From an uncultured Verrucomicrobia subdivision 3 bacterium (GTDB lineage Bacteria; Verrucomicrobiota; Verrucomicrobiia; Limisphaerales; UBA11358): 64,000 nucleotides of DNA. The translations under genes and the position numbers were made by a program. The notes beneath the pieces are model-generated. The model was not told where the DNA came from and ran no database searches. It saw only the letters and a list, made by a program, of their open reading frames with translations. The stretch spans positions 33,063 to 97,062 of the forward strand of contig CAIOIC010000080.1 of NCBI GenBank assembly GCA_903858275.1. The letters run 5' to 3'. Shown here piece after piece: positions 1 through 64,000 of the stretch. Position 1 is the stretch's first letter. Each line of letters opens with the position of its first letter.

Positions 1-521
1 TAAGCCTGACCAATCATTCGTATTTCAACCTTGCGGGCGAAGGCCGAGGCACGATTGAAAATCATTGGCTTCAGATTACATCGTCCGAAATTGTCCCGAC
101 CGACGAACAGATGACCTTGCTCGGGATGCGTTCGCCGGTGGCCGGAAAAACCAATGATTTCAACCGCTCAAAGCGGCTGGGTGACGCGATTTCCGGCCTG
201 CTGAATTCGCACGGCGACAATTACCTGATCGCGCATCCGATTCGTAAATCTTTGCAGTTAGTTGCCCGCTTGGAAGACCCGTCGAGCGGGCGGATCATGG
301 AAGTGCTCACCACCGAAGATTGCCTGCAACTCTACACCGCCGCTTTCATGGATAATTCGCTCATTGGAAAATCCGGGCGGGCATATCCGAAATTTGGCGG
401 TCTTTGTCTGGAATGCCAAGGCTATCCGGATGGTGTCAATCATCCCGAACTGGGCGACATCATTCTGAAGCCCGGACAAGCTTATCAGCAAACCACCATT
501 TACCGTTTTCAAAAAACATGA
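1..521 (+). CDS. galM: Aldose 1-epimerase (galactose mutarotase), C-terminal part; 5' end lies outside the window
   Basis: Frame-3 translation from nt 3 reads SLTNHSYFNLAGEGRGTIENHWLQITSSEIVPTDEQMTLLG... with no stop back to the window edge. The NHSYFNL and GLCLECQGYPDGVNHP patterns match my memory of GalM-family mutarotases. Confidence 0.8.
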   Translation, partial: SLTNHSYFNLAGEGRGTIENHWLQITSSEIVPTDEQMTLLGMRSPVAGKTNDFNRSKRLGDAISGLLNSHGDNYLIAHPIRKSLQLVARLEDPSSGRIMEVLTTEDCLQLYTAAFMDNSLIGKSGRAYPKFGGLCLECQGYPDGVNHPELGDIILKPGQAYQQTTIYRFQKT

Positions 522-1348
522 AACTAAAACTAGTCCGTCATTTGTGGGGCGTGGATGGCACCCACGGTTACAGCCATTACCTGCCGCGCTGGCGGGAGGT
601 CGGTTATGAAGTTGTCGAAGCCTCGCTGCGATTGTCGCCGAACCGTCCGGCGCTTCTGCGTTTGCTGAAGGAAGACGGACTGCAATGGGTGCCGCAGGTT
701 TTCAGCCGTGACTTTGTGCCCGGCGGAACCGTGCGAGAACATTTGGATTCGTTGCAACAGCAAATCGAGGAGTGTTTGGTGCACCAGCCGATTTTTTTCA
801 ATGCCCACAGCGGCTCCGACACCTGGAGTCTGGCGCAGGCGGAGGATTTTTACGGTGCCGTGCTCGAACTGGAGCGACGCCTCGGCGTGACGATTACGCA
901 TGAAACCCACCGCCTGCGCTATTTTGGCAACCCATGGACGACGCGACCGATTCTTGAGCTTTTTCCAACGCTGAAGTTGACCTGTGACTTCAGTCACTGG
1001 GTGTGTGTGGCGGAGCGGTTGCTGCCGGACTGCGGCGAGATTATTCAATTGGCGGCGCAACACTGCCATCACCTTCATGCCCGCGTCGGCTTTGAGGAAG
1101 GCCCGCAAGTTTCTGACCCGCGCGCGCCGGAATGGGCGGGGCATCTGGCTGCTCACGAAGTCTGGTGGAATCAAATCTGGAAAATCCAAAAACAACGCGG
1201 TGTTGCCACGTCCACTCTGACGCCTGAATTTGGCCCCGCGCCTTATTTGCACTTGCTGCCGTTCACGCAGGCTCCCGTAGCCAATCTGGCAGATATCTGT
1301 GACTGGATGGCGATTCGTGAACGCGACAATTTTTCATCACGCCATTAA
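518..1348 (+). CDS. Sugar phosphate isomerase/epimerase (xylose-isomerase-like TIM barrel)
   Basis: The ATG at 518 overlaps the galM stop (ATGA). The ORF-track start at 404 would overlap galM by more than 100 nt. The 276-aa product has metal-site-like motifs THETH, CDFSHW and HLHARVG typical of this fold. Confidence 0.6.
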   Translation: MKLKLVRHLWGVDGTHGYSHYLPRWREVGYEVVEASLRLSPNRPALLRLLKEDGLQWVPQVFSRDFVPGGTVREHLDSLQQQIEECLVHQPIFFNAHSGSDTWSLAQAEDFYGAVLELERRLGVTITHETHRLRYFGNPWTTRPILELFPTLKLTCDFSHWVCVAERLLPDCGEIIQLAAQHCHHLHARVGFEEGPQVSDPRAPEWAGHLAAHEVWWNQIWKIQKQRGVATSTLTPEFGPAPYLHLLPFTQAPVANLADICDWMAIRERDNFSSRH

Positions 1349-1399
1349 TCCATTATAGCCTTGGCGGACGATGAGCCGGAAGTTGATTTGCGGATTAAC

Positions 1400-2227
1400 T
1401 CAATTCGCTTTGGATTGCCAGGCTGCCTGACGGACTTTTAGTGGCGACCCGCCTTGAAGCTGTTTGACCCAGCGGGAAAAGTGAAAAGGATTTTTGAAGC
1501 CGCACAAGTAGGCGATCTCGCCCACGGTGTGGCCGCTTTCGCCGAGCATGGCAATGCCCCGTTCCGTGCGCAGTTTCCACAAGTAACGCGCCGGCGTGGT
1601 CCGGAGCGCGGTTTGGAAACGGCGGATGACCACATTCCGGGAAACTCCCGCCGCTGCCTGGGCATCCCGCAGGCAGTCTTCCGTTCCCAAGTGGGCTCGC
1701 ATATGTCGGATCACTTTGTGAACTACTTCGTCGCTGCCCGGCACGACGGCGGATTGTTCCGAGATGTTGAGGTATTCTGCAAATAGGCCGAGACCCAGAA
1801 AATCAATCTCCCACAAAACCGACGGGTTCCGGTTGTTGCGCAGTTCCAGCGCGGTGGCCAGCAGGTTGCGCCAGATCACCGACGGCGGCACTGCTGCCGG
1901 GGCGTTGCGCAGCGCCCGCTGCATTTTTTTTGGCAAGCCCGTCGGCTTGATCTCGCACCAGGAATGATGCGTCTCGTGGCGGGTGGAAAATTCCCAGTGC
2001 TCGCGGTGTCCGGGACGAAAAAGATATACCAAGCCCGTAGTCAGTTCTTGGGAGACTTTGTCCACCGTGACCCGGCAACTGCCGGAGTGCAGCAGCACCA
2101 GTTCGTAATGGCGCTGGCGGCGCGGGCCGCATTGTCCGCCCGGCTGATAGCGCACTTCGCCAATGGTTATTTGCGCGGTGGAAACCCGCCGGTTTATCCA
2201 GGCGATGTTGGTGCCAAAGTCATACAC
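1400..2227 (-). CDS. AraC family transcriptional regulator with cupin-like N-terminal domain
   Basis: The C-terminal tandem HTH (VGEIAYLCGFKNPFHFSRWVKQ) is AraC-type. The N-terminal half looks like a beta-rich sensor domain. GTG start. The gene is divergent from the CAZyme array. Confidence 0.85.
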   Translation of the reverse strand: MYDFGTNIAWINRRVSTAQITIGEVRYQPGGQCGPRRQRHYELVLLHSGSCRVTVDKVSQELTTGLVYLFRPGHREHWEFSTRHETHHSWCEIKPTGLPKKMQRALRNAPAAVPPSVIWRNLLATALELRNNRNPSVLWEIDFLGLGLFAEYLNISEQSAVVPGSDEVVHKVIRHMRAHLGTEDCLRDAQAAAGVSRNVVIRRFQTALRTTPARYLWKLRTERGIAMLGESGHTVGEIAYLCGFKNPFHFSRWVKQLQGGSPLKVRQAAWQSKAN

Positions 2228-2405
2228 GATGTTTAATTATGTCTGGGCAACTATAACCGTCAACGTCAGACGGTGATGGCGGATATGTTTTTGGTGAAGC
2301 CAGTCATTCTTTGTCCGGAGCCGGGGCGGTATCTTTGGCAATGAACAACCACGACAATTCTCTATGTTTGAAGCACCATGTTGGCTGGGCTGTGGAAACT
2401 CAATT

Positions 2406-4556
2406 ATGAAATCATTATTTGTTGCCGGCTTAATCGCATTGGCGTCCGCTGGATATATGCGGGCGGATAATAACCATGCGGCAAATGCCAGCGCCGCCGG
2501 TCAGCGGCAAGTCATTTCCCTCGATGGCGCCTGGCAGATTGCCGAAGGTTCGCTGTCTAATGCGCCGCTGCGTTTTGACCGGACGGTGCCGGTCCCGGGG
2601 CTGGTGGATCTTGCCACACCGCCGTTTGTGGAACCGGGACCGAAGGTGGCGAATCGGAAACAGGTTCCACAGAAAGATTCCCGGCGGGATGCGTTCTGGT
2701 ATCGGCGGACATTTACTCTGACCGCTCCGATTCCGGCGTTGGCGACGCTGAAGGTCGGCAAGGCCATGTTCGGCACGCGAGTAATTCTGAATGGTAAATT
2801 GCTGGGTGACCATGCTCCTTGTTTCACCTCGGGATATTTTGAGGCGAAGGACGCGTTGAAAACCGGGGAGAACGAATTGCTCATCCGGGTTGGCGCGGAT
2901 CGCGATGCGGTGACGGCGGCGGTGCCGTCGGGATTCGATTTTGAGAAGGATCGTTACATTCCCGGCATTTTCGATTCGGTGGAATTAATTTTATGCGGCA
3001 CACCGAACATCGTGAATGTGCAGGTGGCGCCTGATTTGACCAACCAGCAGGCCAGGGTGCGCGTCTGGTTGAAGGGCGTTACGGATGGCGAGGTGACGGT
3101 CGAAGTGCGCGCGGCGAAATCGCGCAAGGTTATCGGCAAATGCAAGGCCCGTTTGACGTCGTCGGCAGAGCCGGTGGTTGATCTTGTATTACCAATGGCC
3201 GGGTGCCGGTGGTGGTCGCCGGAAGACCCGTTTCTTTATGAATTGACCGCGCGAACGGCAGGCGATGAGTTCACAACGCGGTTTGGAATGCGCGAGTTCA
3301 AATTGGATCCGGCGACGGGGCGGGCGATGCTGAACGGTAAACCCTATTTCATGCGCGGCAGCAACATCACGCTCTATAGGTTTTTTGAGGATTCCGAACG
3401 TGGCGTGCTGCCGTGGAGCGAGGCCTGGGTGCGTAAGCTGCACCAGCGCATGAAGGACATGCACTGGAACAGCCTGCGCTACTGCATCGGATTTCCCCCG
3501 GAATTCTGGTATCGAATCGCGGACGAGGAGGGCGTGCTGATTCAGGACGAGTTTCCGATTTGGTTTGGCGGGACCAGGTGGAGCACCTTGTCGAAGGAAT
3601 TGAAGACGGACGAATTGGCGAAAGAATATGCCGAGTGGATGCGCGAGCGCTGGAACCATCCGTCTGTGGTGGTCTGGGATGCAAACAACGAAACGGTCTG
3701 TTCTGAAACCGGGCCTGCCATCCAGTCGGTGCGCGGACTGGATATCTCGAATCGTCCTTGGGACGACAGTTACAATTATCCGCAAGACCCCGGCGACGTT
3801 TACGAATCTCACCCTTACCATTTCAGTAATCCCAAATTCAAGTTGTCTGGGCTTGCCACCGCCAACCCGGTTCCCGCCGGCAACGTCTTCACCAACGACG
3901 GCAAGTACGCGGTCGTCATCAATGAATACGGCTGGCTCTGGCTGAATCGCGATGGCACGCCGACCACGCTGACCAGCAATCTTTATCTCAATCTTCTCGG
4001 CACAAATTCCACGACGGAACAGCGGCGGAATCTTTACGCGCGCTACACCGCCGCCGAAACCGAATTCTGGCGCAGCCACCGGAAAGTCGCTGCCGTCCTG
4101 CATTTTACCGCGCTCGGTTACTCCCGGGCCGACGGTCAGACGAGCGACCATTGGAAAGAAGATGGGGTTGCGAAGCTTGAATGGGAGCCGGAGTTCTACC
4201 GGTATGTCCGGGATTCGTTCGCGCCGATCGGATTGATGGTGGATTTCTTTGCCGAGAAAGCGTTTATTGGAACGGGTGTGAAAATTCCAGTGGTCGCTAT
4301 AAATGATTTATACGAGGCGTGGAAAGGTCCCGTCACGCTTCGCCTCAAGATTGGCGAACGCATCATCTCCAAGCGGCAATTGCCATGCCGGATTGAAGCC
4401 TTGGGCCGGACAAATCTCGTCTTTGATGTCAAACTTCCTGAACAAACTGGAAACTGCACTATTGAAGCCGAGTTGCGCGGCGCGGACGGACATCCAGTTC
4501 GCAGTGTGCGCGAGGTGATCATCGAAACACCTCAGATTTCAGCGCCCGCCAATTAA
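2406..4556 (+). CDS. Glycoside hydrolase family 2 (beta-galactosidase/beta-mannosidase-like), secreted
   Basis: MKSLFVAGLIALASAG reads as a signal peptide when translation starts at 2406 (alternative ATG at 2364). GH2-like blocks are FWYRRTF, VILNGKLLGDH, ENELLIRV, MRGSN, MHWNSLRY...IADEEGVLIQDEF and NHPSVVVWDANNE. Confidence 0.85.
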   Translation: MKSLFVAGLIALASAGYMRADNNHAANASAAGQRQVISLDGAWQIAEGSLSNAPLRFDRTVPVPGLVDLATPPFVEPGPKVANRKQVPQKDSRRDAFWYRRTFTLTAPIPALATLKVGKAMFGTRVILNGKLLGDHAPCFTSGYFEAKDALKTGENELLIRVGADRDAVTAAVPSGFDFEKDRYIPGIFDSVELILCGTPNIVNVQVAPDLTNQQARVRVWLKGVTDGEVTVEVRAAKSRKVIGKCKARLTSSAEPVVDLVLPMAGCRWWSPEDPFLYELTARTAGDEFTTRFGMREFKLDPATGRAMLNGKPYFMRGSNITLYRFFEDSERGVLPWSEAWVRKLHQRMKDMHWNSLRYCIGFPPEFWYRIADEEGVLIQDEFPIWFGGTRWSTLSKELKTDELAKEYAEWMRERWNHPSVVVWDANNETVCSETGPAIQSVRGLDISNRPWDDSYNYPQDPGDVYESHPYHFSNPKFKLSGLATANPVPAGNVFTNDGKYAVVINEYGWLWLNRDGTPTTLTSNLYLNLLGTNSTTEQRRNLYARYTAAETEFWRSHRKVAAVLHFTALGYSRADGQTSDHWKEDGVAKLEWEPEFYRYVRDSFAPIGLMVDFFAEKAFIGTGVKIPVVAINDLYEAWKGPVTLRLKIGERIISKRQLPCRIEALGRTNLVFDVKLPEQTGNCTIEAELRGADGHPVRSVREVIIETPQISAPAN

Positions 4557-4569
4557 TAACAAAAAAGCC

Positions 4570-6387
4570 ATGATCTCAATCATTACCCGAATCAGTATGA
4601 GCGCAATGGCAGGCGTCTTGAGCCTGCTCATCACGGTGCATGAGGCTTCTGCGGCGAAACCCGTGGGCGAACCGCTGATTATCGCCGAGCCGCGCTCGCT
4701 CATCTACTTCGGCCCCGGGGATCCGGCTCCAGCATCCGTGGTCAAGGTGGTGCCGGTCGTCGGTCAGGAGTTTTCCCAGGCGCTGCAGGTGAATACCTTC
4801 GGCGTGGTGGCCAAGCCCAAGACTGATTTTGGGTTATATGCTCGCCTTGCTGCGCCCGTGAATCAGGGCGATGTGTTGTGGATTTCCTTCAAAGCCCGTT
4901 GTCTTGAAGCCAAACGCGAGAGCGGGGAAGCGGCCTTCGAGCTGCGCTTCGACCAGCTCGTGAACAGTAAATACAAATGGCCGCCTTATCTCGAACGCGG
5001 CGTTTCGGTCGGGCGCGAATGGACGGAGGTCAGCATTCCCTACGCGATGGAGCGGAAGGTCGGGCCCGCAGACATGCGCTTGGCGATGAGTTTCGATCAC
5101 TATCCGCAACGTTTTGAAATCGGCCCGGTCACCTTCATCAATTGCGGGTCGAATATCCGCATGACGGATTTGCCCCGCAGCGTGGTGCGCTACGGCGGCT
5201 CCGAGCCGGATGCCCCTTGGCGTGCGGCGGCTGCCGAACGCATCGAGAAGTTTCGCAAAGGCGAGTTGATGCTCAAGGTGATGGACCGTGACGGTCGCCC
5301 TGTGGCCGACGCGGCGGTCGCGGTGCGTATGAGGCGGCTCGACTTCCTGATTGGCACGGCGATTGGCTCCCGAAACATGTTGGACGCGGCCAGCCCGGAC
5401 GCGCAACGCTACCGGGAGATTGTTTCAACCTATTTCAATCACGTCGTCTTCGATAACGACATGAAGTGGCCGCTCTGGGCGGCGCAGAACTACAAGCCCG
5501 AAGCGCTACTCCCTATCTTGGACTGGCTCAAGGAGCATGGCCTGACTGCCCGTGCGACGCCCATGGTGTGGCCCTCCTGGCGCCATCTGCCCGTGTATCT
5601 GAAGGAGTTCCAGAACGACCCTGCCACGCTGCGTCGCGAAGTGTTCAAGAATATCGAGCGGCAGACGCGCGTGATGAAGGGCCGGTATGTTCAATGGGAT
5701 GTGACGAACGAGCTTTTCGCAAATCACGATCTGGTGGATATTCTCGGCCGCGACGAAATCGTGGCGTGGTATCGCGCGGCGCAGGCCGGCGCTCCGGATG
5801 TGAAACTCTGTTACAACGAATACACAATGTTCCATCCCGACGGCCCCGGGCCGGAGCATTTTTTCGAGACCATCAAGTTTCTCAAAGAGAAGGGTGCGCC
5901 GCTCCAGGGACTCGGCGAACAGGCGCATGTCGGCGGTTCACCGCCCGGCATACCCTTGGTGCTGGCTCGGCTGGAGCGTTTTGCAGCGCTGGGCTATCCC
6001 ATCACGATTACCGAGTTCGACATGAACAGCAACGACGAGGATTTTCAGGCCAGCTATATGCGCGACTTCATGACCGCCGTGTTCAGCAATCCCCACACCG
6101 AGGGGTTGGTGCAATGGGGCTTCTGGGCGGGGTCGCACTATTTCCCCAGCGCTGGCCTGTGGAACAAGGATTGGAGTCTACGCAAACACGGACAAGCGTT
6201 TGTTGACATGGTGACCAAGACCTGGCGCACCGATGCCGATGGGCGCACCGCCGCCGATGGCGCCTACGCGACGCGCGGCTTCTACGGCGACTACGACGTC
6301 ACGATCACTCACGCCGGAAAAACCAAAACCGTGCGCCTCAAACTGGCCCCCGGCACCGCCGTGCAAACTATCACCGTTCCGCTGTGA
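4570..6387 (+). CDS. Endo-1,4-beta-xylanase, GH10 catalytic domain with N-terminal CBM4/9/22-like module
   Basis: GH10 signature blocks are WDVTNE, LCYNEYTM, GLGEQAHVG, ITITEFDM and GLVQWGFW. The N-terminal region of about 200 aa is beta-sandwich-like. A signal peptide is present. Confidence 0.85.
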   Translation: MISIITRISMSAMAGVLSLLITVHEASAAKPVGEPLIIAEPRSLIYFGPGDPAPASVVKVVPVVGQEFSQALQVNTFGVVAKPKTDFGLYARLAAPVNQGDVLWISFKARCLEAKRESGEAAFELRFDQLVNSKYKWPPYLERGVSVGREWTEVSIPYAMERKVGPADMRLAMSFDHYPQRFEIGPVTFINCGSNIRMTDLPRSVVRYGGSEPDAPWRAAAAERIEKFRKGELMLKVMDRDGRPVADAAVAVRMRRLDFLIGTAIGSRNMLDAASPDAQRYREIVSTYFNHVVFDNDMKWPLWAAQNYKPEALLPILDWLKEHGLTARATPMVWPSWRHLPVYLKEFQNDPATLRREVFKNIERQTRVMKGRYVQWDVTNELFANHDLVDILGRDEIVAWYRAAQAGAPDVKLCYNEYTMFHPDGPGPEHFFETIKFLKEKGAPLQGLGEQAHVGGSPPGIPLVLARLERFAALGYPITITEFDMNSNDEDFQASYMRDFMTAVFSNPHTEGLVQWGFWAGSHYFPSAGLWNKDWSLRKHGQAFVDMVTKTWRTDADGRTAADGAYATRGFYGDYDVTITHAGKTKTVRLKLAPGTAVQTITVPL

Positions 6388-6420
6388 TTTTGACTTGCAG
6401 GCGTTTCTGAAAGCTGAACC

Positions 6421-8565
6421 ATGAATGCAATGAACCGCCGCCATTTTCTCGTCACGAGTTTAACGGCTGCCTCCGCCGTCACGCTCGGGTTGCGTCTGGA
6501 TGCGGCTGAGGCGGCTGCCTACCAGTTTGACCCGACGCCCGACATCATCAAAGCTCCGAAAAATCCCGCGCTCTGGCCGGAGTTTCGCAAGCAACTGGCC
6601 GAATGGCGCGAGAAGAAACGTGGCGAATTGAACTACTTCGATGCGCTTTATCAGCGTGCTGATTTCGCGTGGGTGCCGGGCAGCTATGTTTGCTATTTCC
6701 TGATGTTGAACGACGAGCGTTTCTACGACGCAACCAGCGGGCGTTATCTCGTCAAGAAATGGCTTGCCGCCTGTCAGCGCGACTTCGGCGGCGTGGACAG
6801 CGTGGTGCTCTGGCACGCGTATCCCCGCATCGGACTCGATGACCGCAACCAGTTTGATTTCTACCGGGACCAGCCCGGTGGCCTGACCGGACTGCGCGCC
6901 GTGGTGGATGAACTGCATCGCGCCGGTGTGCGCTCCTACATTGACTACAACCCGTGGGACAAAGGCACGCGCCGCGAGGCGAAGGGTGACATTGACATGC
7001 TGTGCGAGATTGTGGCCGCGCTGGACGTGGATGGCATTTTTCTGGATACGATGAAGGAAGGCGCGGCGGATTTTCGGAAAATGCTCGACGCCATCCGTCC
7101 GGGCGTGGTGCTGGAGGGCGAAATCTCGCTGCCGATGGAACGCATCGCCGATCATCACATGGGTTGGGCGCAGGGTTTCAAGGACAGCGAGGCACCCGGC
7201 GTGGTGCGGAACAAATGGTTCGAGCGCCGCCACCAGCTTCATCATGTGCATCGCTGGGGGCATGATCGCACGGAATTTTTTCAGACGGCCTTCATGAATG
7301 GCACGGGCACGATGCTTTGGGACAATGTCTTCGGTAGTTGGGTCGGTTACAGCCCGCGCGAGAAATCCATTTTGCGTTCCATGCTGCCCATCCAGCGATG
7401 TTTTACGGCGCTGTTTTCCGGCGAACAATGGACGCCGCTCGTGCCGACAAACAACGCCGAGGTCTTCGCCAGCTTGTGGGAGGGCAACGGCCTCCGGCTG
7501 TGGACGCTGGTGAATCGCGCGACACGGGAAATCAAAGTTGAACTGCCGAATATTGAACTGAAAAATGACGAGCGGCTTTGGGATTTAGTTTTTGGCACCG
7601 AAGTGAAGTTCGCCCGCACGACGATTCGCCCGCGCTGCATCGGCTGTTTCGTGGCTGCGCGAACGGAGGCGCTGGGAAATGATTTCGACAAATTTATCGC
7701 ACGTCAATTTGCCACCGACCAGGCCGCGAACTGGGATTGGAAATTTCCGAACGAAGTCCAAACGAAACTAAAACCCGTCGCGCCCACTCGGGCGTATGCG
7801 CCGGCGAAAGTTCCCGGCGGCATGGCGGTGATTCCCAGCGGAACCTATAAATATGACGTGCGGTTTTGCATCCGCGAATGTGGCTGGTATGAATCCGATC
7901 CCAACACCATTGAACGTTTTGGCTATAACCTTCATCAATTTCGGAATCAGAAAAGCGACGTGGTGCTTCCGGCTTATGCGATGGATTTGACGCCCGTGAC
8001 GAACGCCGAGTTCGCCGCCTTCCTCAAGGCTTCCCGCTACCAGCCGAAGCAGAAAGACAATTTTCTCAAACATTGGCGCAATGGTGCGCCGGTTGGAGGA
8101 CACGAGGATCATCCGGTCGTGTATGTGGATATCGCCGATGCGCGGGCCTACGCCACCTGGGCGGGCAAACGCTTGCCGACGGAGGTGGAATGGCAGTTCT
8201 CTGCGCAAGGTGGCGACGGACGGAAATATCCCTGGGGCAATCAAGAACCAAAACCAAATGACGGCTTGTGCAACGGTTTCGGCACGGACACTACGCCGGT
8301 GAAACAATTTCCCGCCGGTCGTTCACCGTTCTGTCTATATGATCTGTGCGGCAACACTTGGGAGTGGACGGAAAGCGAGCGTTCCGACGGCATCAACCGA
8401 TTCTCCATCCTGCGCGGCGGCTCACATTATCAGGCCGCCGGATCACACTGGTATATGGATGGCGGGCCGCAGGAAGTTTCTTTCGCCTGCAAATATCTGC
8501 TGCAATGGCCGGGCCTCGACCGGTGCGCCACGGTCGGTTTCCGTTGCGTGGTGGATTTGGGGTGA
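6421..8565 (+). CDS. Tat-signal protein: unassigned N-terminal domain of about 450 aa fused to a C-terminal FGE-sulfatase (SUMF1/EgtB/PvdO-type) domain
   Basis: The N-terminus MNRRHFLVTSLTAASA is Tat-like. The C-terminal blocks MAVIPSGTY, RLPTEVEWQFSAQGG, YPWGN, GNTWEWTES and RGGSHY match the FGE-sulfatase fold. I cannot place the N-terminal part (GIFLDTMKEG, possibly TIM-barrel-like). Confidence 0.65.
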   Translation: MNAMNRRHFLVTSLTAASAVTLGLRLDAAEAAAYQFDPTPDIIKAPKNPALWPEFRKQLAEWREKKRGELNYFDALYQRADFAWVPGSYVCYFLMLNDERFYDATSGRYLVKKWLAACQRDFGGVDSVVLWHAYPRIGLDDRNQFDFYRDQPGGLTGLRAVVDELHRAGVRSYIDYNPWDKGTRREAKGDIDMLCEIVAALDVDGIFLDTMKEGAADFRKMLDAIRPGVVLEGEISLPMERIADHHMGWAQGFKDSEAPGVVRNKWFERRHQLHHVHRWGHDRTEFFQTAFMNGTGTMLWDNVFGSWVGYSPREKSILRSMLPIQRCFTALFSGEQWTPLVPTNNAEVFASLWEGNGLRLWTLVNRATREIKVELPNIELKNDERLWDLVFGTEVKFARTTIRPRCIGCFVAARTEALGNDFDKFIARQFATDQAANWDWKFPNEVQTKLKPVAPTRAYAPAKVPGGMAVIPSGTYKYDVRFCIRECGWYESDPNTIERFGYNLHQFRNQKSDVVLPAYAMDLTPVTNAEFAAFLKASRYQPKQKDNFLKHWRNGAPVGGHEDHPVVYVDIADARAYATWAGKRLPTEVEWQFSAQGGDGRKYPWGNQEPKPNDGLCNGFGTDTTPVKQFPAGRSPFCLYDLCGNTWEWTESERSDGINRFSILRGGSHYQAAGSHWYMDGGPQEVSFACKYLLQWPGLDRCATVGFRCVVDLG

Positions 8566-8571
8566 TACGAA

Positions 8572-9834
8572 ATGAATTCCCTTGCCCAGATGAATTCAAA
8601 CAATCCCGATACCAACATGATTAACCGAAGGGGTTTTATCAAAACCTCATCCGTCGTCACCGCCGGCTCACTGCTCGGTGGCAGTCTCGCTTCGCTGGCT
8701 GCTGCGCCAGCGGTCGTAGGCGTGACGCTCTCCGGTCATCGGTTGAAGCGGCCGCTGGCGATTGCGATGTGGGACTTCTCCTGGCTGGAGCGCCGCTGGC
8801 CGGGCGCTGGCTATGAGGATTGGGACCAGGCGTTGGATGAACTCAAGGAGCGCGGCTACGACGCCGTGCGTATTGACGCCTATCCGCATCTGATCGCCGC
8901 TGGTGCCGAGCGCGAATGGGAATTGCTCCCCTGCTGGAACCAGCACGTCTGGGGCAGCCCGGCGCTTTGTCGCGTTCGGGTGCAACCGGCCTTGAACGAG
9001 TTTATCGCCAAGTGCGGAAAGCGCGGCATCCTTGTTGGTCTTTCAACTTGGTTTCGCGAGGACGCCGCGGAAAATCTCTGCACGAAGATCGCCTCGCCGG
9101 AAGAATTGGGGCGCATTTGGAAAGTGACGCTTGATTCGATCAGCCCGGAGTTGCGCCGGCACATCCTGTATGTGGATTTCTGCAACGAGTTTCCTTCGCA
9201 CATCTCGACGCCATTCTTACCCAAGGATTTCAAACGCCATTCGCCAGAGGGGGAACGCTGGATGCGCGATTCGATTGCCGTGGCGCGCCGGGAGTATCTC
9301 CAGTTCAGTTACACCTTTTCCATTGACCGCGAATTTGATTCATTGCGCGAACAGAATACCTCCTTCCTCGATTTTCTGGAGCCGCATGTATGGATGACAA
9401 ACTTCTCCGATTTCTATCAGCAAGTTGGCTACAAGTGGGAAACCTTCGACCCGGTCGGCTACGAGAGAATTGTCGCCAAGGCCGAGACGCTCTATCGCTC
9501 CAAGCCGGCCTATTGGCAATCACGGCTGGAATATGGAATCCACCTTCTCGCCGATTGGTCGCGCGCCAGCGGCAAGCCGCTGATCACTACCGAATGCTGG
9601 GGCGTTGTGGTTTTCAAAGACTGGCCGCTGCTGAATTGGGACTGGGTGAAAGACCTGACCGAACACGGCGTCCGCACAGCCTCTGCGACGGGTTGCTGGG
9701 CGGCGCTGGCCACGAGCAATTTCTGCGGTCCGCAGTTCAAAGGCATGTGGCGCGACATCGCCTGGCACCGGCGGCTTACCGATGTGATTCACCACGGCAA
9801 GCTGCCGAATTATCCCCTCCAATTGAAAAGTTGA
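8572..9834 (+). CDS. Putative glycoside hydrolase, cellulase-like TIM-barrel family, Tat signal
   Basis: Tat-like MINRRGFIKTSSVV. WDFSWLERRWPGAGYEDW, RIDAYPHL and DFCNEFP resemble the sugar-binding cellulase-like family as I remember it. The family assignment is tentative. Confidence 0.45.
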   Translation: MNSLAQMNSNNPDTNMINRRGFIKTSSVVTAGSLLGGSLASLAAAPAVVGVTLSGHRLKRPLAIAMWDFSWLERRWPGAGYEDWDQALDELKERGYDAVRIDAYPHLIAAGAEREWELLPCWNQHVWGSPALCRVRVQPALNEFIAKCGKRGILVGLSTWFREDAAENLCTKIASPEELGRIWKVTLDSISPELRRHILYVDFCNEFPSHISTPFLPKDFKRHSPEGERWMRDSIAVARREYLQFSYTFSIDREFDSLREQNTSFLDFLEPHVWMTNFSDFYQQVGYKWETFDPVGYERIVAKAETLYRSKPAYWQSRLEYGIHLLADWSRASGKPLITTECWGVVVFKDWPLLNWDWVKDLTEHGVRTASATGCWAALATSNFCGPQFKGMWRDIAWHRRLTDVIHHGKLPNYPLQLKS

Positions 9835-9836
9835 AT

Positions 9837-12158
9837 ATGAACTTCCACCGAATTATCGCAGGTGCGCTGGCGCTCGCTGCAACCGCAATTCAAGCCGCAG
9901 AGTTTTCTGTCGCTATAAACGGAAACGACAGCAACACCGGCTCATTGGCAAACCCCTTCAAGACCATTTCTGCCGCAGCCAGAATCGCGCAGCCGGGCGA
10001 TGTAATCACCGTGCATGAAGGCATCTATCGCGAACGCATCAACTCGCCGCGCGGCGGCACGTCCGACAAGAAACGCATCGTCTATCGGGCCGCGCCGGGC
10101 GAGAAGGTGGAGATCAAGGGGTCGGAGGTCGTCAAGAATTGGACGAAGGTTCAGGGCGATGTCTGGAAGGTTGCGCTGCCGAACTCGTTGTTCGGCGGCT
10201 TTAATCCCTACAGCGACCTCATTCGCGGCGACTGGTTCAACGCGAAAGGCCGCGAACATCATACCGGCGCAGTCTATCTCAATGGCGAGTGGCTGACCGA
10301 GGCGGCCAAACTGGAAGAAGTGCTAATGCCGGGCAGTCCGGCGTGGCTTACCAAAGGGGGAAAGCATGTTCTGCTAAACGTGGCCTGGTTACGGCCGGAC
10401 AGCAGCGCTGGGAATACTCCGCGCACTCCAGCGACGAGTTTTGCAGCCAGGAACGGGACGACCAACGCACCGTGTTCGGAGGGCGGAGAGTGTCTCGGCT
10501 GGATCATGTCCGGCGATTGGGTTCGCTACGAGCAGATGGACTTCAAACAGGGTGTCAGACAGGTGGAGATTCGCGCGGCGTCAGCCTCGGAAGGCGGAAT
10601 CATCGAAATGCGGCTGGATACGCCGGATGGGGATCTTTTGGGAACGTGTCACGTCGCGAACACCGGCGGCTGGCAATCGTGGGTTTCGCACAAGACCACC
10701 ATCAAGCCGGTCAGCGGAGTGAAGACCCTTTGTCTCGTGTTTAAGGGCAATAATCCATCAGCCTTGAATCCCCAGTTGTGGTTTGCACAAGTGGACCCGA
10801 CAAACACCGCGATCTGGGCGCAGTTTAAGGGCATGAATCCGAATGAACAGCTCGTCGAAATTAACGTGCGCCAAACCGTGTTCTACCCCGACCAACCGGG
10901 GCGCAACTTCATCACCGTCCGTGGTTTCACGATGCGCCACGCCGCCACGCCGTGGGCACCGCCAACCGCCGAGCAAATCGGCCTCATCGGCACGCATTGG
11001 AGCAAGGGTTGGATCATTGAGAGCAACATAGTCAGCCACTCGATTTGTTCCGGCATCTCGCTCGGGAAACATGGCGATCAGTTCGACAATACTTCCGCCA
11101 ACAGTGCCGAAGGTTATGTGAAGACGATTGAACGCGCCCATGCCCATCCTATTGCGTGGACGAAGGAAAACATCGGTCACCATATCGTTCGCAACAACAC
11201 CGTTTCACACTGTGAACAAGCTGGCATCGTTGGCAGTCTGGGCTGTTCTTTCAGCACGGTCACCGGGAACATCGTCCACGACATCCACGTCCGGCGGCTC
11301 TTTACCGGCGCGGAAATGGCGGGCATCAAATTTCATGCCGCCATTGATACCGAAATCAGTCGCAATCACATTTACCAAACGTGCCGCGGGCTCTGGCTGG
11401 ATTGGATGGCGCAGGGCACGCGCGTCTCGCGAAATCTTTTTCACGACAACGACCAGGATCTGTTTGTCGAGGTAAACCACGGCCCGTTTTTAATGGATAA
11501 TAATTTATTTCTGTCCCCCGTCAGCCTGATGGACTGGTCCGAAGGCGGTGCCTATGTGCACAATCTGATGGCTGGCAAAATCATCAGCCGGCCTGAGCCG
11601 CGCCGCGAGACACCGTTTCATCCCGCGCACTCGACGAAGATCGCTGGCTTGCTGAGCATCAGGGGTGGAGACAATCGTTTCTACAACAACATTTTCATAG
11701 GTGGCGGCGAATCTTCAACTGTCACCACCAACACTGTCAAACCAACTGCCAATAAACCCCAGTCAGATGTTGGTTATGGCTTATGGGTGTATGACAACCG
11801 TGAGTTGCCTCTGCAAACCGGCGGCAATGTGTATCTCAATAGTGCGAAGTCCTATGCCAATGATTCCAATTCATTAGCGCTGTCGAATGTTGATACGAAG
11901 TTGAAAATCATGGAGGAAGGCGGACAGGCTTTTATCCAGTTCAACTTCGGTCCGGAATTGAAACAAGTTTCCACCCGGCCCGTCACAACCGCTTTGTTGA
12001 ACAAGGCGAAGATTGCCGTCCTGCCTTATGAAAATGCCGATGGCTCGCCGCTGAAAATCGACTCGGATTATTTCGGCAAGGCTCGGAGCAAGACAAAACC
12101 CACGCCCGGACCATTTGAAAATCCCGGCCCGGGCAATCTCAAACTAAAAGTTTGGTGA
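9837..12158 (+). CDS. Right-handed parallel beta-helix protein with embedded CBM6-like module (putative polysaccharide lyase/glycanase), secreted
   Basis: The real start is the ATG at 9837 (MNFHRIIAGALALAATAIQA signal), 2 nt after the upstream stop. The ORF-track start at 9390 overlaps the upstream gene. The N-terminus NGNDSNTGSLANPFKTISAA...GDVITVHEGIY is typical of beta-helix enzymes. DWVRYEQMDF...NTGGWQSW...LCLVFKG is CBM6-like. Repeated helix turns are NNTVSHC, ISRNHIY and VSRNLFHDN. Confidence 0.7.
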   Translation: MNFHRIIAGALALAATAIQAAEFSVAINGNDSNTGSLANPFKTISAAARIAQPGDVITVHEGIYRERINSPRGGTSDKKRIVYRAAPGEKVEIKGSEVVKNWTKVQGDVWKVALPNSLFGGFNPYSDLIRGDWFNAKGREHHTGAVYLNGEWLTEAAKLEEVLMPGSPAWLTKGGKHVLLNVAWLRPDSSAGNTPRTPATSFAARNGTTNAPCSEGGECLGWIMSGDWVRYEQMDFKQGVRQVEIRAASASEGGIIEMRLDTPDGDLLGTCHVANTGGWQSWVSHKTTIKPVSGVKTLCLVFKGNNPSALNPQLWFAQVDPTNTAIWAQFKGMNPNEQLVEINVRQTVFYPDQPGRNFITVRGFTMRHAATPWAPPTAEQIGLIGTHWSKGWIIESNIVSHSICSGISLGKHGDQFDNTSANSAEGYVKTIERAHAHPIAWTKENIGHHIVRNNTVSHCEQAGIVGSLGCSFSTVTGNIVHDIHVRRLFTGAEMAGIKFHAAIDTEISRNHIYQTCRGLWLDWMAQGTRVSRNLFHDNDQDLFVEVNHGPFLMDNNLFLSPVSLMDWSEGGAYVHNLMAGKIISRPEPRRETPFHPAHSTKIAGLLSIRGGDNRFYNNIFIGGGESSTVTTNTVKPTANKPQSDVGYGLWVYDNRELPLQTGGNVYLNSAKSYANDSNSLALSNVDTKLKIMEEGGQAFIQFNFGPELKQVSTRPVTTALLNKAKIAVLPYENADGSPLKIDSDYFGKARSKTKPTPGPFENPGPGNLKLKVW

Positions 12159-12194
12159 TGATGCGCCTCCGCATGGCAACTTGATTTCCTCACA

Positions 12195-13616
12195 ATGAAA
12201 ACAGAAATATCGCCCGCCAGCATGATTGCGAAGGTCAACTTCTCCTACCTGTTGCCCATTTGCCTCGTGGCCACGCTTGGCGGATTATTGTTCGGCTACG
12301 ACACCGGCGTCATCTCCGGCGCGATCGAACCGCTGACCGCGTGCTTTCATCTGAGTGACGTGATGAAAGGCTGGGCGTCCGGCTGCGTGCTTATTGGCTG
12401 CGCGGCGGGCGTGCTCTTGGTTGGGCCGATCTCGGATCGCTTCGGTCGCCGGCTGGCGATGTTTCTGGCGGCGGGGATGTTTCTCGCCTCCGCCATCGGC
12501 ACCGCCTTGCCGCATGACATTTGGACTTTTATTTTCTTCCGCGTCATCGGCGGGCTGGGCATTGGCATCGCCTCCATCTCGACGCCGATGTATATCGCGG
12601 AGATCACGCCGGCGCACATTCGTGGACGGATGGTGGCGGTGAACCAGATCGCCATCGTCGGCGGCATCGCCCTGACTTCGTTCGTCAACTATTTCATCGC
12701 CAAGTCCGGCGATCAGGCGTGGCTGATCGAGAACGGCTGGCGGTGGATGTTTGGCACGGGGATTGTGCCCGCCCTCCTCTTCGGCCTGCTGCTGATTCCA
12801 ATTCCCGAAAGCCCGCGCTGGTTGATTGAGAAAAAACGCGAAGACCAGGCGCGGCGGATTCTTGAAAAAGTCGGCGGGCCGGAATTTTCCAATTCGGAAT
12901 TCGCCAGCATTAAGGCCGCGTTGTCGCGGGAAAAAGGCACCTGGGGCGAATTATTCTCCGCCCAGTTGCGGTTGCCGCTGCTCATCGGCGTGCTGCTGGC
13001 CATCCTCCAGCAAGTCACCGGCATCAACGTGTTCATGTATTTCGGCGCTACCATTTTCAAAAACATGAGCGCTTCGACCGGCGTGGATGCCGGCCTGCTC
13101 CAGCAGTTCATCATCAACGGCACCGGCGTCCTGTTCACGCTCGTCGCCATTTCCACGGTGGACAAATGGGGGCGCAAGCCGCTGATGCTGGTCGGTGCCG
13201 CCGGCATGGGGTTCAGCCTGCTGGCGATGGGCATCCTGGCCCAGATCCTGACCGACCCGGCGGCGGGCAGTGGGTGGATGCTGTTGTTCAGCCTGCTCTA
13301 CATCGGCTGTTTCAGCCTGTCGGTGGGGCCGGTGACGTGGGTCATCCTCGCGGAGATTTTCCCGACCGCGGTGCGCGGTCGTGCCCTGGGGCTGGCGACA
13401 TTTTTCATGTGGACGGCGGATTATTTTGTGACTCAGACCTTCCCGATCATGGATGCGAAGGACTCGTGGTTCGTGGCGCATTTCAATCATGCCTTTCCGT
13501 TCTACGTCTATGCGGTGTTCTGCGTCGCGCTGGTGCTGGTGGTCTGGCGTATGGTTCCGGAAACCAAGGGCCGGTCACTGGAAGAAATTGAAAGGAGCTG
13601 GAGCCTCAAGCCATGA
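12195..13616 (+). CDS. MFS sugar porter (sugar:H+ symporter, XylE/GalP-like)
   Basis: 12-TM profile with sugar-porter motifs GRRLAMFLAAG, PESPRWL and PETKGRSLEEIE. Confidence 0.9.
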   Translation: MKTEISPASMIAKVNFSYLLPICLVATLGGLLFGYDTGVISGAIEPLTACFHLSDVMKGWASGCVLIGCAAGVLLVGPISDRFGRRLAMFLAAGMFLASAIGTALPHDIWTFIFFRVIGGLGIGIASISTPMYIAEITPAHIRGRMVAVNQIAIVGGIALTSFVNYFIAKSGDQAWLIENGWRWMFGTGIVPALLFGLLLIPIPESPRWLIEKKREDQARRILEKVGGPEFSNSEFASIKAALSREKGTWGELFSAQLRLPLLIGVLLAILQQVTGINVFMYFGATIFKNMSASTGVDAGLLQQFIINGTGVLFTLVAISTVDKWGRKPLMLVGAAGMGFSLLAMGILAQILTDPAAGSGWMLLFSLLYIGCFSLSVGPVTWVILAEIFPTAVRGRALGLATFFMWTADYFVTQTFPIMDAKDSWFVAHFNHAFPFYVYAVFCVALVLVVWRMVPETKGRSLEEIERSWSLKP

Positions 13617-14764
13617 ATCCCACGAAGCCCGTCCCTGATCCTTTCCGCGACCATCGCAAAGCCGCTGGCATCCTCAAATGCGATTTCCGAGGCGAGAGCG
13701 TGCCGATGATCTTGCGCCACGAAGACGTGCGCCGCGCCGCGAAAGACTGGAAGACCTTCAGTTCGGATGCGCCGTTCCGCGTGCCGATTCCGTCGGAGGA
13801 AGATGTGCGGACGATGCGGCAGTTACCCATCGAGACGAATCCTCCCGAGCACACCGAGTATCGCGAAATCGTCGAGCCGTTTTTTCTGCGCGCCAAAAAT
13901 CCCGTGGTTGTCGCCGAGATCGCGGCGCTGATTGACCGGATGTTGGTGGATGCACTGGGTCGTGAATCCATCGAGGTGGTTCGCGAATTCGCGCTGCCCT
14001 TGCAGTCGCGCGCGCTGACGCATCTGCTCAACGTGCCCGAGGCGGAGGCGGAAACGTGGATTGGTTGGGGCACACACGTCTTCCGCGATGGTGGTGAAAG
14101 TCAGAAGAAAGGCGCGGTCTTGGAAACTTATTTGCAACGGCGATTCGATCAAGCTGTGGCGAAACCGGGCGAAGATTTTTTTAGCGCGCTGACAAAGGCG
14201 ACCTTCCGTGGCCGGCTGCTCACGCGCGAGGAGATGATGGGCTTTGCCAATCTGACCTTTGCCGGCGGACGCGACACAATCATCCACAGCATTTCCTCGG
14301 TGCTCGCCTACCTTGGTAAAAATCCGGAGGCGCTGGAATTTCTGCGGCAAGACCCGTCGCGCATCACGCTTGCGAGCGAAGAGTTTTTCCGCGTCTTCAT
14401 GCCGCTCACGCACATCGGGCGCGTTTGCCCGGTGGAAACCGATGTTCACGGCGTCACAGTGAAACCGGGGGGCCGTGTGTCGTTGGGCTGGGCGTCAGCC
14501 AACCGCGACGAAGCGGCGTTTGAATGTCCGCACGAAACACGCCTCGACCGCAAACCGAATCCGCACCTGTCGTTCGGCTTTGGCGCGCACCTCTGTCTCG
14601 GCGCGCCTCACGCGCGGTTGCTGCTCCGCACGCTGCTCCAGAAATGCACCGAACGCGTCGCCAGCATCACGGTATTGGCGGCGAAGGATCGCGTTGAAAC
14701 CGAGGCGAGTTACCAGCGCGTGATGGGCTACGAGTCCCTGACCGTCAAGCTGACGCCGCTCTGA
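13613..14764 (+). CDS. Cytochrome P450 monooxygenase
   Basis: Heme-thiolate loop FGFGAHLCLG, I-helix AGGRDT, ExxR (EEFFR) and N-terminal NPPEHTEYR. The start overlaps the transporter stop (ATGA at 13613-13616). Confidence 0.9.
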   Translation: MNPTKPVPDPFRDHRKAAGILKCDFRGESVPMILRHEDVRRAAKDWKTFSSDAPFRVPIPSEEDVRTMRQLPIETNPPEHTEYREIVEPFFLRAKNPVVVAEIAALIDRMLVDALGRESIEVVREFALPLQSRALTHLLNVPEAEAETWIGWGTHVFRDGGESQKKGAVLETYLQRRFDQAVAKPGEDFFSALTKATFRGRLLTREEMMGFANLTFAGGRDTIIHSISSVLAYLGKNPEALEFLRQDPSRITLASEEFFRVFMPLTHIGRVCPVETDVHGVTVKPGGRVSLGWASANRDEAAFECPHETRLDRKPNPHLSFGFGAHLCLGAPHARLLLRTLLQKCTERVASITVLAAKDRVETEASYQRVMGYESLTVKLTPL

Positions 14765-14777
14765 CTTCGAAAAACTT

Positions 14778-15776
14778 ATGAATTCAAAAGAACGTATCTT
14801 AAACCTGATTGCCGGCCAGCCGGTGGATCGTCCGCCCGCAATGCCTATTACCATGATGTGGGCGGCTGACCTCGTTGGCGCGAAATACCACGACTACGCG
14901 ACACGCGCTGAAATACAGGCCGCCGGTCAAATCGCCGCCGCTCAGCAGTTTGGATTTGATCACGTCTCGGTCATCTCCGACCCGTGCTGCGAGGCTGCGG
15001 ACTTGGGCGCGGCAATTTTTTATCCGCCTGACGGCCCGCCGGCAATCATCGAGGAACAGGCGTTGTTGGCGGACACAGCCACGTTGAATTCGCTGCGGGT
15101 TCCCGATCCGCATCGCACGGGCAGTCGCATGGCCAACCGCATCGAAGCCGTTTGTCTGCTGAGCCGTCAGATCGGAGCCACGCATCTGATCGAGGGTTGG
15201 GTCGAAGGTCCGTGCGCCGAGAGCGCCGACCTGCGCGGTATCAACACGCTGATGACAGATTACTACGACGACGCGAATTTCGTCCACGCGCTCGCGGCTT
15301 TCACCGTGGAAAATGCGCTGAAATTTGCCACCGCCCAAATCGAGGCCGGCGCGGACATCATTGGCGTGGGCGATGCCGCCGCCTCGCTCGTCGGGCGCGA
15401 GCTTTACGACGAATTTGTTTTCCCGCACGAACAGAAACTCATTGCCGGCATCCAAGCCGCCGGCGGCAAAGTGCGGTTGCACATCTGCGGCCGCACCATC
15501 CAACTGGCCGATGCGATTGCCAAACTGGGTTGCGAAATTGTGGATTTAGACACGTTCGTGGACCTGCGGGAAGCCCGCGCCATGATGGGCGCACAGCAGG
15601 TGCTGCTCGGCAATATCCACACCGTGAACGTCGTCAAGAACGGGAAGCCGGAAGACGTGCGCCGTGAACTCGCGAAGTGCCGCGCCGATGCCGGAGTCGC
15701 GTGGATCGCCGGTGCGGGCTGCGAAGTGCCGCGACAGTCACCGGCGGAAAACGTGCGGTGTTTTGCTCAAATTTAA
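14778..15776 (+). CDS. MtaA/CmuA-type methylcobamide methyltransferase (URO-D fold, short class)
   Basis: 332 aa. The URO-D-family layout includes QIEAGADII, and the zinc-motif pattern LHICG ... AGCEVP matches the H-x-C...C motif known from MtaA/MtbA. Confidence 0.75.
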   Translation: MNSKERILNLIAGQPVDRPPAMPITMMWAADLVGAKYHDYATRAEIQAAGQIAAAQQFGFDHVSVISDPCCEAADLGAAIFYPPDGPPAIIEEQALLADTATLNSLRVPDPHRTGSRMANRIEAVCLLSRQIGATHLIEGWVEGPCAESADLRGINTLMTDYYDDANFVHALAAFTVENALKFATAQIEAGADIIGVGDAAASLVGRELYDEFVFPHEQKLIAGIQAAGGKVRLHICGRTIQLADAIAKLGCEIVDLDTFVDLREARAMMGAQQVLLGNIHTVNVVKNGKPEDVRRELAKCRADAGVAWIAGAGCEVPRQSPAENVRCFAQI

Positions 15777-15818
15777 CATTCTCTTTTGAACATCAACTGG
15801 TAGTTTTTTATTCATCCC

Positions 15819-16901
15819 ATGGAACTGAATATTAATCCACCGTTGCCGGCGAAAAGGGATTTTCGCATCGGCATTTTGGGCAGCGGTTTCATCGTGAGCG
15901 ATTGCCATTTGGTGAGCTATCGCAAGGCCGGTTTCAATCCGGTCGCCATCGCTTCGCGGTCGCGTGAGAATGCGGCGAAGGTTGCCGTGCGTCATTCCAT
16001 CCCCAAGGTTTGCAACACTTACGAGCAGTTGCTGGACGATCCCACCATTGAAGTGCTGGATATCGCCGTGCCGCCGAACGCGCAACTCGCGCTCATCAAA
16101 GCTGCTTGCCAACGTAAAACTTTCAAAGGCATTCTCGCGCAGAAACCGCTAGGCATGAATTATGCCGAAGCGCTCGAAGCCGTTGAGTGTTGTGAGCAAG
16201 CCGGCATCACGCTCGCCGTGAATCAGAACATGCGCTACGACCAATCCGTGCGCGCCGGAAGGACTTTGCTGGAGAACGGCACCATCGGCGAGCCGGTGCT
16301 GGCGACGATTGATATGCGTGGCATTCCGCACTGGATGCCGTGGCAGGCGGAACTTAGCTGGGTCACGCTGCGGGTCATGTCCATCCATCATCTGGATTGC
16401 TTCCGTTATTGGTTCGGCGATCCGGAAGGAATCTTTTGCAGCACGCGTCCCGATCCGCGCACCCAATTTCCGCACACCGACGGCATCTGCACTTACATCC
16501 TCGAATACGCGAACGGCCTGCGCTGCGTGGCGATTGATGACACCTGGACCGGACCGGCGAAGGAAGGTTGTCCTGCTGACATCGGCATCCATTGGCGGAT
16601 CGAGGGATTGAACGGACTCGCCATGGGCGACCTCGGCTGGTGCAAAGATCCTTACACCAGCCCTTCCACCATTCGTTACGCGAGCAAAGGCGATAAAGAA
16701 TTTCATCAGCCTAAATGGAGCGAAAGCTGGTTTCCCGACGCGTTCGCGGGCACGATGGGACAACTGCTCATCGCGCTGGAAACCGGCAAGGAACCCGCCA
16801 TCGGCGGGCGCGATAACCTGAAAACCATGGCGCTGGTGGACGCGGCATATTTGAGCGCGGAGAAAAATCGGTTGGTGAAACTATCTGAAATCGCAGCATA
16901 A
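15819..16901 (+). CDS. Gfo/Idh/MocA family NAD(P)-dependent oxidoreductase
   Basis: N-terminal Rossmann motif FRIGILGSGFIV, the AQKPLG (EKP-like) motif, and a C-terminal alpha/beta domain. Confidence 0.8.
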   Translation: MELNINPPLPAKRDFRIGILGSGFIVSDCHLVSYRKAGFNPVAIASRSRENAAKVAVRHSIPKVCNTYEQLLDDPTIEVLDIAVPPNAQLALIKAACQRKTFKGILAQKPLGMNYAEALEAVECCEQAGITLAVNQNMRYDQSVRAGRTLLENGTIGEPVLATIDMRGIPHWMPWQAELSWVTLRVMSIHHLDCFRYWFGDPEGIFCSTRPDPRTQFPHTDGICTYILEYANGLRCVAIDDTWTGPAKEGCPADIGIHWRIEGLNGLAMGDLGWCKDPYTSPSTIRYASKGDKEFHQPKWSESWFPDAFAGTMGQLLIALETGKEPAIGGRDNLKTMALVDAAYLSAEKNRLVKLSEIAA

Positions 16902-16920
16902 ACCAAAACCAAATCACAAC

Positions 16921-17742
16921 ATGAAACTTGGCATCATCAATAGCGCGTTCGGTCAGGCGGGTGTGGATACCACCACCGGCCTCAAACACATCGCCCGCAT
17001 CGGTTTCGATTGCGTGGATATTTTCACCGAGGCGATGACGATTTCCAAAAAAGAGAAGCTGCTCATCGCGAGCACTTGCGACCGGGCGCGGCTGCCCATC
17101 ATTTCTTTGCCGGTGGTCGCCACCGGCTTGATTGATTTCAATGACCCCGTCCGCGCCTTTCACGTCGCGCGCTGCAAGAAGTTTGTTGACCTCGCCGCCG
17201 AGTTTGGCGCGAAGAACATTCTGCTCGTGCTGGGCGAATATCTCTGGCAGCGCGAAGTCATTCCACCGGCCGCCCAATGGCAATGGGCTGTGGAAACCTG
17301 CCGCGAAATCGGCGATTATGCCGGAAAAAAGAACGTGGACATCGCGCTGGAACTGGAACCGTTCCGCTTGAGCTTGCTCCACAATGTGGACGAAATGGTT
17401 CGCTTCGTGAATGACTGCAAACATCCGCGGGTGCGCGCCAACATTGATGTCAGCCATCTGGTTCTGGCCGATACCAGCCCGCTGGATCTGGCAAAGCTCA
17501 AAGGCAAGGCGATCCACGTTCACCTCAGCGACTGCGATGGGAAAGTTCACGGCGATCTTCCGCCCGGACGCGGGATTGTGAAGTTCGAGCCGTATCTGCA
17601 AGCGATCAAGGAATTGAAAATCAACGGCGTGGTTTCCATCGAGCTGGAGTATTCGCCCGATCCGAAGCGGATTGTCGAATGGGTGACGGAAGCCTACACC
17701 CAGACGGACAAGCTGATGAAACTGGCCGGCTTGCGTGGATAA
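16921..17742 (+). CDS. Sugar phosphate isomerase/epimerase (xylose-isomerase-like TIM barrel)
   Basis: Motifs IALELEP, NIDVSHL, HVHLSD, GDLPPGRG and SIELEY are typical of the family. Confidence 0.8.
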   Translation: MKLGIINSAFGQAGVDTTTGLKHIARIGFDCVDIFTEAMTISKKEKLLIASTCDRARLPIISLPVVATGLIDFNDPVRAFHVARCKKFVDLAAEFGAKNILLVLGEYLWQREVIPPAAQWQWAVETCREIGDYAGKKNVDIALELEPFRLSLLHNVDEMVRFVNDCKHPRVRANIDVSHLVLADTSPLDLAKLKGKAIHVHLSDCDGKVHGDLPPGRGIVKFEPYLQAIKELKINGVVSIELEYSPDPKRIVEWVTEAYTQTDKLMKLAGLRG

Positions 17743-17743
17743 A

Positions 17744-18511
17744 ATGGCTGCCGATTCCACACCTGCAAGCGGTGCGATGAAGCCGCCGCGCATTGCGATG
17801 CTGGCCTGCCGGGTGTTTGAAAAGGAGATCGCGCTGCTTGCGGCAGGAGCCAGCCATATTATGGAAACCCGCTTCTTCGAGGTCGGCTTGCATGACCGGT
17901 CCGATCACCTCCGTGAGAAGTTGCAATCCGAACTTCAAGTGGTTGAAGCTCGCGATGACATTGACGCCGTGGTGCTGGCCTACGGGCTGTGCGGTCTCGG
18001 CACAGCGGGCTTGCGCCCCTTGCGCCACAAGTTGGTCATCCCGCGTGCGCACGATTGCATCACTGTCTTCATGGGCAGCAAGGAAGCCTATGCCGCGCAT
18101 CAACGCCGCTGCCCGACCTGTATTTACTATTCGCCGGGCTGGAATCGTGAGCGTCGGGTTCCCGGTCCGGAAAGACTGGCGGCGCTCCAGTCCGAACTGG
18201 CCAAAAAATATGCGCCGGATGACGTGGAAATGCTGATCGAGACGGAGCGGGAGCTATGGGCGATGCATGACACCGTTACCTATCTTGACCTGGGCACGGA
18301 CGATGCCGAGTCGGAGGCGGATTACGCCCGTCGCTGCGCGGACTGGCTGGGTTGGAAATTCGAGCGGCTGGCGGGCGATCCCAAGCTGCTGCGGGATTTG
18401 CTCTGGGGCAATTGGGATTCAGAACGCTTTCAAATCATTGAGCCGGGCGACGAACTCGCGCACTCCGCCGATGAAAAAATTCTGTGCGCCAAGCCGGCGG
18501 TGAAAAAATGA
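17744..18511 (+). CDS. DUF1638 domain protein (family associated with corrinoid methyltransferase clusters)
   Basis: RIAMLACRVFEKE, LAYGLCGLG and IPRAHDCI match my recollection of DUF1638. The ATG at 17744 lies 1 nt after the upstream stop; the ORF-track GTG at 17735 overlaps it. Confidence 0.65.
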   Translation: MAADSTPASGAMKPPRIAMLACRVFEKEIALLAAGASHIMETRFFEVGLHDRSDHLREKLQSELQVVEARDDIDAVVLAYGLCGLGTAGLRPLRHKLVIPRAHDCITVFMGSKEAYAAHQRRCPTCIYYSPGWNRERRVPGPERLAALQSELAKKYAPDDVEMLIETERELWAMHDTVTYLDLGTDDAESEADYARRCADWLGWKFERLAGDPKLLRDLLWGNWDSERFQIIEPGDELAHSADEKILCAKPAVKK

Positions 18512-20148
18512 GTCGCCCGCCGCATCTTCAAATCGAACTCGAATCCGGCGAGCGCCGGGACATTCCCGCGCCGTCCGGCGGCCGTTCGCTGGCCGACGCG
18601 CTGGCGGCGCAAGGCCTGCCGCTGAACACGCGTTGCGGCCAGCGCGGGCTTTGTCGCGGCTGCGAAGTGGAATTGCGCAGCGGCGAACTTACGGTCAACG
18701 GCGCCATTGTCACCGCGCCCGCCACAGTTCAAGCCTGCCGGGCAATCGTCAGTGCGGCGGCCAAGATTTTCATTCCCGCCCGTTCGCGCATTGAGCACAA
18801 GCCGCAGGTCGGCGAGACGTTTGAAATTGCGATTCCCTACGCGCATCAGCCGTTGTTTGCGCCGGTGGCAGGCGGGCGCGACACGGCGTTTGCCGTGGAT
18901 GTCGGCACGACCACCGTGGTGGTGCTGCTGGTGGATTTGGTCAGCGGCGAAGTGTTGTCGCGTGCCGGGGCGTTCAACGAGCAAATCCGCTTTGGCGACA
19001 ACGTCATCACCCGCATCGAAGCCGCGCGCTTGCCGGAAAATCTCGCCGCGATGCAGCGGGCCATCGTGATGGAGACGATCAAGCCGTTGCTGGTGAACGC
19101 GTGCGAGCGGGCAGGGCGGTCATTAGATCGCATTGCCGGTGGCGCGATCGCCGGCAATACCACCATGTTGCATCTGCTCGTCGGCGAAGATCCGACCCCG
19201 CTGGGCATCGCACCGTTCACCCCGCGCTTTATCGAAGGGAAAAGTCTTACCGCCGGACAAATTGCTTTGTCTGCCGACGGTCTTGCGCCGGAGACGCCCG
19301 TGCAATTGCTGCCGGGCATTGGTGCCTACATCGGCGCGGACATCACCGCCGGAGTGTATGCGAGCGGCATGGTGTTTGATCCGACGCCGAGTCTGCTGGT
19401 GGATATCGGCACGAATGGCGAAATCGTTTTGCAGAACGGCGGCCAACTTACCGCCTGCGCCACCGCCGCCGGTCCGGCGTTTGAAGGCTGCGGTTTGCGC
19501 TGCGGCACGCGGGCGCGCGAAGGCGCGGTCAGCGATCTGGATTTGAAGCTGAATCCGTTCTCGCTCGTGACCGAAGTCATCGGCAATGTGCCGCTGGCGC
19601 GGGCGAACGGCATTTGCGGTTCGGCGTATGTGGATTTTCTGGCCACGGCGCGGAGCAGCGGACTGCTGGGATTTTCCGGCCGGTTTGTTAAAACCGTTTG
19701 GGAAAATCTGCCGGCGCAAAATCGCTTCACGGCGGAGGATGAACAGGCATTGCGTCTCGTGGCGGATGGCGGCAGCGGTGAATTGCGCATCAGCGAGGTG
19801 GATGTCGCCCTGCTGCTGCAGGCCAAGGCGGCGATTGGGGCGGGCATCGAAACTTTGCTGGAGACCGCGGGCATCAAGGCGGCGGATTTGGGCCGCGTTT
19901 ATCTCGCCGGTGGATTTGGGATGCACTTGAATGTGCCGCACGCCATCGCCATCGGCTTGCTGCCGGGTTTTCGCGAGGAACAGGTGCGGGTGGTTGGTAA
20001 CACTGCGCTGGCGGGCGCGCTGCTGGCGCTGGTGGACCGGACGACGCTCGCGGAAATGGAGAATTTGCGACGCCAGGTGGAGGTCGTCGAACTGAATCTG
20101 GCCGACGGGTTTGAAGACCGTTACGTCGAGCACCTGATGTTGCCATGA
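18508..20148 (+). CDS. RACo-type ATP-dependent reductive activase of corrinoid proteins ([2Fe-2S] ferredoxin domain + ASKHA/DUF4445 domain)
   Basis: The N-terminal cysteine cluster is RCGQRGLCRGCEV...C. The ASKHA phosphate motifs are AVDVGTTTVV and LVDIGTNGEIV. The ATG at 18508 overlaps the DUF1638 stop (ATGA). Confidence 0.8.
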   Translation: MSRPPHLQIELESGERRDIPAPSGGRSLADALAAQGLPLNTRCGQRGLCRGCEVELRSGELTVNGAIVTAPATVQACRAIVSAAAKIFIPARSRIEHKPQVGETFEIAIPYAHQPLFAPVAGGRDTAFAVDVGTTTVVVLLVDLVSGEVLSRAGAFNEQIRFGDNVITRIEAARLPENLAAMQRAIVMETIKPLLVNACERAGRSLDRIAGGAIAGNTTMLHLLVGEDPTPLGIAPFTPRFIEGKSLTAGQIALSADGLAPETPVQLLPGIGAYIGADITAGVYASGMVFDPTPSLLVDIGTNGEIVLQNGGQLTACATAAGPAFEGCGLRCGTRAREGAVSDLDLKLNPFSLVTEVIGNVPLARANGICGSAYVDFLATARSSGLLGFSGRFVKTVWENLPAQNRFTAEDEQALRLVADGGSGELRISEVDVALLLQAKAAIGAGIETLLETAGIKAADLGRVYLAGGFGMHLNVPHAIAIGLLPGFREEQVRVVGNTALAGALLALVDRTTLAEMENLRRQVEVVELNLADGFEDRYVEHLMLP

Positions 20149-20873
20149 ACCCGAACGACTTTCCCGCTGTCCCGCTGTTGGAACACCGGCCCTACGACCG
20201 GATTCGTGAACTCTATCTTCTACAGGAACCCATGCTGCTGGCCGCCATCCGGCGCGGCGACCGGGGCGAATCGCGGCGGATTATTAATCACGTGCTCGTC
20301 CATATTTACAGCGCGGGCGAGGAGCGGAGCGATTTGTTGAAAGGCTTGCTGCTTGAACTCGTCGTGATGATTTCCCGCGCGGCGGTCGAGGCGGGCGCGG
20401 TGCAATCGGAAGTGCTGGGCATGAACTTCCGCTTTCTGACGGAGTTGGCGGTGATTGACGACGATGAACATCTCGCCGCGTGGCTGCGAAAAATCCTGGA
20501 ACATGTGATGTCCACGATTGAGCAGCAGAAGGATTTTACGCCGCCGCTGCTGATCGGCAAGGCGCTGGATTTCATGCGCCGGAATCTGCACCGCGACATC
20601 TCGCGCGACGAAGTCGCCCGCCATGCGGGGATTTCCCCCAGCCATTTTTCGCGGCTGCTCAAGGAACGCACCGGCCGGTCGTTCACGGAATTATTGCGGC
20701 AATGCCGCGTAGATCTCGCCTGTGAATTATTGAACAGCACCGAGCAGACCTTGGCGGAAATCGCCGACACCTGCGGCTTCTGCGACCAGAGTTACTTCAC
20801 CCGCGTGTTTCAGGATGTGAAGGGTTTGACGCCCGGACAATTTCGCTCCGCAGCCAAGCTGAACGGGACTTAG
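20145..20873 (+). CDS. AraC family transcriptional regulator with helical (non-cupin) N-terminal domain
   Basis: C-terminal AraC HTH pair (ISPSHFSRLLKERTG ... IADTCGFCDQSYFTRVF). The start overlaps the RACo stop (ATGA at 20145-20148). Confidence 0.85.
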   Translation: MNPNDFPAVPLLEHRPYDRIRELYLLQEPMLLAAIRRGDRGESRRIINHVLVHIYSAGEERSDLLKGLLLELVVMISRAAVEAGAVQSEVLGMNFRFLTELAVIDDDEHLAAWLRKILEHVMSTIEQQKDFTPPLLIGKALDFMRRNLHRDISRDEVARHAGISPSHFSRLLKERTGRSFTELLRQCRVDLACELLNSTEQTLAEIADTCGFCDQSYFTRVFQDVKGLTPGQFRSAAKLNGT

Positions 20874-20953
20874 CCATTTTTGAACGCGCGGCTCATGGCG
20901 GCGAACAGGGCGGGCGTGGTTTCGCAACAGCCGCCGATGATGCGCGTGTCGCG
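20870..20953 (-). pseudogene. Relic of the 3' end of a homocysteine S-methyltransferase gene (27 codons)
   Basis: The minus-strand frame reads RDTRIIGGCCETTPALFAAMSRAFKNG-stop, directly preceded by an in-frame TAA at 20954-20956. The intact paralogue at 30276..31184 ends with GVRIIGGCCGTTPALLTAMSRAVKNIKAPV. By hand alignment, nt 20880-20950 match 30298-30368 at about 60 of 71 positions. Confidence 0.7.
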
Positions 20954-20980
20954 TTAAATTCATTATTAACCCTGCCTGAG

Positions 20981-22219
20981 TCAGGAAAACTCCTTAATGG
21001 CTTCGAACATGGCCACGATGTTTTGTGGCGGCACGTCGGGTAGAATGTTGTGGACGGTGTTGAATACGAAGCCGCCGCCGGGCATGAGGATTTCCAGCCG
21101 GCGCTTCACGTCGTCCTTCACCTGTTGCGGTGTGCCGGTGGGCAGCACCACTTTCGTGTCGCCGCCGCCGCCCCAAAAGCAGATGTCCTTGCCGAAATCG
21201 CGCTTCAAGCCGTCCGCCTCCATGCCGAGGCAGGTCGTCTGCACGGGATTGATGACATCGTAACCGGCTTCGATCAAATCCGGCAGCAGCGCGCGGATCG
21301 AGCCGCAGGAATGAAGAAACGTTTTCATTTTGGAATGCTTGTGGACGTAGTCGCACAGCATCGTATGGCGCGGCTTGAAGAGCTGGCGATACATGGTTGG
21401 CGACATAAACGGTCCGCCATTCGTGCCAAGGTCGTCGCCGAAGCGGACGATGTCCGCCACGTCGCCGACGGCGCGGCAGACTTTTTCGAGCGTGGCGAGG
21501 TGGCGTTCCATCAGCGCGTCGAGGAGGCGCTCGACCTGTTCCGGTTCGGCGGCGAGGTCCATGAGGAAGTTATCCATGCGCCGGAGAAACGTGCCCCACT
21601 CAAACAGATTGCAGCCGACGACAATCATCAATGCGCGGTCGCTGGTGTGGCGGAGTTCGAGCGCCTTGGCGCGGAGCGCGTCCCAGAAGCCGGGATCGCT
21701 GGCATGATCCCATGGGCTATGGACGAGCGCAGCCCAGAGGACGCGGCTCATCTCTTTATCCAGGTCGCGGTAGTCGGCGGGATAATTGTCGAGGTAGGGA
21801 AAATAGGTCTGGTCATAGAACGTGCCGCGCGCGGGCATGTGCGCGATGTCGAGGCCGTCCTTCATCCGCGCGACGAACGAACCGTCGGTTTGGCGCTCGG
21901 GGTTGAACCACGCGGGATACAACGCAGGCTGGCCGTCCATCAACGTCGTGGGCTGCCACGCCGCCGGCTCGGTATTGAAAGCGCGGCCGATGTCCACCAC
22001 GTCCACGCCGAAGCGGTCGAGGATGATGTTTTCGGGTTGCGCGAGCTGCTGGACGACGTCATAGACGAGCGTGTTGCCCTGCGCGAGGCCGAGATGGCGC
22101 TTGAGATTGCCGTAGGCGATGGCTGAGATGCCGGAGCTGGGCGTCGCGCCGAGGTCCACGGGCACGCGGTCGGGCTGGCGGTGTTCGATGGCAGCAAGGA
22201 TGCGTTCGCGTGAGTTCAT
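20981..22219 (-). CDS. URO-D family methyltransferase, long class (putative substrate:corrinoid methyltransferase)
   Basis: 412 aa. The N-terminus MNSRERILAAIEHRQPDRVPVD is typical of the URO-D/MtaA family. It also has LHSCG and the C-terminal block FWGGGGDT...PGGGFVFNTVHNI. It is a clear paralogue of 35332..36603. Confidence 0.75.
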   Translation of the reverse strand: MNSRERILAAIEHRQPDRVPVDLGATPSSGISAIAYGNLKRHLGLAQGNTLVYDVVQQLAQPENIILDRFGVDVVDIGRAFNTEPAAWQPTTLMDGQPALYPAWFNPERQTDGSFVARMKDGLDIAHMPARGTFYDQTYFPYLDNYPADYRDLDKEMSRVLWAALVHSPWDHASDPGFWDALRAKALELRHTSDRALMIVVGCNLFEWGTFLRRMDNFLMDLAAEPEQVERLLDALMERHLATLEKVCRAVGDVADIVRFGDDLGTNGGPFMSPTMYRQLFKPRHTMLCDYVHKHSKMKTFLHSCGSIRALLPDLIEAGYDVINPVQTTCLGMEADGLKRDFGKDICFWGGGGDTKVVLPTGTPQQVKDDVKRRLEILMPGGGFVFNTVHNILPDVPPQNIVAMFEAIKEFS

Positions 22220-23229
22220 TATTTGTGTTCCTCCTGGAGTTTCGCGCCTTCACCTTCCGGCAAGCCGTCGCGGAACGTGCCAAACCATTTGTCGAGCGGA
22301 ATGCCGGCTTCGCCGTAGTTGCACTCGAAGTAGCGGTGATGAAGGTAATGAAAGTAGGAGCCGGTCGGCCATTTGTCCTCGATGATCGGCCCTTCAAATC
22401 CATGGTGGCCGCATGCGGGCGAGAGTGCCGTGTGCTGGAGGTTGAACAAGAAATGGATTGGATGCGACGGCACAATCCAATGAATCAGCACGACGCTGAA
22501 ATACAGCAATGTTTCAACTGGATGCATCGCCATGCCGGACCAGGAAATGGGATTGATGTTCTTGTGATGGAGATAATGGAAGCGCTGGTAGAGCGGTTTC
22601 CAGTGGATGAGCCGGTGAATCCAGTAGAAATGAAATTCGCGCCAGAACGGAATCAGGAACAGCCACACGACGAACCACACCGGATGCGCGCTCCAACTGA
22701 CGGAGGGCAGCTTGCCGTTGGCGTAAAGCCACATCGTGACGGCTTCGTAGGTGGTCATAAAGGCGCAGCCGATGACGGCGGTCCAAAAGATGTTGTCATA
22801 GACCTGGTCGCGGAAGAGGAAGGTCCGGCTATTGCGCGCCGGCCAGCGGGAATCGTATTTGCCCTTCGTGCCTTCGCCTTTGAGGAGGTAGAAATACAGG
22901 TGATAGCTGCCATAGACCAACCAGATCAAAACCTGGTTGCGGAGGAAAAGCTGGGAGATCCAGTCCCACTGAAACTGCGCGCACCGCGCCAGCTCCGGCT
23001 GAAACCACAGCCACGACGCGGCGGAAATCGCGAGCAGCACGAGATTGCGCGGCCACATGAAGCCGGGCCAAGTGATGAGCCACTTCAGAAATGCCAGCGG
23101 CCGGGGTGGCCAGACGAACAACGGCGCGTAGCGGCACGGATAATCCGGACGCCACTCGCCCTTGGCATTGCGCACGCCGGGGTCGGAATGCGGTGTGCCG
23201 GGAATGAAATGTTGGAAGATTTTTCGCAT
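22219..23229 (-). CDS. Fatty acid hydroxylase / sterol desaturase superfamily membrane di-iron oxygenase
   Basis: His boxes HRLIH, HYLHHKN and HYLHHRYF, plus several hydrophobic segments. The stop overlaps the downstream URO-D start by 1 nt (TAATG at 22217-22221). Confidence 0.8.
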   Translation of the reverse strand: MRKIFQHFIPGTPHSDPGVRNAKGEWRPDYPCRYAPLFVWPPRPLAFLKWLITWPGFMWPRNLVLLAISAASWLWFQPELARCAQFQWDWISQLFLRNQVLIWLVYGSYHLYFYLLKGEGTKGKYDSRWPARNSRTFLFRDQVYDNIFWTAVIGCAFMTTYEAVTMWLYANGKLPSVSWSAHPVWFVVWLFLIPFWREFHFYWIHRLIHWKPLYQRFHYLHHKNINPISWSGMAMHPVETLLYFSVVLIHWIVPSHPIHFLFNLQHTALSPACGHHGFEGPIIEDKWPTGSYFHYLHHRYFECNYGEAGIPLDKWFGTFRDGLPEGEGAKLQEEHK

Positions 23230-23268
23230 GCCGGTTCGTTAAATGAAACACGCCGAAGTTCCGCAGGA

Positions 23269-23685
23269 CTATTGCAGGTGGAAAACTTCTTTCATATCGC
23301 TCCATATTTTGCTTTTCGCGGCAGCGGCAGGCAGCGGCGATTGACAGGGATCGGTTTCCTTCCACCAGGCTTGCGTAGCAGGATCAGCGGCCATCTGCTT
23401 CATGTCGGCTTCAAAATTGGTGCCAGTATATTCCAGATAGGCAAACAGGTAGAGCTTGCCGTCAATTTCACATTTGTTGATGGAGAAATTCTGGATGTGG
23501 ATTTCCTTGAGCGTCCGTTTAACTGACTGCCAGGGATACGCGTGTAATTCCTCGTAGCGCGCAGCTTTCTCCGGCTTGAGGCCGGTGACCCAGGCGTAGC
23601 GGGTGACGTGCGGTTGCGGAGTGGCGCAGCCAGACAAAACGACCAACGCCAACAATGGCAATGCATAGTTCAGTTTATTTTTCAT
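23269..23685 (-). CDS. L-rhamnose mutarotase (RhaM/DUF718)-like protein with lipoprotein signal peptide
   Basis: The block YAWVTGLKPEKAARYEELHAYPWQSV...IQNFSI...LFAYLEYTG...ATQAWW is RhaM-like. From the ATG at 23685 the N-terminus is MKNKLNYALPLLALVVLSGC, which contains a lipobox. Confidence 0.65.
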   Translation of the reverse strand: MKNKLNYALPLLALVVLSGCATPQPHVTRYAWVTGLKPEKAARYEELHAYPWQSVKRTLKEIHIQNFSINKCEIDGKLYLFAYLEYTGTNFEADMKQMAADPATQAWWKETDPCQSPLPAAAAKSKIWSDMKEVFHLQ

Positions 23686-23699
23686 GGGCTCAATCTGGT

Positions 23700-25565
23700 T
23701 CAACGGAAAATGTAATACAGCACGCACATGGCGATGAAGACCAGCGCGGCCAGCACCTTGTAATTCGCCAGCCCTGGCCAGCCGGGCGATTTCAGCGCGT
23801 CAAGCGGATGCGGCCAATACAGCTTCTGCGGATCTTCCGCCGCCAGTTTTGGACGCGCGATGGTCAAGGCGACTTGCAGCACGATGCAGAAGCAGAGCAG
23901 GTAAAACGCCATCAGCATGAATGGCGTCACATAGAAGAAGGACGGAATCCAGCCGAAGGCCACTGGCTGCCAGACGTGCAGCGTCTTGAGCGTGAATACC
24001 AGCGCGCCGGTCAGCGAGCCGATCCACATGGTCCATTTGGCGCTGAACGCCGAGGCGCGCGGCCAGAAAACCCCCACGGCGAACACGCACGAAATCGGCG
24101 GGGCGATGTGCGCGATGATGTCGTTGATGCCCGCGAAAATGCTTTTGTAATTGTCCAGCAGCGGCACCATGGCAATACCCAGCAGGAACGCCGCAAGCGA
24201 GGCAAGCCGGCCGATTAACACCAGCTTTTTCTCCGGCGTCGCGGGCCGGAAGCGCCGCCACAGATCGTAGCTGAACAGCGTGGCGATGGAGTTGGACGCG
24301 CTGGCGAGGTTGCCCATGAGCGCGGCCATCAATGCCGCCGCCATTACCCCGAATAACCCGACGGGCATGAGGTTTTTAATCATCAGGCCGTAGGTTTCCT
24401 TGGATGACATCACGGTGACGTTCGCGGGCAGCACGAGATTTTTCTGATCAAAGCCAGACATCAAAGTCAACGGCTGACCGCCGTTGGCGAGTTCTTTCGT
24501 CAAGTCCAGCGGAGCCTGGCCGTCGGTGAAATTGATTTTCTGCGTCTGGCCGCCGAGCGCCTTGCCGGTGAGTTCCAGTTGGTATTGCTTGCCGGACGCG
24601 GAGATGGTCTGCTCGCTACGAATGCGGAGTTGCGCCATCCCGTCCAGTTTGCCGCCCTGAATTATCGTCAGGAACAGCAGTCCCGGCAGGATGAAAACGA
24701 ACACCGGAAACACCTTGATGAGGCCGCAGAACAGCGGGCCGGTGCGGGCGTGGTTCTCGTCTTTCGCGCCCAGGACGCGCTGCACAATCGTCTGGTCCGC
24801 ACACCAATACCAGATGCTCAACGCCGGATAGCCCAGCAGCACCGCATACCACGGCAGGCCGGGTTCCTCGGCAGACGAGCGCAGCATGGTGAGTTTCACC
24901 GTCTCGCCGCTGGCTTGAAGCTGCTCCGTCATGCCGTGCCAGCCGCCGGCTTTCGTGTAGGCCAGCGCGGTGATGATGATCGAGCCCACCAGCAAGATGA
25001 CGGCCTGAATTGTCTCCGTCAGCACGACCGCCGAGAGTCCGCCGAGAATGGTGTAGATCGCCGTGAGCGTCGTGAGCGTGATGATGCAAACCCATTTATC
25101 AATGCCGAATACGCCATGCAGCACCAGCCAGCCGGTCGAGAGCGGAAACGCGATGTTAAAGATGATCGCCGTGAGCATCGAGAGTCCCGCCAGCCAGTCG
25201 CGACATTCGGAGCAATAGCGTTTCTCCAGAAAGTCCGGCAACGTCGCCACCTTGGCGCGCATATAAAACGGCACAAAAAACAGGCTCAACACAATCAGCG
25301 TGTAGGCCGCCAGCCACTCAAAGTTCCCCATGAGAAATCCGGAGTCATAACCGGCTTGCGCGAGGCTGACAAGGTGCAGGCAGGAGATGTTCGTCGCGAA
25401 CAGCGCCAGCCCGATGGACGACCAGCTCAACGTGTTGCCCGCGAGAAAATAGCTACCCGCCTCGCTGCCCTTGCGTTTGCGCAGGTCAATCCACACGCCC
25501 GCGCCGACAATGCCAGCAAGGTAAACAACAATGATGATGAGGTCTATGGCGCTGATGTTCTTCAT
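23700..25565 (-). CDS. Sodium:solute symporter (SSS/SGLT family)
   Basis: 621 aa and multi-TM. The N-terminal pattern (IDLIIIVVYLAGIVGAGVW...FLAGNTLSW) is typical of SSS transporters. It contains a hydrophilic insertion of about 80 aa. Confidence 0.85.
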   Translation of the reverse strand: MKNISAIDLIIIVVYLAGIVGAGVWIDLRKRKGSEAGSYFLAGNTLSWSSIGLALFATNISCLHLVSLAQAGYDSGFLMGNFEWLAAYTLIVLSLFFVPFYMRAKVATLPDFLEKRYCSECRDWLAGLSMLTAIIFNIAFPLSTGWLVLHGVFGIDKWVCIITLTTLTAIYTILGGLSAVVLTETIQAVILLVGSIIITALAYTKAGGWHGMTEQLQASGETVKLTMLRSSAEEPGLPWYAVLLGYPALSIWYWCADQTIVQRVLGAKDENHARTGPLFCGLIKVFPVFVFILPGLLFLTIIQGGKLDGMAQLRIRSEQTISASGKQYQLELTGKALGGQTQKINFTDGQAPLDLTKELANGGQPLTLMSGFDQKNLVLPANVTVMSSKETYGLMIKNLMPVGLFGVMAAALMAALMGNLASASNSIATLFSYDLWRRFRPATPEKKLVLIGRLASLAAFLLGIAMVPLLDNYKSIFAGINDIIAHIAPPISCVFAVGVFWPRASAFSAKWTMWIGSLTGALVFTLKTLHVWQPVAFGWIPSFFYVTPFMLMAFYLLCFCIVLQVALTIARPKLAAEDPQKLYWPHPLDALKSPGWPGLANYKVLAALVFIAMCVLYYIFR

Positions 25566-25585
25566 GGGAACGTCTTTGAGAAATA

Positions 25586-27493
25586 TTATTTGGCGGGATT
25601 TACGCGGCTTGGGATGGTGGGTGATGATTCCTTCACCGGCACAAGTTCCAATTGGCGCAGGCGAAATAATTCTTCGCCAGCCACTTCTTTCGCCGCCACC
25701 CGGAATTCATAGCGGCCGGGCGCCAATGTTACACGGCCCAGCGGTTCGTTCACTTTGATGCCAATCTTGACCGGCTTGGTGAAGGTTTGCGCGCCAAGGG
25801 TGACGGTGTAAATCCCCGCCGCACCGGAGCTGCCGCGCTGGAGTTCTTTTCCGGCGTCACCTTCGATCACGCGATTGCGCTTCAAGTCCGTCGGCGCGTC
25901 ATAAACCAGCGTCGCCTCAAAGGTGGCCGCCTCGTTCAACCGCACGGGCCATACGACGGCGTCGCTCGTTTTCTTCCAGTTGGTGACCCAGGCGTCTCTG
26001 GTTTTGCCGGCACCATACTGTAATTGCCCCTCCAATTTTGCATCAAAGCTGCGAAGCGTATCCGTCGCAACTGCCGGCGAAAGCAACCGGGTTGAATCCG
26101 CCTGTGGCGCATCTGCGCAATCGAGCACGATCACGGAATTGTTTTTGTCCGGTGCCGTCAGCGGCAACCCCTCGATGCTCGCATCGAGCGGGTTCAAGCG
26201 AACAACTTTCAATTTTCGGTCAGTCCGGTTGGCCTTATCCGCCAACAGCCAGGCCGCCTTCACCCCGGTTTTCAATCCGCCCACGACCAGCTTTCCGTCC
26301 TGCGGCCACTCAAAAACATGAAGATAGATCGTGTTGCCCTTGCGAGTGGTTTCGCCCCAGGCCGGGACCGGCAAAGGTGTGCGCGTTGTGCCGCGAATGG
26401 ATTCGCTGTTCACCTGCCACCACTGGCCGATGCCTTGCAGAATAGCCACGTCCTTTGGGTCCACCGCCCCGGTTCCCATCGGGCCGATGTTCATAAGAGT
26501 ATTGCCTCCGCGCGCCGCCGCCTTGGCCAGCAGCCGGATGAAATGGCCTGGCGGTTTGTGCGAAAGGTCGTTCTGATTGTAGCCGTAGGATTCATTCGTG
26601 GTCGGGATGCCTTCCCAATCGCCGTCCTTCGGCGGAAATTCGGCGGGCTTGTCCGCCGTGTTGCGGTAATCCGTCAACGAGACTAGGTCGGCTGAAGCGT
26701 CGGAAAAAATGCGCCCGTTGATTACGATATTCGGATTCGCGTTCCGCACAGCGGCGAAGATGCGGAGATTTTCCTCTGGAGGAAGTTTGTGCGGCGTATC
26801 GAACCACAGAATGTCGGGATTGTAGTTGCGGATGAGTTCGAGTATCTGCGGAATGGATTTTTCGTCCACATACTTCCGCGCTTTGGGGAGGAACTCGGGA
26901 AAGGTTTTCCACCAATCCGCGCCGTGGAGCAACTTGTCGCCGCCGGGATTTTGAAATTCCCAGTCGTTGCCCGGCCCGTTCTCCTCGCCCCAATCAAAGG
27001 CGTGCGAATAGTAAAAACCAAATTTGACGCCGTATTTCTTGCAGGCCGCACGTAATTCCTTCATCGGGTCGCGCCGAAACGGTGTCGCCTTGACGATATT
27101 GTGGTCGCTGACCTTAGAATCAAACATCGCAAAGCCATCGTGGTGCTTGGCGGTGATGATGAAGTAACCCATGCCCGTTTGCTGCGCGAGGCGAATCCAT
27201 TCGTCGGCGTTGAATTCGGTCGGATTAAATTTGCCGGCCACCTCCTTGAGATAGACTGGAATAGGGATCTTGGCCATGCGCTGAATATGTTCGGCATAAC
27301 CACCGTATGCTTTGCCCTGCCATGTCCCGCCCAGCCCGGAACTGACGCCCCAATGCACAAACATCCCGAACCTCGCCTCGCGCCACCAGGCTATGCGGGC
27401 GTCGCGTTGTGCGGACGTTTCAATAGGGGCAGCCGAGGCGGAGCAACCGGCAAGCACCAGCAATGCACAGCATACTTTCAGTAATGAATTCAT
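25586..27493 (-). CDS. Alpha-L-fucosidase, GH29, secreted, with C-terminal beta-sandwich extension
   Basis: Signal peptide present. GH29 blocks are WWREARFGMFVHWG, YFIITAKHHDGFAMFDS and ILWFD. Confidence 0.85.
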   Translation of the reverse strand: MNSLLKVCCALLVLAGCSASAAPIETSAQRDARIAWWREARFGMFVHWGVSSGLGGTWQGKAYGGYAEHIQRMAKIPIPVYLKEVAGKFNPTEFNADEWIRLAQQTGMGYFIITAKHHDGFAMFDSKVSDHNIVKATPFRRDPMKELRAACKKYGVKFGFYYSHAFDWGEENGPGNDWEFQNPGGDKLLHGADWWKTFPEFLPKARKYVDEKSIPQILELIRNYNPDILWFDTPHKLPPEENLRIFAAVRNANPNIVINGRIFSDASADLVSLTDYRNTADKPAEFPPKDGDWEGIPTTNESYGYNQNDLSHKPPGHFIRLLAKAAARGGNTLMNIGPMGTGAVDPKDVAILQGIGQWWQVNSESIRGTTRTPLPVPAWGETTRKGNTIYLHVFEWPQDGKLVVGGLKTGVKAAWLLADKANRTDRKLKVVRLNPLDASIEGLPLTAPDKNNSVIVLDCADAPQADSTRLLSPAVATDTLRSFDAKLEGQLQYGAGKTRDAWVTNWKKTSDAVVWPVRLNEAATFEATLVYDAPTDLKRNRVIEGDAGKELQRGSSGAAGIYTVTLGAQTFTKPVKIGIKVNEPLGRVTLAPGRYEFRVAAKEVAGEELFRLRQLELVPVKESSPTIPSRVNPAK

Positions 27494-27516
27494 GCGGGTT
27501 TAGTCCCGGTTGAAAC

Positions 27517-29190
27517 TCATTTCTCAATGAGTTCGATGTCGTTGATGGTCGGACCGTCCGTGGCGTCGAGAATATTGAGGCGGAATTCCTGCGCTTTAAC
27601 CGGCTGGTCGAACTTCTTTTGAAATCCCCAGCCAATCTTCTGGCCGGGGAAAATAGTCTTCCATTCAGCGCCGTCGCGGTATTGAAACTCAAACTTCTGC
27701 ACGCGCTCGCCCATGGCTTCCTCGATGCGCACACGCTCGATGGTCAGCGGCTTGCCTAGATTGGCGCTGATCCACGCCTGCTTCGTGCCACTATCCGTAG
27801 CCCAGCGGGTGTGAGGGTCGTTGTCAAACGCCTGCTGAGGTCCGTATTGATCATTATTCTTTTGGAAGACGTTTGAGGCCGTGCCTTTGATTTCGGAAGC
27901 GAGAGAAATGGCGGGCAAATCCATCGCCGAGCCGTCCAATTCGAGTCGGAGGATGGTGTCAATGGGGTCAATCGCGGCTTTGTCGAACGCCAGCCGAAGC
28001 TTGCCGTCGCGTTGCTCGTATTTGACCGCGCCACCGACCAGCAGCGACACCTTCGCCACCTTGCGGGACAAGGCGGGCAATTCCACCGCGCCGTCATCCT
28101 CCCGCAGCAAATGCAAATACACAGTGCTGCCCTTGCGTGTGCTCGCTACGGCAGGTGTCGGTTTCCACGGGCCGCCGCGGGTGCCATAGATGCTTTCGCC
28201 GTTCTTCGCGAGCCATGCGCCCATTTCTTTCAACCGCTCCACCTGTCGCGCCTCGATGAGGCCATCCGCCGTCGGGCCGACGTTGAACAGCAGATTACCG
28301 TCGCCGCCGGCACAGGTGACGAGCGTCTGCAAACATTGCTTGAGCGACTTCATGTCGTCATCCGGCTTCCATGACCATTGCCGGCAGATGGTCATGCAGG
28401 TTTCCCACGGGCGGTCGCCTTGATACTTGCCCACGCGTTGCTCGGGGGTGTCGTAATCACCGCCGTCGCCGGTGCGGTTGTTGATGAGAATGTCCGGCTG
28501 AAGTTCGCGGACCATTTTAATGGTCGCAGCCCCGCGCCCTTTGAATTCCTGCGGCACGTCGTTCCAGATGGTGAGCAACGGACCGTAATTCGTGATGAGT
28601 TCGCGGATCTGCGCGAGCAGGAAACGCTGGTAGGAATCAATGTCCGACTTCTCGCGGCGAACCTTGCCGCCCGGACTGGTGAGCGGAAAATCCGGATGAT
28701 GCCAGTCGCAGGTGGAGTAATATGTCCCGAGCGCAATGCCCTGTCGCTTGCACGCGGCGGCGAGTTCCTTGAGCACGTCGCGCTTGAATGGCGTGTTCAT
28801 GATGTTGTAGTCGGTCAGCTTCGTGTCCCAGAGGCAGAAGCCGTCATGGTGTTTCGTTGTCAGCACGATGTATTTCATGCCAGCGGCCTTGGCGACGCTC
28901 ACCCACTCGTCGGCGTTGTAGTTCGCCGGGTTGAATTGCTTGTAGAGGTTGTCATAAACCTCGATCGGGGTTTCCTTGCCGCGGGACCAGCCAATCTCCT
29001 TGCCTGTGATACTCACCGGCCCCCAGTGGATGAACATGCCGAAACGCATATCCTGCCAGCGCGCCACAGCCGCCGGGTCTGCCTTGGGCCAGGCTGGAGC
29101 GGCAGTGGCGTTGGTGGATTGAGCTCGGATCGCGCTGGTTGATAATGTCAGCGCACAAGCAAGCAGGCCGTTGCAAAAGGAATTTTTCAT
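27517..29190 (-). CDS. Alpha-L-fucosidase, GH29, secreted, with C-terminal F5/8 type C (discoidin) domain
   Basis: GH29 blocks are WQDMRFGMFIHWGP and YIVLTTKHHDGFCLWDT. The C-terminal AFDNDPHTRWAT...INDIEL is discoidin-like. Confidence 0.85.
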   Translation of the reverse strand: MKNSFCNGLLACALTLSTSAIRAQSTNATAAPAWPKADPAAVARWQDMRFGMFIHWGPVSITGKEIGWSRGKETPIEVYDNLYKQFNPANYNADEWVSVAKAAGMKYIVLTTKHHDGFCLWDTKLTDYNIMNTPFKRDVLKELAAACKRQGIALGTYYSTCDWHHPDFPLTSPGGKVRREKSDIDSYQRFLLAQIRELITNYGPLLTIWNDVPQEFKGRGAATIKMVRELQPDILINNRTGDGGDYDTPEQRVGKYQGDRPWETCMTICRQWSWKPDDDMKSLKQCLQTLVTCAGGDGNLLFNVGPTADGLIEARQVERLKEMGAWLAKNGESIYGTRGGPWKPTPAVASTRKGSTVYLHLLREDDGAVELPALSRKVAKVSLLVGGAVKYEQRDGKLRLAFDKAAIDPIDTILRLELDGSAMDLPAISLASEIKGTASNVFQKNNDQYGPQQAFDNDPHTRWATDSGTKQAWISANLGKPLTIERVRIEEAMGERVQKFEFQYRDGAEWKTIFPGQKIGWGFQKKFDQPVKAQEFRLNILDATDGPTINDIELIEK

Positions 29191-29265
29191 TGGATGAGCC
29201 TAGAGCATGCCGAAGTTGGTGAGCCCGGTCTTGCAAATTCATTCAGCGAAGGATATTGAACACCC

Positions 29266-30279
29266 ATGCCAGCGTCCGTCGCACCCATTTATAAAACCCA
29301 GAAATCACGGTTTGAGGTTGACTCCTGCGCGCCGCAGTCGGCCGCCGTGCGCGGCGGCAAGATTCAAATGCACGCGCTTTCAAAGGGCCATTATCCCGGT
29401 GTTTTATTGCAGCCCGACCAGTTGCCCGGCATCGCCAGCATCGGTTATTGGAATGGCGCTAGCGCCCAGGACTGGGGGCTGGAGGCCCATCGCAATGAAG
29501 GCATTGAAATTACTTTCCTCGAAACCGGCGCGATGGCTTTCGCCGTCGAAGCGAAGAAATTTGAACTTCGCTCCGGTCATTTCACCATCACGCGTCCCTG
29601 GCAGTTGCACCGGCTTGGCGCCCCCAACATCGGACCGGGAAGGCTGCACTGGCTCATTTTGGATGTGGGGGTGCGTCGACCAAATCAAAACTGGTGCTGG
29701 CCGGACTGGGTGACGCTGACCAATCATGATCGGATGGAACTGACTCACAAGCTGCGGCACAACGAAAATCCAGTCTGGAATTCCTCGCCGGAAATCTGCG
29801 CCGCTTTTCGCGGCCTGTCCGACGGAGTGGGCAGATGGCCGCAGCCGCACATGGAATCGCGAATGCTGGTATTGTTGAACCAGCTTTTGCTGGGCATCCT
29901 GACGGCACTCACCGCCCAGCAGCAACACCAGAATCCGGAACTGACCTCCCGGCGGCGCACCGTGGAACTTTTCCTACGCGATCTTTCAGAAAACGCCGCC
30001 AGTACCCGCGAGCCTTGGACGCTGGACAAAATGGCTGGTCATTGCGGCATGGGCATCACGGCCTTCTCAAAATATTGCCGCGAACTGGTGAACAATGGCC
30101 CGGTTGAATATCTGAATCAATGCCGCCTAAACCGGGCCGCCAGCCAGCTGAAGAAAAACACGGTTCAGTCCGTGACCGAAATTGCGTTCCAAAACGGCTT
30201 CAACTCCAGCCAGTATTTTGCCACTGTCTTTGCCAAACGCTTTGGGGTCACTCCGACGGGTTATCGTTCAAAATGCTAA
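29266..30279 (+). CDS. AraC family transcriptional regulator (cupin-like N-domain)
   Basis: C-terminal HTH pair (ITAFSKYCRELVN ... VTEIAFQNGFNSSQYFATVF). It is divergent from the fucosidase operon. Its 3' end overlaps the convergent methyltransferase gene by 4 nt. Confidence 0.85.
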   Translation: MPASVAPIYKTQKSRFEVDSCAPQSAAVRGGKIQMHALSKGHYPGVLLQPDQLPGIASIGYWNGASAQDWGLEAHRNEGIEITFLETGAMAFAVEAKKFELRSGHFTITRPWQLHRLGAPNIGPGRLHWLILDVGVRRPNQNWCWPDWVTLTNHDRMELTHKLRHNENPVWNSSPEICAAFRGLSDGVGRWPQPHMESRMLVLLNQLLLGILTALTAQQQHQNPELTSRRRTVELFLRDLSENAASTREPWTLDKMAGHCGMGITAFSKYCRELVNNGPVEYLNQCRLNRAASQLKKNTVQSVTEIAFQNGFNSSQYFATVFAKRFGVTPTGYRSKC

Positions 30280-31184
30280 ACCGGCGCTTTGATGTTTTTG
30301 ACCGCACGGCTCATGGCGGTGAGCAGGGCGGGCGTGGTGCCGCAGCAACCGCCGATGATGCGCACGCCAGCGGCGAGCAGGCGCGTGGCCGTGGCGGCCA
30401 TTTCTTCCGGTGTGGCTTTGTAGATCGTTTTGCCATTTTCCATGTGCGGTGAACCGGCGTTGGGCTGCACGATCACCGGCGTCTTGCCGGCGGCGGCAAC
30501 GAGTTGTCCGGCCAGTTTTACATAATCGTCCAGGCTCAAGTCCGTGCCGCAATTGGTGCCGACAATGTCGGCCCCGGCGGCGATGGCGCGGCGCATGGCG
30601 TCGGCGGCGTTGGTGCCCATCATCGTGCGGAATTCGTCGCCAGTTTTCTGAAAGGAGTAGGTGACGATGACTGGGATTTTGGGGTTGCAAGCCTTGGCCG
30701 CTTCCACCCCCACGATGGCCTCGGCGGGGTCGCTCATGGTTTCCACGAGGATGGCATCCGCGCCGCCTTCAAGTAGCGCGGCAATTTGCATCTGAAACGC
30801 CTCGCGCAATTCATCCGCCGTGACATCGCCAACGGGCTCGAGAAAATCGCCGAATGGTCCGACGTCACCGAGCACCCATCCGTGGTCACCGGCGGCGGCT
30901 CTCGCCACGCGGGCGGCGGCTCGGTTTAGTTCCGCCACCCGAGCTTCCAAGCCATGCAGTGTGAGCGCAAACCGTGTGCCGCCAAAAGAATTGGTGGTGA
31001 TGAGGTCGCAGCCGGCGTTGCGGTAGGCGAGGTGAATGCCGCCGACATCGCCGGGGCGGTCGAGGTTCCAGGTCATGCCGCATGCGCCGCTGACGAGGCC
31101 ACGGGCCATGAGTTGCGTGCCCATGGCGCCGTCGCAGACGAGCGGACGCTTGACGAGTTCTTCGAGCAGTGGGGTTTTGTTCAT
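30276..31184 (-). CDS. Stand-alone homocysteine S-methyltransferase domain protein (MetH Hcy-binding-domain-like)
   Basis: 302 aa. LVCDGAMGTQL, GTNCGT and the C-terminal IIGGCCGTTP match the zinc-thiolate Hcy-binding domain of MetH/BHMT-type enzymes. Confidence 0.8.
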   Translation of the reverse strand: MNKTPLLEELVKRPLVCDGAMGTQLMARGLVSGACGMTWNLDRPGDVGGIHLAYRNAGCDLITTNSFGGTRFALTLHGLEARVAELNRAAARVARAAAGDHGWVLGDVGPFGDFLEPVGDVTADELREAFQMQIAALLEGGADAILVETMSDPAEAIVGVEAAKACNPKIPVIVTYSFQKTGDEFRTMMGTNAADAMRRAIAAGADIVGTNCGTDLSLDDYVKLAGQLVAAAGKTPVIVQPNAGSPHMENGKTIYKATPEEMAATATRLLAAGVRIIGGCCGTTPALLTAMSRAVKNIKAPV

Positions 31185-31196
31185 GAGTTTTGTGGT

Positions 31197-32033
31197 TTAG
31201 TCGAAAATCACGGTGCGATTCCCGCAGAGGAAAACGCGGTCTTCAAACACCATTCGCAGCGCGCGGGCGAGCACCATTTGCTCCACATCGTGTCCGGCCT
31301 GCGAAAGATCCTGCGCGGTGTGCGTGTGATCCACCGGGATGACTTGCTGGACGATGATGGGGCCTTCATCCAGTTTCTCGGTGACGTAATGCGCGGTGGC
31401 GCCGATGACTTTGACGCCGCGATCAAACGCCTGTTGATAGGGCTTCGCGCCGATGAACGCCGGCAAAAAGGAGTGGTGAATGTTGATGATGCGCGCCGGA
31501 AAACGGCGGACAAATTCCGGCGTGAGCACGCGCATGTATTTCGCCAGCACGATATAATCCGGCTGAAGCGATTCGATGGTTTTTAGCAATTGCGCTTCAT
31601 GTGCCTCGCGGGTGAGGGATTCGTGGTTGATGAAATGAAACGGCAGGTCAAACCGGGTGACGAGCGTTTTCAGCACGGTGTGATTGCTGATAACGCCGAG
31701 CATTTGCGCGTTCAGTTCGCTGAAGGCATGGCGGATGAGGATGTCGCCCAGGCAATGATGCTCCTTGGAGGCAAGCACCACGATGCGTTTCGGTTTCAGA
31801 TTGGAAAGGCGGATGTTGGCGGTGGCGGGCAGGACCGCGCGAAGCTCGGCTTCGAGTTGTCCGGCCTTCACGGCGCCGTCAAATTCCGTGCGCATGAAAA
31901 AGCGCGCCGGGCCGCGATCCACAAATTCCTGGTTGCCGACGACGTTGACGCCGTGTTTGAGCAGCACGCCGGTGATGGTGTGAACGAGGCCGCGGCGGTC
32001 CTCGCATTCCACGAGCAGGACTTGGGTGCTCAT
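31197..32033 (-). CDS. purU: Formyltetrahydrofolate deformylase
   Basis: 278 aa. An N-terminal ACT-like domain (LLVECEDRRGLVHTITGVL) is followed by a formyltransferase domain (YIVLAKYMRVL, IINIHHSFLPAF.GA.PY.QA). Confidence 0.85.
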   Translation of the reverse strand: MSTQVLLVECEDRRGLVHTITGVLLKHGVNVVGNQEFVDRGPARFFMRTEFDGAVKAGQLEAELRAVLPATANIRLSNLKPKRIVVLASKEHHCLGDILIRHAFSELNAQMLGVISNHTVLKTLVTRFDLPFHFINHESLTREAHEAQLLKTIESLQPDYIVLAKYMRVLTPEFVRRFPARIINIHHSFLPAFIGAKPYQQAFDRGVKVIGATAHYVTEKLDEGPIIVQQVIPVDHTHTAQDLSQAGHDVEQMVLARALRMVFEDRVFLCGNRTVIFD

Positions 32034-32186
32034 TGAGCTCCTCCGGAATTATTTTGGTTGAGGGAAATATTGTGGCGCATGTCTTTGAAGTTTCTACTCC
32101 TTGCCGCGTTGGGAAGCAATACCGTATGCGCCGAAAGCACCAAAGCACCAAAGAATCATCCCAGAATACAAGACCCTTCCGGTCTG

Positions 32187-32843
32187 ATGCGTTATGTTCA
32201 TGGCGCTATGAATATCGACCATCCCCTGACTCAAGCCATCATTGCCGGCCGCCGCAAAGACGTGCCGCAACTCGTGCAGCAATGCCTCGATGCCGGCGAA
32301 ACCGCCGGATCCATTGTGGAAAACCGTCTCGTGCCCGGCATGGCCGTCGTCGGCGAGAAGTTCAAGCGCAATGAAATATTCGTTCCGGAAATGCTCATTG
32401 CCGCCCGCGCCATGAAAGAGGCGTTGAAAATTCTGGAACCCAAGCTCGTGGCCGCCGGCATCAAGCCGGAGCATAACGCCGTGATCGGCACCGTCGAGGG
32501 CGATTTGCACGACATCGGCAAAAACCTGGTCGCCATGATGTGGAAGGGCGCCAACATCGAAGTGATTGACCTTGGGGTGAATGTTCCGGTGGCGAAATTT
32601 GTGGAAGCCGTCCGCCAGCACAAGCCCAAGCTGGTCGGCCTGTCGGCATTGCTCACCACGACGATGCCCGCCATGCGCGATACCGTCAAAGCCATCCGCG
32701 AAGCGGGGCTGCCGGTGAAAATTGTCGTCGGCGGCGCGCCGATCACGCTGGAATATGCCCGGGAAATCGGTGCGGATGGTTATTCACCGGACGCCGGCAG
32801 CGCGGTGGATGCCGCCATGGCGCTGGTGCAGTGCAAGGCTTGA
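32187..32843 (+). CDS. Corrinoid (cobalamin-binding) protein, MtaC/MtbC-like
   Basis: B12-binding motifs DLHDIGKN (DxHxxG), GLSALL (SxL) and VVGGAPIT (GG), preceded by a helical cap domain. The start is ambiguous: ATG at 32187 or 32208 gives the usual length of about 210 aa, while the ORF track begins at TTG 32058. Confidence 0.85.
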   Translation: MRYVHGAMNIDHPLTQAIIAGRRKDVPQLVQQCLDAGETAGSIVENRLVPGMAVVGEKFKRNEIFVPEMLIAARAMKEALKILEPKLVAAGIKPEHNAVIGTVEGDLHDIGKNLVAMMWKGANIEVIDLGVNVPVAKFVEAVRQHKPKLVGLSALLTTTMPAMRDTVKAIREAGLPVKIVVGGAPITLEYAREIGADGYSPDAGSAVDAAMALVQCKA

Positions 32844-32861
32844 GAGAATTGATTAGCTGAC

Positions 32862-33893
32862 ATGGATCGCCAATTTTACCTCGACCTGGCCGCATCCGGG
32901 TTAAGCATGCCCATCGGCACGCATCTGGTGCTGCACGAACATTCGGACCATGCGGCTATTGTGCAGGATGGCCAGCGTCTGGGTCGGGTGGTGGAAGAAT
33001 CAGCCCGTCGTTTCCGGATGCCCATGGCGTTCCCGCTCATGGATCTGAAGCTGGAAAAAGAAGCGCTCTTGCTCGCGCGCGGCGTTCCGGCGGCGGCGGT
33101 GGACAGCTACCATTTTTCTGAAATTCCAGAGAATGATGGCGAGTTCCGGCTTACAAAAAACATGGAAGCGGTGTGCGAGGCGATTCGTTATATCGCCAAC
33201 GAAACGGATTTGATTCCGGTCGGCATGGGCATCGGGCCGTTCTCGCTGATGACCAAACTGATTTCCGACCCCATCGCGCCGGTGTTCATGGCCGGAACGG
33301 GAGCCACCGGCGGAGACGAACCTGAAGTGGCCTTGGTGGAACGGCTGCTGGAACTAGGCTTTGCGACGATTAAAAACTATCTCGACGCCCAGATCGAGGC
33401 GGGTGCCAAAGCCATCATTCTGTGCGAACCGGCGGCCAATAAAGTGTATTTCTCGCCCAACCAACTCGCCGAGAATTACGATATTTTCGACCGCTATGTG
33501 ATGCGATTCAACCTGGCCATTCGCGAACAACTTCGTTTTCGCGGGGTGGATCTGATCTTTCACGATTGCGGTGAATTGCTCGATGGGATGGTGCACCGGT
33601 TTGCCACGCTGGATCCCGCCATGATCAGTTTGGGCAGTTCCCGGTTGCTCTGGGAGGATGCCAGGCTGCTGCCCAAGTCCACGGTGCTTTATGGAAACCT
33701 GCCGACGAAACAATTTTACTCCGATACCTTGGTGAGCGTCGAAAAGGTGCGGCAGCTTTCCGCCGACCTCACCCGCCGGATGCGCGCGGTCGGACATCCA
33801 TTCATCTTGGGCAGCGAATGCGACATCTTAAGCGTTCCCGGCAGCGAACAGACCATCAAAGCCAAGGTGGAAGCATTTTTGCAAACCAACTGA
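32862..33893 (+). CDS. MtaA/CmuA-type methyltransferase (URO-D fold, short class)
   Basis: 343 aa, with QIEAGAKAIILCEPAA, FHDCG and LGSECD (H-x-C...C pattern). It sits between the corrinoid protein gene and the mtaB-like gene. Confidence 0.7.
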   Translation: MDRQFYLDLAASGLSMPIGTHLVLHEHSDHAAIVQDGQRLGRVVEESARRFRMPMAFPLMDLKLEKEALLLARGVPAAAVDSYHFSEIPENDGEFRLTKNMEAVCEAIRYIANETDLIPVGMGIGPFSLMTKLISDPIAPVFMAGTGATGGDEPEVALVERLLELGFATIKNYLDAQIEAGAKAIILCEPAANKVYFSPNQLAENYDIFDRYVMRFNLAIREQLRFRGVDLIFHDCGELLDGMVHRFATLDPAMISLGSSRLLWEDARLLPKSTVLYGNLPTKQFYSDTLVSVEKVRQLSADLTRRMRAVGHPFILGSECDILSVPGSEQTIKAKVEAFLQTN

Positions 33894-33902
33894 CCGAATA
33901 TT

Positions 33903-35285
33903 ATGATGCACTATAAATCTCTCGCCATTTCCGACCCGTTGGAACTAACGTTCGGCCTCGCGCCCAAACCCGTGACTACAAAAAGTGGCATGGTGATTGG
34001 CGGTGGCACGGTCTATCCCGAACTGAATTTCACGCTGCCGCCAATGACGATTGACGCCGGCACAATGCCGGAGGTGCGGCGTAACTATGAGCAGATCATC
34101 GAAGGTGCGCTTCGCCGCGCGGCGGATCTGGAAGCGCCCGGTGTGGTCATCGAGTTTGAGACGCTGCCGCCGATGACCGAGCATCCGCAGTGGGGTTTGG
34201 ACATCGCGAAGATTTTGCTGGAAGGAATGCAGCGTGAGAAAGATCGCAGCGGCCTGAAAAGCGTGCTGCGCATGACGCCCAACGACAATCGCGAGTTCGA
34301 GCGTCCGCCGCTGATGCGGCGGGGTCGTTACTGGGAGGCGATGCTGGAATTGTTTGAAGGTTCCGCGGCGGCAGGTGCGGAGTTGTTGAGCATTGAATCC
34401 GTCGGCGGCAAGGAATTGCACGACGAGGCGCTGGTCAACGGCGACTTGCCCGCGAGCATTTTTTCGCTCTGCATCCTGGGCGAACGTGATATGCGTTTTC
34501 TGTGGACGCATCTCCAGAAGATTGCCGACCGGCATGGCGTGAAATGCGCCGGCGACACCGCCTGCGGCTTCGGCAACACCGCGATGGTTCTGGCGGAACA
34601 GAAAATGATTCCACGCGTGTTTGCCGCCGTGGTGCGTGCGGTCACTGCGGTGCGATCGCTCGTTGCTTATGAGTGCGGCGCAGTCGGGCCGGGCAAGGAT
34701 TGCGGCTACGAGAACCCCATTCTCAAGGCCATCACCGGTTTTCCGATGGCGATGGAAGGCAAGACTTCGGCTTGCGCGCACTTGAGCCCGATGGGCAATC
34801 TTGCCGCCGCTTGCTGCGATACCTGGTCCAACGAATCTGTCCAAAACATCAAGCTGCTCGGCGGCATGGCCCCGACGTGTTACATGGAGCAGCTCGCCTA
34901 TGACTGTCGTCTGATGAATACGGCTCGCAGTCACGGCAAGGCTTCCGCTCAACAGCTTCAGCGCTGGCTGGTTGAGTCCGACGTGGCGACCGATCCTCAG
35001 GCGTTTATTATTTCGCCCGAATCTTCCGTCGCACTGGCAAAAACCATTGTGGCTTGCGATTCACATTATCACGCTGGCGTGGCGGCGGCGCGCAAAGCGG
35101 TGGAACTGCTGCGTAATGCACATGACCAGGGGAAAGTGCGAATTGCGCCCAACGAAGTCATCTGGTTCGACACCTTGCAAGACGCGCTGGATGAATTGCC
35201 GGAAAGTGAATCGGAATTCATCGGTCAGCAACTCGCGTTGGCGGACCGTTCCAAGTTTTTACCGGCGGAATACGGTTTGGAATGA
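33903..35285 (+). CDS. mtaB: MtaB-like methanol:corrinoid methyltransferase homologue
   Basis: 460 aa, the same length class as Methanosarcina MtaB. Long runs align from memory with M. barkeri MtaB: SLVAYECGAVGPGKDCGYENPILKAITGFPMAMEGKTSACAH and CCDTWSNESV. The segments carrying the Glu/Cys/Cys zinc ligands are present (SIESVGGKE, GDTACGFGN, GKDCGYEN). Confidence 0.8.
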   Translation: MMHYKSLAISDPLELTFGLAPKPVTTKSGMVIGGGTVYPELNFTLPPMTIDAGTMPEVRRNYEQIIEGALRRAADLEAPGVVIEFETLPPMTEHPQWGLDIAKILLEGMQREKDRSGLKSVLRMTPNDNREFERPPLMRRGRYWEAMLELFEGSAAAGAELLSIESVGGKELHDEALVNGDLPASIFSLCILGERDMRFLWTHLQKIADRHGVKCAGDTACGFGNTAMVLAEQKMIPRVFAAVVRAVTAVRSLVAYECGAVGPGKDCGYENPILKAITGFPMAMEGKTSACAHLSPMGNLAAACCDTWSNESVQNIKLLGGMAPTCYMEQLAYDCRLMNTARSHGKASAQQLQRWLVESDVATDPQAFIISPESSVALAKTIVACDSHYHAGVAAARKAVELLRNAHDQGKVRIAPNEVIWFDTLQDALDELPESESEFIGQQLALADRSKFLPAEYGLE

Positions 35286-35331
35286 TAATTTGACGGTCAA
35301 TTATTTGATTTATGATAGTTAGATTCATTTT

Positions 35332-36603
35332 ATGAAGCCCCAGTCCATGAACAGTCGACAGCGCGTGCGCGCCGCGCTTGAACACCGGCAGCCGGATTGC
35401 GTGCCGATGGATTTTGGCTCCACCGCCGTAACCGGGATGCACGTCACCTGCGTTGCTGGTCTGCGGAAACATTACGGTCTGCCGGAACATCCGGTGACGG
35501 TAATCGAGCCGTATCAGATGCTGGGAGTAGTCGAACCTGATTTGTGCGATGCCCTGGGCGTAGACACCACCAATGTGTTGCCGCCGGCCAACATGTTCGG
35601 TTTTCGTAACGAACGCTGGAAACCATGGCGCGCGCCGTGGGGACAGGAACTAATGGTGCCGGGAGATTTTATCACCACCCCGGCTCCCGATGGCGGATTG
35701 CATATTTATCCGGGCGGCGACACCAGTGTTTCCGCCAGCGGTCATCTGCCGGCCACGGGTTACTTCTTCGACACGATCATCCGGCAGGAGCCGATTGACG
35801 AAGATAATTTGAAAGTGGAGGACAATCTCGAGGAGTTTGCCCGGTTTCCTGAAAGCGATGTGGCCTATTTTCGCGAGGCGGCGCAAGCGGCGGCCGGCAA
35901 AGGCAAAGCGGTTATTGCCACCATCGGCGGCACGGCGTTTGGCGACATCGCGCTGGTGCCGGGACCGTTTATGAAACGGCCCCGGGGCATACGCGACGTG
36001 GAAGAATGGTATGTGGCCATTTCCGAGCGGCCGGAATTCGTGCGGGCCATTTTTGAAAAGCAGTGTGAAATCGCCCTGGCGAATCTGGCGAAAGTGGCGG
36101 CGTCGACGGGCGACAACATTGATGTCGTGTTTCTGTGCGGCACGGATTTTGGCACCCAGATTTCACAGTTCTGTTCGGTGAAAACCTTTCGCGAAGTTTA
36201 CCAGCCTTACTACCGGGCTGTGAACGACTGGATTCACAAAAACACGAAATGGAAAACCTTGAAGCACACTTGTGGGGCGGTGCGGCCGCTGATTCCGGAA
36301 CTGATTGCGGCCGGATTTGATGCGCTAAATCCCGTGCAATGTTCGGCCACCGGCATGGAACCCGCGGGGTTGAAAAAAGATTTCGGCGATCAAATCACGT
36401 TCTGGGGCGGTGGTGTTGACACGCAAAAGACGTTGCCTTTTGGAACTCCGGCACAGGTGCGCGAGGAGGTTTTATGCCGCTGTGAAATCTTTTCGCCCGG
36501 CGGCGGATTTGTTTTCGACTCCATCCACAATCTGCAAGCCCGCACACCGGTGGTCAATCTGGTGGCAATGTTTGAAGCGGTGCGGGAGTTCAACGCGCGT
36601 TGA
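35332..36603 (+). CDS. URO-D family methyltransferase, long class (paralogue of 20981..22219)
   Basis: 423 aa, with MNSRQRVRAALEHRQPDCVPMD, KHTCG and FWGGGVDT...PGGGFVFDSIHNL. It is collinear with the 412-aa paralogue over its full length by eye. Confidence 0.75.
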   Translation: MKPQSMNSRQRVRAALEHRQPDCVPMDFGSTAVTGMHVTCVAGLRKHYGLPEHPVTVIEPYQMLGVVEPDLCDALGVDTTNVLPPANMFGFRNERWKPWRAPWGQELMVPGDFITTPAPDGGLHIYPGGDTSVSASGHLPATGYFFDTIIRQEPIDEDNLKVEDNLEEFARFPESDVAYFREAAQAAAGKGKAVIATIGGTAFGDIALVPGPFMKRPRGIRDVEEWYVAISERPEFVRAIFEKQCEIALANLAKVAASTGDNIDVVFLCGTDFGTQISQFCSVKTFREVYQPYYRAVNDWIHKNTKWKTLKHTCGAVRPLIPELIAAGFDALNPVQCSATGMEPAGLKKDFGDQITFWGGGVDTQKTLPFGTPAQVREEVLCRCEIFSPGGGFVFDSIHNLQARTPVVNLVAMFEAVREFNAR

Positions 36604-36666
36604 TGGGAGAAATCCTAAATCAAACGGACTGGCTGGACTTTAGTAAAAGCGAAATTCGAATTTTGA

Positions 36667-36742
36667 TGGTGGGCCTGCTCGGACTTGAACCGAGAACCAA
36701 AGGATTATGAGTCCTCTGCTCTAACCATTGAGCTACAGGCCC
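36667..36742 (-). tRNA. tRNA with CAU anticodon (elongator Met or lysidine-dependent Ile2), CCA encoded
   Basis: The reverse complement is GGGCCTGTAGCTCAATGGTTAGAGCAGAGGACTCATAATCCTTTGGTTCTCGGTTCAAGTCCGAGCAGGCCCACCA. It folds as a 76-nt cloverleaf (7-bp acceptor, GCTC/GAGC D stem, GAGGA/TCCTT anticodon stem, loop CTCATAA, CTCGG/CCGAG T stem). The body resembles E. coli ileX as I recall it. Confidence 0.9.
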
Positions 36743-38505
36743 GTGCCGTTCTTATTTTGCGTGGTTGCGTTGGCGCGACAAGCCAATTCTGTCAACAGCT
36801 CCACATCCAGTTGCTCAATGTTTAGAAAACCGTGCAACTGCCGCAGCCGGGTGGGATGCCGCATTTTGCGCAGGGCTTTGGCTTCGATTTGACGGATGCG
36901 TTCACGCGTGACGCGGAATTGCTTGCCGACTTCCTCCAGCGTTTGCGCGTTGCCGTCACCGATGCCAAAGCGAAGTTCCAGCACCTGCCGTTCGCGTTCG
37001 CTAAGACTGCACAGCACATCGCCCAGCTTGTTTTTAAGCAGGCTGAAGCTGGTCATGTCCAGCGGGTTTTCGGCCGCCTTGTCCTCGATAAAATCACCAA
37101 AGCTCACGTCGTCGCCGTCGCCCACCGGCGACTGGAGTGAAATTGGCTGTTGCGCCATCTTCAACACCGCCCGCACCCGGGCCGCCGGCAACTGCATCTC
37201 CTCGGCGATTTCCTCCGGCGTGGATTCGCGGCCGAGTTCTTGAAATAACTTTTTCTGCGCCCGCAGCAGTTTGTTGATGATCTCGATCATGTGGATCGGG
37301 ATGCGGATGGTGCGCGCCTGGTCGGCAATGGCGCGGGTGACGGCCTGCCGGATCCACCAGGTGGCATAGGTGGAAAATTTGTAGCCGCGCCGATATTCAA
37401 ATTTCTCCACGGCCTTCATCAGTCCCATGTTGCCTTCCTGAATCAAATCCAGAAAAGACAAGCCGCGATTGGTGTATCTTTTGGCGATGGAGATCACCAG
37501 CCGCAGATTGGCCTCCACCATTTCCGTCTTGGCCTGCAACGCGCGGCTGGTGGCGGCGTGCAAGCGGTCAAACGCCAAAAAGAAGTCCCGGTGTGGCATC
37601 CGCACAAATTCTTCCAGGGCGCGCAGGGTTTGCTGCTCGGTTTTAATTAGCTGTTTTTGAGCGCTGGAGCCGCGCTGTTTTTTTGCCTCGGCGATGGCGC
37701 GAAGGTTGCACTGGATTTTTTCGTGGATGTTCTCCGCCACCTGCGCCAGATCTTCGAGCACCTGGTGCTTGAAATAGAATTTCGGGAATGTCGCCTGAAG
37801 TTTCTTGTCCAGCTTCTCAAAATCGGTGCGGGCGCGGTTGTGTTTGGCGGTCGGATGAACATCGCGCCAGTGGTTAAAGTGCTGATCCACTTCTTGGTCA
37901 AGTTCCTGCACGCGGGCTGTCAGTCGTCGTAGCGTTTGCAGGTAGGTTTCGCGGCTGTCCACTTTTTTATCCAGCACCACATGGTCGAATCGTTCGCGTG
38001 GAGGATTGGATAGCAGTTTTTCAGCGAGTGCGATGTGTTCCTTGGCGGCAAAACCAAAATGATAAACGATCTGGCGCACCTCCGTCTCGGCTTCCTCGAT
38101 GCGTTTGGAAATCTCCACTTCCTGTTCGCGGGTCAGCAACGGCACTGCGCCCATCTGCTTGAGATACATCCGCACGGGATCGTCGAGCGCGTCGAGCCGG
38201 CGGCTGCCTCCGTCTTCGTCTTCCTGTCCGGTGGGCTTGACATTATCCACCTCGGCAGCGTCCACCACTTCGATTTCCAGTTCGCGCAGCTTGGCAAAAA
38301 CCTGATCCAGATACATCGGCGCGGAAAACACTTCCGTCAAAATCTCGCCAACATCCTCGAAAGTCAGGTGTCCTTGCTCGCGGGCTAGCTTGACTATTTC
38401 TTTGATTTTTTCGGCCAGCGCAGCGATTGGGTTTGCGGGGGGCAAGGCTTGTGCTGTATCGGTTATGAGCACGCGGGGCGTTTTAATTTTGTGAGCCTTT
38501 GACAT
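36733..38505 (-). CDS. rpoD: RNA polymerase primary sigma factor (sigma-70)
   Basis: Regions 1.1 to 4.2 are recognisable: [72 protein letters not shown]. The ORF carries a tail of about 34 aa after region 4.2, and its TAG lies inside the tRNA gene. Confidence 0.92.
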
Positions 38506-38602
38506 AGTTGTGTCATGCCTTCGCCAAGCACTGGCGGGGACGCGAAGAGTGGTGGCAATATAAAAGTCGGCTTGCCCGCGTCAAGCGGCGAAACGCGGCA
38601 CG

Positions 38603-40003
38603 TTATTTTTCTGGCTCGACGAAAGTGCCGTTCGCTTTCAGGTGCGGCAGGATCATCGCCACCGTGCGCTCGACGGCGCCGAGATTGTCAGCGACAACCT
38701 CCCGCGCGTGGCGGCCTAATTCGTTCCGGCGGGCGGGGTTGGCGAGCAGTTCATTTAGGACGCGCTCTAGTTCTTTCGCGTCGTTCACTTGTATGGCAGC
38801 GTCTTTGGCCAGAAAATTTCGCGTGATGTCGGCAAAATTTTGCATGTTTGGCCCGAATACGATGGTTTTGCCCTGCGCGCCCGGTTCAATGGGATTTTGT
38901 CCGCCGATGGCGGTGAGGCTTTTGCCGACGAACACCACGGTGGCTGGCTCGTAGAAGAATTTTAATTCGCCGGTGGTGTTCACCAGCAGGCAATCCACCG
39001 CACCGGGTTTGAACTGGGTGTCGGAAAAAATCTGGTTGCGGTAAATGAATTTCACTTCGCGCGCCTGCAGCTTCTGGCCGAGGTCCTTGCAGCGTTCAAA
39101 GTGACGCGGCACTAGGATTAAAAACAGATTTGGAAATATTTCACGCAGCCGTTTTGCGATGTCTGCTAGCAATAATTCCTCGCCGTCGTGCGTGCTGCCG
39201 GCCACGAGCACCGGGGCGTCGTCGGCTATGCCGATTTGCCGGAGCAGGGCGCGGACATCAAAATGTCGCTGTTCGGTCAAACTGGCGGCATCGAATTTCA
39301 AATTGCCCACCACCTGCAGCGCCTCCGGGCGGCACCCCACCGCCCGCAGTCGCGCGGCGTCCGCCTCGTTTTGGCAGCCCACGCCGGTGAAGGACTCGAA
39401 CAAATCGCGGAACAGCCAGCTGAATTTCAGATAGCGCGGATAGGAGCGGTCGGAGAGTCGGGCGTTGGCGAGAAAAACGGGGATTTTCATGCTGCGCGCC
39501 CGCCACAGCAAATTGGGCCAGATTTCGGCTTCGACCAGAACGATGGCCAGTGGTTTGATGACGGCCAGGGCCCGCTGGACGTATTTGCGGCGGTCCACCG
39601 GATAATAAATCTTGGTCACATGCGTTGGCAGCCGTCGGCGTAGTTCCGCCATGCCGGTGGTGGTGGTGCAGGAGACGACGATTTTTAAATTGGGCACGCG
39701 TGGTTCCAGCGCGCGGATGAGCTGGGTGCAGAGGTTCACTTCGCCGACGCTGACGGCATGCAGCCAGATGACATGACGGTTGGTCAGGGCCTGCATGATG
39801 GAGGGATCGTAGCTGGCAAATCGCTGGCCGAAGCCATGCTGCCAGTTGCCGCGCCGCCGCATCCGCCAGAAATAATACGGCGCTGACAGCGCGAAAAATA
39901 TCAGGAATAAAATGTTATAAAGAGTTCGCACTTTTAACTTCCAACCCGTTGGCGGTTTTGAACTTTCAAAATAAGACGGCCGGGATATTTGAGAAGGTTT
40001 CAC
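38603..40003 (-). CDS. waaA: 3-deoxy-D-manno-octulosonic acid (Kdo) transferase
   Basis: VIWLHAVSVGEV, an N-terminal membrane anchor, and a GT-B C-terminal half (VGGSL-like FVGKSL.AIGGQNPIEP). GTG start. Confidence 0.85.
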   Translation of the reverse strand: MKPSQISRPSYFESSKPPTGWKLKVRTLYNILFLIFFALSAPYYFWRMRRRGNWQHGFGQRFASYDPSIMQALTNRHVIWLHAVSVGEVNLCTQLIRALEPRVPNLKIVVSCTTTTGMAELRRRLPTHVTKIYYPVDRRKYVQRALAVIKPLAIVLVEAEIWPNLLWRARSMKIPVFLANARLSDRSYPRYLKFSWLFRDLFESFTGVGCQNEADAARLRAVGCRPEALQVVGNLKFDAASLTEQRHFDVRALLRQIGIADDAPVLVAGSTHDGEELLLADIAKRLREIFPNLFLILVPRHFERCKDLGQKLQAREVKFIYRNQIFSDTQFKPGAVDCLLVNTTGELKFFYEPATVVFVGKSLTAIGGQNPIEPGAQGKTIVFGPNMQNFADITRNFLAKDAAIQVNDAKELERVLNELLANPARRNELGRHAREVVADNLGAVERTVAMILPHLKANGTFVEPEK

Positions 40004-40018
40004 AATCGCCGCGCATTT

Positions 40019-41275
40019 TCAATCCCGGAAAAACACCAGCCAGACAACCACCAAAACCGGCAGCAGGAAAGGCAGCGTGAATTTCAGGATGAATTCGACG
40101 AAGGATGGCGTTCGGCAGTTGTTTTGTTCGGCGATGGCTTTGACCATGAAATTCGGGCCGTTACCGATGTAGGTCGCCGCACCAAAAAACACCGCGCTGA
40201 TGCTGATGGCTAGAATGTGTCCGGAATGGGTTCCAAGCAAGCCATGGAGGTTTTCCATCCCGGTCACGCCTTGCAGCGCGCTCAGGAAACCGAGATAGGT
40301 GGGGGCATTGTCCAGCGTGCTGGAAAGCACCCCCGTGCCCCAATAAAAAATTCCGGTCGAGGGCTGGTCGCCCAGCAGTGTCCGGCTGCTGTGGTTCAGC
40401 CAGGCCAAAGCCGGTATCATGGTGCTGAAGATGCCCGCGAAGAGCACGGCCACCTCCTGAATCGGATGAAAATTGAAGTCGTTCGCCGCATGGATGGATT
40501 TTTTAGTCGTGAAATAGGAGCCTAGCGCCGCTGCCAGCATCAAGCCCTCGCGCAGAAAAAGCGGTTTCTCGACAAACACCGCGCAGAGAATCACGCCGAG
40601 GAAAAATAGATTGGGCAGGCCGTCAATACTCCAGGTCTCATGCGCGGTTTCCTTTTCTCGAACCGGGCGCGGCGCGCGGTGGAAATTGACTTTGTCCAAG
40701 CCGTAAAAAATGGCGAGCAGGATGCCGACGCCCACAACCCACATGGGCCAGCAGTTATTGGCCACCCACCAGAACGGGATGCCTTGCAGGTAGCCGAGGA
40801 ATAATGGCGGGTCGCCAATGGGCGTCAGGCAGCCGCCGATGTTGGCAACGATGAAAATAAAGAAAACAATGTGGTGCGTCGTCACCCGGTATTTATTCAT
40901 CCGGATCCACGGGCGGATAAGCAGCATCGCGGCACCGGTGGTGCCGAGGACATTCGCGGCCACCGCGCCGATGAGCAGAAACACCACGTTGCGGAGTGGT
41001 GTCGCCTCGCCTTTCACGCCGATGTGGATGCCGCCGGCCACGACAAATAACGAGCCGACCAGCGCGATAAAGCTGATATATTCGTGGGCCGTTTTGCCGA
41101 AACCATGCAGGTCCCGCGCCACCAGCAGATAATAACCGGCAGTGACCGTTCCGAGGCCGAGCGCGACTTTGGCATAGTGCCGCAGCCACCAGCGCGGTGC
41201 CAGCACGGGGGCAAAAGCCATCGCGCCCAGCAGCAGCGCGAAGGGCATAATTAAAATGGGGTGCGGTGCCGACAT
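40019..41275 (-). CDS. ArsB/NhaD-superfamily permease (putative Na+/H+ antiporter or anion transporter)
   Basis: Polytopic membrane protein of about 418 aa. The pattern LIRPWIRMN...FFIFIVANIGGCLTPIGDPPLFLGY is typical of NhaD/citrate-transporter-like permeases. The ATG at 41275 is preferred over the TTG at 41311. Confidence 0.6.
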   Translation of the reverse strand: MSAPHPILIMPFALLLGAMAFAPVLAPRWWLRHYAKVALGLGTVTAGYYLLVARDLHGFGKTAHEYISFIALVGSLFVVAGGIHIGVKGEATPLRNVVFLLIGAVAANVLGTTGAAMLLIRPWIRMNKYRVTTHHIVFFIFIVANIGGCLTPIGDPPLFLGYLQGIPFWWVANNCWPMWVVGVGILLAIFYGLDKVNFHRAPRPVREKETAHETWSIDGLPNLFFLGVILCAVFVEKPLFLREGLMLAAALGSYFTTKKSIHAANDFNFHPIQEVAVLFAGIFSTMIPALAWLNHSSRTLLGDQPSTGIFYWGTGVLSSTLDNAPTYLGFLSALQGVTGMENLHGLLGTHSGHILAISISAVFFGAATYIGNGPNFMVKAIAEQNNCRTPSFVEFILKFTLPFLLPVLVVVWLVFFRD

Positions 41276-41372
41276 CGGGAAAATTTTCGCGGACGCGGAC
41301 GGGCGGGTCAACTGAAACCGGCAAATTGAATTGAATTGAATTTAGCGGTTGGTTTTTGTCTCATGCCCGCGC

Positions 41373-43025
41373 ATGCCGCCGTCGGAAATCTATTCTCGAA
41401 GGTTTCAACGCCACTGGACGTGGTGGTTTATGGTAGCCGTGCTGGCGCTTGTGGCTGCGGCACGACTGCGGCTGCTGAATTTTCCGCTGGAACGTGACGA
41501 GGGTGAATACGCCTACGCCGGCCAGCTCATTCTTCAAGGTTTTCCTCCTTACGAGCTGGCTTACAATATGAAATTTCCGGGAACGTATCTGGCCTACGCC
41601 GCCATTATGGCGGTGTTCGGGCAGACGACAGCGGGAATCCATCTGGGACTTTTGCTGATGACGACGGGAACCGCGATGATGCTTTTCTGGCTTGGTAAAA
41701 AAAAACTGGATGAATTTGCCGGTATCGCCGCCGCCACCAGTTATGCGTTGCTGGCGGCAAGTCCGTCCATGCTCGGTCTGGCCGGTCACGCGACACATTT
41801 TTGCGCGTTTTTTGTGACGGCGGGACTGTGTCTGATGTGGCAGGTGCGTCAGAAGGAAAAATATTTATTTCTGGCCGCTGGCGGAATCTGTTTTGGCCTC
41901 GCCGTGTTGATGAAGCAGCACGCGGTGCTCATCGCGGCATGGGCGGGGCTGTTTTTTGCCTTTGGAAAAATATATGGTGCGAAGAAAAATCAGGGGAAAT
42001 GGCTGGCGGACGTGTCGGTCTATGGTTTTGCCATGCTGACGCCGCTGGCGCTTTGTTGTTTGTGGTTCTGGCAGGCGGGCGTTTTTGGCCGGTTCAAGTT
42101 CTGGACAATTGACTACGCGCAACAATACGCATCAATCATGCCGTTGGCTTACGCGCCGCAATTGTTCTGGCACGGTTTCTCGTGGGTGATAACCAGTTGC
42201 ATTTTGCTGTGGATCGCTGCGTTCGCCGGATTGGTGCTCGTTTGGTTTGACCCGCGCTGGAAAGGTTCGCGCGGCTGGTTTCTTGGTTTTTGTGCGGCTT
42301 CGGCGCTGGCGGTTTGTCCGGATTTTTATTTTCGGAAGCATTATTTTCTAATCGCGCTGCCGGCGGTGGCCTTGCTCTTTGGCGCAGCTTTCAGCGGCCT
42401 GCGGCAATGGTGGGGCGATAAAAATAAAACCTCGCCGCTGGGGAACTGGCCGGTGTGGTGTTATTTGCTGGTGGTGGTCGTGTCCATTTTCACCAGCGCC
42501 ACGGTATGGTTTCGAACGCCGCTGCCTGAGCTCGCCAGAAATCTTTATGGCGGCGACCCGTTGCCTGAATCGGAAATTGTCGCGCAGTATATCCGGGAAA
42601 ATTCTCCGCCGGATGCGCGCATTGGCATTCTTGGTTCGGAGCCGCAAATCTATTTTCTGGCGCGCCGCCAGTCGGCTACCGGCTACATTTACACCTACGC
42701 GCTGATGGAACCGCAGCCGTTTGCTTCCCAAATGCAGCGGGAGATAATCCGCGAGATTGAAGCCAGCCGGCCGGCGTTCATCGTTTTTGCCGACAACCCG
42801 CTGTCTTTCGGGCTGCGACCGGAATCGGACCGGACGCTGCTTCGCTGGTGGGACGAATATAAAACGAACTACACGCTGGTGGGCATGACGGATATTCTTT
42901 CCCCGACCAATACGATCATTGTCCTTGGCACCAATTTCGTCGCCCGCTATCCCGAAGCCCACGGCAGTGCTCTGGAAATCTACCAACGAAATGGAAGTTT
43001 TTCGGCGCAAACAAAAAAACCATAG
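41373..43025 (+). CDS. GT-C fold membrane glycosyltransferase (ArnT/PMT, GT39/GT83-like)
   Basis: The first-loop motif is NFPLERDEGEYAYAGQLI (acidic DE motif). There are about 11 TM segments and a C-terminal soluble domain. The ATG at 41373 is preferred over the TTG at 41349. Confidence 0.65.
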   Translation: MPPSEIYSRRFQRHWTWWFMVAVLALVAAARLRLLNFPLERDEGEYAYAGQLILQGFPPYELAYNMKFPGTYLAYAAIMAVFGQTTAGIHLGLLLMTTGTAMMLFWLGKKKLDEFAGIAAATSYALLAASPSMLGLAGHATHFCAFFVTAGLCLMWQVRQKEKYLFLAAGGICFGLAVLMKQHAVLIAAWAGLFFAFGKIYGAKKNQGKWLADVSVYGFAMLTPLALCCLWFWQAGVFGRFKFWTIDYAQQYASIMPLAYAPQLFWHGFSWVITSCILLWIAAFAGLVLVWFDPRWKGSRGWFLGFCAASALAVCPDFYFRKHYFLIALPAVALLFGAAFSGLRQWWGDKNKTSPLGNWPVWCYLLVVVVSIFTSATVWFRTPLPELARNLYGGDPLPESEIVAQYIRENSPPDARIGILGSEPQIYFLARRQSATGYIYTYALMEPQPFASQMQREIIREIEASRPAFIVFADNPLSFGLRPESDRTLLRWWDEYKTNYTLVGMTDILSPTNTIIVLGTNFVARYPEAHGSALEIYQRNGSFSAQTKKP

Positions 43026-43031
43026 ACCGAA

Positions 43032-44657
43032 ATGGATTTGACTTTCACTGCCAAGAACATGAAGAGGACTGGCTGGGTTTTGGCGTCGGCCATGACGGCA
43101 GCGGCGGTTTTTTGGCATGCCTTTTCAATGGTTCATGCCGGCGGTCTTTGGCGCGACGAAGTTGGATTGGTGAACATCTCCAAGCTGCCGACTTTCATGG
43201 AAATATTTCCGGCGCTCCTGCGTGATCATTGTCCGATTGTTTTCCCCGCCATTTTGAGATTTTGGGCGGACGTTAGTTCTGGTTTGGGCGATGCCGGTTT
43301 GCGTTTACTGGGGTTGTTGGTGGGTTTTTTTCTGTTGGGATCTTTTTGGTTTGCGAGCCGGATGATGGGCAGAGGCCTGCCGCTGCTGACCTTGTCGCTG
43401 GCGGCGCTGAATCCCGTGGTGATCCGCTATGGCGACTCCCTGCGCGGCTATGGCTTTGGCATGGCTGTCATCATAATCACCATGGCTTTGATCTGGCGTT
43501 TCATGGAGCAGCCCAGTCTGCGGCGCGGACTATTGGCGGCCATGGCGGCGGTGGTGAGTGTTCAGACGCTTTATCAAAATGCTTTTTTTCTGCTGGCGAT
43601 TTGTGTGGGTGGGCTGGTTGTCTGCCTTCGCCGGAAACGGCATTCAACGGCTGTCTGGCTGTTGGTCATCGGGTTTGTGGCGGCGTTGTCGTTGGTGCCT
43701 TACCTCAATCCCATCCGCCATGCCCAGAGTTGGTATGTGGTAAGCAAATTGCCGGTGAATCAGGCCATCGCCTTGGATCGTTTGGTGCAAATGACGGACT
43801 CGCTTTTCGGGGTGTGGCTGCTGGTCGTGCTGCTGGCGGCGATCTTTGGAATCGGACAGTTGTTTGCCGGTCAAAAATCGGACGCGAAATGCGGCCGGGA
43901 AAACCTGCCGTTGTTTGCCGGCATCACTCTCTTGTTAGGCGCGATCGGTTTTGCGGTGTTCCTCAAATCCAGCGGAATGCCGACCCAGGTTTGGTATTAC
44001 ACACCGCTGCTCTGTTTCACGGCAGTTTGCAGCGATTTGATTTTTCCGCGCGTGCATCCGGCCACGGCTGCCGGTGTTCTGATTGTCGTTTTACTGGCTT
44101 TGATAGTTTCTCCGGCGACATATTTCGCGTTGCGGCTGCGCCAAACCAATGGCGATTTGGTTGCCCGGCAAATCGCCAAGGTGGCCGACGCTGATGATTT
44201 AATCATCGTGCATCCGTGGCATGAAGGCGTGACTTTCGCCTACTATTATCATGGTGCCGCTAAATGGACGACCTTGCCGCCGATTACTGATTACCGGTAT
44301 TTTCGATATGATTTCATCAAGGAGCAACTCCGCAAGCCGCACGCCATTGACCCTGTATTGGAACAAGTGCAAGCCACACTTCGTTCCGGTCACAGTGTCT
44401 GGATTGTCGGCGAATTGCCAAAAAGTCCCCGGGGCGCAACGTTGCCTGCGGATCCGCCGGTCGCGCCGAACCTGTCATCCGGCTGGCTCGACCAACCTTA
44501 TTCAGATGTCTGGGGCAGGAAACTGACTTGGCTTATCCATCATCGAAGTGACCTTATCAACGTTCCGATTGAAGGATTCGGCGGATTTTTGCCCGTCAAC
44601 CCGCTTGAAAATATGGAGATTAAAGTCGCCAGCGGCTGGCGGATAAATGCTCCCTGA
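43032..44657 (+). CDS. Polytopic membrane protein, GT-C-like (second ArnT/PMT-type candidate)
   Basis: The architecture resembles the upstream gene: many TM helices, GLWRDEVG in the first loop, and a soluble C-terminal domain. It starts 6 nt after the upstream stop. Confidence 0.45.
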   Translation: MDLTFTAKNMKRTGWVLASAMTAAAVFWHAFSMVHAGGLWRDEVGLVNISKLPTFMEIFPALLRDHCPIVFPAILRFWADVSSGLGDAGLRLLGLLVGFFLLGSFWFASRMMGRGLPLLTLSLAALNPVVIRYGDSLRGYGFGMAVIIITMALIWRFMEQPSLRRGLLAAMAAVVSVQTLYQNAFFLLAICVGGLVVCLRRKRHSTAVWLLVIGFVAALSLVPYLNPIRHAQSWYVVSKLPVNQAIALDRLVQMTDSLFGVWLLVVLLAAIFGIGQLFAGQKSDAKCGRENLPLFAGITLLLGAIGFAVFLKSSGMPTQVWYYTPLLCFTAVCSDLIFPRVHPATAAGVLIVVLLALIVSPATYFALRLRQTNGDLVARQIAKVADADDLIIVHPWHEGVTFAYYYHGAAKWTTLPPITDYRYFRYDFIKEQLRKPHAIDPVLEQVQATLRSGHSVWIVGELPKSPRGATLPADPPVAPNLSSGWLDQPYSDVWGRKLTWLIHHRSDLINVPIEGFGGFLPVNPLENMEIKVASGWRINAP

Positions 44658-44712
44658 CGGCCGTGTGAATTTTCCCTGCCAGCAACAATTCATCCCCGCT
44701 GCTTGACTACGC

Positions 44713-47700
44713 GTGTCTTCGCTGCGAATTTCTCTGCGCTTGGCGCAAAACGAATCCTCGTCAGCGGTGGGCAAACTGTTTGCTGACATTTTGCAAACTC
44801 CCGCCGTGCAAACCCTCGCCCGGCGACTGGAGCATGGCGGAGCGCGGTCTTTTTCCGGTGTGGCCGCGTCCGCGCAGCCGTTTTTTGCCGCGCTGGTGCA
44901 ACAGATCTTTCCGCAAAAGTCCGTCGTCATCGTCACGGAAAATCTGAAGACCCAGGAAAGTATTCAGCAGGATTTGGAAACGTGGCTGTCCCAACTTCCA
45001 TCTGCCAACTCCCATCTGCTCTTCTATCCCGCCTGGGAGACTTTTCCGCACGAAGGCAAACTGCCGCACGCCGACGTCATCAGTGACCGCCTGCAAACGC
45101 TCGTTTCCCTCTCTGAAAATCTAAAACTAGAAACTAAAAATTCAAAACTGATTGTCGCCAGCGTTGCCGCGCTGCTCCAAAAAACCTTTTCGCCCGCTGA
45201 AATTCAGCAACGCACCCGCGAGCTAGAACGCGGTGCCAAAATCGCCCCGCTGGATCTAATCGAATTTTTGGAGGCACAGGGCTACGAACCGGAGGCGCAG
45301 GTTTCACAGAAAGGCGAGCTCGCCCTGCGGGGCGGCATCGTGGACGTCTTTCCGCCGACCAGTCCGTGGCCGGTGCGGTTGGAATTCTTTGGTGATGAAC
45401 TGGAATCGCTCCGTTTCTTCGACCCGCTCACGCAGATTTCGCGCGAAGAAATCACCAGCGTCATATTGCCGCCCGCCGGCGAACTGGGAATTCTCAAGCA
45501 AAGACAGAATGAAGTGGGCAAGATTAAGAATGAACCTGCGCTAGCCACGCTGCTGGACTATCTGCCGTGTGAAACCATTTTCGTTTTGTGCGAACCCGAA
45601 TCGCTGGCCGTTCACGCTGAGACTTACGCGCAACAAGTTCCAAGCGACGATCCCTTCTTCATCGCGTGGCCGGATTTTCTGAAAGAACTGCACCAGTGCA
45701 AGTTCACAGCCGTGGAGTTGACCGATGGTGATGCGTTCTCTTTTGCCCCGGCGGGAGAGGGCCAGGGTGAGGGAGAAGCAAACAAATCATCCCAAAGTTC
45801 CGGTTTGGAGACCGGCGCTCCGTTGTTTGCTTCGCTTGATGCTTTCCGTCCGCTGGCTGAGCGGGCGCCGGAACCGCCGATTGCCGAGGCGCAACGGCGG
45901 GAGTTTTTCCAGCAGCTTCACCGCTGGTTGCGGCAGGATTACGCCGTTCACGTCTTTTGCAACAACGATGGCGAGCGGCAACGGTTTGAAGAGATTTGGC
46001 GGGAGAGCGGCATGGCTGCCGAATCCCGATTACTCAGCCAGCTCGGCTCGCTGGCGCGCGGATTCATTTGCGGCGAGGCGAAGCTCGTAGTTGTCACCGA
46101 TGCAGAAATCTTCGGCCGCTACAAAATCCAGCGGCCACGTCGCCAGAAATCAGCGCACGCGCTGGCCTCCCGTTCTGCGCTCGACATTGATTTCACCGAT
46201 TTGGAAGAAGGCGATTTAGTGGTGCATCTCCAGCACGGCATCGGGCGTTATCTCGGGTTGAAAAATCTGCCTGCTGCTTCGGGCAATCGGCAATCTGAAA
46301 CCGAATGTCTCGTCATCGAATACGCACCCAGTGGTGAGGCGGGCGAGCCGCCAAAACTTTACGTCCCTGTCAGCGAGGCGCATCTGGTTAGCAAATACGT
46401 TGGTGCCGGCAAGGCGAATCCACCTTTGAACCAGCTCGGCGGAACGCGCTGGGCCAAGGCCAAGGAGCAGACCGAAAAAGCCGTGCGCGACATCGCCGCC
46501 GAAATGTTGCGCATCCAGGCCGTGCGCGAAACGCAGCCCGGCCATCCGTGCAAACCGGACACGCAATGGCAGCGCGAGTTTGAAAGCGCCTTTATCTACG
46601 AGGAAACTCGTGACCAGATCACCGCCATCGCCGATACGAAAGCGGACCAGGAGCGGGCGAAGCCGATGGATCGGCTCATCTGCGGCGACGTTGGTTTTGG
46701 CAAAACCGAAGTCGCCATCCGCGCCGCGTTCAAATGCGTCATGGACGGCAAACAGGTGGCGATTCTCGTGCCGACGACCGTGCTGGCGCAGCAGCATTTC
46801 AATAATTTCCGCGAGCGCATGGCGGATTATCCGTTCCGCGTGGAATTGCTCTCGCGCTTCCGCACGCGACGCGAGCAGAACAAGGTTGTGGAAAATCTGG
46901 CGAACGGCGCGGTGGACATTGTCATCGGCACGCACCGCATCGTGCAGGACGACATTGCGTTCAAAGATCTTGGGCTCGTCGTGATTGATGAGGAACAACG
47001 CTTCGGCGTGGTGCACAAGGAGAAGTTCAAGCGGCTGCGGACGATGGTGGATGTGCTGACGTTGAGCGCCACGCCGATTCCGCGAACGCTTTACCTCGCG
47101 CTCACCGGCGCGCGTGATATGAGCACCATCCAGACGCCGCCGCACGACCGGCTGCCCGTCGAGACGATGGCTGTGCCTTACGACGAACGCACGATTCGCG
47201 ACGCGATCAAACACGAACTTGCGCGGGGCGGACAGGTATTCTTCCTGCACAACCGCGTGACGACGATTGAAACGATGCGCGCCAAATTGGTATCGCTGGT
47301 TCCCGATGCGCGGATTGTTGTCGGCCACGGCCAGATGCACGCGGATGATTTGGAAGAGGTGATGACGCAGTTCGTAAACGGCGAAGCGGATGTTTTGCTT
47401 TCGACGACCATCATCGAGAGCGGGCTCGATATTCCGAACGCGAACACCATCATCATTGACCGCGCCGACCGGTTTGGCTTGAGCGAACTTTACCAATTGC
47501 GCGGCCGCGTCGGGCGTTACAAGCATCAGGCTTACGCGTATCTGCTGCTGCCGCGTCACGCGCGGCTGCTCACCGATGTGCGCAAACGCATCAGCGCGAT
47601 GAAACAATACGCTTCGCTTGGCAGCGGATTTAAGATTGCCATGCGCGATCTGGAGATTCGTGGCGCGGGGAATTTGCTTGGCGCGGAACAAAGCGGCCAC

Positions 47701-48165
47701 ATCACCGCCGTGGGGTTTGAACTCTACTGCCAGTTGCTCAAGCAAAGTGTCGCTTCGATGAAGGGCGAGAAAATCAAGCCGCGAGTCGAAGTTCGCGTGA
47801 TGTTGGATTTTCTGGGCGACGCCGGCTCGCTGCCGGAAAATTACGTCACCGAGCCGCATCATCGCATCGAGATTTACCGCAAGCTGGCGCAGGCGAATGA
47901 AAAACCGTTGCTGGATGCGTTGCAAAAAGAATTGCGCGACCGTTTCGGGCCGCTGCCGCCCAATGTGGAATTGCTGCTGGCGGTGGGGGAACTGAAAATT
48001 CTCGCCAGTGAGAAGGCGGTGACCGCCGTCGAAGTGGAGGAAGACAAATTGAAAATCACGCGGCACGGTGATTTCATCCAACTGGGCGGCAAGTTTCCGC
48101 GCCTGACGAAAAAAGAACCCAAGACCCGGATCAAAGAGATCAAGCGGCTGCTGCTGGCGATTTGA
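44713..48165 (+). CDS. mfd: Transcription-repair coupling factor
   Basis: 1150 aa, with [12 protein letters not shown] (Walker A), VIDEEQRFG (DEEQ box), the helicase C motifs and a TRG-like region. GTG start. Confidence 0.93.
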
Positions 48166-48186
48166 TTTGGATCACGCCGCCGGGTT

Positions 48187-48984
48187 TTATTTCCAATCAA
48201 AGACGGTTTCGGCGTCGAGATATTTCCAGATTTTGCCTTTTTTGACTCGGGGCGTGGTGCGGCCAACGTAAGAAACCAGGTGGTGGTCGCCGTCTTTTTC
48301 CATCATGAAGAACAGCGGGTTCACCATGGGCGCCACGAGCAGATTGGTCGGCTCCATCTTGATTTTAATGTGGGTGTGGTCGTGCATCTTGGTTTCGCCA
48401 ACTTTCACGAAACGAAACATGAAGGTGCGTTCCCATTCAAGTGCGACAAAGTGGAATTTTACGCTGTCGCCTTTCATCAGTTTGTCCCAATGCGCGAGCA
48501 GGAAGGGATACACGGTGTCGTCGATCACAGTGTCGGGCTGGAGCTTTTTGGGGTCGCCTTTCTGCGGAGTGAGACCGTTGTCGTAGCCGATGCCGATATT
48601 TTGCTGGGCCGGATTCTTGGGGTTGGGGGCAATGTCAATGGTGCCGGAAACGTTGGCCTGAAATTCTTTCATTTGAAAGGAGACCAGGCGGCCGGATTGA
48701 TAAACGATGTTTTCCACGGCGGCGACGAAGCCGTCGGGCCGGATAAACCGGCGCTCGGCATAGACCGTGTCGTTGGTCCGCGTGGCGGTGCGCCGGAAGG
48801 TGTAGAGGATGTTTTTCTGTTCGGAGCCGATTTCGTAGACGGTGCCCGTGATCAGTTTGGGTTCGGCGTAGTCAAAGGTTTCAGCCTGGGGCGCCTCCGC
48901 CGCCATGCTGGTGAGGCGCAACCCCACCCCAATCGCGGTCAGAACGAACCAGCGGCTGGGGTGAAAAGCATGAACGGTATGCAT
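48187..48984 (-). CDS. Hypothetical exported protein
   Basis: Uninterrupted 265-aa ORF with a hydrophobic N-terminus (WFVLTAIGVGLRLTSMAAEA) and coding-like composition. I recognise no family. Confidence 0.5.
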   Translation of the reverse strand: MHTVHAFHPSRWFVLTAIGVGLRLTSMAAEAPQAETFDYAEPKLITGTVYEIGSEQKNILYTFRRTATRTNDTVYAERRFIRPDGFVAAVENIVYQSGRLVSFQMKEFQANVSGTIDIAPNPKNPAQQNIGIGYDNGLTPQKGDPKKLQPDTVIDDTVYPFLLAHWDKLMKGDSVKFHFVALEWERTFMFRFVKVGETKMHDHTHIKIKMEPTNLLVAPMVNPLFFMMEKDGDHHLVSYVGRTTPRVKKGKIWKYLDAETVFDWK

Positions 48985-49231
48985 TCGGAAATGATGCGAT
49001 GTGAATGGAATCGCGCAAGTTGGAATTTGGGTGTCTGCGTCGCGTCCGGCGCGAAAATTGGCCAGGGAGAAGGAAAAGAAGAAGCAAGGATTTTATGGTA
49101 ATTATTCCTCTGCCGCTCTTTTTTTCACGCAAAAGGGCAGGGGATTCATGGTTAAAACTCCGATGACAAAAAATCAGTCTTTCGCCTCAGCCAGTAAACT
49201 GAAACGTATTTTGCTCTCCGCAAAAAACTTA

Positions 49232-49259
49232 TTGCCTCGGTTTTTTTCTCGCGTATTAT
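49232..49259 (+). promoter_or_regulatory. Candidate sigma-70 promoter upstream of fusA (TTGCCT-N16-TATTAT)
   Basis: -35 TTGCCT at 49232-49237 and -10 TATTAT at 49254-49259, in an AT-rich gap about 75 nt upstream of the fusA ATG. Pattern match only. Confidence 0.4.
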
Positions 49260-49335
49260 CCACGCTCCATTTCAACCAATGATGGCGGAGTTTCGATTGA
49301 AATTTCCTGAAAACCGTAGCAAGCACATTTGATTT

Positions 49336-51552
49336 ATGTCAGCAGACGCAAAACCAGTCAATTCGCCCAACCGCGAATACACCCTCGAACGCACCCGCAA
49401 CATCGGCATTGCCGCGCACATTGACGCCGGCAAGACGACGACCACCGAGCGTATCCTCTTTTACACCGGCCTGATCCACAAGATCGGCGACGTGGATGAC
49501 GGCAATACCGTGACCGACTGGATGGAGCAGGAAAAGGAACGCGGCATCACCATCACCTCCGCCGCCGTCACCTGTTTCTGGACCCAGAAAACCGCCAAGG
49601 CGGGCGAAGATCAGGTTTACAAGGCCTACAACAACATTCCGCACCGCATCAACATCATTGATACGCCCGGCCACGTGGATTTCACCGCCGAAGTGGAACG
49701 TTCCATGCGCGTGCTCGACGGTGCGGTCGCCGTGTTCTGCGGCGTTGCCGGCGTGCAGCCGCAATCGGAAACCGTCTGGCGCCAGGCGACGAAGTATAAT
49801 GTTCCGCGCATCGCGTTCGTCAACAAGATGGACCGCATGGGCGCGAATTTTGAAAACGCCCTCAACGACATGCGCACGAAGCTCAAGGCGTATGCGTTCC
49901 CGATTTTCCTGCCGCTGGGGCAGGGCCCGGTTGAGGCGGAAGGCCGTCCGGTGGAAGGCGGGTTTGAAGGCGTGATTGACGTTGTCAATCAGAAGACCAT
50001 TTACTGGGGACCGGGCGAAGCGAACGAAGGACTCAATTATGAGATCCGCGAAATTGCTCCCGCCGATCAGGAACGCGCCAAGGCCGCCCTCGCGGAATTG
50101 ATTGATGCCGTCTCCAACAAAGACGACGAAATCGCCGGCCTCGTGCTCGAAGAAAAGCCGATTACGGCCCCGGTGCTCAAGGCTGCCATCCGCCGCCTCA
50201 CCTGCAAGATTGAACTCGTGCCGGTGTTGTGCGGTTCGGCGTTCAAGAAGAAGGCCGTGCAAGTGCTCGTGGATGCCGTCGTGGATTATCTCCCCAGTCC
50301 GATTGACATTCCGGGTGCGGAAGGCCACGAACTCGGCACCGAAGTTGTTGTCAAGGTGCCAACGAACGACCACGAGAAATTCTGCTCGCTCGCGTTCAAG
50401 CTCTGGACCGATCCTTACGCGGGCAAACTGGTGTTCTTCCGCGTCTATTCCGGCCACCTCAAAAAAGGCGACACCATCTACAACCCCCGCACGCGCAAAC
50501 GCGAACGCGTTTCCCGCCTCATGGTTATTCAAGGCAGCGAGCGCAAGGATATCAACGAAGTTTATGCCGGCGACATCGCCGCGCTCGTCGGTCTCCGTAA
50601 CATCACGACGGGAGACACGCTTTGCGATGAAGATTTCGACGTGACGCTGGAACCGCCGACGTTCCCGGAACCGGTCATCTCGATGGCAGTCGAGCCGAAG
50701 ACCAAGCAGGACCGCGACAAGCTTTCCGAAGGCTTGCAGCGTCTCGCGGAAGAAGATCCGACGTTCCGTTGCTTCACCAACGAGGAAACCAGCCAGCTCA
50801 TCATCGCGGGCATGGGCGAACTCCATTTGGAAATCATCGTGGATCGTCTCAAGCGCGAGTTCAAGGTCGAGGCCAACACCGGCGCGCCGCAGATCGCGTA
50901 TCGCGAGACGATTACCAAGAACGCCGAGGGCGAGGGCAAGTTCATCCGTCAATCCGGCGGCAAGGGCCAATACGGCCACGCTTGCATCAAGGTTTATCCG
51001 AATGAAAAGGGCAAGGGTGTCGAGGTCGTTGACGAAATCGTCGGCGGCGCGATCCCCAAGGAATTCATTCCCAAGGTCATTGACGGCATTGAAGAAGCCA
51101 TCAAGGGCGGCGTCTATGCCGGCTATCAGGTCATTGACATCAAAGTCGAAGTCGTGGACGGCTCGTTCCATGAAGTGGACTCGAACGAACTCGCCTTCCG
51201 CATGGCTGGCATTTTCGCTTTGAAAGACGCCTTCAAGAAAGCCGGTCCGATTTTGCTCGAACCGCTGATGAAGGTGGAATGCACCACGCCCGACGAATAT
51301 CAGGGCGACCTGCTCGGCGACATCAACCGTCGTCGCGGCACGATTGTCAGCATCGAGGCGAAGAACGGCCAGACCGTGCTCAACGCGCAGGTGCCGCTCG
51401 CGGAAATGTTCGGCTACGCCACGGCCATCCGTTCGCTCTCCAAGGGCCGGGCTTCCTACTCGATGGAGCCGTTGACCTTTGCGCAGGTGCCGAACAGTGT
51501 CCTCACGACCATCTTGGATGCCGCTGCGAAGAAGCCCGCCGCGCGCACCTAG
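49336..51552 (+). CDS. fusA: Translation elongation factor G
   Basis: NIGIAAHIDAGKTTTTERIL, RINIIDTPGHVDF, FVNKMDR and domain IV/V blocks (GELHLEIIVDRLKREF, QSGGKGQYGH, SLSKGRASYSMEP). Confidence 0.95.
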   Translation: MSADAKPVNSPNREYTLERTRNIGIAAHIDAGKTTTTERILFYTGLIHKIGDVDDGNTVTDWMEQEKERGITITSAAVTCFWTQKTAKAGEDQVYKAYNNIPHRINIIDTPGHVDFTAEVERSMRVLDGAVAVFCGVAGVQPQSETVWRQATKYNVPRIAFVNKMDRMGANFENALNDMRTKLKAYAFPIFLPLGQGPVEAEGRPVEGGFEGVIDVVNQKTIYWGPGEANEGLNYEIREIAPADQERAKAALAELIDAVSNKDDEIAGLVLEEKPITAPVLKAAIRRLTCKIELVPVLCGSAFKKKAVQVLVDAVVDYLPSPIDIPGAEGHELGTEVVVKVPTNDHEKFCSLAFKLWTDPYAGKLVFFRVYSGHLKKGDTIYNPRTRKRERVSRLMVIQGSERKDINEVYAGDIAALVGLRNITTGDTLCDEDFDVTLEPPTFPEPVISMAVEPKTKQDRDKLSEGLQRLAEEDPTFRCFTNEETSQLIIAGMGELHLEIIVDRLKREFKVEANTGAPQIAYRETITKNAEGEGKFIRQSGGKGQYGHACIKVYPNEKGKGVEVVDEIVGGAIPKEFIPKVIDGIEEAIKGGVYAGYQVIDIKVEVVDGSFHEVDSNELAFRMAGIFALKDAFKKAGPILLEPLMKVECTTPDEYQGDLLGDINRRRGTIVSIEAKNGQTVLNAQVPLAEMFGYATAIRSLSKGRASYSMEPLTFAQVPNSVLTTILDAAAKKPAART

Positions 51553-51568
51553 AGCATTTATTAATCAC

Positions 51569-51601
51569 GAGCCGGAACGAAAGTTCCGGCTCTTTCAATT
51601 T
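51569..51601 (+). terminator. Hairpin after fusA (possible terminator/attenuator)
   Basis: GAGCCGGAAC-GAAA-GTTCCGGCTC is a perfect 10-bp stem with a GAAA tetraloop (51569-51592), followed by TTTCAATTT. The U-tract is weak. Confidence 0.5.
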
Positions 51602-51635
51602 AGCGGGAGATAACCAAAATATTTTTAAAAATATA

Positions 51636-51663
51636 TTGCACCGGAAAACCCTGCTGTTATTAT
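51636..51663 (+). promoter_or_regulatory. Candidate sigma-70 promoter for rpsJ operon (TTGCAC-N16-TATTAT) with AT-rich upstream element
   Basis: -35 TTGCAC at 51636-51641 and -10 TATTAT at 51658-51663, preceded by AAAATATTTTTAAAAATATA. The architecture matches the fusA candidate. Confidence 0.45.
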
Positions 51664-51730
51664 TCGCGTCCGCTTTTCGATAATTGGGAGGCGGAATTTA
51701 GTTAACCAAAACCAGACAATTGTTCTTTAT

Positions 51731-52036
51731 ATGGCTCAACGAATTAGAATCCGCCTGAAGGCCTATGACTATCGCGTCATAGACCAGTCGGCTCGCGATA
51801 TTGCCGATACCGTCAAGCGCACCGGCGCTCGCGTCGCCGGTCCCATCCCGCTGCCGACTCGCATCGAACGCTTCACCGTCCAGCGCTCCCCGCACTCGGA
51901 CAAGAAGTCGCAGGAAACTTTTGAACAACGCACCCACAAGCGCCTGATCGACATTCTCGATCCGACCGCGAAGACCGTGGACGAATTGAAAAAGCTCAAT
52001 TTGCCCGCCGGCGTGGACATCACCATCAAGATTTAA
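51731..52036 (+). CDS. rpsJ: 30S ribosomal protein S10
   Basis: [43 protein letters not shown] is a near-universal S10 sequence pattern. Confidence 0.97.
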
Positions 52037-52046
52037 GGAGAATACC

Positions 52047-52754
52047 ATGCCACTCGGACTTTTAGGAAAAAAACTCGGCAGCACCCGCGTCTATAATGCG
52101 CAAGGCGTGCTGGTTCCCGTCACGGTCGTTCTCGCCGGTCCCAACCGCGTGCTTCAGGTGAAGACGCAGGCGGGCAAGGATGGATACAATTCCGTCCAAC
52201 TCGGCTTCGATGACCAGAAAGAACAGCGCCTGCCCAAGCCGCTGCTCGGCCATATCAAGAAGCACAACGGCGTCGCCGTTAAGCGCATCAAGGAATTCCG
52301 CAACTTCTCCAAGGAAGTCAAAGCGGGCGAAGTTGTCGGCCCGGCGCTGTTCGCCCCCGGTGATTTCATTGACGCCATCGGCACGACCAAAGGTCGCGGC
52401 TTTGAAGGCGTGATGAAGCGCCACAATTTCGGCGGTGGTCCCTCGACGCACGGTCACAAGGGCTGGCATCGTCGCGGCGGCGCGATCGGTCAGCGCTTGT
52501 TTCCCGGTACGGTGTTGCGCGGTTTCAAGATGCCCGGTCACATGGGTCAGGTCAGCCGCACCACCCAAAACCTCGAAGTGATTCAGGTGATCGAAGCCGA
52601 TAATCTGCTCCTGATCAAAGGCGCGATTCCCGGTGCGGAAGGCGATTACGTCGTCATTCGTGAATCCAAGAAACGGCCGAAGGGTTGGAAAGCGCCGGTG
52701 GCGACCGCCGGTAAGAAAAAGGCCGATGCCAAAGCCGCTGCCGCCAAGAAATAA
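52047..52754 (+). CDS. rplC: 50S ribosomal protein L3
   Basis: GLLGKKLGSTRVY, PVTVV, KGRGFEGVMKRHNFGGGPSTHG. Confidence 0.96.
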   Translation: MPLGLLGKKLGSTRVYNAQGVLVPVTVVLAGPNRVLQVKTQAGKDGYNSVQLGFDDQKEQRLPKPLLGHIKKHNGVAVKRIKEFRNFSKEVKAGEVVGPALFAPGDFIDAIGTTKGRGFEGVMKRHNFGGGPSTHGHKGWHRRGGAIGQRLFPGTVLRGFKMPGHMGQVSRTTQNLEVIQVIEADNLLLIKGAIPGAEGDYVVIRESKKRPKGWKAPVATAGKKKADAKAAAAKK

Positions 52755-52761
52755 TTAAGCC

Positions 52762-53388
52762 ATGAAAATTTCCATTAAAAATACTGCTGGGAAAGCTGCG
52801 GGCGAACTTGAAGTGAAGTTCGCCGTGGTTGAAAACGGCAAAGGTACCCAGGCTGTCCACGACGCCGTCACCGCGTATCGCGCGGCGCAGCGCAGTGGCA
52901 CCGCCTGCACCAAAACTGCTGGCGAAGTCGCCGGCACGAACAAGAAACCGTGGAAGCAAAAAGGCACGGGCCGCGCCCGCGCCGGCTCCTTCCGTTCTCC
53001 GTTGTGGGTCGGTGGTGGCGTGGTCTTCGGACCGAAGCCCCGCGATTTCAGCAAGAAGATATCCAAGAAGACCAAGTCATTTGCGCTCCGCAAAGCTTTG
53101 AGCGAACGCCTCAAACTCGGCGACGTGATTGTTGTGGACGACTTGAAACTGTCTTCAAATAAGACCAGGGATTTCGTCAAGGTCATCGACGCCTTGGAAT
53201 GCAAGGGCACCACGCTCCTCATTTCCGGCGAAGAAAACAAGAACCTTACGCTCGCCGCCCGCAATATCGTCGGCGTGACGCTCACCACCAGCGACTCGCT
53301 CAACACCTACGACGTGTTGCGCCCGGACAAGCTCGTCTTCACCAAGAGCGCGTTTGAAAAAGTCGAAGCCCGTTTAACCCAGGAATAA
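52762..53388 (+). CDS. rplD: 50S ribosomal protein L4
   Basis: KPWKQKGTGRARAGSFRSPLWVGGGVVFGPKPRDF. Confidence 0.96.
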   Translation: MKISIKNTAGKAAGELEVKFAVVENGKGTQAVHDAVTAYRAAQRSGTACTKTAGEVAGTNKKPWKQKGTGRARAGSFRSPLWVGGGVVFGPKPRDFSKKISKKTKSFALRKALSERLKLGDVIVVDDLKLSSNKTRDFVKVIDALECKGTTLLISGEENKNLTLAARNIVGVTLTTSDSLNTYDVLRPDKLVFTKSAFEKVEARLTQE

Positions 53389-53390
53389 TC

Positions 53391-53672
53391 ATGAACGCTT
53401 TTGAAATCATCAAGACCGTCCGCCTCACGGAAAAAGGCACGCGTCAGGCCGAGAAGTATAATCAATACACCATCGTTGCTGACCGCCTCGCGACCAAGCC
53501 GCAGATCCGGCAGGCCGTGCAGGAACTGTTCAAGGTCAAGGTCATCCGCGTCAACACGCTGAACGTCCGCGGCAAAGCCCGCCGCCAGCGCACCGCTCAG
53601 GCTGGCAAGACGAACGACTGGAAGAAAGCCATCGTCACGTTGAAGGACGGCGATAAGATTGTTTTGACCTAG
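53391..53672 (+). CDS. rplW: 50S ribosomal protein L23
   Basis: 93 aa, with IIKTVRLTEKGT...YTIVAD..ATKPQIRQAVQELFKVKV..VNTLN. It holds the expected position after rplD. Confidence 0.93.
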   Translation: MNAFEIIKTVRLTEKGTRQAEKYNQYTIVADRLATKPQIRQAVQELFKVKVIRVNTLNVRGKARRQRTAQAGKTNDWKKAIVTLKDGDKIVLT

Positions 53673-53690
53673 TCAAACTTTGAAACACCA

Positions 53691-53721
53691 ACGGCGCGGA
53701 TTTTTCCGCGCCGTTTTTTTT
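53691..53721 (+). terminator. Rho-independent terminator after rplW
   Basis: ACGGCGCGG-ATTTTT-CCGCGCCGT is a 9-bp GC-rich stem followed by a run of 7-8 T. Confidence 0.85.
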
Positions 53722-53878
53722 GTTTATACGGCAAGTTGTGCCGGAGAATGCCGTGGTGATTGTTGTTCAAATATGAACTAAATTATTTCTTATTGAGATT
53801 GATGTCGGTCTGGCTGCGGCTAGACTTTGGGGATAATAATGAATCCCGGCACCCAAACACCAGCTGCGTTCCTGTAAA

Positions 53879-54850
53879 ATGATCGCCGCCGAATTTCTTC
53901 CTGCCCGCCCGCATGTGTTGTGGCAATACGCCCGGCAGATGGGAATCACGCGCGCCATCGTGAAGGCTGCGCCGGAACTGACCGGCTTGAAAGCGCCGTG
54001 GGATATGGACTCGCTCCGGCAGATTCAAAAACAATTCGCGGAAGCGGGACTGACCGTTCACGGCTTGGAAGGCGATGAGTTTGATATGAGCCGCATCAAA
54101 CTTGGCCGGCCGGGGCGCGATGAGGACATTGAGCTTTATTGCCGGATGCTGCGCAATATGGGCGAACTGGGCATCGGTTTGATCTGCTATAATTTCATGC
54201 CGGCCATTGGCTGGCTGCGCACCAATGATTCCGTTGCCGGACGCGGTGGCGCACTGTGCTCAAAATTTGACCTTCAGGAACTTCCCGCCGGATTGACCGA
54301 GGCGGGAGAAGTCTCCAGTGAGCAAATTTGGGAGAACTACTCCTATTTCATCCGCAAAGTGATTCCAGTAGCCGAAAAGGCCGGCGTGCGCATGGGCTTG
54401 CATCCGGATGATCCGCCGATACCGGTGTTGCGCGGCGTTGGTCGCGTCTTTGGCAATCCCGAAGCCTTTGATCGCGCGTATGCGCTGGCACCGAGTCCGA
54501 GCAACGCCATCACGTTCTGTCGCGCCAACTTCAAACTCATGGGCGCGAACTTGCCTGAGTGGATCCGGCATTTTGGCACGCAGAAGCGGATTGCCTTTCT
54601 CCATCTGCGTGACGTGCGCGGCACGGCGGAATGTTTCCAGGAAGTCTTTCACGACGAGGCGGCGGCGGCCTTGATTGAAACTTTGCGCGAATGTCGTACT
54701 GTGGAATTTGACGGCCCGTGGCGGTGTGATCATGTGCCGACATTCGCAGGTGAGCCCAATGATAATCCCGGTTACGGCACGCTTGGGCGGCTGTTTGCTG
54801 ACGGGTATATCCTCGGACTGATGGACGCTTTGAGAATCCCAAGAAAATAA
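53879..54850 (+). CDS. uxuA: D-mannonate dehydratase (short form)
   Basis: The xylose-isomerase-like TIM barrel has GIGLICYNFMPAIGWLRT, which matches the UxuA block CYNFMP..DWTRT. The hexuronate gene context supports the call. Confidence 0.75.
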   Translation: MIAAEFLPARPHVLWQYARQMGITRAIVKAAPELTGLKAPWDMDSLRQIQKQFAEAGLTVHGLEGDEFDMSRIKLGRPGRDEDIELYCRMLRNMGELGIGLICYNFMPAIGWLRTNDSVAGRGGALCSKFDLQELPAGLTEAGEVSSEQIWENYSYFIRKVIPVAEKAGVRMGLHPDDPPIPVLRGVGRVFGNPEAFDRAYALAPSPSNAITFCRANFKLMGANLPEWIRHFGTQKRIAFLHLRDVRGTAECFQEVFHDEAAAALIETLRECRTVEFDGPWRCDHVPTFAGEPNDNPGYGTLGRLFADGYILGLMDALRIPRK

Positions 54851-54853
54851 TTT

Positions 54854-55600
54854 ATGAAACAAGAAAACCTCCTCCAAAAAGAGGCCAAGATGATGAAACT
54901 GGAGAAACTCATCGCCGAGCGCGAGACGATCTCCACCAAGCAATTTCCCGTGCCGGTCAAGGAATTGCTGGGACGCTACGAACAATTATATACCGGCGCC
55001 ATCAGCGATGTGCTACGTGAGTTTTGCCTGCTCGACCAGTCGCTTCCGGGCTACATGCGTCCGTTGCGTGACAGCGATGTCGTGGCGGGCCTCGCCTTCA
55101 CCGTGAAGAGCGCGCCGAATGTGAAAATCACCGGTGAAATGACCTTCCGTTCGCAGATGCTCGACGAAATGCATGAGGACTCGTTCGTGATGTGGGACAC
55201 CTCGGACGACGAGAAGGCCACGCTTTGGGGCGGGGTGATGACCGCGACCGCCTATGGTAAGAAGGTGCGCGCCGCGTGCATTGATGGCGGCATCCGGGAC
55301 ACAAAACAGATTTTGGAAAAGCCGTTTCCGGTGTATTACAAATATCGCCTTCCGAACGGTTCGCTCGGTCGGTGTCTTATCACCCATTATCAGGTGCCCA
55401 TCAAGATTGGCGACGTTGTCATCAAGCCGGGCGACGTGGTTTTTGCCGACATCGACGGCGTGGTTTGTGTGCCGCGCGATATCGCCTATGACGTTCTGGT
55501 TCGCGCCGAGGAAATCCTCGCCAATGAAAAGAAAATCTTTGGCTGGGTTGCTGAAGGGCAAACCATTCACCAAATCGCGGAGAAGGGCGGATATTTCTGA
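54854..55600 (+). CDS. RraA family protein (class II aldolase / oxaloacetate decarboxylase-like)
   Basis: ISDVL, WGGVMTATAYGKKVRAACIDGGIRD and GDVVFADIDGVVCVPRD are RraA/HMG-aldolase-family blocks. The start may instead be the MMKLEKL Met pair (about 54887-54892). Confidence 0.7.
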   Translation: MKQENLLQKEAKMMKLEKLIAERETISTKQFPVPVKELLGRYEQLYTGAISDVLREFCLLDQSLPGYMRPLRDSDVVAGLAFTVKSAPNVKITGEMTFRSQMLDEMHEDSFVMWDTSDDEKATLWGGVMTATAYGKKVRAACIDGGIRDTKQILEKPFPVYYKYRLPNGSLGRCLITHYQVPIKIGDVVIKPGDVVFADIDGVVCVPRDIAYDVLVRAEEILANEKKIFGWVAEGQTIHQIAEKGGYF

Positions 55601-56880
55601 TGCGCTTGGAGCGCCTGCGCTGGCTGATATTGGGGTTGCTGTTTTTTTCCACGGTCATCAATTACGTGGACCGGCAGGCGCTCTCGGTGTTGCTGCCGAC
55701 GTTGCGCGGTGAACTGCATCTCTCCAGCGCGGACTATGGCACGATCACGACGATGTTCATGCTGGCCTACACCGTGGCGCAGATTCCTTCCGGCATGTGG
55801 CTGGACAAAGTGGGAACGCGTTTTGGCTTCAGTCTCTTCGTTGGTTTGTGGTCGGCGGCCGCGATGTTGCACGCCTTTGCCCGGGGTGCGGTGAGCTTGG
55901 GCGTGTTTCGTGTCTTGCTTGGTTTTAGCGAGGCGGGCAACTGGCCAGCGGGCGGTAAGACGGTGGCAAATTGGTTTCCGCAAAAACGCCGGGCGTTGAC
56001 GATGGCCATCTTTGACGGTGGTTCAGCGGTGGGCGCAATCGCCGCTCCGCCGCTGGTGGCGCTGCTTGCGCTGCAGTTCGGCTGGCGTTCGGCGTTCATT
56101 GTGACGGGGTTGCTGGGGTTGATCTGGCTGGCTGGCTGGCTGTGGATTTATCGCGCGCCGGAAAATCATCCGTGGCTTTCCGCCGAAGACCGCGCGCAGG
56201 TTCTGGCTGATGGCGGAGGCGCCGTTCAGGTCAAGAAGGCGTCGTTCGGCGATGCGTTCCGAAGAATCATTGGCGAGCGGCAGCTCTGGGGTCTGTTTGT
56301 CACCCGCATGGTCGCGACGCCCGTGTGGTGGTTTTATGTTTTCTGGCTGCCGGATTACTTGAGCAAGGGACGAGGCTTCTCGCTCAAGGAAATTGGCTTC
56401 TTCGCGTGGATTCCCTATCTGACGGTGGACTTGGGCAAGATGACCGGCGGCGCGTTGTCGGATGCTTTGCTGGGCCGGGGTCGGAGCGCGACGTTCGCGC
56501 GCAAGTCGGTGATGGTTGGTGGCGCACTGGCGATGATGGGCGGTTTGTTCGTCGTGAGCGCGCCCAACGCAGCGGCGGCGATTGCATGGGCGAGCGTGGC
56601 GACCTTTGGTTTCGGCATGTGGAGCGCGAACATTCTCGCGCTGCATGCGGATGTATTTTCTTCCGATACCATGGGCACGGCGGTAGGTTTGACCGGGACT
56701 GGCGCGAGCCTCGGCGGGGCGATTTTTACTTATGTCGTCGGTCAGGTGGTGGACAAATCGGGCTACGCGCCGGTATTCTGGATGGTCGGAACTCTGGCCT
56801 TGGCGGCGTGCCTCGTGCTTTTGTTTGGCGTCGGGCGCGTGGAGAGGCTTAATCAACAAAATATTTCGAATGAAAACTGA
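55600..56880 (+). CDS. MFS transporter, ACS/hexuronate (ExuT)-like
   Basis: LFFSTVINYVDRQALSVLLPTL and a 12-TM profile. TGATG overlap with the upstream gene. Confidence 0.75.
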   Translation: MRLERLRWLILGLLFFSTVINYVDRQALSVLLPTLRGELHLSSADYGTITTMFMLAYTVAQIPSGMWLDKVGTRFGFSLFVGLWSAAAMLHAFARGAVSLGVFRVLLGFSEAGNWPAGGKTVANWFPQKRRALTMAIFDGGSAVGAIAAPPLVALLALQFGWRSAFIVTGLLGLIWLAGWLWIYRAPENHPWLSAEDRAQVLADGGGAVQVKKASFGDAFRRIIGERQLWGLFVTRMVATPVWWFYVFWLPDYLSKGRGFSLKEIGFFAWIPYLTVDLGKMTGGALSDALLGRGRSATFARKSVMVGGALAMMGGLFVVSAPNAAAAIAWASVATFGFGMWSANILALHADVFSSDTMGTAVGLTGTGASLGGAIFTYVVGQVVDKSGYAPVFWMVGTLALAACLVLLFGVGRVERLNQQNISNEN

Positions 56881-57736
56881 ACCAGTGAACATTTCTTTCT
56901 TCAAAAACAAAACCGCCGTTGTGACCGGTGCGGGCGGGACGCTTTGTTCTGCCGTGGCGGTGGAACTTGCCCGGCTCGGCGCGAAAGTGGCCTTGCTCGG
57001 CCGGACTCCGGAAAAATTGGAATCCGTCACCGCCCTGATTCGCAAAGCCGGCGGCACGGCCCTGCCGCTGGTGGTGGATGTGACGGATGTCGCTGCGGTC
57101 GAAGCTGCAAGCAAAACCATCACGAGAGAACTTGGCCTGTGTGATCTTCTGGTCAACGGTGCCGGAGGCAACCGCAACGATGCGGTGACGAGCACGGTGG
57201 AGTATCAGCCCGCAGAGATCGCGGCGGACCGGCCGGAAAATCTGCGCGGTTTTTTTAATCTCAATCCCGACATTTTGTTGGATGTGATCAAGCTGAACAC
57301 CATCGGCACTTTGATACCTAGCCAGGTTTTCGGGCGGGAAATGGCCCGCCGGGGCCGCGGCTCGATTGTGAACTTCGCCTCGATGAACAGCTATCGTCCG
57401 CTTTCGAAAAATCTCGCTTACTCTTTGTCCAAAGCCGGGGTGGTAAACCTTACCCAATGGCTGTCAACGTATCTCGCGCCCGCCGGCATCCGCGTGAACG
57501 CGGTTGCACCAGGATTTTTTGCCAATGATCGCAGCCGAAAGATTTTGATGACTGAAGACGGAGGCTTGACTGCGCGCGGCCAGAACGTCATGGCGCATAC
57601 GCCGATGAAACGCTTTGGCGAAGCGCAGGATTTGCTCGGGGCGGTGTGCTGGTTGCTCGATGACGAGCGGGCCGGGTTTGTCACCGGAATCACGGTGGCG
57701 GTTGATGGCGGTTTCTCGTCTTCATCGGGAGTGTAA
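56870..57736 (+). CDS. Short-chain dehydrogenase/reductase (possibly D-mannonate/fructuronate oxidoreductase type)
   Basis: TGAGGTLCSAV (TGxxGxxG) and YSLSKAG (YxxxK). The ATG at 56870 overlaps the transporter 3' end by 11 nt; the ORF-track start at 56732 lies inside the transporter gene. Confidence 0.8.
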   Translation: MKTEPVNISFFKNKTAVVTGAGGTLCSAVAVELARLGAKVALLGRTPEKLESVTALIRKAGGTALPLVVDVTDVAAVEAASKTITRELGLCDLLVNGAGGNRNDAVTSTVEYQPAEIAADRPENLRGFFNLNPDILLDVIKLNTIGTLIPSQVFGREMARRGRGSIVNFASMNSYRPLSKNLAYSLSKAGVVNLTQWLSTYLAPAGIRVNAVAPGFFANDRSRKILMTEDGGLTARGQNVMAHTPMKRFGEAQDLLGAVCWLLDDERAGFVTGITVAVDGGFSSSSGV

Positions 57737-57795
57737 GACGCAATAACTGTTGAATTATGTCGAGCAGAAATCTGCCGATTGAAGAAAAATGAATT

Positions 57796-59244
57796 ATGAA
57801 AACACGCAAAGCATTACAATGGACAATGGCGGCTGCAATGTGCTGTCTCGTATCGGTCACCGTCGTGGCGGGGCCGAAGATTGATGCGTCGCCGGACCGG
57901 GCGAAGACCGCTTTGAATCTGGGGCTGAAGCAGCTCGGCACCATCAAGCCGCGCAGTGCGAAGGAGATTTCCGGTTCCAACTGGACGCTGGGCTGCGAGA
58001 CGCTGGACCGCGATTTTGCGGATTACCAGCAATATAAAGAATACATCGTGCCGCTGGGCATCAAGACCATCCGGTTGCAAGGCGGTTGGGCCAAGACGGA
58101 AAAGGTGAAAGGCCAGTATGATTTCACCTGGCTGGATACGATAATTGACGACGCGCGTGGTCGGGGCTTGAACATCATTTTGGAGACCGACTACGGCAAT
58201 ACCAATTACGTTGGCGGCGGCGGCACGGATTTGGCGGGTGGCTTTCCGACTTCCGAGGAAGCGCTCGCGGCTTGGGATCGTTGGGTGGAGACCATGGCCG
58301 CGCGTTACAAGGGCAAGGTCCGCGACTGGGCGATGTGGAATGAGCCGGACATCAATAAAAAGCACCAGCCGGGTGACATCGCCCCGTTCAACATCCGTAC
58401 AGCGGAGATTGTCCGGCGTGTGATTCCCGACGCGCGGATTGCTGGGCTTTCGTTGGCCAGTTCCAGCCCGAAGTTCTTCGAGAGTTGTCTGAAGCTGCTG
58501 GCGGACAAGGGAAAAGTGGATCTTTTCAACTGGTTCATCTATCACGGATATGAGTTTAATCCGGACAGTTCATACCAGAATGTCGAAGAGTTGAAGGCGA
58601 CGCTGGCAAAATATTCAACCAAGGCAAAAATGCGGCAAGGCGAGAACGGTTGTCCGTCGGAAGTGGCGACGAAGTTCGCGCTCTCCTTTCACCCGTGGAC
58701 GGAATACAGCCAGGCCAAGTGGGATTTGCGCCGGATGCTGGGTGACCTAGGCCACGATGTGGAATCGGCCGTCTTCACGATCTGTGATTTCAATCATCTG
58801 GGACGCGAAATCAACCGCAAGGGGCTGCTTTGGGCGACGGCGGACAAGCAGGTTGAAAAAATCAAACTTGCCTACTACGCGGTGCAGAATTGCGTGGCGG
58901 TGTTCGACGACACGCTCGAGCGCGTGAAAGAGCCGGTTGTTGGCGTGGTGTATGACAAGGCGACGGCAAGCTTCGCCTACCGCAACAAGAAGTCAGGGCA
59001 GAACCTGGTGGTGCTGTGGAGCAACTTGGGGACGCCGGACGACTCGTTTGTGACGCGGCCAGCCCAAGTCGTGGTGAAAAATCTCGCCGTCAAGGAGCCG
59101 GTCTGGGTGGATCTGGTTTCCGGCCGGATTTACGAAATTCCGGCGGAACGCATCGTGAAAGCGGGTGAGTTCACCATATTCAAAGAAATTCCTCTCTACG
59201 ACTCACCGGTGCTGATTGCAGAGAAAGAATTGGTGCTGAAGTAG
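57796..59244 (+). CDS. Secreted clan GH-A (TIM-barrel) glycoside hydrolase, GH5/GH39-like
   Basis: Signal peptide. The NEP acid/base-type motif is WAMWNEPD. The later GENGCPSE is a candidate nucleophile region. The family is not resolved. Confidence 0.55.
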   Translation: MKTRKALQWTMAAAMCCLVSVTVVAGPKIDASPDRAKTALNLGLKQLGTIKPRSAKEISGSNWTLGCETLDRDFADYQQYKEYIVPLGIKTIRLQGGWAKTEKVKGQYDFTWLDTIIDDARGRGLNIILETDYGNTNYVGGGGTDLAGGFPTSEEALAAWDRWVETMAARYKGKVRDWAMWNEPDINKKHQPGDIAPFNIRTAEIVRRVIPDARIAGLSLASSSPKFFESCLKLLADKGKVDLFNWFIYHGYEFNPDSSYQNVEELKATLAKYSTKAKMRQGENGCPSEVATKFALSFHPWTEYSQAKWDLRRMLGDLGHDVESAVFTICDFNHLGREINRKGLLWATADKQVEKIKLAYYAVQNCVAVFDDTLERVKEPVVGVVYDKATASFAYRNKKSGQNLVVLWSNLGTPDDSFVTRPAQVVVKNLAVKEPVWVDLVSGRIYEIPAERIVKAGEFTIFKEIPLYDSPVLIAEKELVLK

Positions 59245-59287
59245 AACGCGCTTTGTGGGCGCGAGAAGGAAACCGAGCGAAGACAGT

Positions 59288-61486
59288 ATGAACTCAGCGG
59301 TCAAACGGATTATCGTGATAGTGCTGTTGTTTGCTGTTGGCGCTTCGCTGCTGGTCACGCCAGTCACCGCCTTTGAGTTGGTCGCTCCCACTCAAACCGC
59401 CACCGTGTTCGTGCCGACAAGCGAACCGGAATGCGTGCGGCTGGCAGCACAAGACCTCATCGGTGACGCGCAGAAAATCACCGGCCAAACACCAGCCATC
59501 GTCCAACGCGCGGACGATGTCGCCATCGTGATTGTCTCGCTGAACCGGCCTGAATCCGTTGCGCTGCTGGAGAAACTCGCGCCCGGTTTCGGTGACGCGC
59601 TGAAAGGCCAGTGGGAAGCCTATCGCGTCGAGGAAGTCGGCCGGCGGCTCATCATTGCCGGCAGCGACGAGCGCGGCACGATGTTCGGCCTCTACGCTTT
59701 CATTGAGAAATATCTCGGTGTGGACCCGCTTTACTATTGGGCCGGGCGACCGCCGAAAAAACGGGCGACGCTGGCGTGGGACAGCGTCAAGCTTAGTTCC
59801 GGCGAACCGACGTTTCGGTTTCGCGGCTGGTTCATCAATGACGAAGATCTGTTGACCGGATGGAAAGCGGGCAGCGGCAAACGTCGGATAGATTATCCCT
59901 ATTACGGGCAGGTGGTGAACCGCGACGTGATGCGAGCGGTGGCTGAGGCGCTGGTGCGCAGCCGGTTCAATCTGATCATCCCCGCCAGCTTTGTGGACAT
60001 CATGAATCCGCCGGAGGCGGCGTTGGTGCAGGAGTGCGCGCGGCGCGGGGTGTTCGTGTCGCAGCATCACGTCGAGCCGCTGGGGGTGAGCGCCTTCAGC
60101 TATTTCAACTATTGGAAGCAGCGCGGAAAGGATTTGAAGTATTCCTATTTCAGTCATCCCGCCGAGGTGCGCGAGGTGTGGCGTGCTTACGCGGAAAAGT
60201 GGGCGGCTTATCCCAACGTGATCTGGCAGCTCGGCCTGCGCGGCATTGCCGACCGGCCCATGTGGATGGCTGATACTAACACGCCGCAGTCCGACGCGGA
60301 TCGTGGGCGCTTGATTTCCGAGGCGATGGCGGCGCAGGTGAAAATTCTTGACGAAATTTGTCCGCGTCAGCCGCGCTATCTCTCTACCACGCTTTGGGCG
60401 GAAGGGTCGGAACTGAACCAGAAGAAGCTGCTTACGATACCAGAGGGAACAATTGTTATCTTCGCGGATAATTCACCCGGCTGGAAATGGCAGCGGGATT
60501 TCTACTCGACGCCGCGCAATCCGAAGAACACCTACGGCGTCTATTATCATCACGGACTGATCGGCTCCGGCCCGCATCTGGCGCAGGTGCCTTCGCCGCA
60601 CAAGACTTTCGAGTGCCTTAAGATCGCCGTTGAGAACGGCGCGGGAGAGTATGCCATTTTCAACGTCTCCAATATCCGCGAGTTTGTTCTGGGCATTGAT
60701 GCGACGGCGAAAATGACGTGGCGGATGGACTCCTTCGATCCCGATGCCTGGCTGGCGGAATGGGTGCGGGCGCGGTTTTCGCGGCAGCAGGACGAAATCG
60801 TGAACGCCTATCATATCTATTTCAATGCCTGGCAAATTCACGACGCTCAGCAAGTTCCATTTTTGATGGATGGTCAGATGTTTAATACTGGCAATAAAAG
60901 TCTCGCCCAAATCGCCCAGCGGCTTCAGGGCAAACGGGTTGAAGGCGGTGTCGTTTCAGAAAAGAACCGGCAAGTAGCCCGCCCGTCCAAAACGGCTGGC
61001 GAGGCTGCGCCAGTGGTGGCGGATGCGTTTTGGGCCGGCATCAGCGACATGTTTCCTTCCAGCCCCAGACGGGAGACGGTTTTGCGGTTGGCGAAGCAGA
61101 AGGCCGGGCTTGGCTTGGCGCTGCTTCATGCGCGAACGCCGGCCGCTGCGCTGCCGGAACCGGAAGCGGCTTTTCTGAACGACAATCTGATTTATCAGGC
61201 GGCCATCATGTTTCAAACTTGCGAATGGCTGGAGCAAGTTCTGGTCGCGCAGGAGGCGCTGGAGCTTGATAACCGGCTAGCCTGCGGCGATGCGCTCGCG
61301 CGGGCGGAAGCGGCTTTTGCGCAGATTCCAGTTTTGGCGGAGAACTATTGTCGCGGCCAATGGGAAAACTGGTATCGTGAATGCACCAAACTCAACGTGA
61401 CCGCGACCATGAACCGAACCCGTGAAGTCCTGCAACTGGCCCGGCAGACATCGCTGCCCAAAGGTTCAGGCAATAACCAGCCATGA
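59288..61486 (+). CDS. GH115-like alpha-glucuronidase (xylan 4-O-methylglucuronate-releasing type)
   Basis: LIIAGSDERGTMFGLYAFIEKYLGVDPLYYWAG and FRFRGWFINDEDLL match my memory of the GH115 N-terminal and catalytic blocks. The ATG at 59288 gives a signal-anchor N-terminus. Confidence 0.65.
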   Translation: MNSAVKRIIVIVLLFAVGASLLVTPVTAFELVAPTQTATVFVPTSEPECVRLAAQDLIGDAQKITGQTPAIVQRADDVAIVIVSLNRPESVALLEKLAPGFGDALKGQWEAYRVEEVGRRLIIAGSDERGTMFGLYAFIEKYLGVDPLYYWAGRPPKKRATLAWDSVKLSSGEPTFRFRGWFINDEDLLTGWKAGSGKRRIDYPYYGQVVNRDVMRAVAEALVRSRFNLIIPASFVDIMNPPEAALVQECARRGVFVSQHHVEPLGVSAFSYFNYWKQRGKDLKYSYFSHPAEVREVWRAYAEKWAAYPNVIWQLGLRGIADRPMWMADTNTPQSDADRGRLISEAMAAQVKILDEICPRQPRYLSTTLWAEGSELNQKKLLTIPEGTIVIFADNSPGWKWQRDFYSTPRNPKNTYGVYYHHGLIGSGPHLAQVPSPHKTFECLKIAVENGAGEYAIFNVSNIREFVLGIDATAKMTWRMDSFDPDAWLAEWVRARFSRQQDEIVNAYHIYFNAWQIHDAQQVPFLMDGQMFNTGNKSLAQIAQRLQGKRVEGGVVSEKNRQVARPSKTAGEAAPVVADAFWAGISDMFPSSPRRETVLRLAKQKAGLGLALLHARTPAAALPEPEAAFLNDNLIYQAAIMFQTCEWLEQVLVAQEALELDNRLACGDALARAEAAFAQIPVLAENYCRGQWENWYRECTKLNVTATMNRTREVLQLARQTSLPKGSGNNQP

Positions 61487-62709
61487 ATGAATTCATCCAT
61501 CCTGATTTTCTGCTGAAGACCGCCACCGCCCGCCGGCTGTATCACGAGTTTGCCGAAAGTTTGCCGGTGATTGACTACCATAATCACATCAGCGCCCGGG
61601 ATTTGGCCGGGGATCGCGTATTTGATAACATTACGCAGTTGTGGATTTCCAGCGATCCCTATAAACACCGCGCGATGCGGATTGCGGGCGTGTCGGAGCG
61701 GCTCATAACCGGCAAAGCAAGCGAACGCGAGAAGTTCGACGCTTGGGCGGCCGCGGCGTCGCAGACGCTAGGCAACCCGCTTTATCATTGGACGGCGTTG
61801 GAATTAAAACGCTATTTTGGCATCTCGGAATTGCTTTCACCCGATACGGCAGACCGGATTTGGAACCAATGCAACGAGCTGTTGCGTTCGCCCAACCACA
61901 CGGCGCGCGGGTTGATCAAATCGGCCAACGTCGAATATCTCTGCACTTCGGATCAGTTGACTGACGATCTCGGAGTGCACGCACGGCTGGCCCAATCGGA
62001 CTTCGCCACGCGGGTGGTGCCTTCGCTGCGGGTGGATGACGTGGCGGCGCTGGATCAAATGCAATTGACGGAAAGGCTGGATGCATTTGCCCGTTTGGGT
62101 TGCAAACTTGCGGATCATTCCGTTGTGGAATTCGATTCGGAAGGACTGCGGAAGCTGGCGGGTGAATACGCCCGCCGCGGCTGGATTTTGCAGCTTCACA
62201 TCGGCGCTCAGCGCCAGACCAGCACCCGCCTTCGGCAACTGGCCGGCCCGGCAGGCGGTTATGCGACCATTGGCAAAGCGTGTGATATTCCCGGCCTTTG
62301 CCGGTTTCTGGATGAAGCGGAGAAAGCCGGCGGCCTGCCGCGCATCATTTTATTTCCATTGAACCCCGCCGATTACGCTGTGCTGGCGACCTTGACCGGC
62401 TCGTTCACCGAGGATGGCGTGCGCGGAAAAATCCAACTTGGCCCCGCCTGGTGGTATAACGACCACGCGCTGGGCATCCGGCAGCATCTCGACGCGCTTG
62501 CCAGCTACGGGTTGCTGTCCGCGTTCATCGGCATGACCACCGACTCGCGCAGTTTGCTTTCGATGGTGCGCCATGAATATTTTCGCCGCGTCTTGTGCGA
62601 CTGGCTGGGCGATCAGGTGGAAGCCGGCGCGATGCCGGATGACCGCCAGTTGCTGGGGCAGCTTGTGAAAGCGGTAGCTTACGAGAACGCGCGCCGGGCG
62701 ATTCTTTAA
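61483..62709 (+). CDS. uxaC: Glucuronate isomerase (short form)
   Basis: FIHPDFLLKTATARRLYHEFAESLPVIDYHNHI and DPYKHRAMRIAGVSERLITG parallel E. coli UxaC (FLL....ARRLYH...P..DYH.H; W.AMR..GV.E...TG). ATGA overlap with the upstream gene. Confidence 0.85.
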   Translation: MNEFIHPDFLLKTATARRLYHEFAESLPVIDYHNHISARDLAGDRVFDNITQLWISSDPYKHRAMRIAGVSERLITGKASEREKFDAWAAAASQTLGNPLYHWTALELKRYFGISELLSPDTADRIWNQCNELLRSPNHTARGLIKSANVEYLCTSDQLTDDLGVHARLAQSDFATRVVPSLRVDDVAALDQMQLTERLDAFARLGCKLADHSVVEFDSEGLRKLAGEYARRGWILQLHIGAQRQTSTRLRQLAGPAGGYATIGKACDIPGLCRFLDEAEKAGGLPRIILFPLNPADYAVLATLTGSFTEDGVRGKIQLGPAWWYNDHALGIRQHLDALASYGLLSAFIGMTTDSRSLLSMVRHEYFRRVLCDWLGDQVEAGAMPDDRQLLGQLVKAVAYENARRAIL

Positions 62710-62825
62710 GCTAAGCGGCATTGCCAGCGGATGTAGCTTGCCGCTTGGAATGACGCGGTAAATTTATTTCTGGTTTGATGAAACTGATTAAAATATTTTC
62801 AATATCACCCGGCAAAAATACCGAC

Positions 62826-64000
62826 ATGAAAAAAATCTCTGCCAATCTATCCCGCCGCTCCTTTCTGCAACGCACGGCCGTGGCCACGGCTTCGGCATTT
62901 GCCATGCCCATGATTTTGCCATCGTCCGTGCTGGGTCGCGAAGGCGCGGTTGCGCCCAACAGCCGCATCAACATCGCCATGATCGGCACTGGGCGGCAGG
63001 TATTTTACGCCAATCTGCCGTGGTTTCTGTGGTCGAAAGATTGTCAGGTGGTCGCCCTCTGCGATGTTGATTCGTGGCGAATGGAAGAGGCGCGGAAACG
63101 CGTCGAGGAAAATTATGCGAACGACAAGACCAGCGGCGTTTACCAAGGCTGTGCCATGTATCGCGACTTCCGCGAGGTGCTTGACCGGAAGGATGTGGAT
63201 GCGGTGATGATCACCACGCCGGACCATTGGCATGCCAGCATGGCGGTGGCGGCGGCCAAGGCGGGCAAAGATATTGCACTGGAAAAACCAGTTTCGCTGA
63301 CCGTTGCCCAGGGCCGCGCCATCACCGAGGCGGTGAAAAAATCCGGGCGCATTCTTCGCACCGATACCGAGGTGCGTTTTGACAAGCGCTTTCATCGCCT
63401 CTGCGAGGTGGTGCGCAATGGCCGGATTGGCAAAGTCAAACGCGTGTTCGCGGGCGTGCCGAAGAATCCGCCGCCGTTGGAAAAATATCCCGCGCCGTTG
63501 CCGGTGCCGCCGGAGCTGGATTACGAACTGTGGCAAGGGCCTGCGCCGGAGCGGCCTTACACCGAACAGCGTGTGCATTATCGTCACACCGGCTTGGACT
63601 ACACCAAGGGAACCGGGCCGGGCTGGTTCAATATCAGCGACTATTCTCAAGGCAATATGCTGAACTGGTGCGGTCACATCATTGACATCGTGCAATGGGC
63701 GTTGGACACCGAACGCACCGGGCCGGTCGAGGTGGAGGGGCACGCGGAATTTCCGCAGGACAATCTTTGGGATTTGCCGCAGCAGCAAAAAGTCCGCTAT
63801 CGCTATGCCAGCGGCATCGAATTGTTCTATGCGGAAGACCGGCCGTTCGTCCGCGTCGAGGGCGACGACGGCTGGATTGAAAACACCTGGTTCAAAGACG
63901 ACGGTTTCAAGGCGAGTTCGTCGGAACTGCTGAAATGGAATGCCGGTCCGAATGAAATCCAATTGCCGCGCCTGAGCGAGAAGGATGATTTCATCAACTG
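62826..64000 (+). CDS. Tat-signal Gfo/Idh/MocA family oxidoreductase (3' end outside window)
   Basis: This gene is not in the ORF track because it has no stop in the window. My translation from the ATG at 62826 is MKKISANLSRRSFLQRTAVATASAFAMP...INIAMIGTGRQ...DAVMITTPDHWHA...ALEKPVSLT..., and it stays open to nt 64000 (...QLPRLSEKDDFIN). The 371-aa minus ORF at 62847..63962 is its antisense shadow. Confidence 0.8.
   Translation, partial: MKKISANLSRRSFLQRTAVATASAFAMPMILPSSVLGREGAVAPNSRINIAMIGTGRQVFYANLPWFLWSKDCQVVALCDVDSWRMEEARKRVEENYANDKTSGVYQGCAMYRDFREVLDRKDVDAVMITTPDHWHASMAVAAAKAGKDIALEKPVSLTVAQGRAITEAVKKSGRILRTDTEVRFDKRFHRLCEVVRNGRIGKVKRVFAGVPKNPPPLEKYPAPLPVPPELDYELWQGPAPERPYTEQRVHYRHTGLDYTKGTGPGWFNISDYSQGNMLNWCGHIIDIVQWALDTERTGPVEVEGHAEFPQDNLWDLPQQQKVRYRYASGIELFYAEDRPFVRVEGDDGWIENTWFKDDGFKASSSELLKWNAGPNEIQLPRLSEKDDFIN

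Follow-up and report, generated by a model that had tools for sequence, protein, structure and literature searches.

When a methyl group has been collected on a corrinoid protein, which enzyme takes it over if the neighbouring genes include a homocysteine methyltransferase and no pterin-binding one? This question is raised by a locus in a 64,000-nucleotide stretch of contig CAIOIC010000080.1 from an uncultured Verrucomicrobia subdivision 3 bacterium (hereafter the window; Table 1). Here a stand-alone MetH-type homocysteine S-methyltransferase domain protein (Hcy protein) and PurU face a cassette that runs, on the plus strand from the divergent gap, in the order corrinoid protein, URO-D, MtaB and URO-D. 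In this lake or peat Verrucomicrobium, the locus most probably serves to make methionine from scavenged methyl groups.

Table 1 Features of the locus, in window coordinates
Feature	Coordinates	Strand	Remarks
MtaA/CmuA-family methyltransferase, 332 aa	14778..15776	+	PF01208 1.2e-56; P450 adjoining
DUF1638 protein (corrinoid reactivation-associated)	17735..18511	+	PF07796 6.3e-36
RACo/RamA-type reductive activator of corrinoid proteins	18484..20148	+	Fer2, RACo middle and ASKHA domains
AraC-family regulator, 242 aa	20145..20873	+	travels with RACo/DUF1638 in the locus census
Conserved block: URO-D (412 aa), FA_hydroxylase-like, rhamnose mutarotase, Na+/solute symporter	20981..25565	-	
AraC-family regulator (cupin and HTH)	29266..30279	+	convergent with the Hcy gene, ends overlapping by 4 nt
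Stand-alone MetH-type homocysteine S-methyltransferase domain protein	30276..31184	-	302 aa, PF02574
PurU, formyltetrahydrofolate deformylase (ACT and formyltransferase)	31197..32033	-	TIGR00655, PDB PurU
Divergent intergenic region, purU/corrinoid gene	32034..32207	.	presumed bidirectional promoter
Corrinoid (B12-binding) methyl-carrier protein, about 211 aa	32208..32843	+	B12-binding_2 and B12-binding
Divergent URO-D/MtaA-superfamily methyltransferase, 343 aa	32862..33893	+	PF01208 1.2e-14
MtaB-type methanol:corrinoid methyltransferase (MT1)	33903..35285	+	PF12176 3.5e-163
Second divergent URO-D-superfamily methyltransferase, 423 aa	35332..36603	+	PF01208 1.2e-11

The preliminary description of this DNA had the Hcy protein consist only of a MetH-type Hcy domain. 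Indeed, PF02574 (S-methyl_trans) was its sole Pfam domain, spanning residues 15–295 (E = 6.4e-67) and covering the model end to end (positions 1–283 of 283), and the motifs DGAMGT, GTNCG and GGCCGTTP were all present. The top matches in the PDB were MetH Hcy domains (8ssc, 2.9e-45; 1q7m, 8e-44). The zinc-cysteine triad and the Hcy motifs showed no variation across 104 family members, nor in an alignment with E. coli and T. maritima MetH and three Planctomycetota homologues; the unvaried motifs are DGxxGT, TN(S/T)F, ET, NC, PNAG and GGCCGT. By analogy with the MetH and BHMT structures, NC and GGCCG presumably supply the three zinc-binding cysteines, and the ET glutamate and DGxxGT loop would bind homocysteine by its amino and carboxyl groups. 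The protein scored under the cutoff of every curated NCBIfam Hcy-methyltransferase equivalog, including Bmt/MtgE (NF005718, 234.7 bits, cutoff 338) and full-length MetH (TIGR02082, 155 bits, cutoff 1010.85). It was rejected as a full-length MetH, the pterin, B12 and activation domains being missing from the 302-aa chain. Bmt/MtgE or YitJ-type models gave 235–262 bits, and identity to S. meliloti Bmt/MtgE is 39.6%. Relatives at 40–49% identity include fusions of the Hcy domain with DUF1638 (P0199) and with Pterin_bind. We propose the Hcy protein as a candidate methylcorrinoid:homocysteine methyltransferase (MT2).

The corrinoid protein bears a DLHDIG motif. Its ORF opens at 32058, and we took ATG 32208 as the likely start, with ATG 32187 as the alternative, because the resulting 211 aa fits homologues of 209–211 aa. 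The nearest NCBIfam models are of the MtgC/pyl_corrinoid types, and the protein shares 43% identity with the cobalamin-binding protein that adjoins MtgB in S. meliloti. As described before, the Hcy gene lies directly downstream of purU on the minus strand (its ATG is 12 nt past the purU stop), and the pair diverges from the corrinoid gene across an AT-richer gap; the gap, put earlier at about 150 nt, measures 153–174 nt depending on the start chosen and has 48% GC vs 58–64% in the flanking genes. We presume that it is a bidirectional promoter. A sigma-70 consensus scan of the gap yielded no convincing promoter, and Rfam at gathering thresholds found only a tRNA in the whole window and no riboswitch, whether SAM or B12.

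Among 14 distinct contexts anchored on the Hcy gene in relatives from Verrucomicrobia subdivision 3/Limisphaerales, 13 place it beside a gene for a corrinoid protein, and this adjacency was kept though the flanks and MT1 genes differ. Gene order supports a functional tie of the Hcy protein to the corrinoid cassette. The relatives' Hcy gene is usually accompanied by RACo, DUF1638 and an AraC regulator, and in many of them RACo and the gene for the 242-aa AraC regulator stand directly 3′ of it; DUF1638, too, is often right beside it. AraC regulators flank the Hcy–corrinoid genes, and the cupin–HTH regulator has an orthologue at the same position in locus L008 and others in L013 and L024. Two minimal loci (L031 and L082) read DUF1638–RACo–AraC–HcyMT–PurU/CP–MtaB (CP, corrinoid protein) without a URO-D gene within 10 kb, which leaves no MT2 candidate there other than the Hcy protein. 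When loci were anchored on MtaB, an Hcy gene lay within 10 kb in 7 of 19 fully flanked loci (37%), and 6 of the 19 had neither an Hcy gene nor URO-D; corrinoid cassettes thus need no linked Hcy gene. Comparable sets of two or three genes are found in other phyla: in Gemmatirosa, URO-D, CP, RACo and HcyMT all point in the same direction, and in Vescimonas a URO-D–B12 fusion diverges from HcyMT. Planctomycetota homologues (39–44% identity) were not beside corrinoid genes, and we do not extend the association to them. Literature searches gave no description of a Verrucomicrobia version of the Hcy–corrinoid system.

On the donor side, MtaB aligned over its full length with M. barkeri MtaB (2i2x, 1.6e-93) and keeps its ESxGGKE, GDTxC and GPGKDCGYEN segments, which we take to be the zinc-ligand segments; the window holds both this enzyme and a cognate corrinoid protein, as in MtaABC. 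The MtaA-like H-x-C...C motif occurs in 4/4 URO-D paralogues, including H-D-C and Cys320 in the 343-aa protein and H-T-C in the 423-aa protein (TIGR01463, 44 bits), so that one of them could be an MT2. All of them missed the MtaA_Meth cutoff of 400 (18–119 bits). The two cassette copies have very low similarity to MtaA/MtbA (18–44 bits), and a PDB search with them gave no match; the 332-aa MtaA/CmuA-family protein scored 156.7 bits with TIGR01463 and only 54.6 bits with hemE. An orthologue of the 343-aa protein follows the corrinoid gene in L001, L004, L008, L012, L023, L024 and others, and we propose it as a putative substrate:corrinoid MT1. URO-D paralogues differ between loci in number and type. 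This is the pattern of substrate-specific MT1s and argues against the earlier suggestion of delivery to another thiol through MtaA-type enzymes, for which we found no positive evidence. The block at 20981–25565, which recurs beside the Hcy gene in L007, L008, the P0009 contigs and L024, probably serves the uptake and demethylation of a methylated deoxy-sugar. Fucosidases and other glycosidases neighbour the methyltransferase genes. Searches of the literature turned up no account of methylated sugars being demethylated by a corrinoid-dependent route.

No match to PF00809/MtrH was found in Pfam scans of all large ORFs of the window. When E. coli MetH was run domain by domain in a six-frame tblastn of the window, its pterin domain reached no better than E = 0.1 (over 24 aa), whereas its Hcy and B12 domains found their targets (2.7e-25 and 3.8e-29). 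The reported lack of a pterin-binding domain in the window was thus confirmed. Using two MetH pterin domains, phmmer detected no pterin-binding ORF in 1.39 Mb comprising the window and the fetched loci, mostly related ones; the positive control, P. acidaminophilum MetH, was recovered at 1e-24. The domain was also absent from the Pfam-annotated contexts and from a census of 54 unassigned neighbour ORFs, and a PF00809 gene was linked in none of more than 100 loci, in which RACo, DUF1638, AraC and PurU are often linked. Likewise, CmuB/MT II, metF and folD were absent from the window and related loci, where only purU occurred. Absence of the module from one window tells little, because the gene is unlinked in Phaeobacter and Ruegeria, and the genome may still encode MetH or MetE, or a pterin-binding MT2 at a distance from the cassette. 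The split, substrate-fed methionine synthase suggested earlier is supported in part, by the Hcy–corrinoid adjacency and a part list shared with Phaeobacter; the lack of a pterin module in the window adds little.

Judged from its ACT and Formyl_trans_N domains, its TIGR00655 score (367.8 bits, cutoff 285.95) and a match to PDB PurU at 2e-67, the minus-strand ORF at 31197–32033 is a real PurU. The purU–Hcy gene tandem is repeated in L008, L010, L012–L015 and L024, and also in L031, L032, L037, L041, L050 and L082. All loci with purU hold the Hcy gene (7/7; Fisher p 0.036 and 0.004, with kinship among loci ignored), and in the locus census PurU tracks the Hcy gene, not the MtaB–CP pair. MetF and FolD were never beside PurU in the Pfam-annotated contexts or the 54-ORF census. 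The confinement of PurU to Hcy-gene loci suggests a folate overflow valve linked to the Hcy gene, a role for a protein whose presence had been left unexplained. In E. coli, methionine reportedly activates PurU, and the enzyme keeps the THF and C1-THF pools in balance (Nagy et al. 1995). An S. meliloti 'formyl transferase' beside DUF1638 was considered as a parallel; it is not a PurU, and we drew no support from it.

With slightly better than even confidence, and on domain content and gene context, we read the Hcy protein as the homocysteine-methylating MT2 of a modular B12 system fed by methanol and methyl ethers. MtaB, acting on methanol, and the variable URO-D enzymes, whose donors are probably sugar methyl ethers freed by the neighbouring fucosidases and other glycosidases, would transfer methyl groups to the adjacent corrinoid protein in its Co(I) state. 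The zinc-activated homocysteine thiolate of the Hcy protein would then take the methyl group from methyl-Co(III), the direction of flow that we infer, and methionine would be formed without methyl-tetrahydrofolate. RACo and DUF1638 would bring oxidized Co(II) back to Co(I), and AraC-type regulators, not Met, SAM or B12 riboswitches, would control the genes. PurU, presumably co-transcribed with the Hcy gene, would hydrolyse excess 10-formyl-THF, releasing formate and free THF, once methionine stops drawing on the folate C1 pool. Methanol from pectin might arrive well in excess of methionine demand, which argues for a further sink. It is possible, though we doubt it, that the genome holds no pterin-binding partner anywhere and that the Hcy enzyme is the sole acceptor of the MtaB/URO-D cassettes, that is, a folate-independent methionine synthase. 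If so, this B12-dependent methionine synthase, with PurU as its valve, would draw on methanol and on methyl ethers of sugars, and it would serve glycan degraders exposed to oxygen in three phyla or more (Verrucomicrobiota, Gemmatimonadota, Clostridia).

Other fates of the methyl group have to be weighed. An MtgBCDE-like hub with an unlinked bidirectional pterin subunit would pass it to THF for oxidation by MetF, FolD and PurU to formate and leave the Hcy protein a housekeeping role. PurU fits such a route, as it ends THF-linked C1 oxidation in the Phaeobacter and Ruegeria systems and is also the terminal enzyme of the cmu chloromethane pathway; moreover, MtaB implies a methyl flux above methionine demand, and only 37% of MtaB loci have the Hcy gene. 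In Phaeobacter and Ruegeria, the gene for the pterin subunit is remote from those for the corrinoid and Hcy proteins, and MtgD is bidirectional (PMC5764234, PMC12478193). However, PF00809 is linked in none of the more than 100 loci despite the frequent linkage of RACo, DUF1638, AraC and PurU, alphaproteobacterial catabolic clusters link MtgD and not MtgE, the opposite of what is seen here (PMC12478193), and PurU goes with the Hcy gene rather than with MtaB–CP, MetF and FolD never being co-located. We consider the hub rather unlikely. That a URO-D (MtaA-like) zinc enzyme is the true MT2, passing the methyl group to some thiol with the Hcy protein as a side branch, seems improbable: the order CP–URO-D–MtaB resembles mtaC–mtaA–mtaB, H-x-C and a distal cysteine are present in every paralogue, and type 1 mlp clusters have several URO-D homologues and no H4folate methylase (PMC10418091), but the enzymes vary by locus and are absent from some complete MtaB–CP–HcyMT loci, the cassette copies barely resemble MtaA/MtbA, and the window showed no genes for coenzyme M or another thiol cofactor.

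The remaining readings concern the Hcy protein itself. MmuM and BHMT, too, are stand-alone PF02574 proteins of about 300 aa, and all curated cutoffs were missed, as would suit a corrinoid-independent enzyme with an S-methylmethionine, SAM or betaine donor (MmuM/YagD or BHMT type) placed here by coincidence. Yet the MmuM model NF007020 gave 113.7 bits against a cutoff of 215, PDB bit scores were 67 for MmuM (5dml) and about 50 for BHMT vs 158 for MetH Hcy domains, and corrinoid adjacency in nearly all contexts is not coincidence; an S-methylmethionine/SAM:Hcy methyltransferase, an option raised earlier, is very improbable, as is the betaine type. In the freshwater anaerobes Holophaga and Sporobacterium, a coupling of O-demethylation with sulfide methylation is known at the physiological level, and sequences related to ours come from bog, fen and hypolimnion metagenomes. 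Both points would accommodate a shift of acceptor to sulfide or another small thiol, the methyl group being dumped as methanethiol or dimethyl sulfide, a catabolic sink in anoxic lake or peat water. Against this stand the unvaried ET glutamate and DGxxGT loop, presumed homocysteine binders, and the nearest fused relatives, which are methionine-synthase halves; we see hardly any likelihood in it.

If homocysteine is the acceptor, as we favour, methyl groups of plant and algal polymers would enter the methionine/SAM pool directly in abundant peat and lake Verrucomicrobia, their sources being methanol from pectin and methyl ethers of fucose, rhamnose and glucuronate. This would add a B12 dependency to these bacteria, create a methanol sink rivalling methylotrophic methanogens and unlock methylated sugars by an oxygen-independent route.

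Several known systems share parts with the locus. Like Methanosarcina MtaABC (2i2x), it pairs MtaB with an MtaC-like corrinoid protein and has URO-D-family neighbours; unlike MtaABC, it lacks a coenzyme M context and has its likely acceptor enzyme in a MetH-type Hcy domain, and the host is a glycan-degrading bacterium. In the cmu chloromethane pathway of Methylobacterium and in bacterial O-demethylases, the MT2 is pterin-binding (CmuB or MT II); metF and folD belong to cmu as well. A corrinoid methyltransferase cassette, a nearby purU and a RACE-type activator are common to those systems and ours, whereas the pterin-binding MT2, metF and folD are not linked here. Type 1 mlp clusters, for which methyl-S/Se compounds have been suggested as substrates (Kountz and Balskus 2023, PMC10418091), likewise combine several URO-D/MtaA-like genes, a corrinoid protein and RACE with no H4folate methylase in the cluster, but they belong to obligate anaerobes, mostly Firmicutes, and have no MtaB or PF02574 protein; our reading, if true, is a possible answer for corrinoid cassettes whose lack of an H4folate methylase is puzzling. 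The core-MetE folate-independent methionine synthases MesA–D (Price et al. 2021, PMC7857596) also make methionine from a methyl-corrinoid protein rather than from methyl-THF, but with an unrelated fold, the MetE C-terminal domain and not the PF02574 barrel.

The closest parallels are modular. The genetically proven three-part split MetH of Phaeobacter inhibens (PGA1_c13370, c13350 and c16040) also uses the RamA-like PGA1_c15200 and the DUF1638 protein PGA1_c13340, the latter co-fit with the split MetH (Price et al. 2018, PMC5764234). Here too, a stand-alone PF02574 protein and a separate corrinoid protein (B12 cap and B12 domain, DxHxxG) are encoded by neighbouring genes, and an activator with Fer2 and RACo/DUF4445 domains lies with DUF1638 at 17735–20148. 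Unlike in Phaeobacter, where the pterin subunit exists but is unlinked, none was found here; our locus incorporates MtaB and URO-D methyl-donor methyltransferases along with PurU and AraC regulators, and the Hcy protein is only about 40% identical to the alphaproteobacterial subunit type (as compared with S. meliloti Bmt). For MtgBCDE (Ruegeria pomeroyi; S. meliloti 'Bmt'), it is established in Ruegeria that a catabolic MT1 feeds the corrinoid protein of a split methionine synthase and that the Hcy module shares this carrier; MtgD acts bidirectionally (Mausz et al. 2025, PMC12478193). Our locus similarly has one corrinoid protein for a catabolic MT1 and a stand-alone Hcy module in an oxygen-exposed heterotroph. 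The donors differ, glycine betaine through an MttB-family MT1 there and O-methyl donors through MtaB and URO-D types here, and so does the linkage, since the pterin-binding MtgD is linked and the Hcy module usually not in MtgBCDE, the reverse of the arrangement here. If our reading is true, the recently recognized modular principle of MtgBCDE would reach beyond marine Alphaproteobacteria and N-methyl donors, to other phyla and O-methyl donors. Collectively, the locus is not a new kind of system; it is the part list of the Phaeobacter/MtgBCDE modular MetH minus the pterin module, with O-methyl-type donors.

The 302-aa product of the homocysteine-binding (Hcy) gene carries the motifs DGAMGT, GTNCG and GGCCGTTP in translation, and its sole Pfam domain is PF02574 (residues 15-295, E 6.4e-67). 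Its top matches among solved structures are the Hcy domains of Thermus MetH (2.9e-45) and Thermotoga MetH (8e-44). The Zn-Cys triad, DGxxGT, TN(S/T)F, ET and PNAG are invariant across 104 family members, E. coli and Thermotoga MetH and three Planctomycetota homologues. Stand-alone homologues of ~300 aa number in the thousands; the best 120 of these are 74-100% identical and contain PF02574 alone. Their GTDB hosts are lake-dwelling Verrucomicrobia subdivision 3/Limisphaerales, the closest homologue being 95% identical, and after clustering at 50% just three representative clusters are >50% identical to the protein over its full length. The surrounding 40-49%-identity cloud consists for the most part of stand-alone proteins; among P0199, P0145, P0192 and P0194 the Hcy domain is fused several times to Pterin_bind and once to DUF1638. 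The latter fusion makes a Rosetta-stone connection from the Hcy module to the reactivation-associated DUF1638 protein. A second Hcy-methyltransferase copy, on the contig that also holds locus L009, has an internal deletion joining residues 1-54 to 207-300 and is apparently a pseudogene.

The neighbouring PurU contains ACT and Formyl_trans_N domains, scores 367.8 bits against a TIGR00655 cutoff of 285.95 and matches a PDB PurU at 2e-67; by these matches it is a bona fide PurU. Only 12 nt separate the purU stop from the Hcy-gene ATG, and a gap of 153-174 nt with 48% GC, compared with 58-64% in the flanking genes, divides the pair from the corrinoid-protein gene on the opposite strand. The preliminary description was thus accurate in placing an Hcy-only protein directly downstream of purU on the minus strand, divergent from the corrinoid gene across an AT-richer gap of about 150 nt. 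The corrinoid protein combines B12-binding_2 and B12-binding domains with a DLHDIG motif, and its gene is followed by genes for two URO-D homologues, of 343 aa and then 423 aa, with that for an MtaB homologue between them. The MtaB homologue matches PF12176 at 3.5e-163 (Pfam) and aligns over its full length with the MtaB chain of 2i2x, with the zinc-ligand segments conserved. The end of the cassette is marked by a tRNA gene, which separates its last URO-D gene from rpoD; this tRNA is the sole Rfam match in the window, where no SAM or cobalamin riboswitch was detected.

Features of the window and of related loci
Sequence	Coordinates	Strand	Feature
Window	4570-12158		GH10 and GH120
Window	13613-20873		Upstream block 1: P450, MtaA/CmuA-like URO-D, GFO/IDH/MocA oxidoreductase, TIM-barrel protein, DUF1638, RACo, AraC regulator
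Window	20981-25565	-	Upstream block 2: URO-D (412 aa), FA_hydroxylase-like protein, rhamnose mutarotase, Na+/solute symporter
Window	30276-31184	-	Hcy gene
Window	31197-32033	-	purU
Window	32208	+	Likely ATG start of corrinoid protein
Window	36670-36742	-	tRNA gene, 75.6 bits
Window	53879-62709		UxuA-like, RraA-like aldolase, MFS, SDR, GH39/42-like, GH115 alpha-glucuronidase, UxaC
L001	7059-8138	-	359-aa Pfam-less protein
L014	1-4785		734-aa ORF upstream of purU and Hcy gene
L018 (Anaerohalosphaeraceae)	4250-10567		Planctomycetota Hcy homologue, URO-D homologues on both sides
L021	10001-10442		Second Hcy-methyltransferase copy
L028 (Vescimonas fastidiosa)	5569-9212		URO-D-B12 fusion and DUF2284, divergent from 405-aa Hcy methyltransferase
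L111 (Gemmatirosa kalamazoonensis plasmid 1)	4728-10915		Co-directional URO-D, corrinoid protein, RACo, 403-aa Pfam-less ORF, Hcy methyltransferase

Synteny among relatives links the Hcy protein with the corrinoid cassette. Of 14 distinct contexts having enough upstream sequence, 13 have the Hcy gene, alone or together with purU, running divergently from a gene for a corrinoid protein; in the sole exception, L014, an ORF other than a corrinoid gene occupies that place. The substrate:corrinoid methyltransferase gene behind the corrinoid gene differs between these contexts (the 343-aa URO-D type, MtaB, both, or the 343-aa and 423-aa URO-D types), and their outer flanks are entirely different from one another. 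Genes for RACo, DUF1638 and a 242-aa AraC regulator frequently lie directly 3' of the Hcy gene, and purU lies immediately 5' of it in about half. As a control for ascertainment, we anchored a second set on MtaB: 80 metagenomic loci (76-99% identity) from bog, fen, peat and lake hypolimnion, of which the 19 flanked on each side by at least 8 kb were counted. A corrinoid protein was present in 18/19, any URO-D in 11, the Hcy gene in seven, and neither Hcy gene nor URO-D in six. The Hcy gene therefore lies nearly always by a corrinoid gene while many cassettes have no Hcy gene linked to them, indicating a one-sided dependence. PurU was confined to loci bearing the Hcy gene (7/7, six as a tandem; Fisher p 0.036 and 0.004, relatedness uncorrected). 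Two further neighbours were seen in these sets. A DUF6580 protein (~194-240 aa), absent from the window, lies immediately 3' of MtaB in L033, L024 and three other MtaB-anchored loci (5/54 sampled neighbour ORFs). The 359-aa protein of L001, also found in L034 and L099, follows corrinoid and URO-D genes or MtaB; it shows faint similarity to URO-D-like ORFs alone and may represent another methyltransferase family.

As first described, the window contains no pterin-binding methyltransferase: Pfam found no pterin-binding or MtrH domain in any large ORF, and the pterin domain of E. coli MetH had no match by tblastn in six frames (best E 0.1), while that enzyme's Hcy and B12 domains reached their expected targets. 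A phmmer search of the window and fetched loci (1.39 Mb in all) with the MetH pterin domains from E. coli and Peptoclostridium gave no match up to E 10; in the positive control, a tblastn search, the E. coli domain retrieved the Peptoclostridium one at 1e-24. PF00809, MTHFR and FolD were absent from the Pfam annotations of ~10 Hcy contexts and from 54 unassigned ORFs of 200-480 aa, scanned with Pfam, that adjoin MtaB in loci without the Hcy gene. Absence from 64 kb is little proof. The proposed split, substrate-fed methionine synthase finds partial support: the concept is sound and by now has precedent, and synteny connects this Hcy protein with the cassette. The main alternative, which we consider rather unlikely, is that most of the methyl flux passes to THF through a pterin module encoded at an unlinked site, PurU then catalysing the last oxidation step. 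It has precedent, and the size of a methanol flux speaks for it, but linkage is wholly absent and PurU tracks the Hcy gene rather than MtaB.

The preliminary description also offered delivery of the methyl group to another thiol through the MtaA-type enzymes. This found no support, and a URO-D enzyme acting in that way on the methylated corrinoid protein seems improbable; in two of the 19 MtaB-anchored loci (L031, L082) the Hcy gene occurs without URO-D, in the order DUF1638, RACo, AraC, Hcy gene, PurU, then corrinoid protein and MtaB across the divergent gap. Curated models score the Hcy protein higher as YitJ-type (262 bits) or Bmt/MtgE-type (235) than as MetH (155) or MmuM (114), below the cutoff of every model tried, and S. 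meliloti Bmt is 39.6% identical to it. That it is a corrinoid-independent enzyme of the MmuM or BHMT type is very hard to credit, and sulfide or methanethiol as its acceptor is equally so.

In the corrinoid-dependent mechanism that we favour, MtaB and the variable URO-D enzymes would methylate the corrinoid protein from methanol and probably sugar methyl ethers, and the Hcy protein would transfer the bound methyl group to homocysteine. RACo and DUF1638 would mend oxidised cofactor, and AraC regulators would induce the gene set. PurU, whose role had been called unexplained, has a plausible place here. In work attributed to Nagy et al. 1995, E. coli PurU is said to be activated by methionine and inhibited by glycine, and to drain surplus C1-THF to formate. 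The tight coupling of purU to the Hcy gene, with no metF or folD nearby, is consistent with this role: methionine made without methyl-THF would require such a drain.

The window is a Verrucomicrobium region for glycan utilisation: Pfam shows GH2, GH10, GH120, GH115 and a pair of GH29 fucosidases, alongside sugar transporters, UxuA and UxaC. The UxuA-to-UxaC gene group, taken with GH10 and GH120, indicates use of xylan and 4-O-methyl-glucuronate, the latter a candidate for the methyl-ether donor that the URO-D enzymes use in nature. Upstream lie two more corrinoid-related blocks. In block 1, a 383-aa cytochrome P450 lies directly 5' of a 332-aa MtaA/CmuA-family methyltransferase, which places candidates for oxygen-dependent and corrinoid-dependent demethylation side by side at one sugar locus. 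The four-gene block 2, with its FA_hydroxylase-like di-iron protein, recurs in L007, L008, P0009 contigs, L024 and L056. Ether-cleaving monooxygenases belong to the FA_hydroxylase family, so this block may pair aerobic and anaerobic enzymes, the 412-aa URO-D and the di-iron protein possibly sharing one methylated deoxy-sugar as substrate.

Other phyla have analogous clusters as well. Gemmatirosa kalamazoonensis, a cultured aerobic Gemmatimonadota strain, has a UxuA-like gene upstream of its cluster, whose 403-aa ORF weakly resembles a Peptoclostridium MetH activation-domain protein (E 3e-6, small search); it could serve as an experimental model. In Vescimonas fastidiosa (Clostridia, human gut), the 579-aa fusion has a CmuA-like architecture, and the pair resembles a two-protein form of the same logic. 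The 39%-identical Planctomycetota homologue has a sulfatase near and no corrinoid gene within its contig.

Modular methionine synthesis is known from alphaproteobacteria. Genetics in Phaeobacter revealed methionine synthesis by a three-part MetH: a PF02574 protein, the corrinoid protein encoded next to it and a pterin-binding protein whose gene is unlinked. The system also includes a DUF1638 protein and an activator of the RamA-like type (Price et al. 2018, PMC5764234). In Ruegeria, that corrinoid protein, MtgC, also takes glycine-betaine methyl groups via MtgB, the pterin module MtgD is bidirectional, and the stand-alone Hcy module MtgE (the rhizobial 'Bmt') yields methionine; most catabolic mtg clusters have MtgD linked but not MtgE (Mausz et al. 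2025, PMC12478193). Multi-URO-D corrinoid clusters without an H4folate methylase have also been reported (Kountz and Balskus 2023, PMC10418091). In the literature we found no description of MtaB/URO-D cassettes joined to an Hcy module, or of corrinoid-dependent demethylation of methylated sugars. What is new relative to these systems is the proposed O-methyl donors, the linked Hcy module and the linked PurU, in hosts from Verrucomicrobiota, Gemmatimonadota and Clostridia.

What the first reader, a model, noticed from the sequence alone, without database searches (positions are those of the whole stretch)
32058..36603. Mta-like corrinoid methyltransferase cassette (corrinoid protein, MtaA-type, MtaB-like, long URO-D) in a glycan-degrader chromosome
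Seen in sequence: four adjacent plus-strand genes.
- A B12-binding protein with DxHxxG, SxL and GG motifs.
- A URO-D-fold protein with an HDCG...SEC zinc-type pattern.
- A 460-aa protein that I can align from memory over long runs with Methanosarcina barkeri MtaB. The three segments that hold its Glu/Cys/Cys zinc ligands are present (SIESVGGKE, GDTACGFGN, GKDCGYEN).
- A 423-aa URO-D paralogue.

Established knowledge: MtaB/MtaC/MtaA is the methanol-activating system of methanogens and some acetogens, which are strict anaerobes.

Inference: here the cassette shares a chromosome segment with O2-dependent enzymes (a P450 and a di-iron oxygenase), LPS genes and many secreted CAZymes. That is not the classical host type. 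Methanol is released from methyl-esterified or methyl-etherified plant and algal glycans. The cassette may therefore capture glycan-derived methyl groups or methanol.
Basis: partly seen in the sequence, partly recalled or inferred. Interest (0 to 1): 0.85.

Follow-up and report, generated by a model that had tools for sequence, protein, structure and literature searches.

The report
Methanol–corrinoid methyl-transfer hub in Verrucomicrobia
A sugar-degrading lake or soil bacterium carries a genuine relative of the methanogens' methanol-activating enzyme. It sits in a vitamin-B12 methyl-shuttling system embedded in sugar-uptake operons, so it probably handles methanol or methyl groups stripped from plant and algal sugars, though no experiment has shown this.

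Summary
The four plus-strand genes are real and form a tight operon.
- 33903-35285 is an unambiguous MtaB-family protein: Pfam 544 bits full length, Glu165/Cys221/Cys267 matching the M. barkeri zinc ligands, and a model that superposes on 2I2X_A at TM 0.95.
- It belongs to a tight, PVC-centred clade (64-100% identity). It is 51% identical to an acetogen MtaB and 39% to the archaeal one.
- The cassette is one piece of a split, modular corrinoid system. Its other parts lie at 12195-23229 and 30276-32033: a RACo/RamA-type activase, DUF1638, a MetH-type homocysteine-binding protein, PurU and two more URO-D paralogues.
- This accessory set matches the split methionine synthase/MtgBCDE hub of aerobic Rhodobacterales, so "strict anaerobes only" is outdated.
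- The URO-D genes sit in sugar-uptake operons next to O2-dependent oxygenases, one of them 48% identical to the 6-O-methyl-galactose P450 demethylase.
- No pterin-binding (THF) methyltransferase is nearby.

Best reading (0.5): a hub that moves methyl groups between methanol or O-methyl sugars and homocysteine, and perhaps THF. Direction and substrates are inferred, not shown. Bacterial mtaB has been noted in metagenome surveys, but I found no description of this architecture. Verdict: new variant of a known kind.

The parts
32208..32843 (+). Corrinoid (B12-binding) protein, about 211 aa. Alternative start 32187.
   Evidence: Pfam B12-binding_2 plus B12-binding. Best PDB match is 1y80_A at 176 bits, against archaeal MtaC 2i2x_B at 99.6 bits. 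Homologue alignments start at 32208. It lies adjacent to MtaB in 59/80 related loci.
32862..33893 (+). Short, divergent URO-D-superfamily methyltransferase ('UROD_343') with an H234-x-C236...C320 metal motif.
   Evidence: Pfam URO-D 54.5 bits. Motif conserved in 11/11 orthologues. No PDB sequence match. All 5 loci with a full +-10 kb flank that carry it also carry the homocysteine-binding gene.
33903..35285 (+). MtaB-family methanol:corrinoid methyltransferase, PVC clade. Zinc ligands E165, C221, C267.
35332..36603 (+). Long URO-D-superfamily methyltransferase ('UROD_423') with a beta-rich insertion. Invariant H312-x-C314 and H399.
   Evidence: Pfam URO-D 44.7 bits over the C-terminal half. 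Invariant residues from a 26-sequence alignment. Model pLDDT 83.8; best fold matches are MtaA 4ay7 and UroD. In all 9 MtaB-centred loci and all 7 of the UROD_423-centred loci that hold a sugar-porter match, this URO-D type is also within 10 kb.
31197..32033 (-). PurU, formyltetrahydrofolate deformylase. Divergent from the cassette and co-directional with the homocysteine-binding gene (12 nt gap).
   Evidence: NCBIfam TIGR00655 367.8 bits, above the 285.95 cut-off. Same arrangement in L004.
30276..31184 (-). Stand-alone homocysteine-binding methyltransferase domain (MetH N-terminal type, comparable to MtgE). Zinc cysteines C212, C280, C281.
   Evidence: Pfam S-methyl_trans 226.8 bits. PDB MetH Hcy domains score 153-158 bits, against HMT 67 and BHMT 51. 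Cysteines conserved in 29 homologues. Found within 10 kb of MtaB in 19/80 loci.
29266..30279 (+). AraC-family regulator with a cupin-type sensor domain.
   Evidence: Pfam HTH_18, HTH_AraC, Cupin_2.
12195..13616 (+). Sugar-porter-family MFS transporter, XylE-like. The public gene call starts at 12222.
   Evidence: TIGR00879 380.6 bits, above the 237.8 cut-off; XylE model 468.8 bits. In 7 Verrucomicrobiota loci the copy is 68-82% identical (L013, five Opitutaceae loci, L046); the two Acidobacteria-labelled loci hold only 39-40% relatives. A UROD_423-type gene is within 10 kb in all of them.
13613..14764 (+). Cytochrome P450 of the carbohydrate O-demethylase type (P450ZoGa-like). Its start overlaps the transporter gene by 4 nt.
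   Evidence: PDB 6g5o_A 368 bits, full length, 48% identity. Sugar-binding residues E62, R66 and Q70 are conserved; V58 and F73 are not. Heme motif FGFGAHLCLG.
14778..15776 (+). Short URO-D methyltransferase ('UROD_332'), the most MtaA-like gene of the window. H235-x-C237...C315.
   Evidence: Pfam URO-D 192.6 bits full length. PDB MtaA 4ay7 73.7 bits with HxC and C aligned. TIGR01463 156.7 bits.
15819..17742 (+). GFO/IDH/MocA oxidoreductase (15819-16901) and xylose-isomerase-like TIM-barrel protein (16921-17742). These are sugar or cyclitol-modifying enzymes in the same operon.
17735..18511 (+). DUF1638 protein (public call 17777-18511).
   Evidence: Pfam DUF1638 124 bits. Genetically required with the split methionine synthase in Phaeobacter (PMC5764234). 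Present in 33/80 MtaB loci.
18484..20148 (+). RACo/RamA-type ATP-dependent reductive activase of corrinoid proteins: 2Fe-2S domain, middle domain and ASKHA domain. Public call 18508-20148.
   Evidence: Pfam RACo_C_ter 234 bits, Raco_middle 154 bits, Fer2 26 bits. NCBIfam AcsV 334 bits and RamA 113 bits, both below their cut-offs.
20145..20873 (+). AraC-family regulator of the type that directly precedes corrinoid protein-MtaB in other genomes.
   Evidence: Pfam HTH_18/HTH_AraC. Present in 38/80 MtaB loci, usually immediately upstream of the corrinoid protein gene.
20981..22219 (-). Second long URO-D methyltransferase ('UROD_412'), a 35% identical paralogue of 35332-36603. Last gene of a fucosidase/transport operon.
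   Evidence: Pfam URO-D 87.9 bits. BLASTP between paralogues. Operon structure.
22219..23229 (-). FA_hydroxylase-superfamily membrane di-iron oxygenase, overlapping the start of UROD_412 by 1 nt.
   Evidence: Pfam PF04116 77.3 bits. Public gene call.
23269..29190 (-). RhaM-family mutarotase (23269-23685), SSF sodium:solute symporter (23700-25565) and two GH29 alpha-L-fucosidases (25586-27493, 27517-29190). These form the upstream part of the same minus-strand operon.

Best explanation
The cassette is one arm of a modular, corrinoid-dependent methyl-transfer hub.

Proposed mechanism:
1. A small corrinoid protein (32208-32843) is kept in the Co(I) state by a RACo/RamA-type ATP-dependent activase and DUF1638 (17735-20148).
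2. It is loaded or unloaded by interchangeable methyltransferase modules.
3. MtaB (33903-35285) is the methanol module. Its zinc (E165/C221/C267) polarises the C-O bond of methanol so that Co(I) takes the methyl group. The reaction is reversible in principle.
4. The long URO-D proteins (35332-36603 and 20981-22219) are proposed substrate-specific modules for imported O-methylated sugars.
5. The MetH-type homocysteine-binding protein (30276-31184) passes the methyl group from methyl-Co(III) to homocysteine, giving methionine.
6. The short MtaA-like URO-D proteins (32862-33893 and 14778-15776) are further methyl-Co(III)-using or -forming modules with a zinc-activated partner that is not yet known.
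7. PurU suggests that some one-carbon units end in the THF pool and leave as formate.

Status of each step:
- Shown: family membership and intact catalytic residues of MtaB, the corrinoid protein, the Hcy domain and the activase; operon structure; conserved co-occurrence across about 130 loci.
- Inferred: which module loads and which unloads, methyl sugars as donors, and the direction of the MtaB step in vivo.
For: MtaB identity:
- Pfam 544 bits; PDB 2i2x_A 317 bits.
- Zinc ligands conserved in the window and in all 22 clade members sampled from the related loci.
- Model superposes on 2I2X_A at TM 0.95, rmsd 1.5 A.
- 51% identity to Eubacterium maltosivorans MtaB.

Hub architecture:
- Within +-10 kb of 80 PVC-clade MtaB genes: corrinoid protein 59, AraC 38, DUF1638 33, RACo 31, Hcy domain 19, long or short URO-D in 27/42 full-length loci.
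- Recurrent operons such as CorrP-MtaB-UROD343-HcyMT-DUF1638-RACo (L040, L042, L074, L077).
- UROD_423-centred loci show the same corrinoid protein, RACo, DUF1638 and UROD_332 set mostly without MtaB (MtaB in 5/49). MtaB and long URO-D are therefore alternative modules.
- The same accessory set (corrinoid protein, PF02574 protein, RamA-like activase, DUF1638) is genetically proven for the split methionine synthase/MtgBCDE of aerobic Rhodobacterales (PMC5764234 and PMC12478193).
- The Hcy protein is MetH-like, not BHMT- or HMT-like.

Sugar link:
- All 9 MtaB-centred loci with a sugar-porter match also have a UROD_423-type gene within 10 kb; in 7 of them the transporter is 68-82% identical to the window's.
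- The window has three tight operons joining transporters and fucosidases to URO-D genes.
- Each URO-D outside the cassette abuts an O2-dependent oxygenase. One is a P450 48% identical to the 6-O-methyl-galactose demethylase, with its sugar-binding E/R/Q residues. The other is an FA_hydroxylase.
- In 10 other loci a FA_desaturase-Rieske-FNR fusion lies within 10 kb of MtaB, in most of them inside the gene cluster itself.
- GH115 (alpha-(4-O-methyl)glucuronidase), GH10 and GH120 lie in the same window.
- URO-D-superfamily MT I enzymes are the known O-demethylases and dehalogenases of bacteria (PMC13222342).
Against: - There is no biochemical or expression evidence for this clade.
- No pterin-binding (THF) methyltransferase lies in the window or is conserved near the 80 loci. 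The high-flux sink needed for catabolic demethylation is therefore unidentified.
- 14/42 full-length MtaB loci have neither a URO-D nor an Hcy gene within 10 kb.
- The sugar-porter link holds in a minority of loci (9/42 and 7/49).
- About 20 peat loci carry the URO-D/corrinoid operon among housekeeping genes with no transporter.
- Three close homologues of the P450 sit in unrelated contexts.
- The FA_hydroxylase neighbour was not seen in other loci.
- The long URO-D proteins have no detectable sequence similarity to any solved or characterised enzyme.
Confidence: 0.5

Rival explanations
1. Plain methanol utilisation. MtaB and the corrinoid protein capture free methanol, for example methanol released by pectin methylesterases. 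A short MtaA-like URO-D and/or the Hcy protein pass the methyl group on to an acceptor for assimilation or oxidation. The sugar genes are neighbours only, and the long URO-D proteins are unrelated methyltransferases.
For: - Methanol is the only substrate known for the MtaB family, and the active-site segments are near-identical to M. barkeri.
- MtaB-corrinoid protein is the invariant core: 34/42 full loci. 14/42 have no URO-D or Hcy gene nearby.
- The corrinoid protein's best solved relative is 1y80. From memory, not checked here, this is the methanol-induced corrinoid protein of Moorella.
- Peat Acidobacteriota express mtaB in situ (PMC10805028).
Against: - There is no THF- or CoM-type MT II of a known kind. 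Equivalog scores for MtaA and MtaC are far below cut-off.
- Methanol needs no transporter, yet sugar transporters, AraC regulators and glycosidases recur in the loci.
- It does not explain the oxygenase-URO-D pairs.
Confidence: 0.2
2. Corrinoid-mediated methyl-ether hydrolysis. The long URO-D proteins take the methyl group from O-methyl sugars onto Co(I). MtaB then runs in reverse and discharges it to water as methanol. The sugar is freed without O2, THF or redox chemistry. The neighbouring oxygenases do the same job when O2 is present.
For: - No THF methyltransferase is nearby.
- MtaB and long URO-D share one corrinoid/activase set.
- Oxygenase-URO-D pairs lie in sugar operons.
- The window's own genome was assembled from a lake metagenome whose record name contains BUCK21. 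From memory, this is a data set of oxygen-stratified lakes.
- From memory, the MtaB half-reaction is only mildly exergonic, about -7 kJ/mol (Sauer and Thauer). It would therefore reverse at micromolar methanol.
Against: - No precedent for MtaB working in reverse in vivo.
- The Hcy-binding protein and PurU next to the cassette point to productive use of the methyl group.
- Many MtaB loci lack any URO-D, and most UROD_423 loci lack MtaB.
Confidence: 0.13
3. O-demethylation of methoxylated aromatic compounds (lignin or humic monomers). The URO-D proteins would act as MT I, as in acetogens and as inferred for peat bacteria. MtaB would be an additional methanol module.
For: - Characterised bacterial URO-D-superfamily MT I enzymes are aryl-O-demethylases and dehalogenases.
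- Many loci come from peat, humic lakes and soil.
- Stordalen Acidobacteriota express mtaB together with 'methoxy' mtxB genes.
Against: - The associated transporter is a bona fide sugar porter. It scores 381 bits on TIGR00879 against 118 bits on the aromatic-acid symporter model.
- The neighbours are fucosidases, a mutarotase, a sugar-type P450 and GFO/TIM sugar enzymes. No aromatic ring-cleavage genes were seen.
Confidence: 0.1
4. A housekeeping split methionine synthase. URO-D proteins would replace the pterin-binding domain as methyl-THF:corrinoid methyltransferases, and MtaB would be an accessory donor.
For: - The accessory set is identical to the Phaeobacter split MetH.
- Peat operons of the form DUF1638-UROD_332-RACo-CorrP-UROD_423(-HcyMT) sit among housekeeping genes.
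Against: - No URO-D-family enzyme is known to use methyl-THF. Bacterial THF MT II enzymes are pterin-binding.
- The Hcy gene is present in only 19/80 and 6/49 loci.
- Control by AraC regulators and placement in sugar operons is atypical for a housekeeping enzyme.
Confidence: 0.05

Closest known systems
MtaB-MtaC-MtaA methanol:coenzyme M methyltransferase of Methanosarcina (PDB 2I2X; MtaA 4AY7)
   Same: - MtaB fold, length and Glu/Cys/Cys zinc site (TM 0.95, 39% identity).
- A B12-binding_2 plus B12-binding corrinoid protein encoded next to it.
- URO-D-fold methyltransferases with an HxC...C motif in the system.
- An ATP-dependent reductive activase.
   Different: - Bacterial PVC clade, well separated from the archaeal clade in the tree.
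- The corrinoid protein and URO-D proteins score far below the MtaC/MtaA equivalog cut-offs.
- No CoM context.
- Extra modules: a Hcy-binding protein, DUF1638, long URO-D paralogues, sugar transporters and oxygenases.
Acetogen methanol system (MtaB, MtaC and a pterin-binding MtaA) of Eubacterium, Acetobacterium and Moorella
   Same: - Closest characterised-lineage MtaB: 51% identity to E. maltosivorans.
- The corrinoid protein's best solved relative is the Moorella protein 1Y80 (176 bits).
   Different: - No pterin-binding methyl-THF-forming MT II near the gene in the window or in 80 related loci.
- No Wood-Ljungdahl genes were seen in the window or among the conserved neighbours of the 80 loci; whole genomes were not examined.
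- Hosts are PVC glycan degraders, including an isolate of the freshwater genus Nibricoccus.
Split cobalamin methionine synthase / MtgBCDE hub of aerobic Rhodobacterales (Phaeobacter inhibens, Ruegeria pomeroyi)
   Same: - One small corrinoid protein serving several methyltransferase modules.
- A stand-alone PF02574 homocysteine-binding protein.
- A RamA-like (2Fe-2S plus DUF4445/RACo) activase.
- DUF1638.
- Operation outside strict anaerobes.
   Different: - The substrate modules are MtaB and URO-D proteins instead of MttB-superfamily MtgB.
- The bidirectional pterin-binding MtgD is not found locally.
- Different phylum, and embedded in sugar operons.
URO-D-superfamily MT I enzymes: aryl-O-demethylases (MtvB, OdmB, VdmB, MtoB) and halomethane enzymes (CdmB, CmuA)
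   Same: - URO-D-type TIM barrel with insertions in the N-terminal half.
- Encoded next to a corrinoid protein and an activase.
   Different: - No detectable sequence similarity was found to any solved member.
- The genomic partners are sugar transporters and glycosidases, not aromatic or halomethane pathways.
- The substrate is unknown.
P450ZoGa (PDB 6G5O/6G5Q), the 6-O-methyl-D-galactose oxidative demethylase of Zobellia and Formosa
   Same: - Window P450 13613-14764 is 48% identical over its full length.
- It keeps the heme cysteine motif and the sugar-hydroxyl-binding Glu62, Arg66 and Gln70.
   Different: - Val58 and Phe73, which line the methyl pocket, are replaced by Pro and Ile.
- No separate ferredoxin or ferredoxin-reductase genes lie next to it.
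- It is translationally coupled to a sugar porter and followed by a corrinoid-type methyltransferase.
- Close homologues elsewhere are not linked to corrinoid genes.

Membership tests
MtaB family (Pfam PF12176, methanol:corrinoid methyltransferase) | Full-length match to the family profile above the curated cut-off | tested here: met
   544.1 bits against a cut-off of 25; residues 3-458 on profile 3-460/460.
MtaB family (Pfam PF12176, methanol:corrinoid methyltransferase) | Zinc ligands Glu164/Cys220/Cys269 (M. barkeri numbering) | tested here: met
   E165/C221/C267 align to them. They are conserved in all 22 sampled clade members and invariant in alignment A2.
MtaB family (Pfam PF12176, methanol:corrinoid methyltransferase) | Same fold as the crystal structure 2I2X chain A | tested here: met
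   Model pLDDT 95.8. Foldseek TM 0.95/0.95, rmsd 1.5 A over 459 residues. It is the only hit with E<=0.001.
MtaB family (Pfam PF12176, methanol:corrinoid methyltransferase) | Methanol-dependent methylation of a Co(I) corrinoid | not testable with these tools
   Needs anaerobic enzyme assays.
Methanogen MtaB equivalog (NCBIfam NF040651) | Score at or above the equivalog cut-off | tested here: not met
   420.6 bits against a cut-off of 720. 39% identity to M. barkeri, and a separate clade in the tree.
Methanogen MtaABC system | Cognate MtaC corrinoid protein (equivalog) | tested here: not met
   MtaC models score 125.7-127.1 bits against cut-offs of 420-450. Better scores go to the MtgC/MtbC/pyl_corrinoid models, all of them also below cut-off.
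Methanogen MtaABC system | MtaA methylcobamide:CoM methyltransferase (equivalog) | tested here: not met
   NF040654 scores against a cut-off of 400: 32862-33893, 18.5 bits; 35332-36603, 33.1 bits; 14778-15776, 118.7 bits.
Acetogen-type methanol system | Pterin-binding (PF00809) methyl-corrinoid:THF methyltransferase encoded with mtaBC | tested here: not met
   No such domain was found in any window ORF scanned. No unlabelled gene cluster present in 4 or more of the 80 loci turned out to be one. A copy elsewhere in the genome cannot be excluded.
Split MetH / MtgBCDE-type corrinoid hub | Stand-alone B12-binding_2 plus B12-binding corrinoid protein with DxHxxG | tested here: met
Split MetH / MtgBCDE-type corrinoid hub | Stand-alone PF02574 homocysteine-binding protein with a Cys3 zinc site (MtgE) | tested here: met
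   226.8 bits. C212/C280/C281 conserved. Nearest solved relatives are MetH Hcy domains. Direct comparison with MtgE sequences was not done.
Split MetH / MtgBCDE-type corrinoid hub | RamA-like activase (2Fe-2S plus DUF4445/RACo ASKHA) and DUF1638 | tested here: met
   Window 18484-20148 and 17735-18511. They co-occur with MtaB in 31 and 33 of 80 loci.
Split MetH / MtgBCDE-type corrinoid hub | Pterin-binding MtgD and MttB-superfamily MtgB modules | tested here: not met
   Neither was found in the window or conserved in related loci. MtaB and URO-D proteins occupy the substrate-module position.
URO-D-superfamily corrinoid methyltransferases | URO-D/MtaA-type TIM-barrel fold | tested here: met
   Pfam URO-D for all four paralogues. 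The UROD_423 model's best matches are 4ay7 (E 7e-12) and UroD structures.
URO-D-superfamily corrinoid methyltransferases | Relationship to characterised O-demethylase MT I enzymes (MtvB, OdmB, VdmB, MtoB, CdmB) | not tested
No CdmB entry appeared among the PDB sequence or Foldseek matches.
Carbohydrate-demethylating P450 (P450ZoGa type) | Full-length similarity plus conserved sugar-coordinating residues | tested here: inconclusive
   368 bits and 48% identity. E62/R66/Q70 are conserved, but V58 becomes P and F73 becomes I. No adjacent ferredoxin or reductase genes. Substrate untested.

The most novel reading that the evidence does not exclude
The long URO-D proteins are the first corrinoid-dependent, O2-independent demethylases of O-methylated sugars. 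Candidate substrates are 4-O-methyl-glucuronate, and methyl-fucose or methyl-rhamnose. MtaB regenerates Co(I) by discharging the methyl group to water as methanol, so the net reaction is hydrolysis of a sugar methyl ether. The neighbouring P450 and di-iron oxygenases are the oxic alternative. PVC glycan degraders would then be a source of methanol, not only a sink, in anoxic peat and lake water.
Probability: 0.13. Interest if true: 0.9.

Novelty: new variant of a known kind. Interest (0 to 1): 0.62.

Why it matters
Methyl ethers on sugars block catabolism. The only route I know of for removing them is O2-dependent P450 chemistry, and I know of no established anoxic route. Methanol turnover in peat, soils and stratified lakes feeds methylotrophic methanogenesis, and in metagenomes mtaB is counted as a marker of anaerobic methylotrophy.

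This clade shows that many such mtaB genes belong to PVC and Acidobacteria-type glycan degraders. There they are wired to a MetH-like homocysteine module, a RamA/DUF1638 activation pair, URO-D methyltransferases, sugar transporters and oxygenases.

If the hub links methanol or methyl sugars to methionine or one-carbon metabolism, three things follow:
- Environmental mtaB counts would need to be read differently.
- The known scope of B12-dependent chemistry outside strict anaerobes would widen.
- Candidate enzymes for anoxic sugar demethylation would be in hand.

At least one isolate with a complete genome (Nibricoccus sp. IMCC34717) makes this testable.

Tried and rejected
- Riboswitch or other RNA control: the Rfam scan of the whole window found only a tRNA at 36670-36742. 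The promoter/terminator scan was uninformative.
- Pterin-binding THF methyltransferase: searched for by Pfam over nearly all large window ORFs and by unbiased clustering of neighbours in 80 + 80 loci. None was found.
- General P450-corrinoid linkage: three close P450 homologues on long contigs lie in unrelated contexts. The link holds only for the window, L051 and L106.
- FA_hydroxylase next to URO-D elsewhere: no match in 160 loci.
- Sequence or profile search of the long and short divergent URO-D proteins against the PDB: nothing significant.
- ORF 22210-23526 (+), with no Pfam hit, is a spurious antisense ORF over the FA_hydroxylase gene.
- My recollection that E. limosum MtqA is URO-D-like was wrong. 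Bacterial THF MT II enzymes are pterin-binding.
- Literature searches (9 queries) found no paper describing this PVC clade or corrinoid-dependent sugar demethylation. They found only metagenome surveys noting bacterial mtaB.
- My crude ORF caller produced antisense clusters over MtaB and the corrinoid gene; these were discarded.

Full report
**1. Observation**

The four plus-strand ORFs reported at 32058-36603 are present. They are separated by 18, 9 and 46 nt, so they form a tight operon.

- Pfam assigns B12-binding_2 plus B12-binding to the first gene, URO-D to the second (54.5 bits) and fourth (44.7 bits, C-terminal half only), and MtaB to the third. The MtaB score is 544 bits over the whole protein and the whole profile.
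- The MtaB-like protein aligns end to end with M. barkeri MtaB (PDB 2i2x_A, 317 bits).
- I rebuilt the M. barkeri sequence from that alignment. Its VESMGG, GDTDCAQ and GKDCGYE segments start at residues 163, 216 and 266. That places Glu164, Cys220 and Cys269 opposite Glu165, Cys221 and Cys267 of the window protein. The identity of these three as the zinc ligands is taken from the 2I2X paper, from memory.
- An AlphaFold model built on 25 sequences has pLDDT 95.8. It superposes on 2I2X_A at TM 0.95 and rmsd 1.5 A, and no other PDB chain matches at E<=0.001.
Two corrections apply. The corrinoid gene starts at 32208 or 32187, because homologues align only from 32208 and are about 211 aa. And 'MtaA-type' is a loose label for 32862-33893.

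**2. Which MtaB**

- The protein scores below the methanogen equivalog cut-off: 420.6 against 720.
- It is 39% identical to M. barkeri MtaB, 51% to Eubacterium maltosivorans MtaB and 53% to a Chthonomonadales protein.
- A search of 5.8 billion proteins gave 6598 relatives at E<=1e-10. The best 120 are all 86-100% identical, and where named they are Verrucomicrobia subdivision 3 or Limisphaerales.
- Across one genome per species, 157 relatives were found. The best 80 (64-95% identity) are almost all Verrucomicrobiota: Limisphaerales, Opitutales, Chthoniobacterales, Puniceicoccaceae, Verrucomicrobiaceae and Kiritimatiellia.
- Some are Planctomycetota (Phycisphaerae, Tepidisphaerales), and a few are MAGs labelled Acidobacteriaceae or Armatimonadetes. 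One comes from the complete genome of an isolate, Nibricoccus sp. IMCC34717.
- In a neighbour-joining tree these form one tight clade. It groups with the other bacterial MtaBs (Chthonomonadales-type and Eubacterium-type) and is remote from the archaeal clade. Its branching does not follow taxonomy, which suggests lateral spread or mis-binning.
- All three zinc ligands are kept in every clade member sampled from the related loci.
- The family is small: 700 representatives at 50% clustering with E<=0.001.

**3. The cassette is only part of the system**

I ran tblastn of 23 window proteins against the 80 loci. Within 10 kb of MtaB the counts were:

| Neighbour | Loci (of 80) |
|---|---|
| Corrinoid protein | 59 |
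| AraC regulator of the 20145-20873 type | 38 |
| DUF1638 | 33 |
| RACo-type activase | 31 |
| PF02574 homocysteine-binding protein | 19 |
| Long URO-D, 423 type | 19 |
| Short URO-D, 332 type | 15 |
| Short URO-D, 343 type | 11 |
| Sugar-porter MFS of the 12195-13616 type | 9 |

- Among the 42 loci with full flanks, 34 have the corrinoid protein, 27 some URO-D and 14 the Hcy protein. Fourteen have neither a URO-D nor the Hcy protein.
- Recurrent operons include CorrP-MtaB-UROD343-HcyMT-DUF1638-RACo (Chthoniobacterales) and UROD423-sugar porter-DUF1638-(oxygenase)-RACo-CorrP-MtaB-UROD332 (Opitutaceae).
- In the window these genes are spread over three tight operons:
  1. 12195-20873: sugar porter, P450, UROD_332, GFO/IDH/MocA oxidoreductase, TIM-barrel protein, DUF1638, RACo, AraC.
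  2. 29190-20981 on the minus strand: two GH29 fucosidases, SSF symporter, RhaM mutarotase, FA_hydroxylase, UROD_412.
  3. The cassette itself, divergent from purU and the Hcy-binding gene.
- A reciprocal scan centred on the long URO-D found 321 relatives in metagenomes. Of 49 loci of at least 6 kb, 32 had the corrinoid protein, 26 RACo, 24 DUF1638 and 24 UROD_332, but only 5 had MtaB.
- About 20 peat contigs carry DUF1638-UROD_332-RACo-CorrP-UROD_423 without MtaB. MtaB and the long URO-D are therefore alternative modules on the same corrinoid and activase core.

**4. What the parts are**

- *Homocysteine-binding protein.* It has the Cys212/Cys280/Cys281 zinc triad conserved in 29 homologues. 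It is closest to the Hcy domains of MetH (153-158 bits), much closer than to SAM/SMM-dependent HMT (67 bits) or BHMT (51 bits). This fits a methylcobalamin-dependent partner.
- *Activase.* It has the 2Fe-2S, middle and ASKHA domains of RACo.
- *Corrinoid protein.* It is nearest to the Moorella protein 1Y80 (176 bits) and less close to archaeal MtaC (99.6 bits).
- *URO-D paralogues.* The four fall into two unrelated-looking groups.
  - Short, MtaA-like forms (332 and 343; 24% identical). They carry HxC...C. The 332 form aligns with MtaA 4AY7, including the metal ligands.
  - Long forms (412 and 423; 35% identical). They carry an invariant HxC and a UroD-like C-terminal GGGFVFxSIHN motif.
- The model of the 423-aa form (pLDDT 83.8) is an MtaA/UroD barrel with a beta-rich insertion near residues 79-140.

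**5. Comparison with known systems**

- Price et al. (PMC5764234) showed by fitness genetics that Phaeobacter makes methionine with a split enzyme: a PF02574 protein, a pterin-binding protein and a corrinoid protein. This enzyme needs a RamA-like protein and a DUF1638 protein.
- Mausz et al. (PMC12478193) showed in aerobic Ruegeria that the same corrinoid protein also serves glycine-betaine demethylation by MtgB.
- The window shares that accessory set exactly, but it has MtaB and URO-D proteins as substrate modules.
- The Cmu chloromethane system is a further aerobic precedent.
- The same 2026 paper places the characterised bacterial O-demethylase and dehalogenase MT I enzymes in the UroD superfamily. 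It places bacterial THF-forming MT II enzymes, including bacterial MtaA and MtqA, in the pterin-binding family.
- No pterin-binding gene is present in the window, and none is conserved near the 160 loci. The THF link rests only on PurU, which is next to the Hcy gene here and in L004.

**6. Link to glycans**

- The MFS transporter is a true sugar porter: TIGR00879 381 bits and the XylE model 469 bits, against 118 bits on the aromatic-acid symporter model.
- All nine MtaB-centred loci that hold a match to it also hold a UROD_423-type gene within 10 kb. In seven of these the transporter is 68-82% identical to the window's; the two Acidobacteria-labelled loci carry only a 39-40% relative.
- The P450 translationally coupled to the transporter is 48% identical, full length, to P450ZoGa (6G5O/6G5Q), the 6-O-methyl-D-galactose demethylase. 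It keeps Glu62, Arg66 and Gln70, which bind the sugar hydroxyls, but not Val58 and Phe73.
- UROD_412 ends a fucosidase-symporter-mutarotase operon and overlaps a di-iron FA_hydroxylase gene.
- In ten other loci a FA_desaturase-Rieske-FNR fusion lies within 10 kb of MtaB. In most of them it sits inside the gene cluster itself, between the URO-D or DUF1638 genes and RACo or AraC.
- L106 combines P450, UROD_332, DUF1638, RACo, AraC, that fusion, UROD_423 and the sugar porter.
- The window also encodes GH10, GH120 plus CBM6, GH115 (which releases 4-O-methyl-glucuronate from xylan), UxaC and UxuA.
- The repeated pairing of an O2-dependent oxygenase with a corrinoid-type methyltransferase in sugar-uptake operons is the main support for methyl sugars as substrates. 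It also suggests oxic and anoxic alternatives.
- Caveats:
  - The sugar-porter link is a minority pattern.
  - Three close P450 homologues lie in unrelated contexts.
  - The FA_hydroxylase pairing was not seen elsewhere.
  - The peat operons sit among housekeeping genes.

**7. Mechanism and rivals**

- *Best-supported reading (about 0.5).* This is a modular corrinoid hub. MtaB exchanges methyl groups with methanol. The long URO-D proteins load methyl groups from imported O-methyl sugars. The MetH-type protein unloads to homocysteine. The short URO-D proteins serve a further zinc-activated partner. An unidentified route leads to THF and formate.
- *Rivals.*
  - Plain methanol capture, with the sugar genes incidental (0.2).
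  - MtaB running backwards, so that the system hydrolyses sugar methyl ethers to methanol (0.13). This is the most novel reading.
  - Methoxy-aromatic O-demethylation, as inferred for peat bacteria (0.1).
  - A housekeeping split methionine synthase (0.05).
- None can be settled without enzyme assays or physiology.

**8. Novelty**

- Public annotations already call these proteins 'methanol--corrinoid methyltransferase'.
- Surveys have counted bacterial mtaB in many phyla and seen Acidobacteriota express it. They read it as anaerobic methylotrophy (PMC10805028, PMC11264602).
- I found no description of three things: the PVC clade itself, its MetH/RamA/DUF1638-type wiring, or any corrinoid-dependent sugar demethylation.
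- I therefore rate it a new variant of a known kind, with moderately high interest.
- The window's own genome was assembled from a lake metagenome (ENA ERZ18631664, record name BUCK21-1...). From memory, this is a data set of oxygen-stratified lakes.

Noticed in passing
window 53879-62709: Hexuronate and glucuronoxylan cluster: UxuA, RraA-like aldolase, MFS_1 transporter, SDR, GH39/42-like protein, GH115 alpha-(4-O-methyl)glucuronidase (59255-61486) and UxaC. It supplies a concrete candidate methyl sugar, 4-O-methyl-glucuronate. That sugar must be demethylated before it can enter the isomerase pathway.
   Followed up: partly
window 13613-14764: The cytochrome P450 is 48% identical over its full length to the 6-O-methyl-D-galactose demethylase P450ZoGa. 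This P450 clade is 74-100% conserved among its 120 best database relatives; the few that carry names are Verrucomicrobiota, Opitutaceae and Chthoniobacteraceae. Three homologues on long contigs lie in unrelated neighbourhoods, so its usual substrate and partners are unknown.
   Followed up: partly
L002, L021, L027, L032, L036, L038, L039, L041, L057, L064 and L106: A large fusion protein (median about 830 aa) combining a FA_desaturase-type di-iron domain, a Rieske 2Fe-2S domain and an FAD/NAD reductase lies within 10 kb of MtaB in 10 of 80 loci. In most of them it sits inside the corrinoid methyltransferase gene cluster. It is absent from the window. It is an O2-dependent enzyme in a 'B12 methyltransferase' operon and remains unexplained.
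   Followed up: partly
L002, L003, L008, L012, L019, L022, L025, L048, L067: A DUF6580 protein of about 196 aa lies next to or close to MtaB in nine loci, most often directly downstream of it. Function unknown. It is not in the window.
   Followed up: no
L117-L141 and about 14 peat loci in total, directly after the UROD_423 homologue: An FmdE-domain protein with a DksA/TraR-type zinc finger follows the long URO-D gene. It lies in a MtaB-less operon, DUF1638-UROD_332-RACo-CorrP-UROD_423, which is set among housekeeping genes (der, ispF, rhomboid).
   Followed up: no
window 22210-23526 (+) versus 22219-23229 (-): The 438-aa plus-strand ORF with no Pfam hit is an antisense artefact. The real gene is the minus-strand FA_hydroxylase, followed by a RhaM-family mutarotase at 23269-23685.
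   Followed up: yes
window 32058-32207: The longest ORF for the corrinoid protein adds 43-50 codons that look like a signal peptide (MSLKFLLLAALGSNTVCA). Homologues lack this stretch, so it is probably non-coding divergent-promoter DNA shared with purU.
   Followed up: partly
window 36670-36742 (-): A tRNA gene (Rfam, 75.6 bits) lies 67 nt downstream of the cassette. It overlaps the last 10 nt (the stop-codon end) of the rpoD ORF. It was the only Rfam match in the window; there is no cobalamin or SAM riboswitch.
   Followed up: no
L008, L015, L016 (labelled Acidobacteriaceae/Acidobacteriota); L062 (labelled Bifidobacterium); L065 (labelled Bacillota): MtaB genes 83-88% (L008, L015, L016) or 68% (L062, L065) identical to the verrucomicrobial one occur in MAGs assigned to other phyla. 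L008, L015 and L016 nest among the Limisphaerales-type sequences in the tree; L062 and L065 fall elsewhere in the clade. This reflects either recent lateral transfer or mis-binning, and it matters for surveys that attribute mtaB expression to Acidobacteriota.
   Followed up: no
window 6421-8565: A 714-aa protein has a C-terminal FGE-sulfatase (formylglycine-generating enzyme-like) domain. It lies between GH10 and a PF12876 cellulase-like gene. The role of the large N-terminal part is unknown.
   Followed up: no
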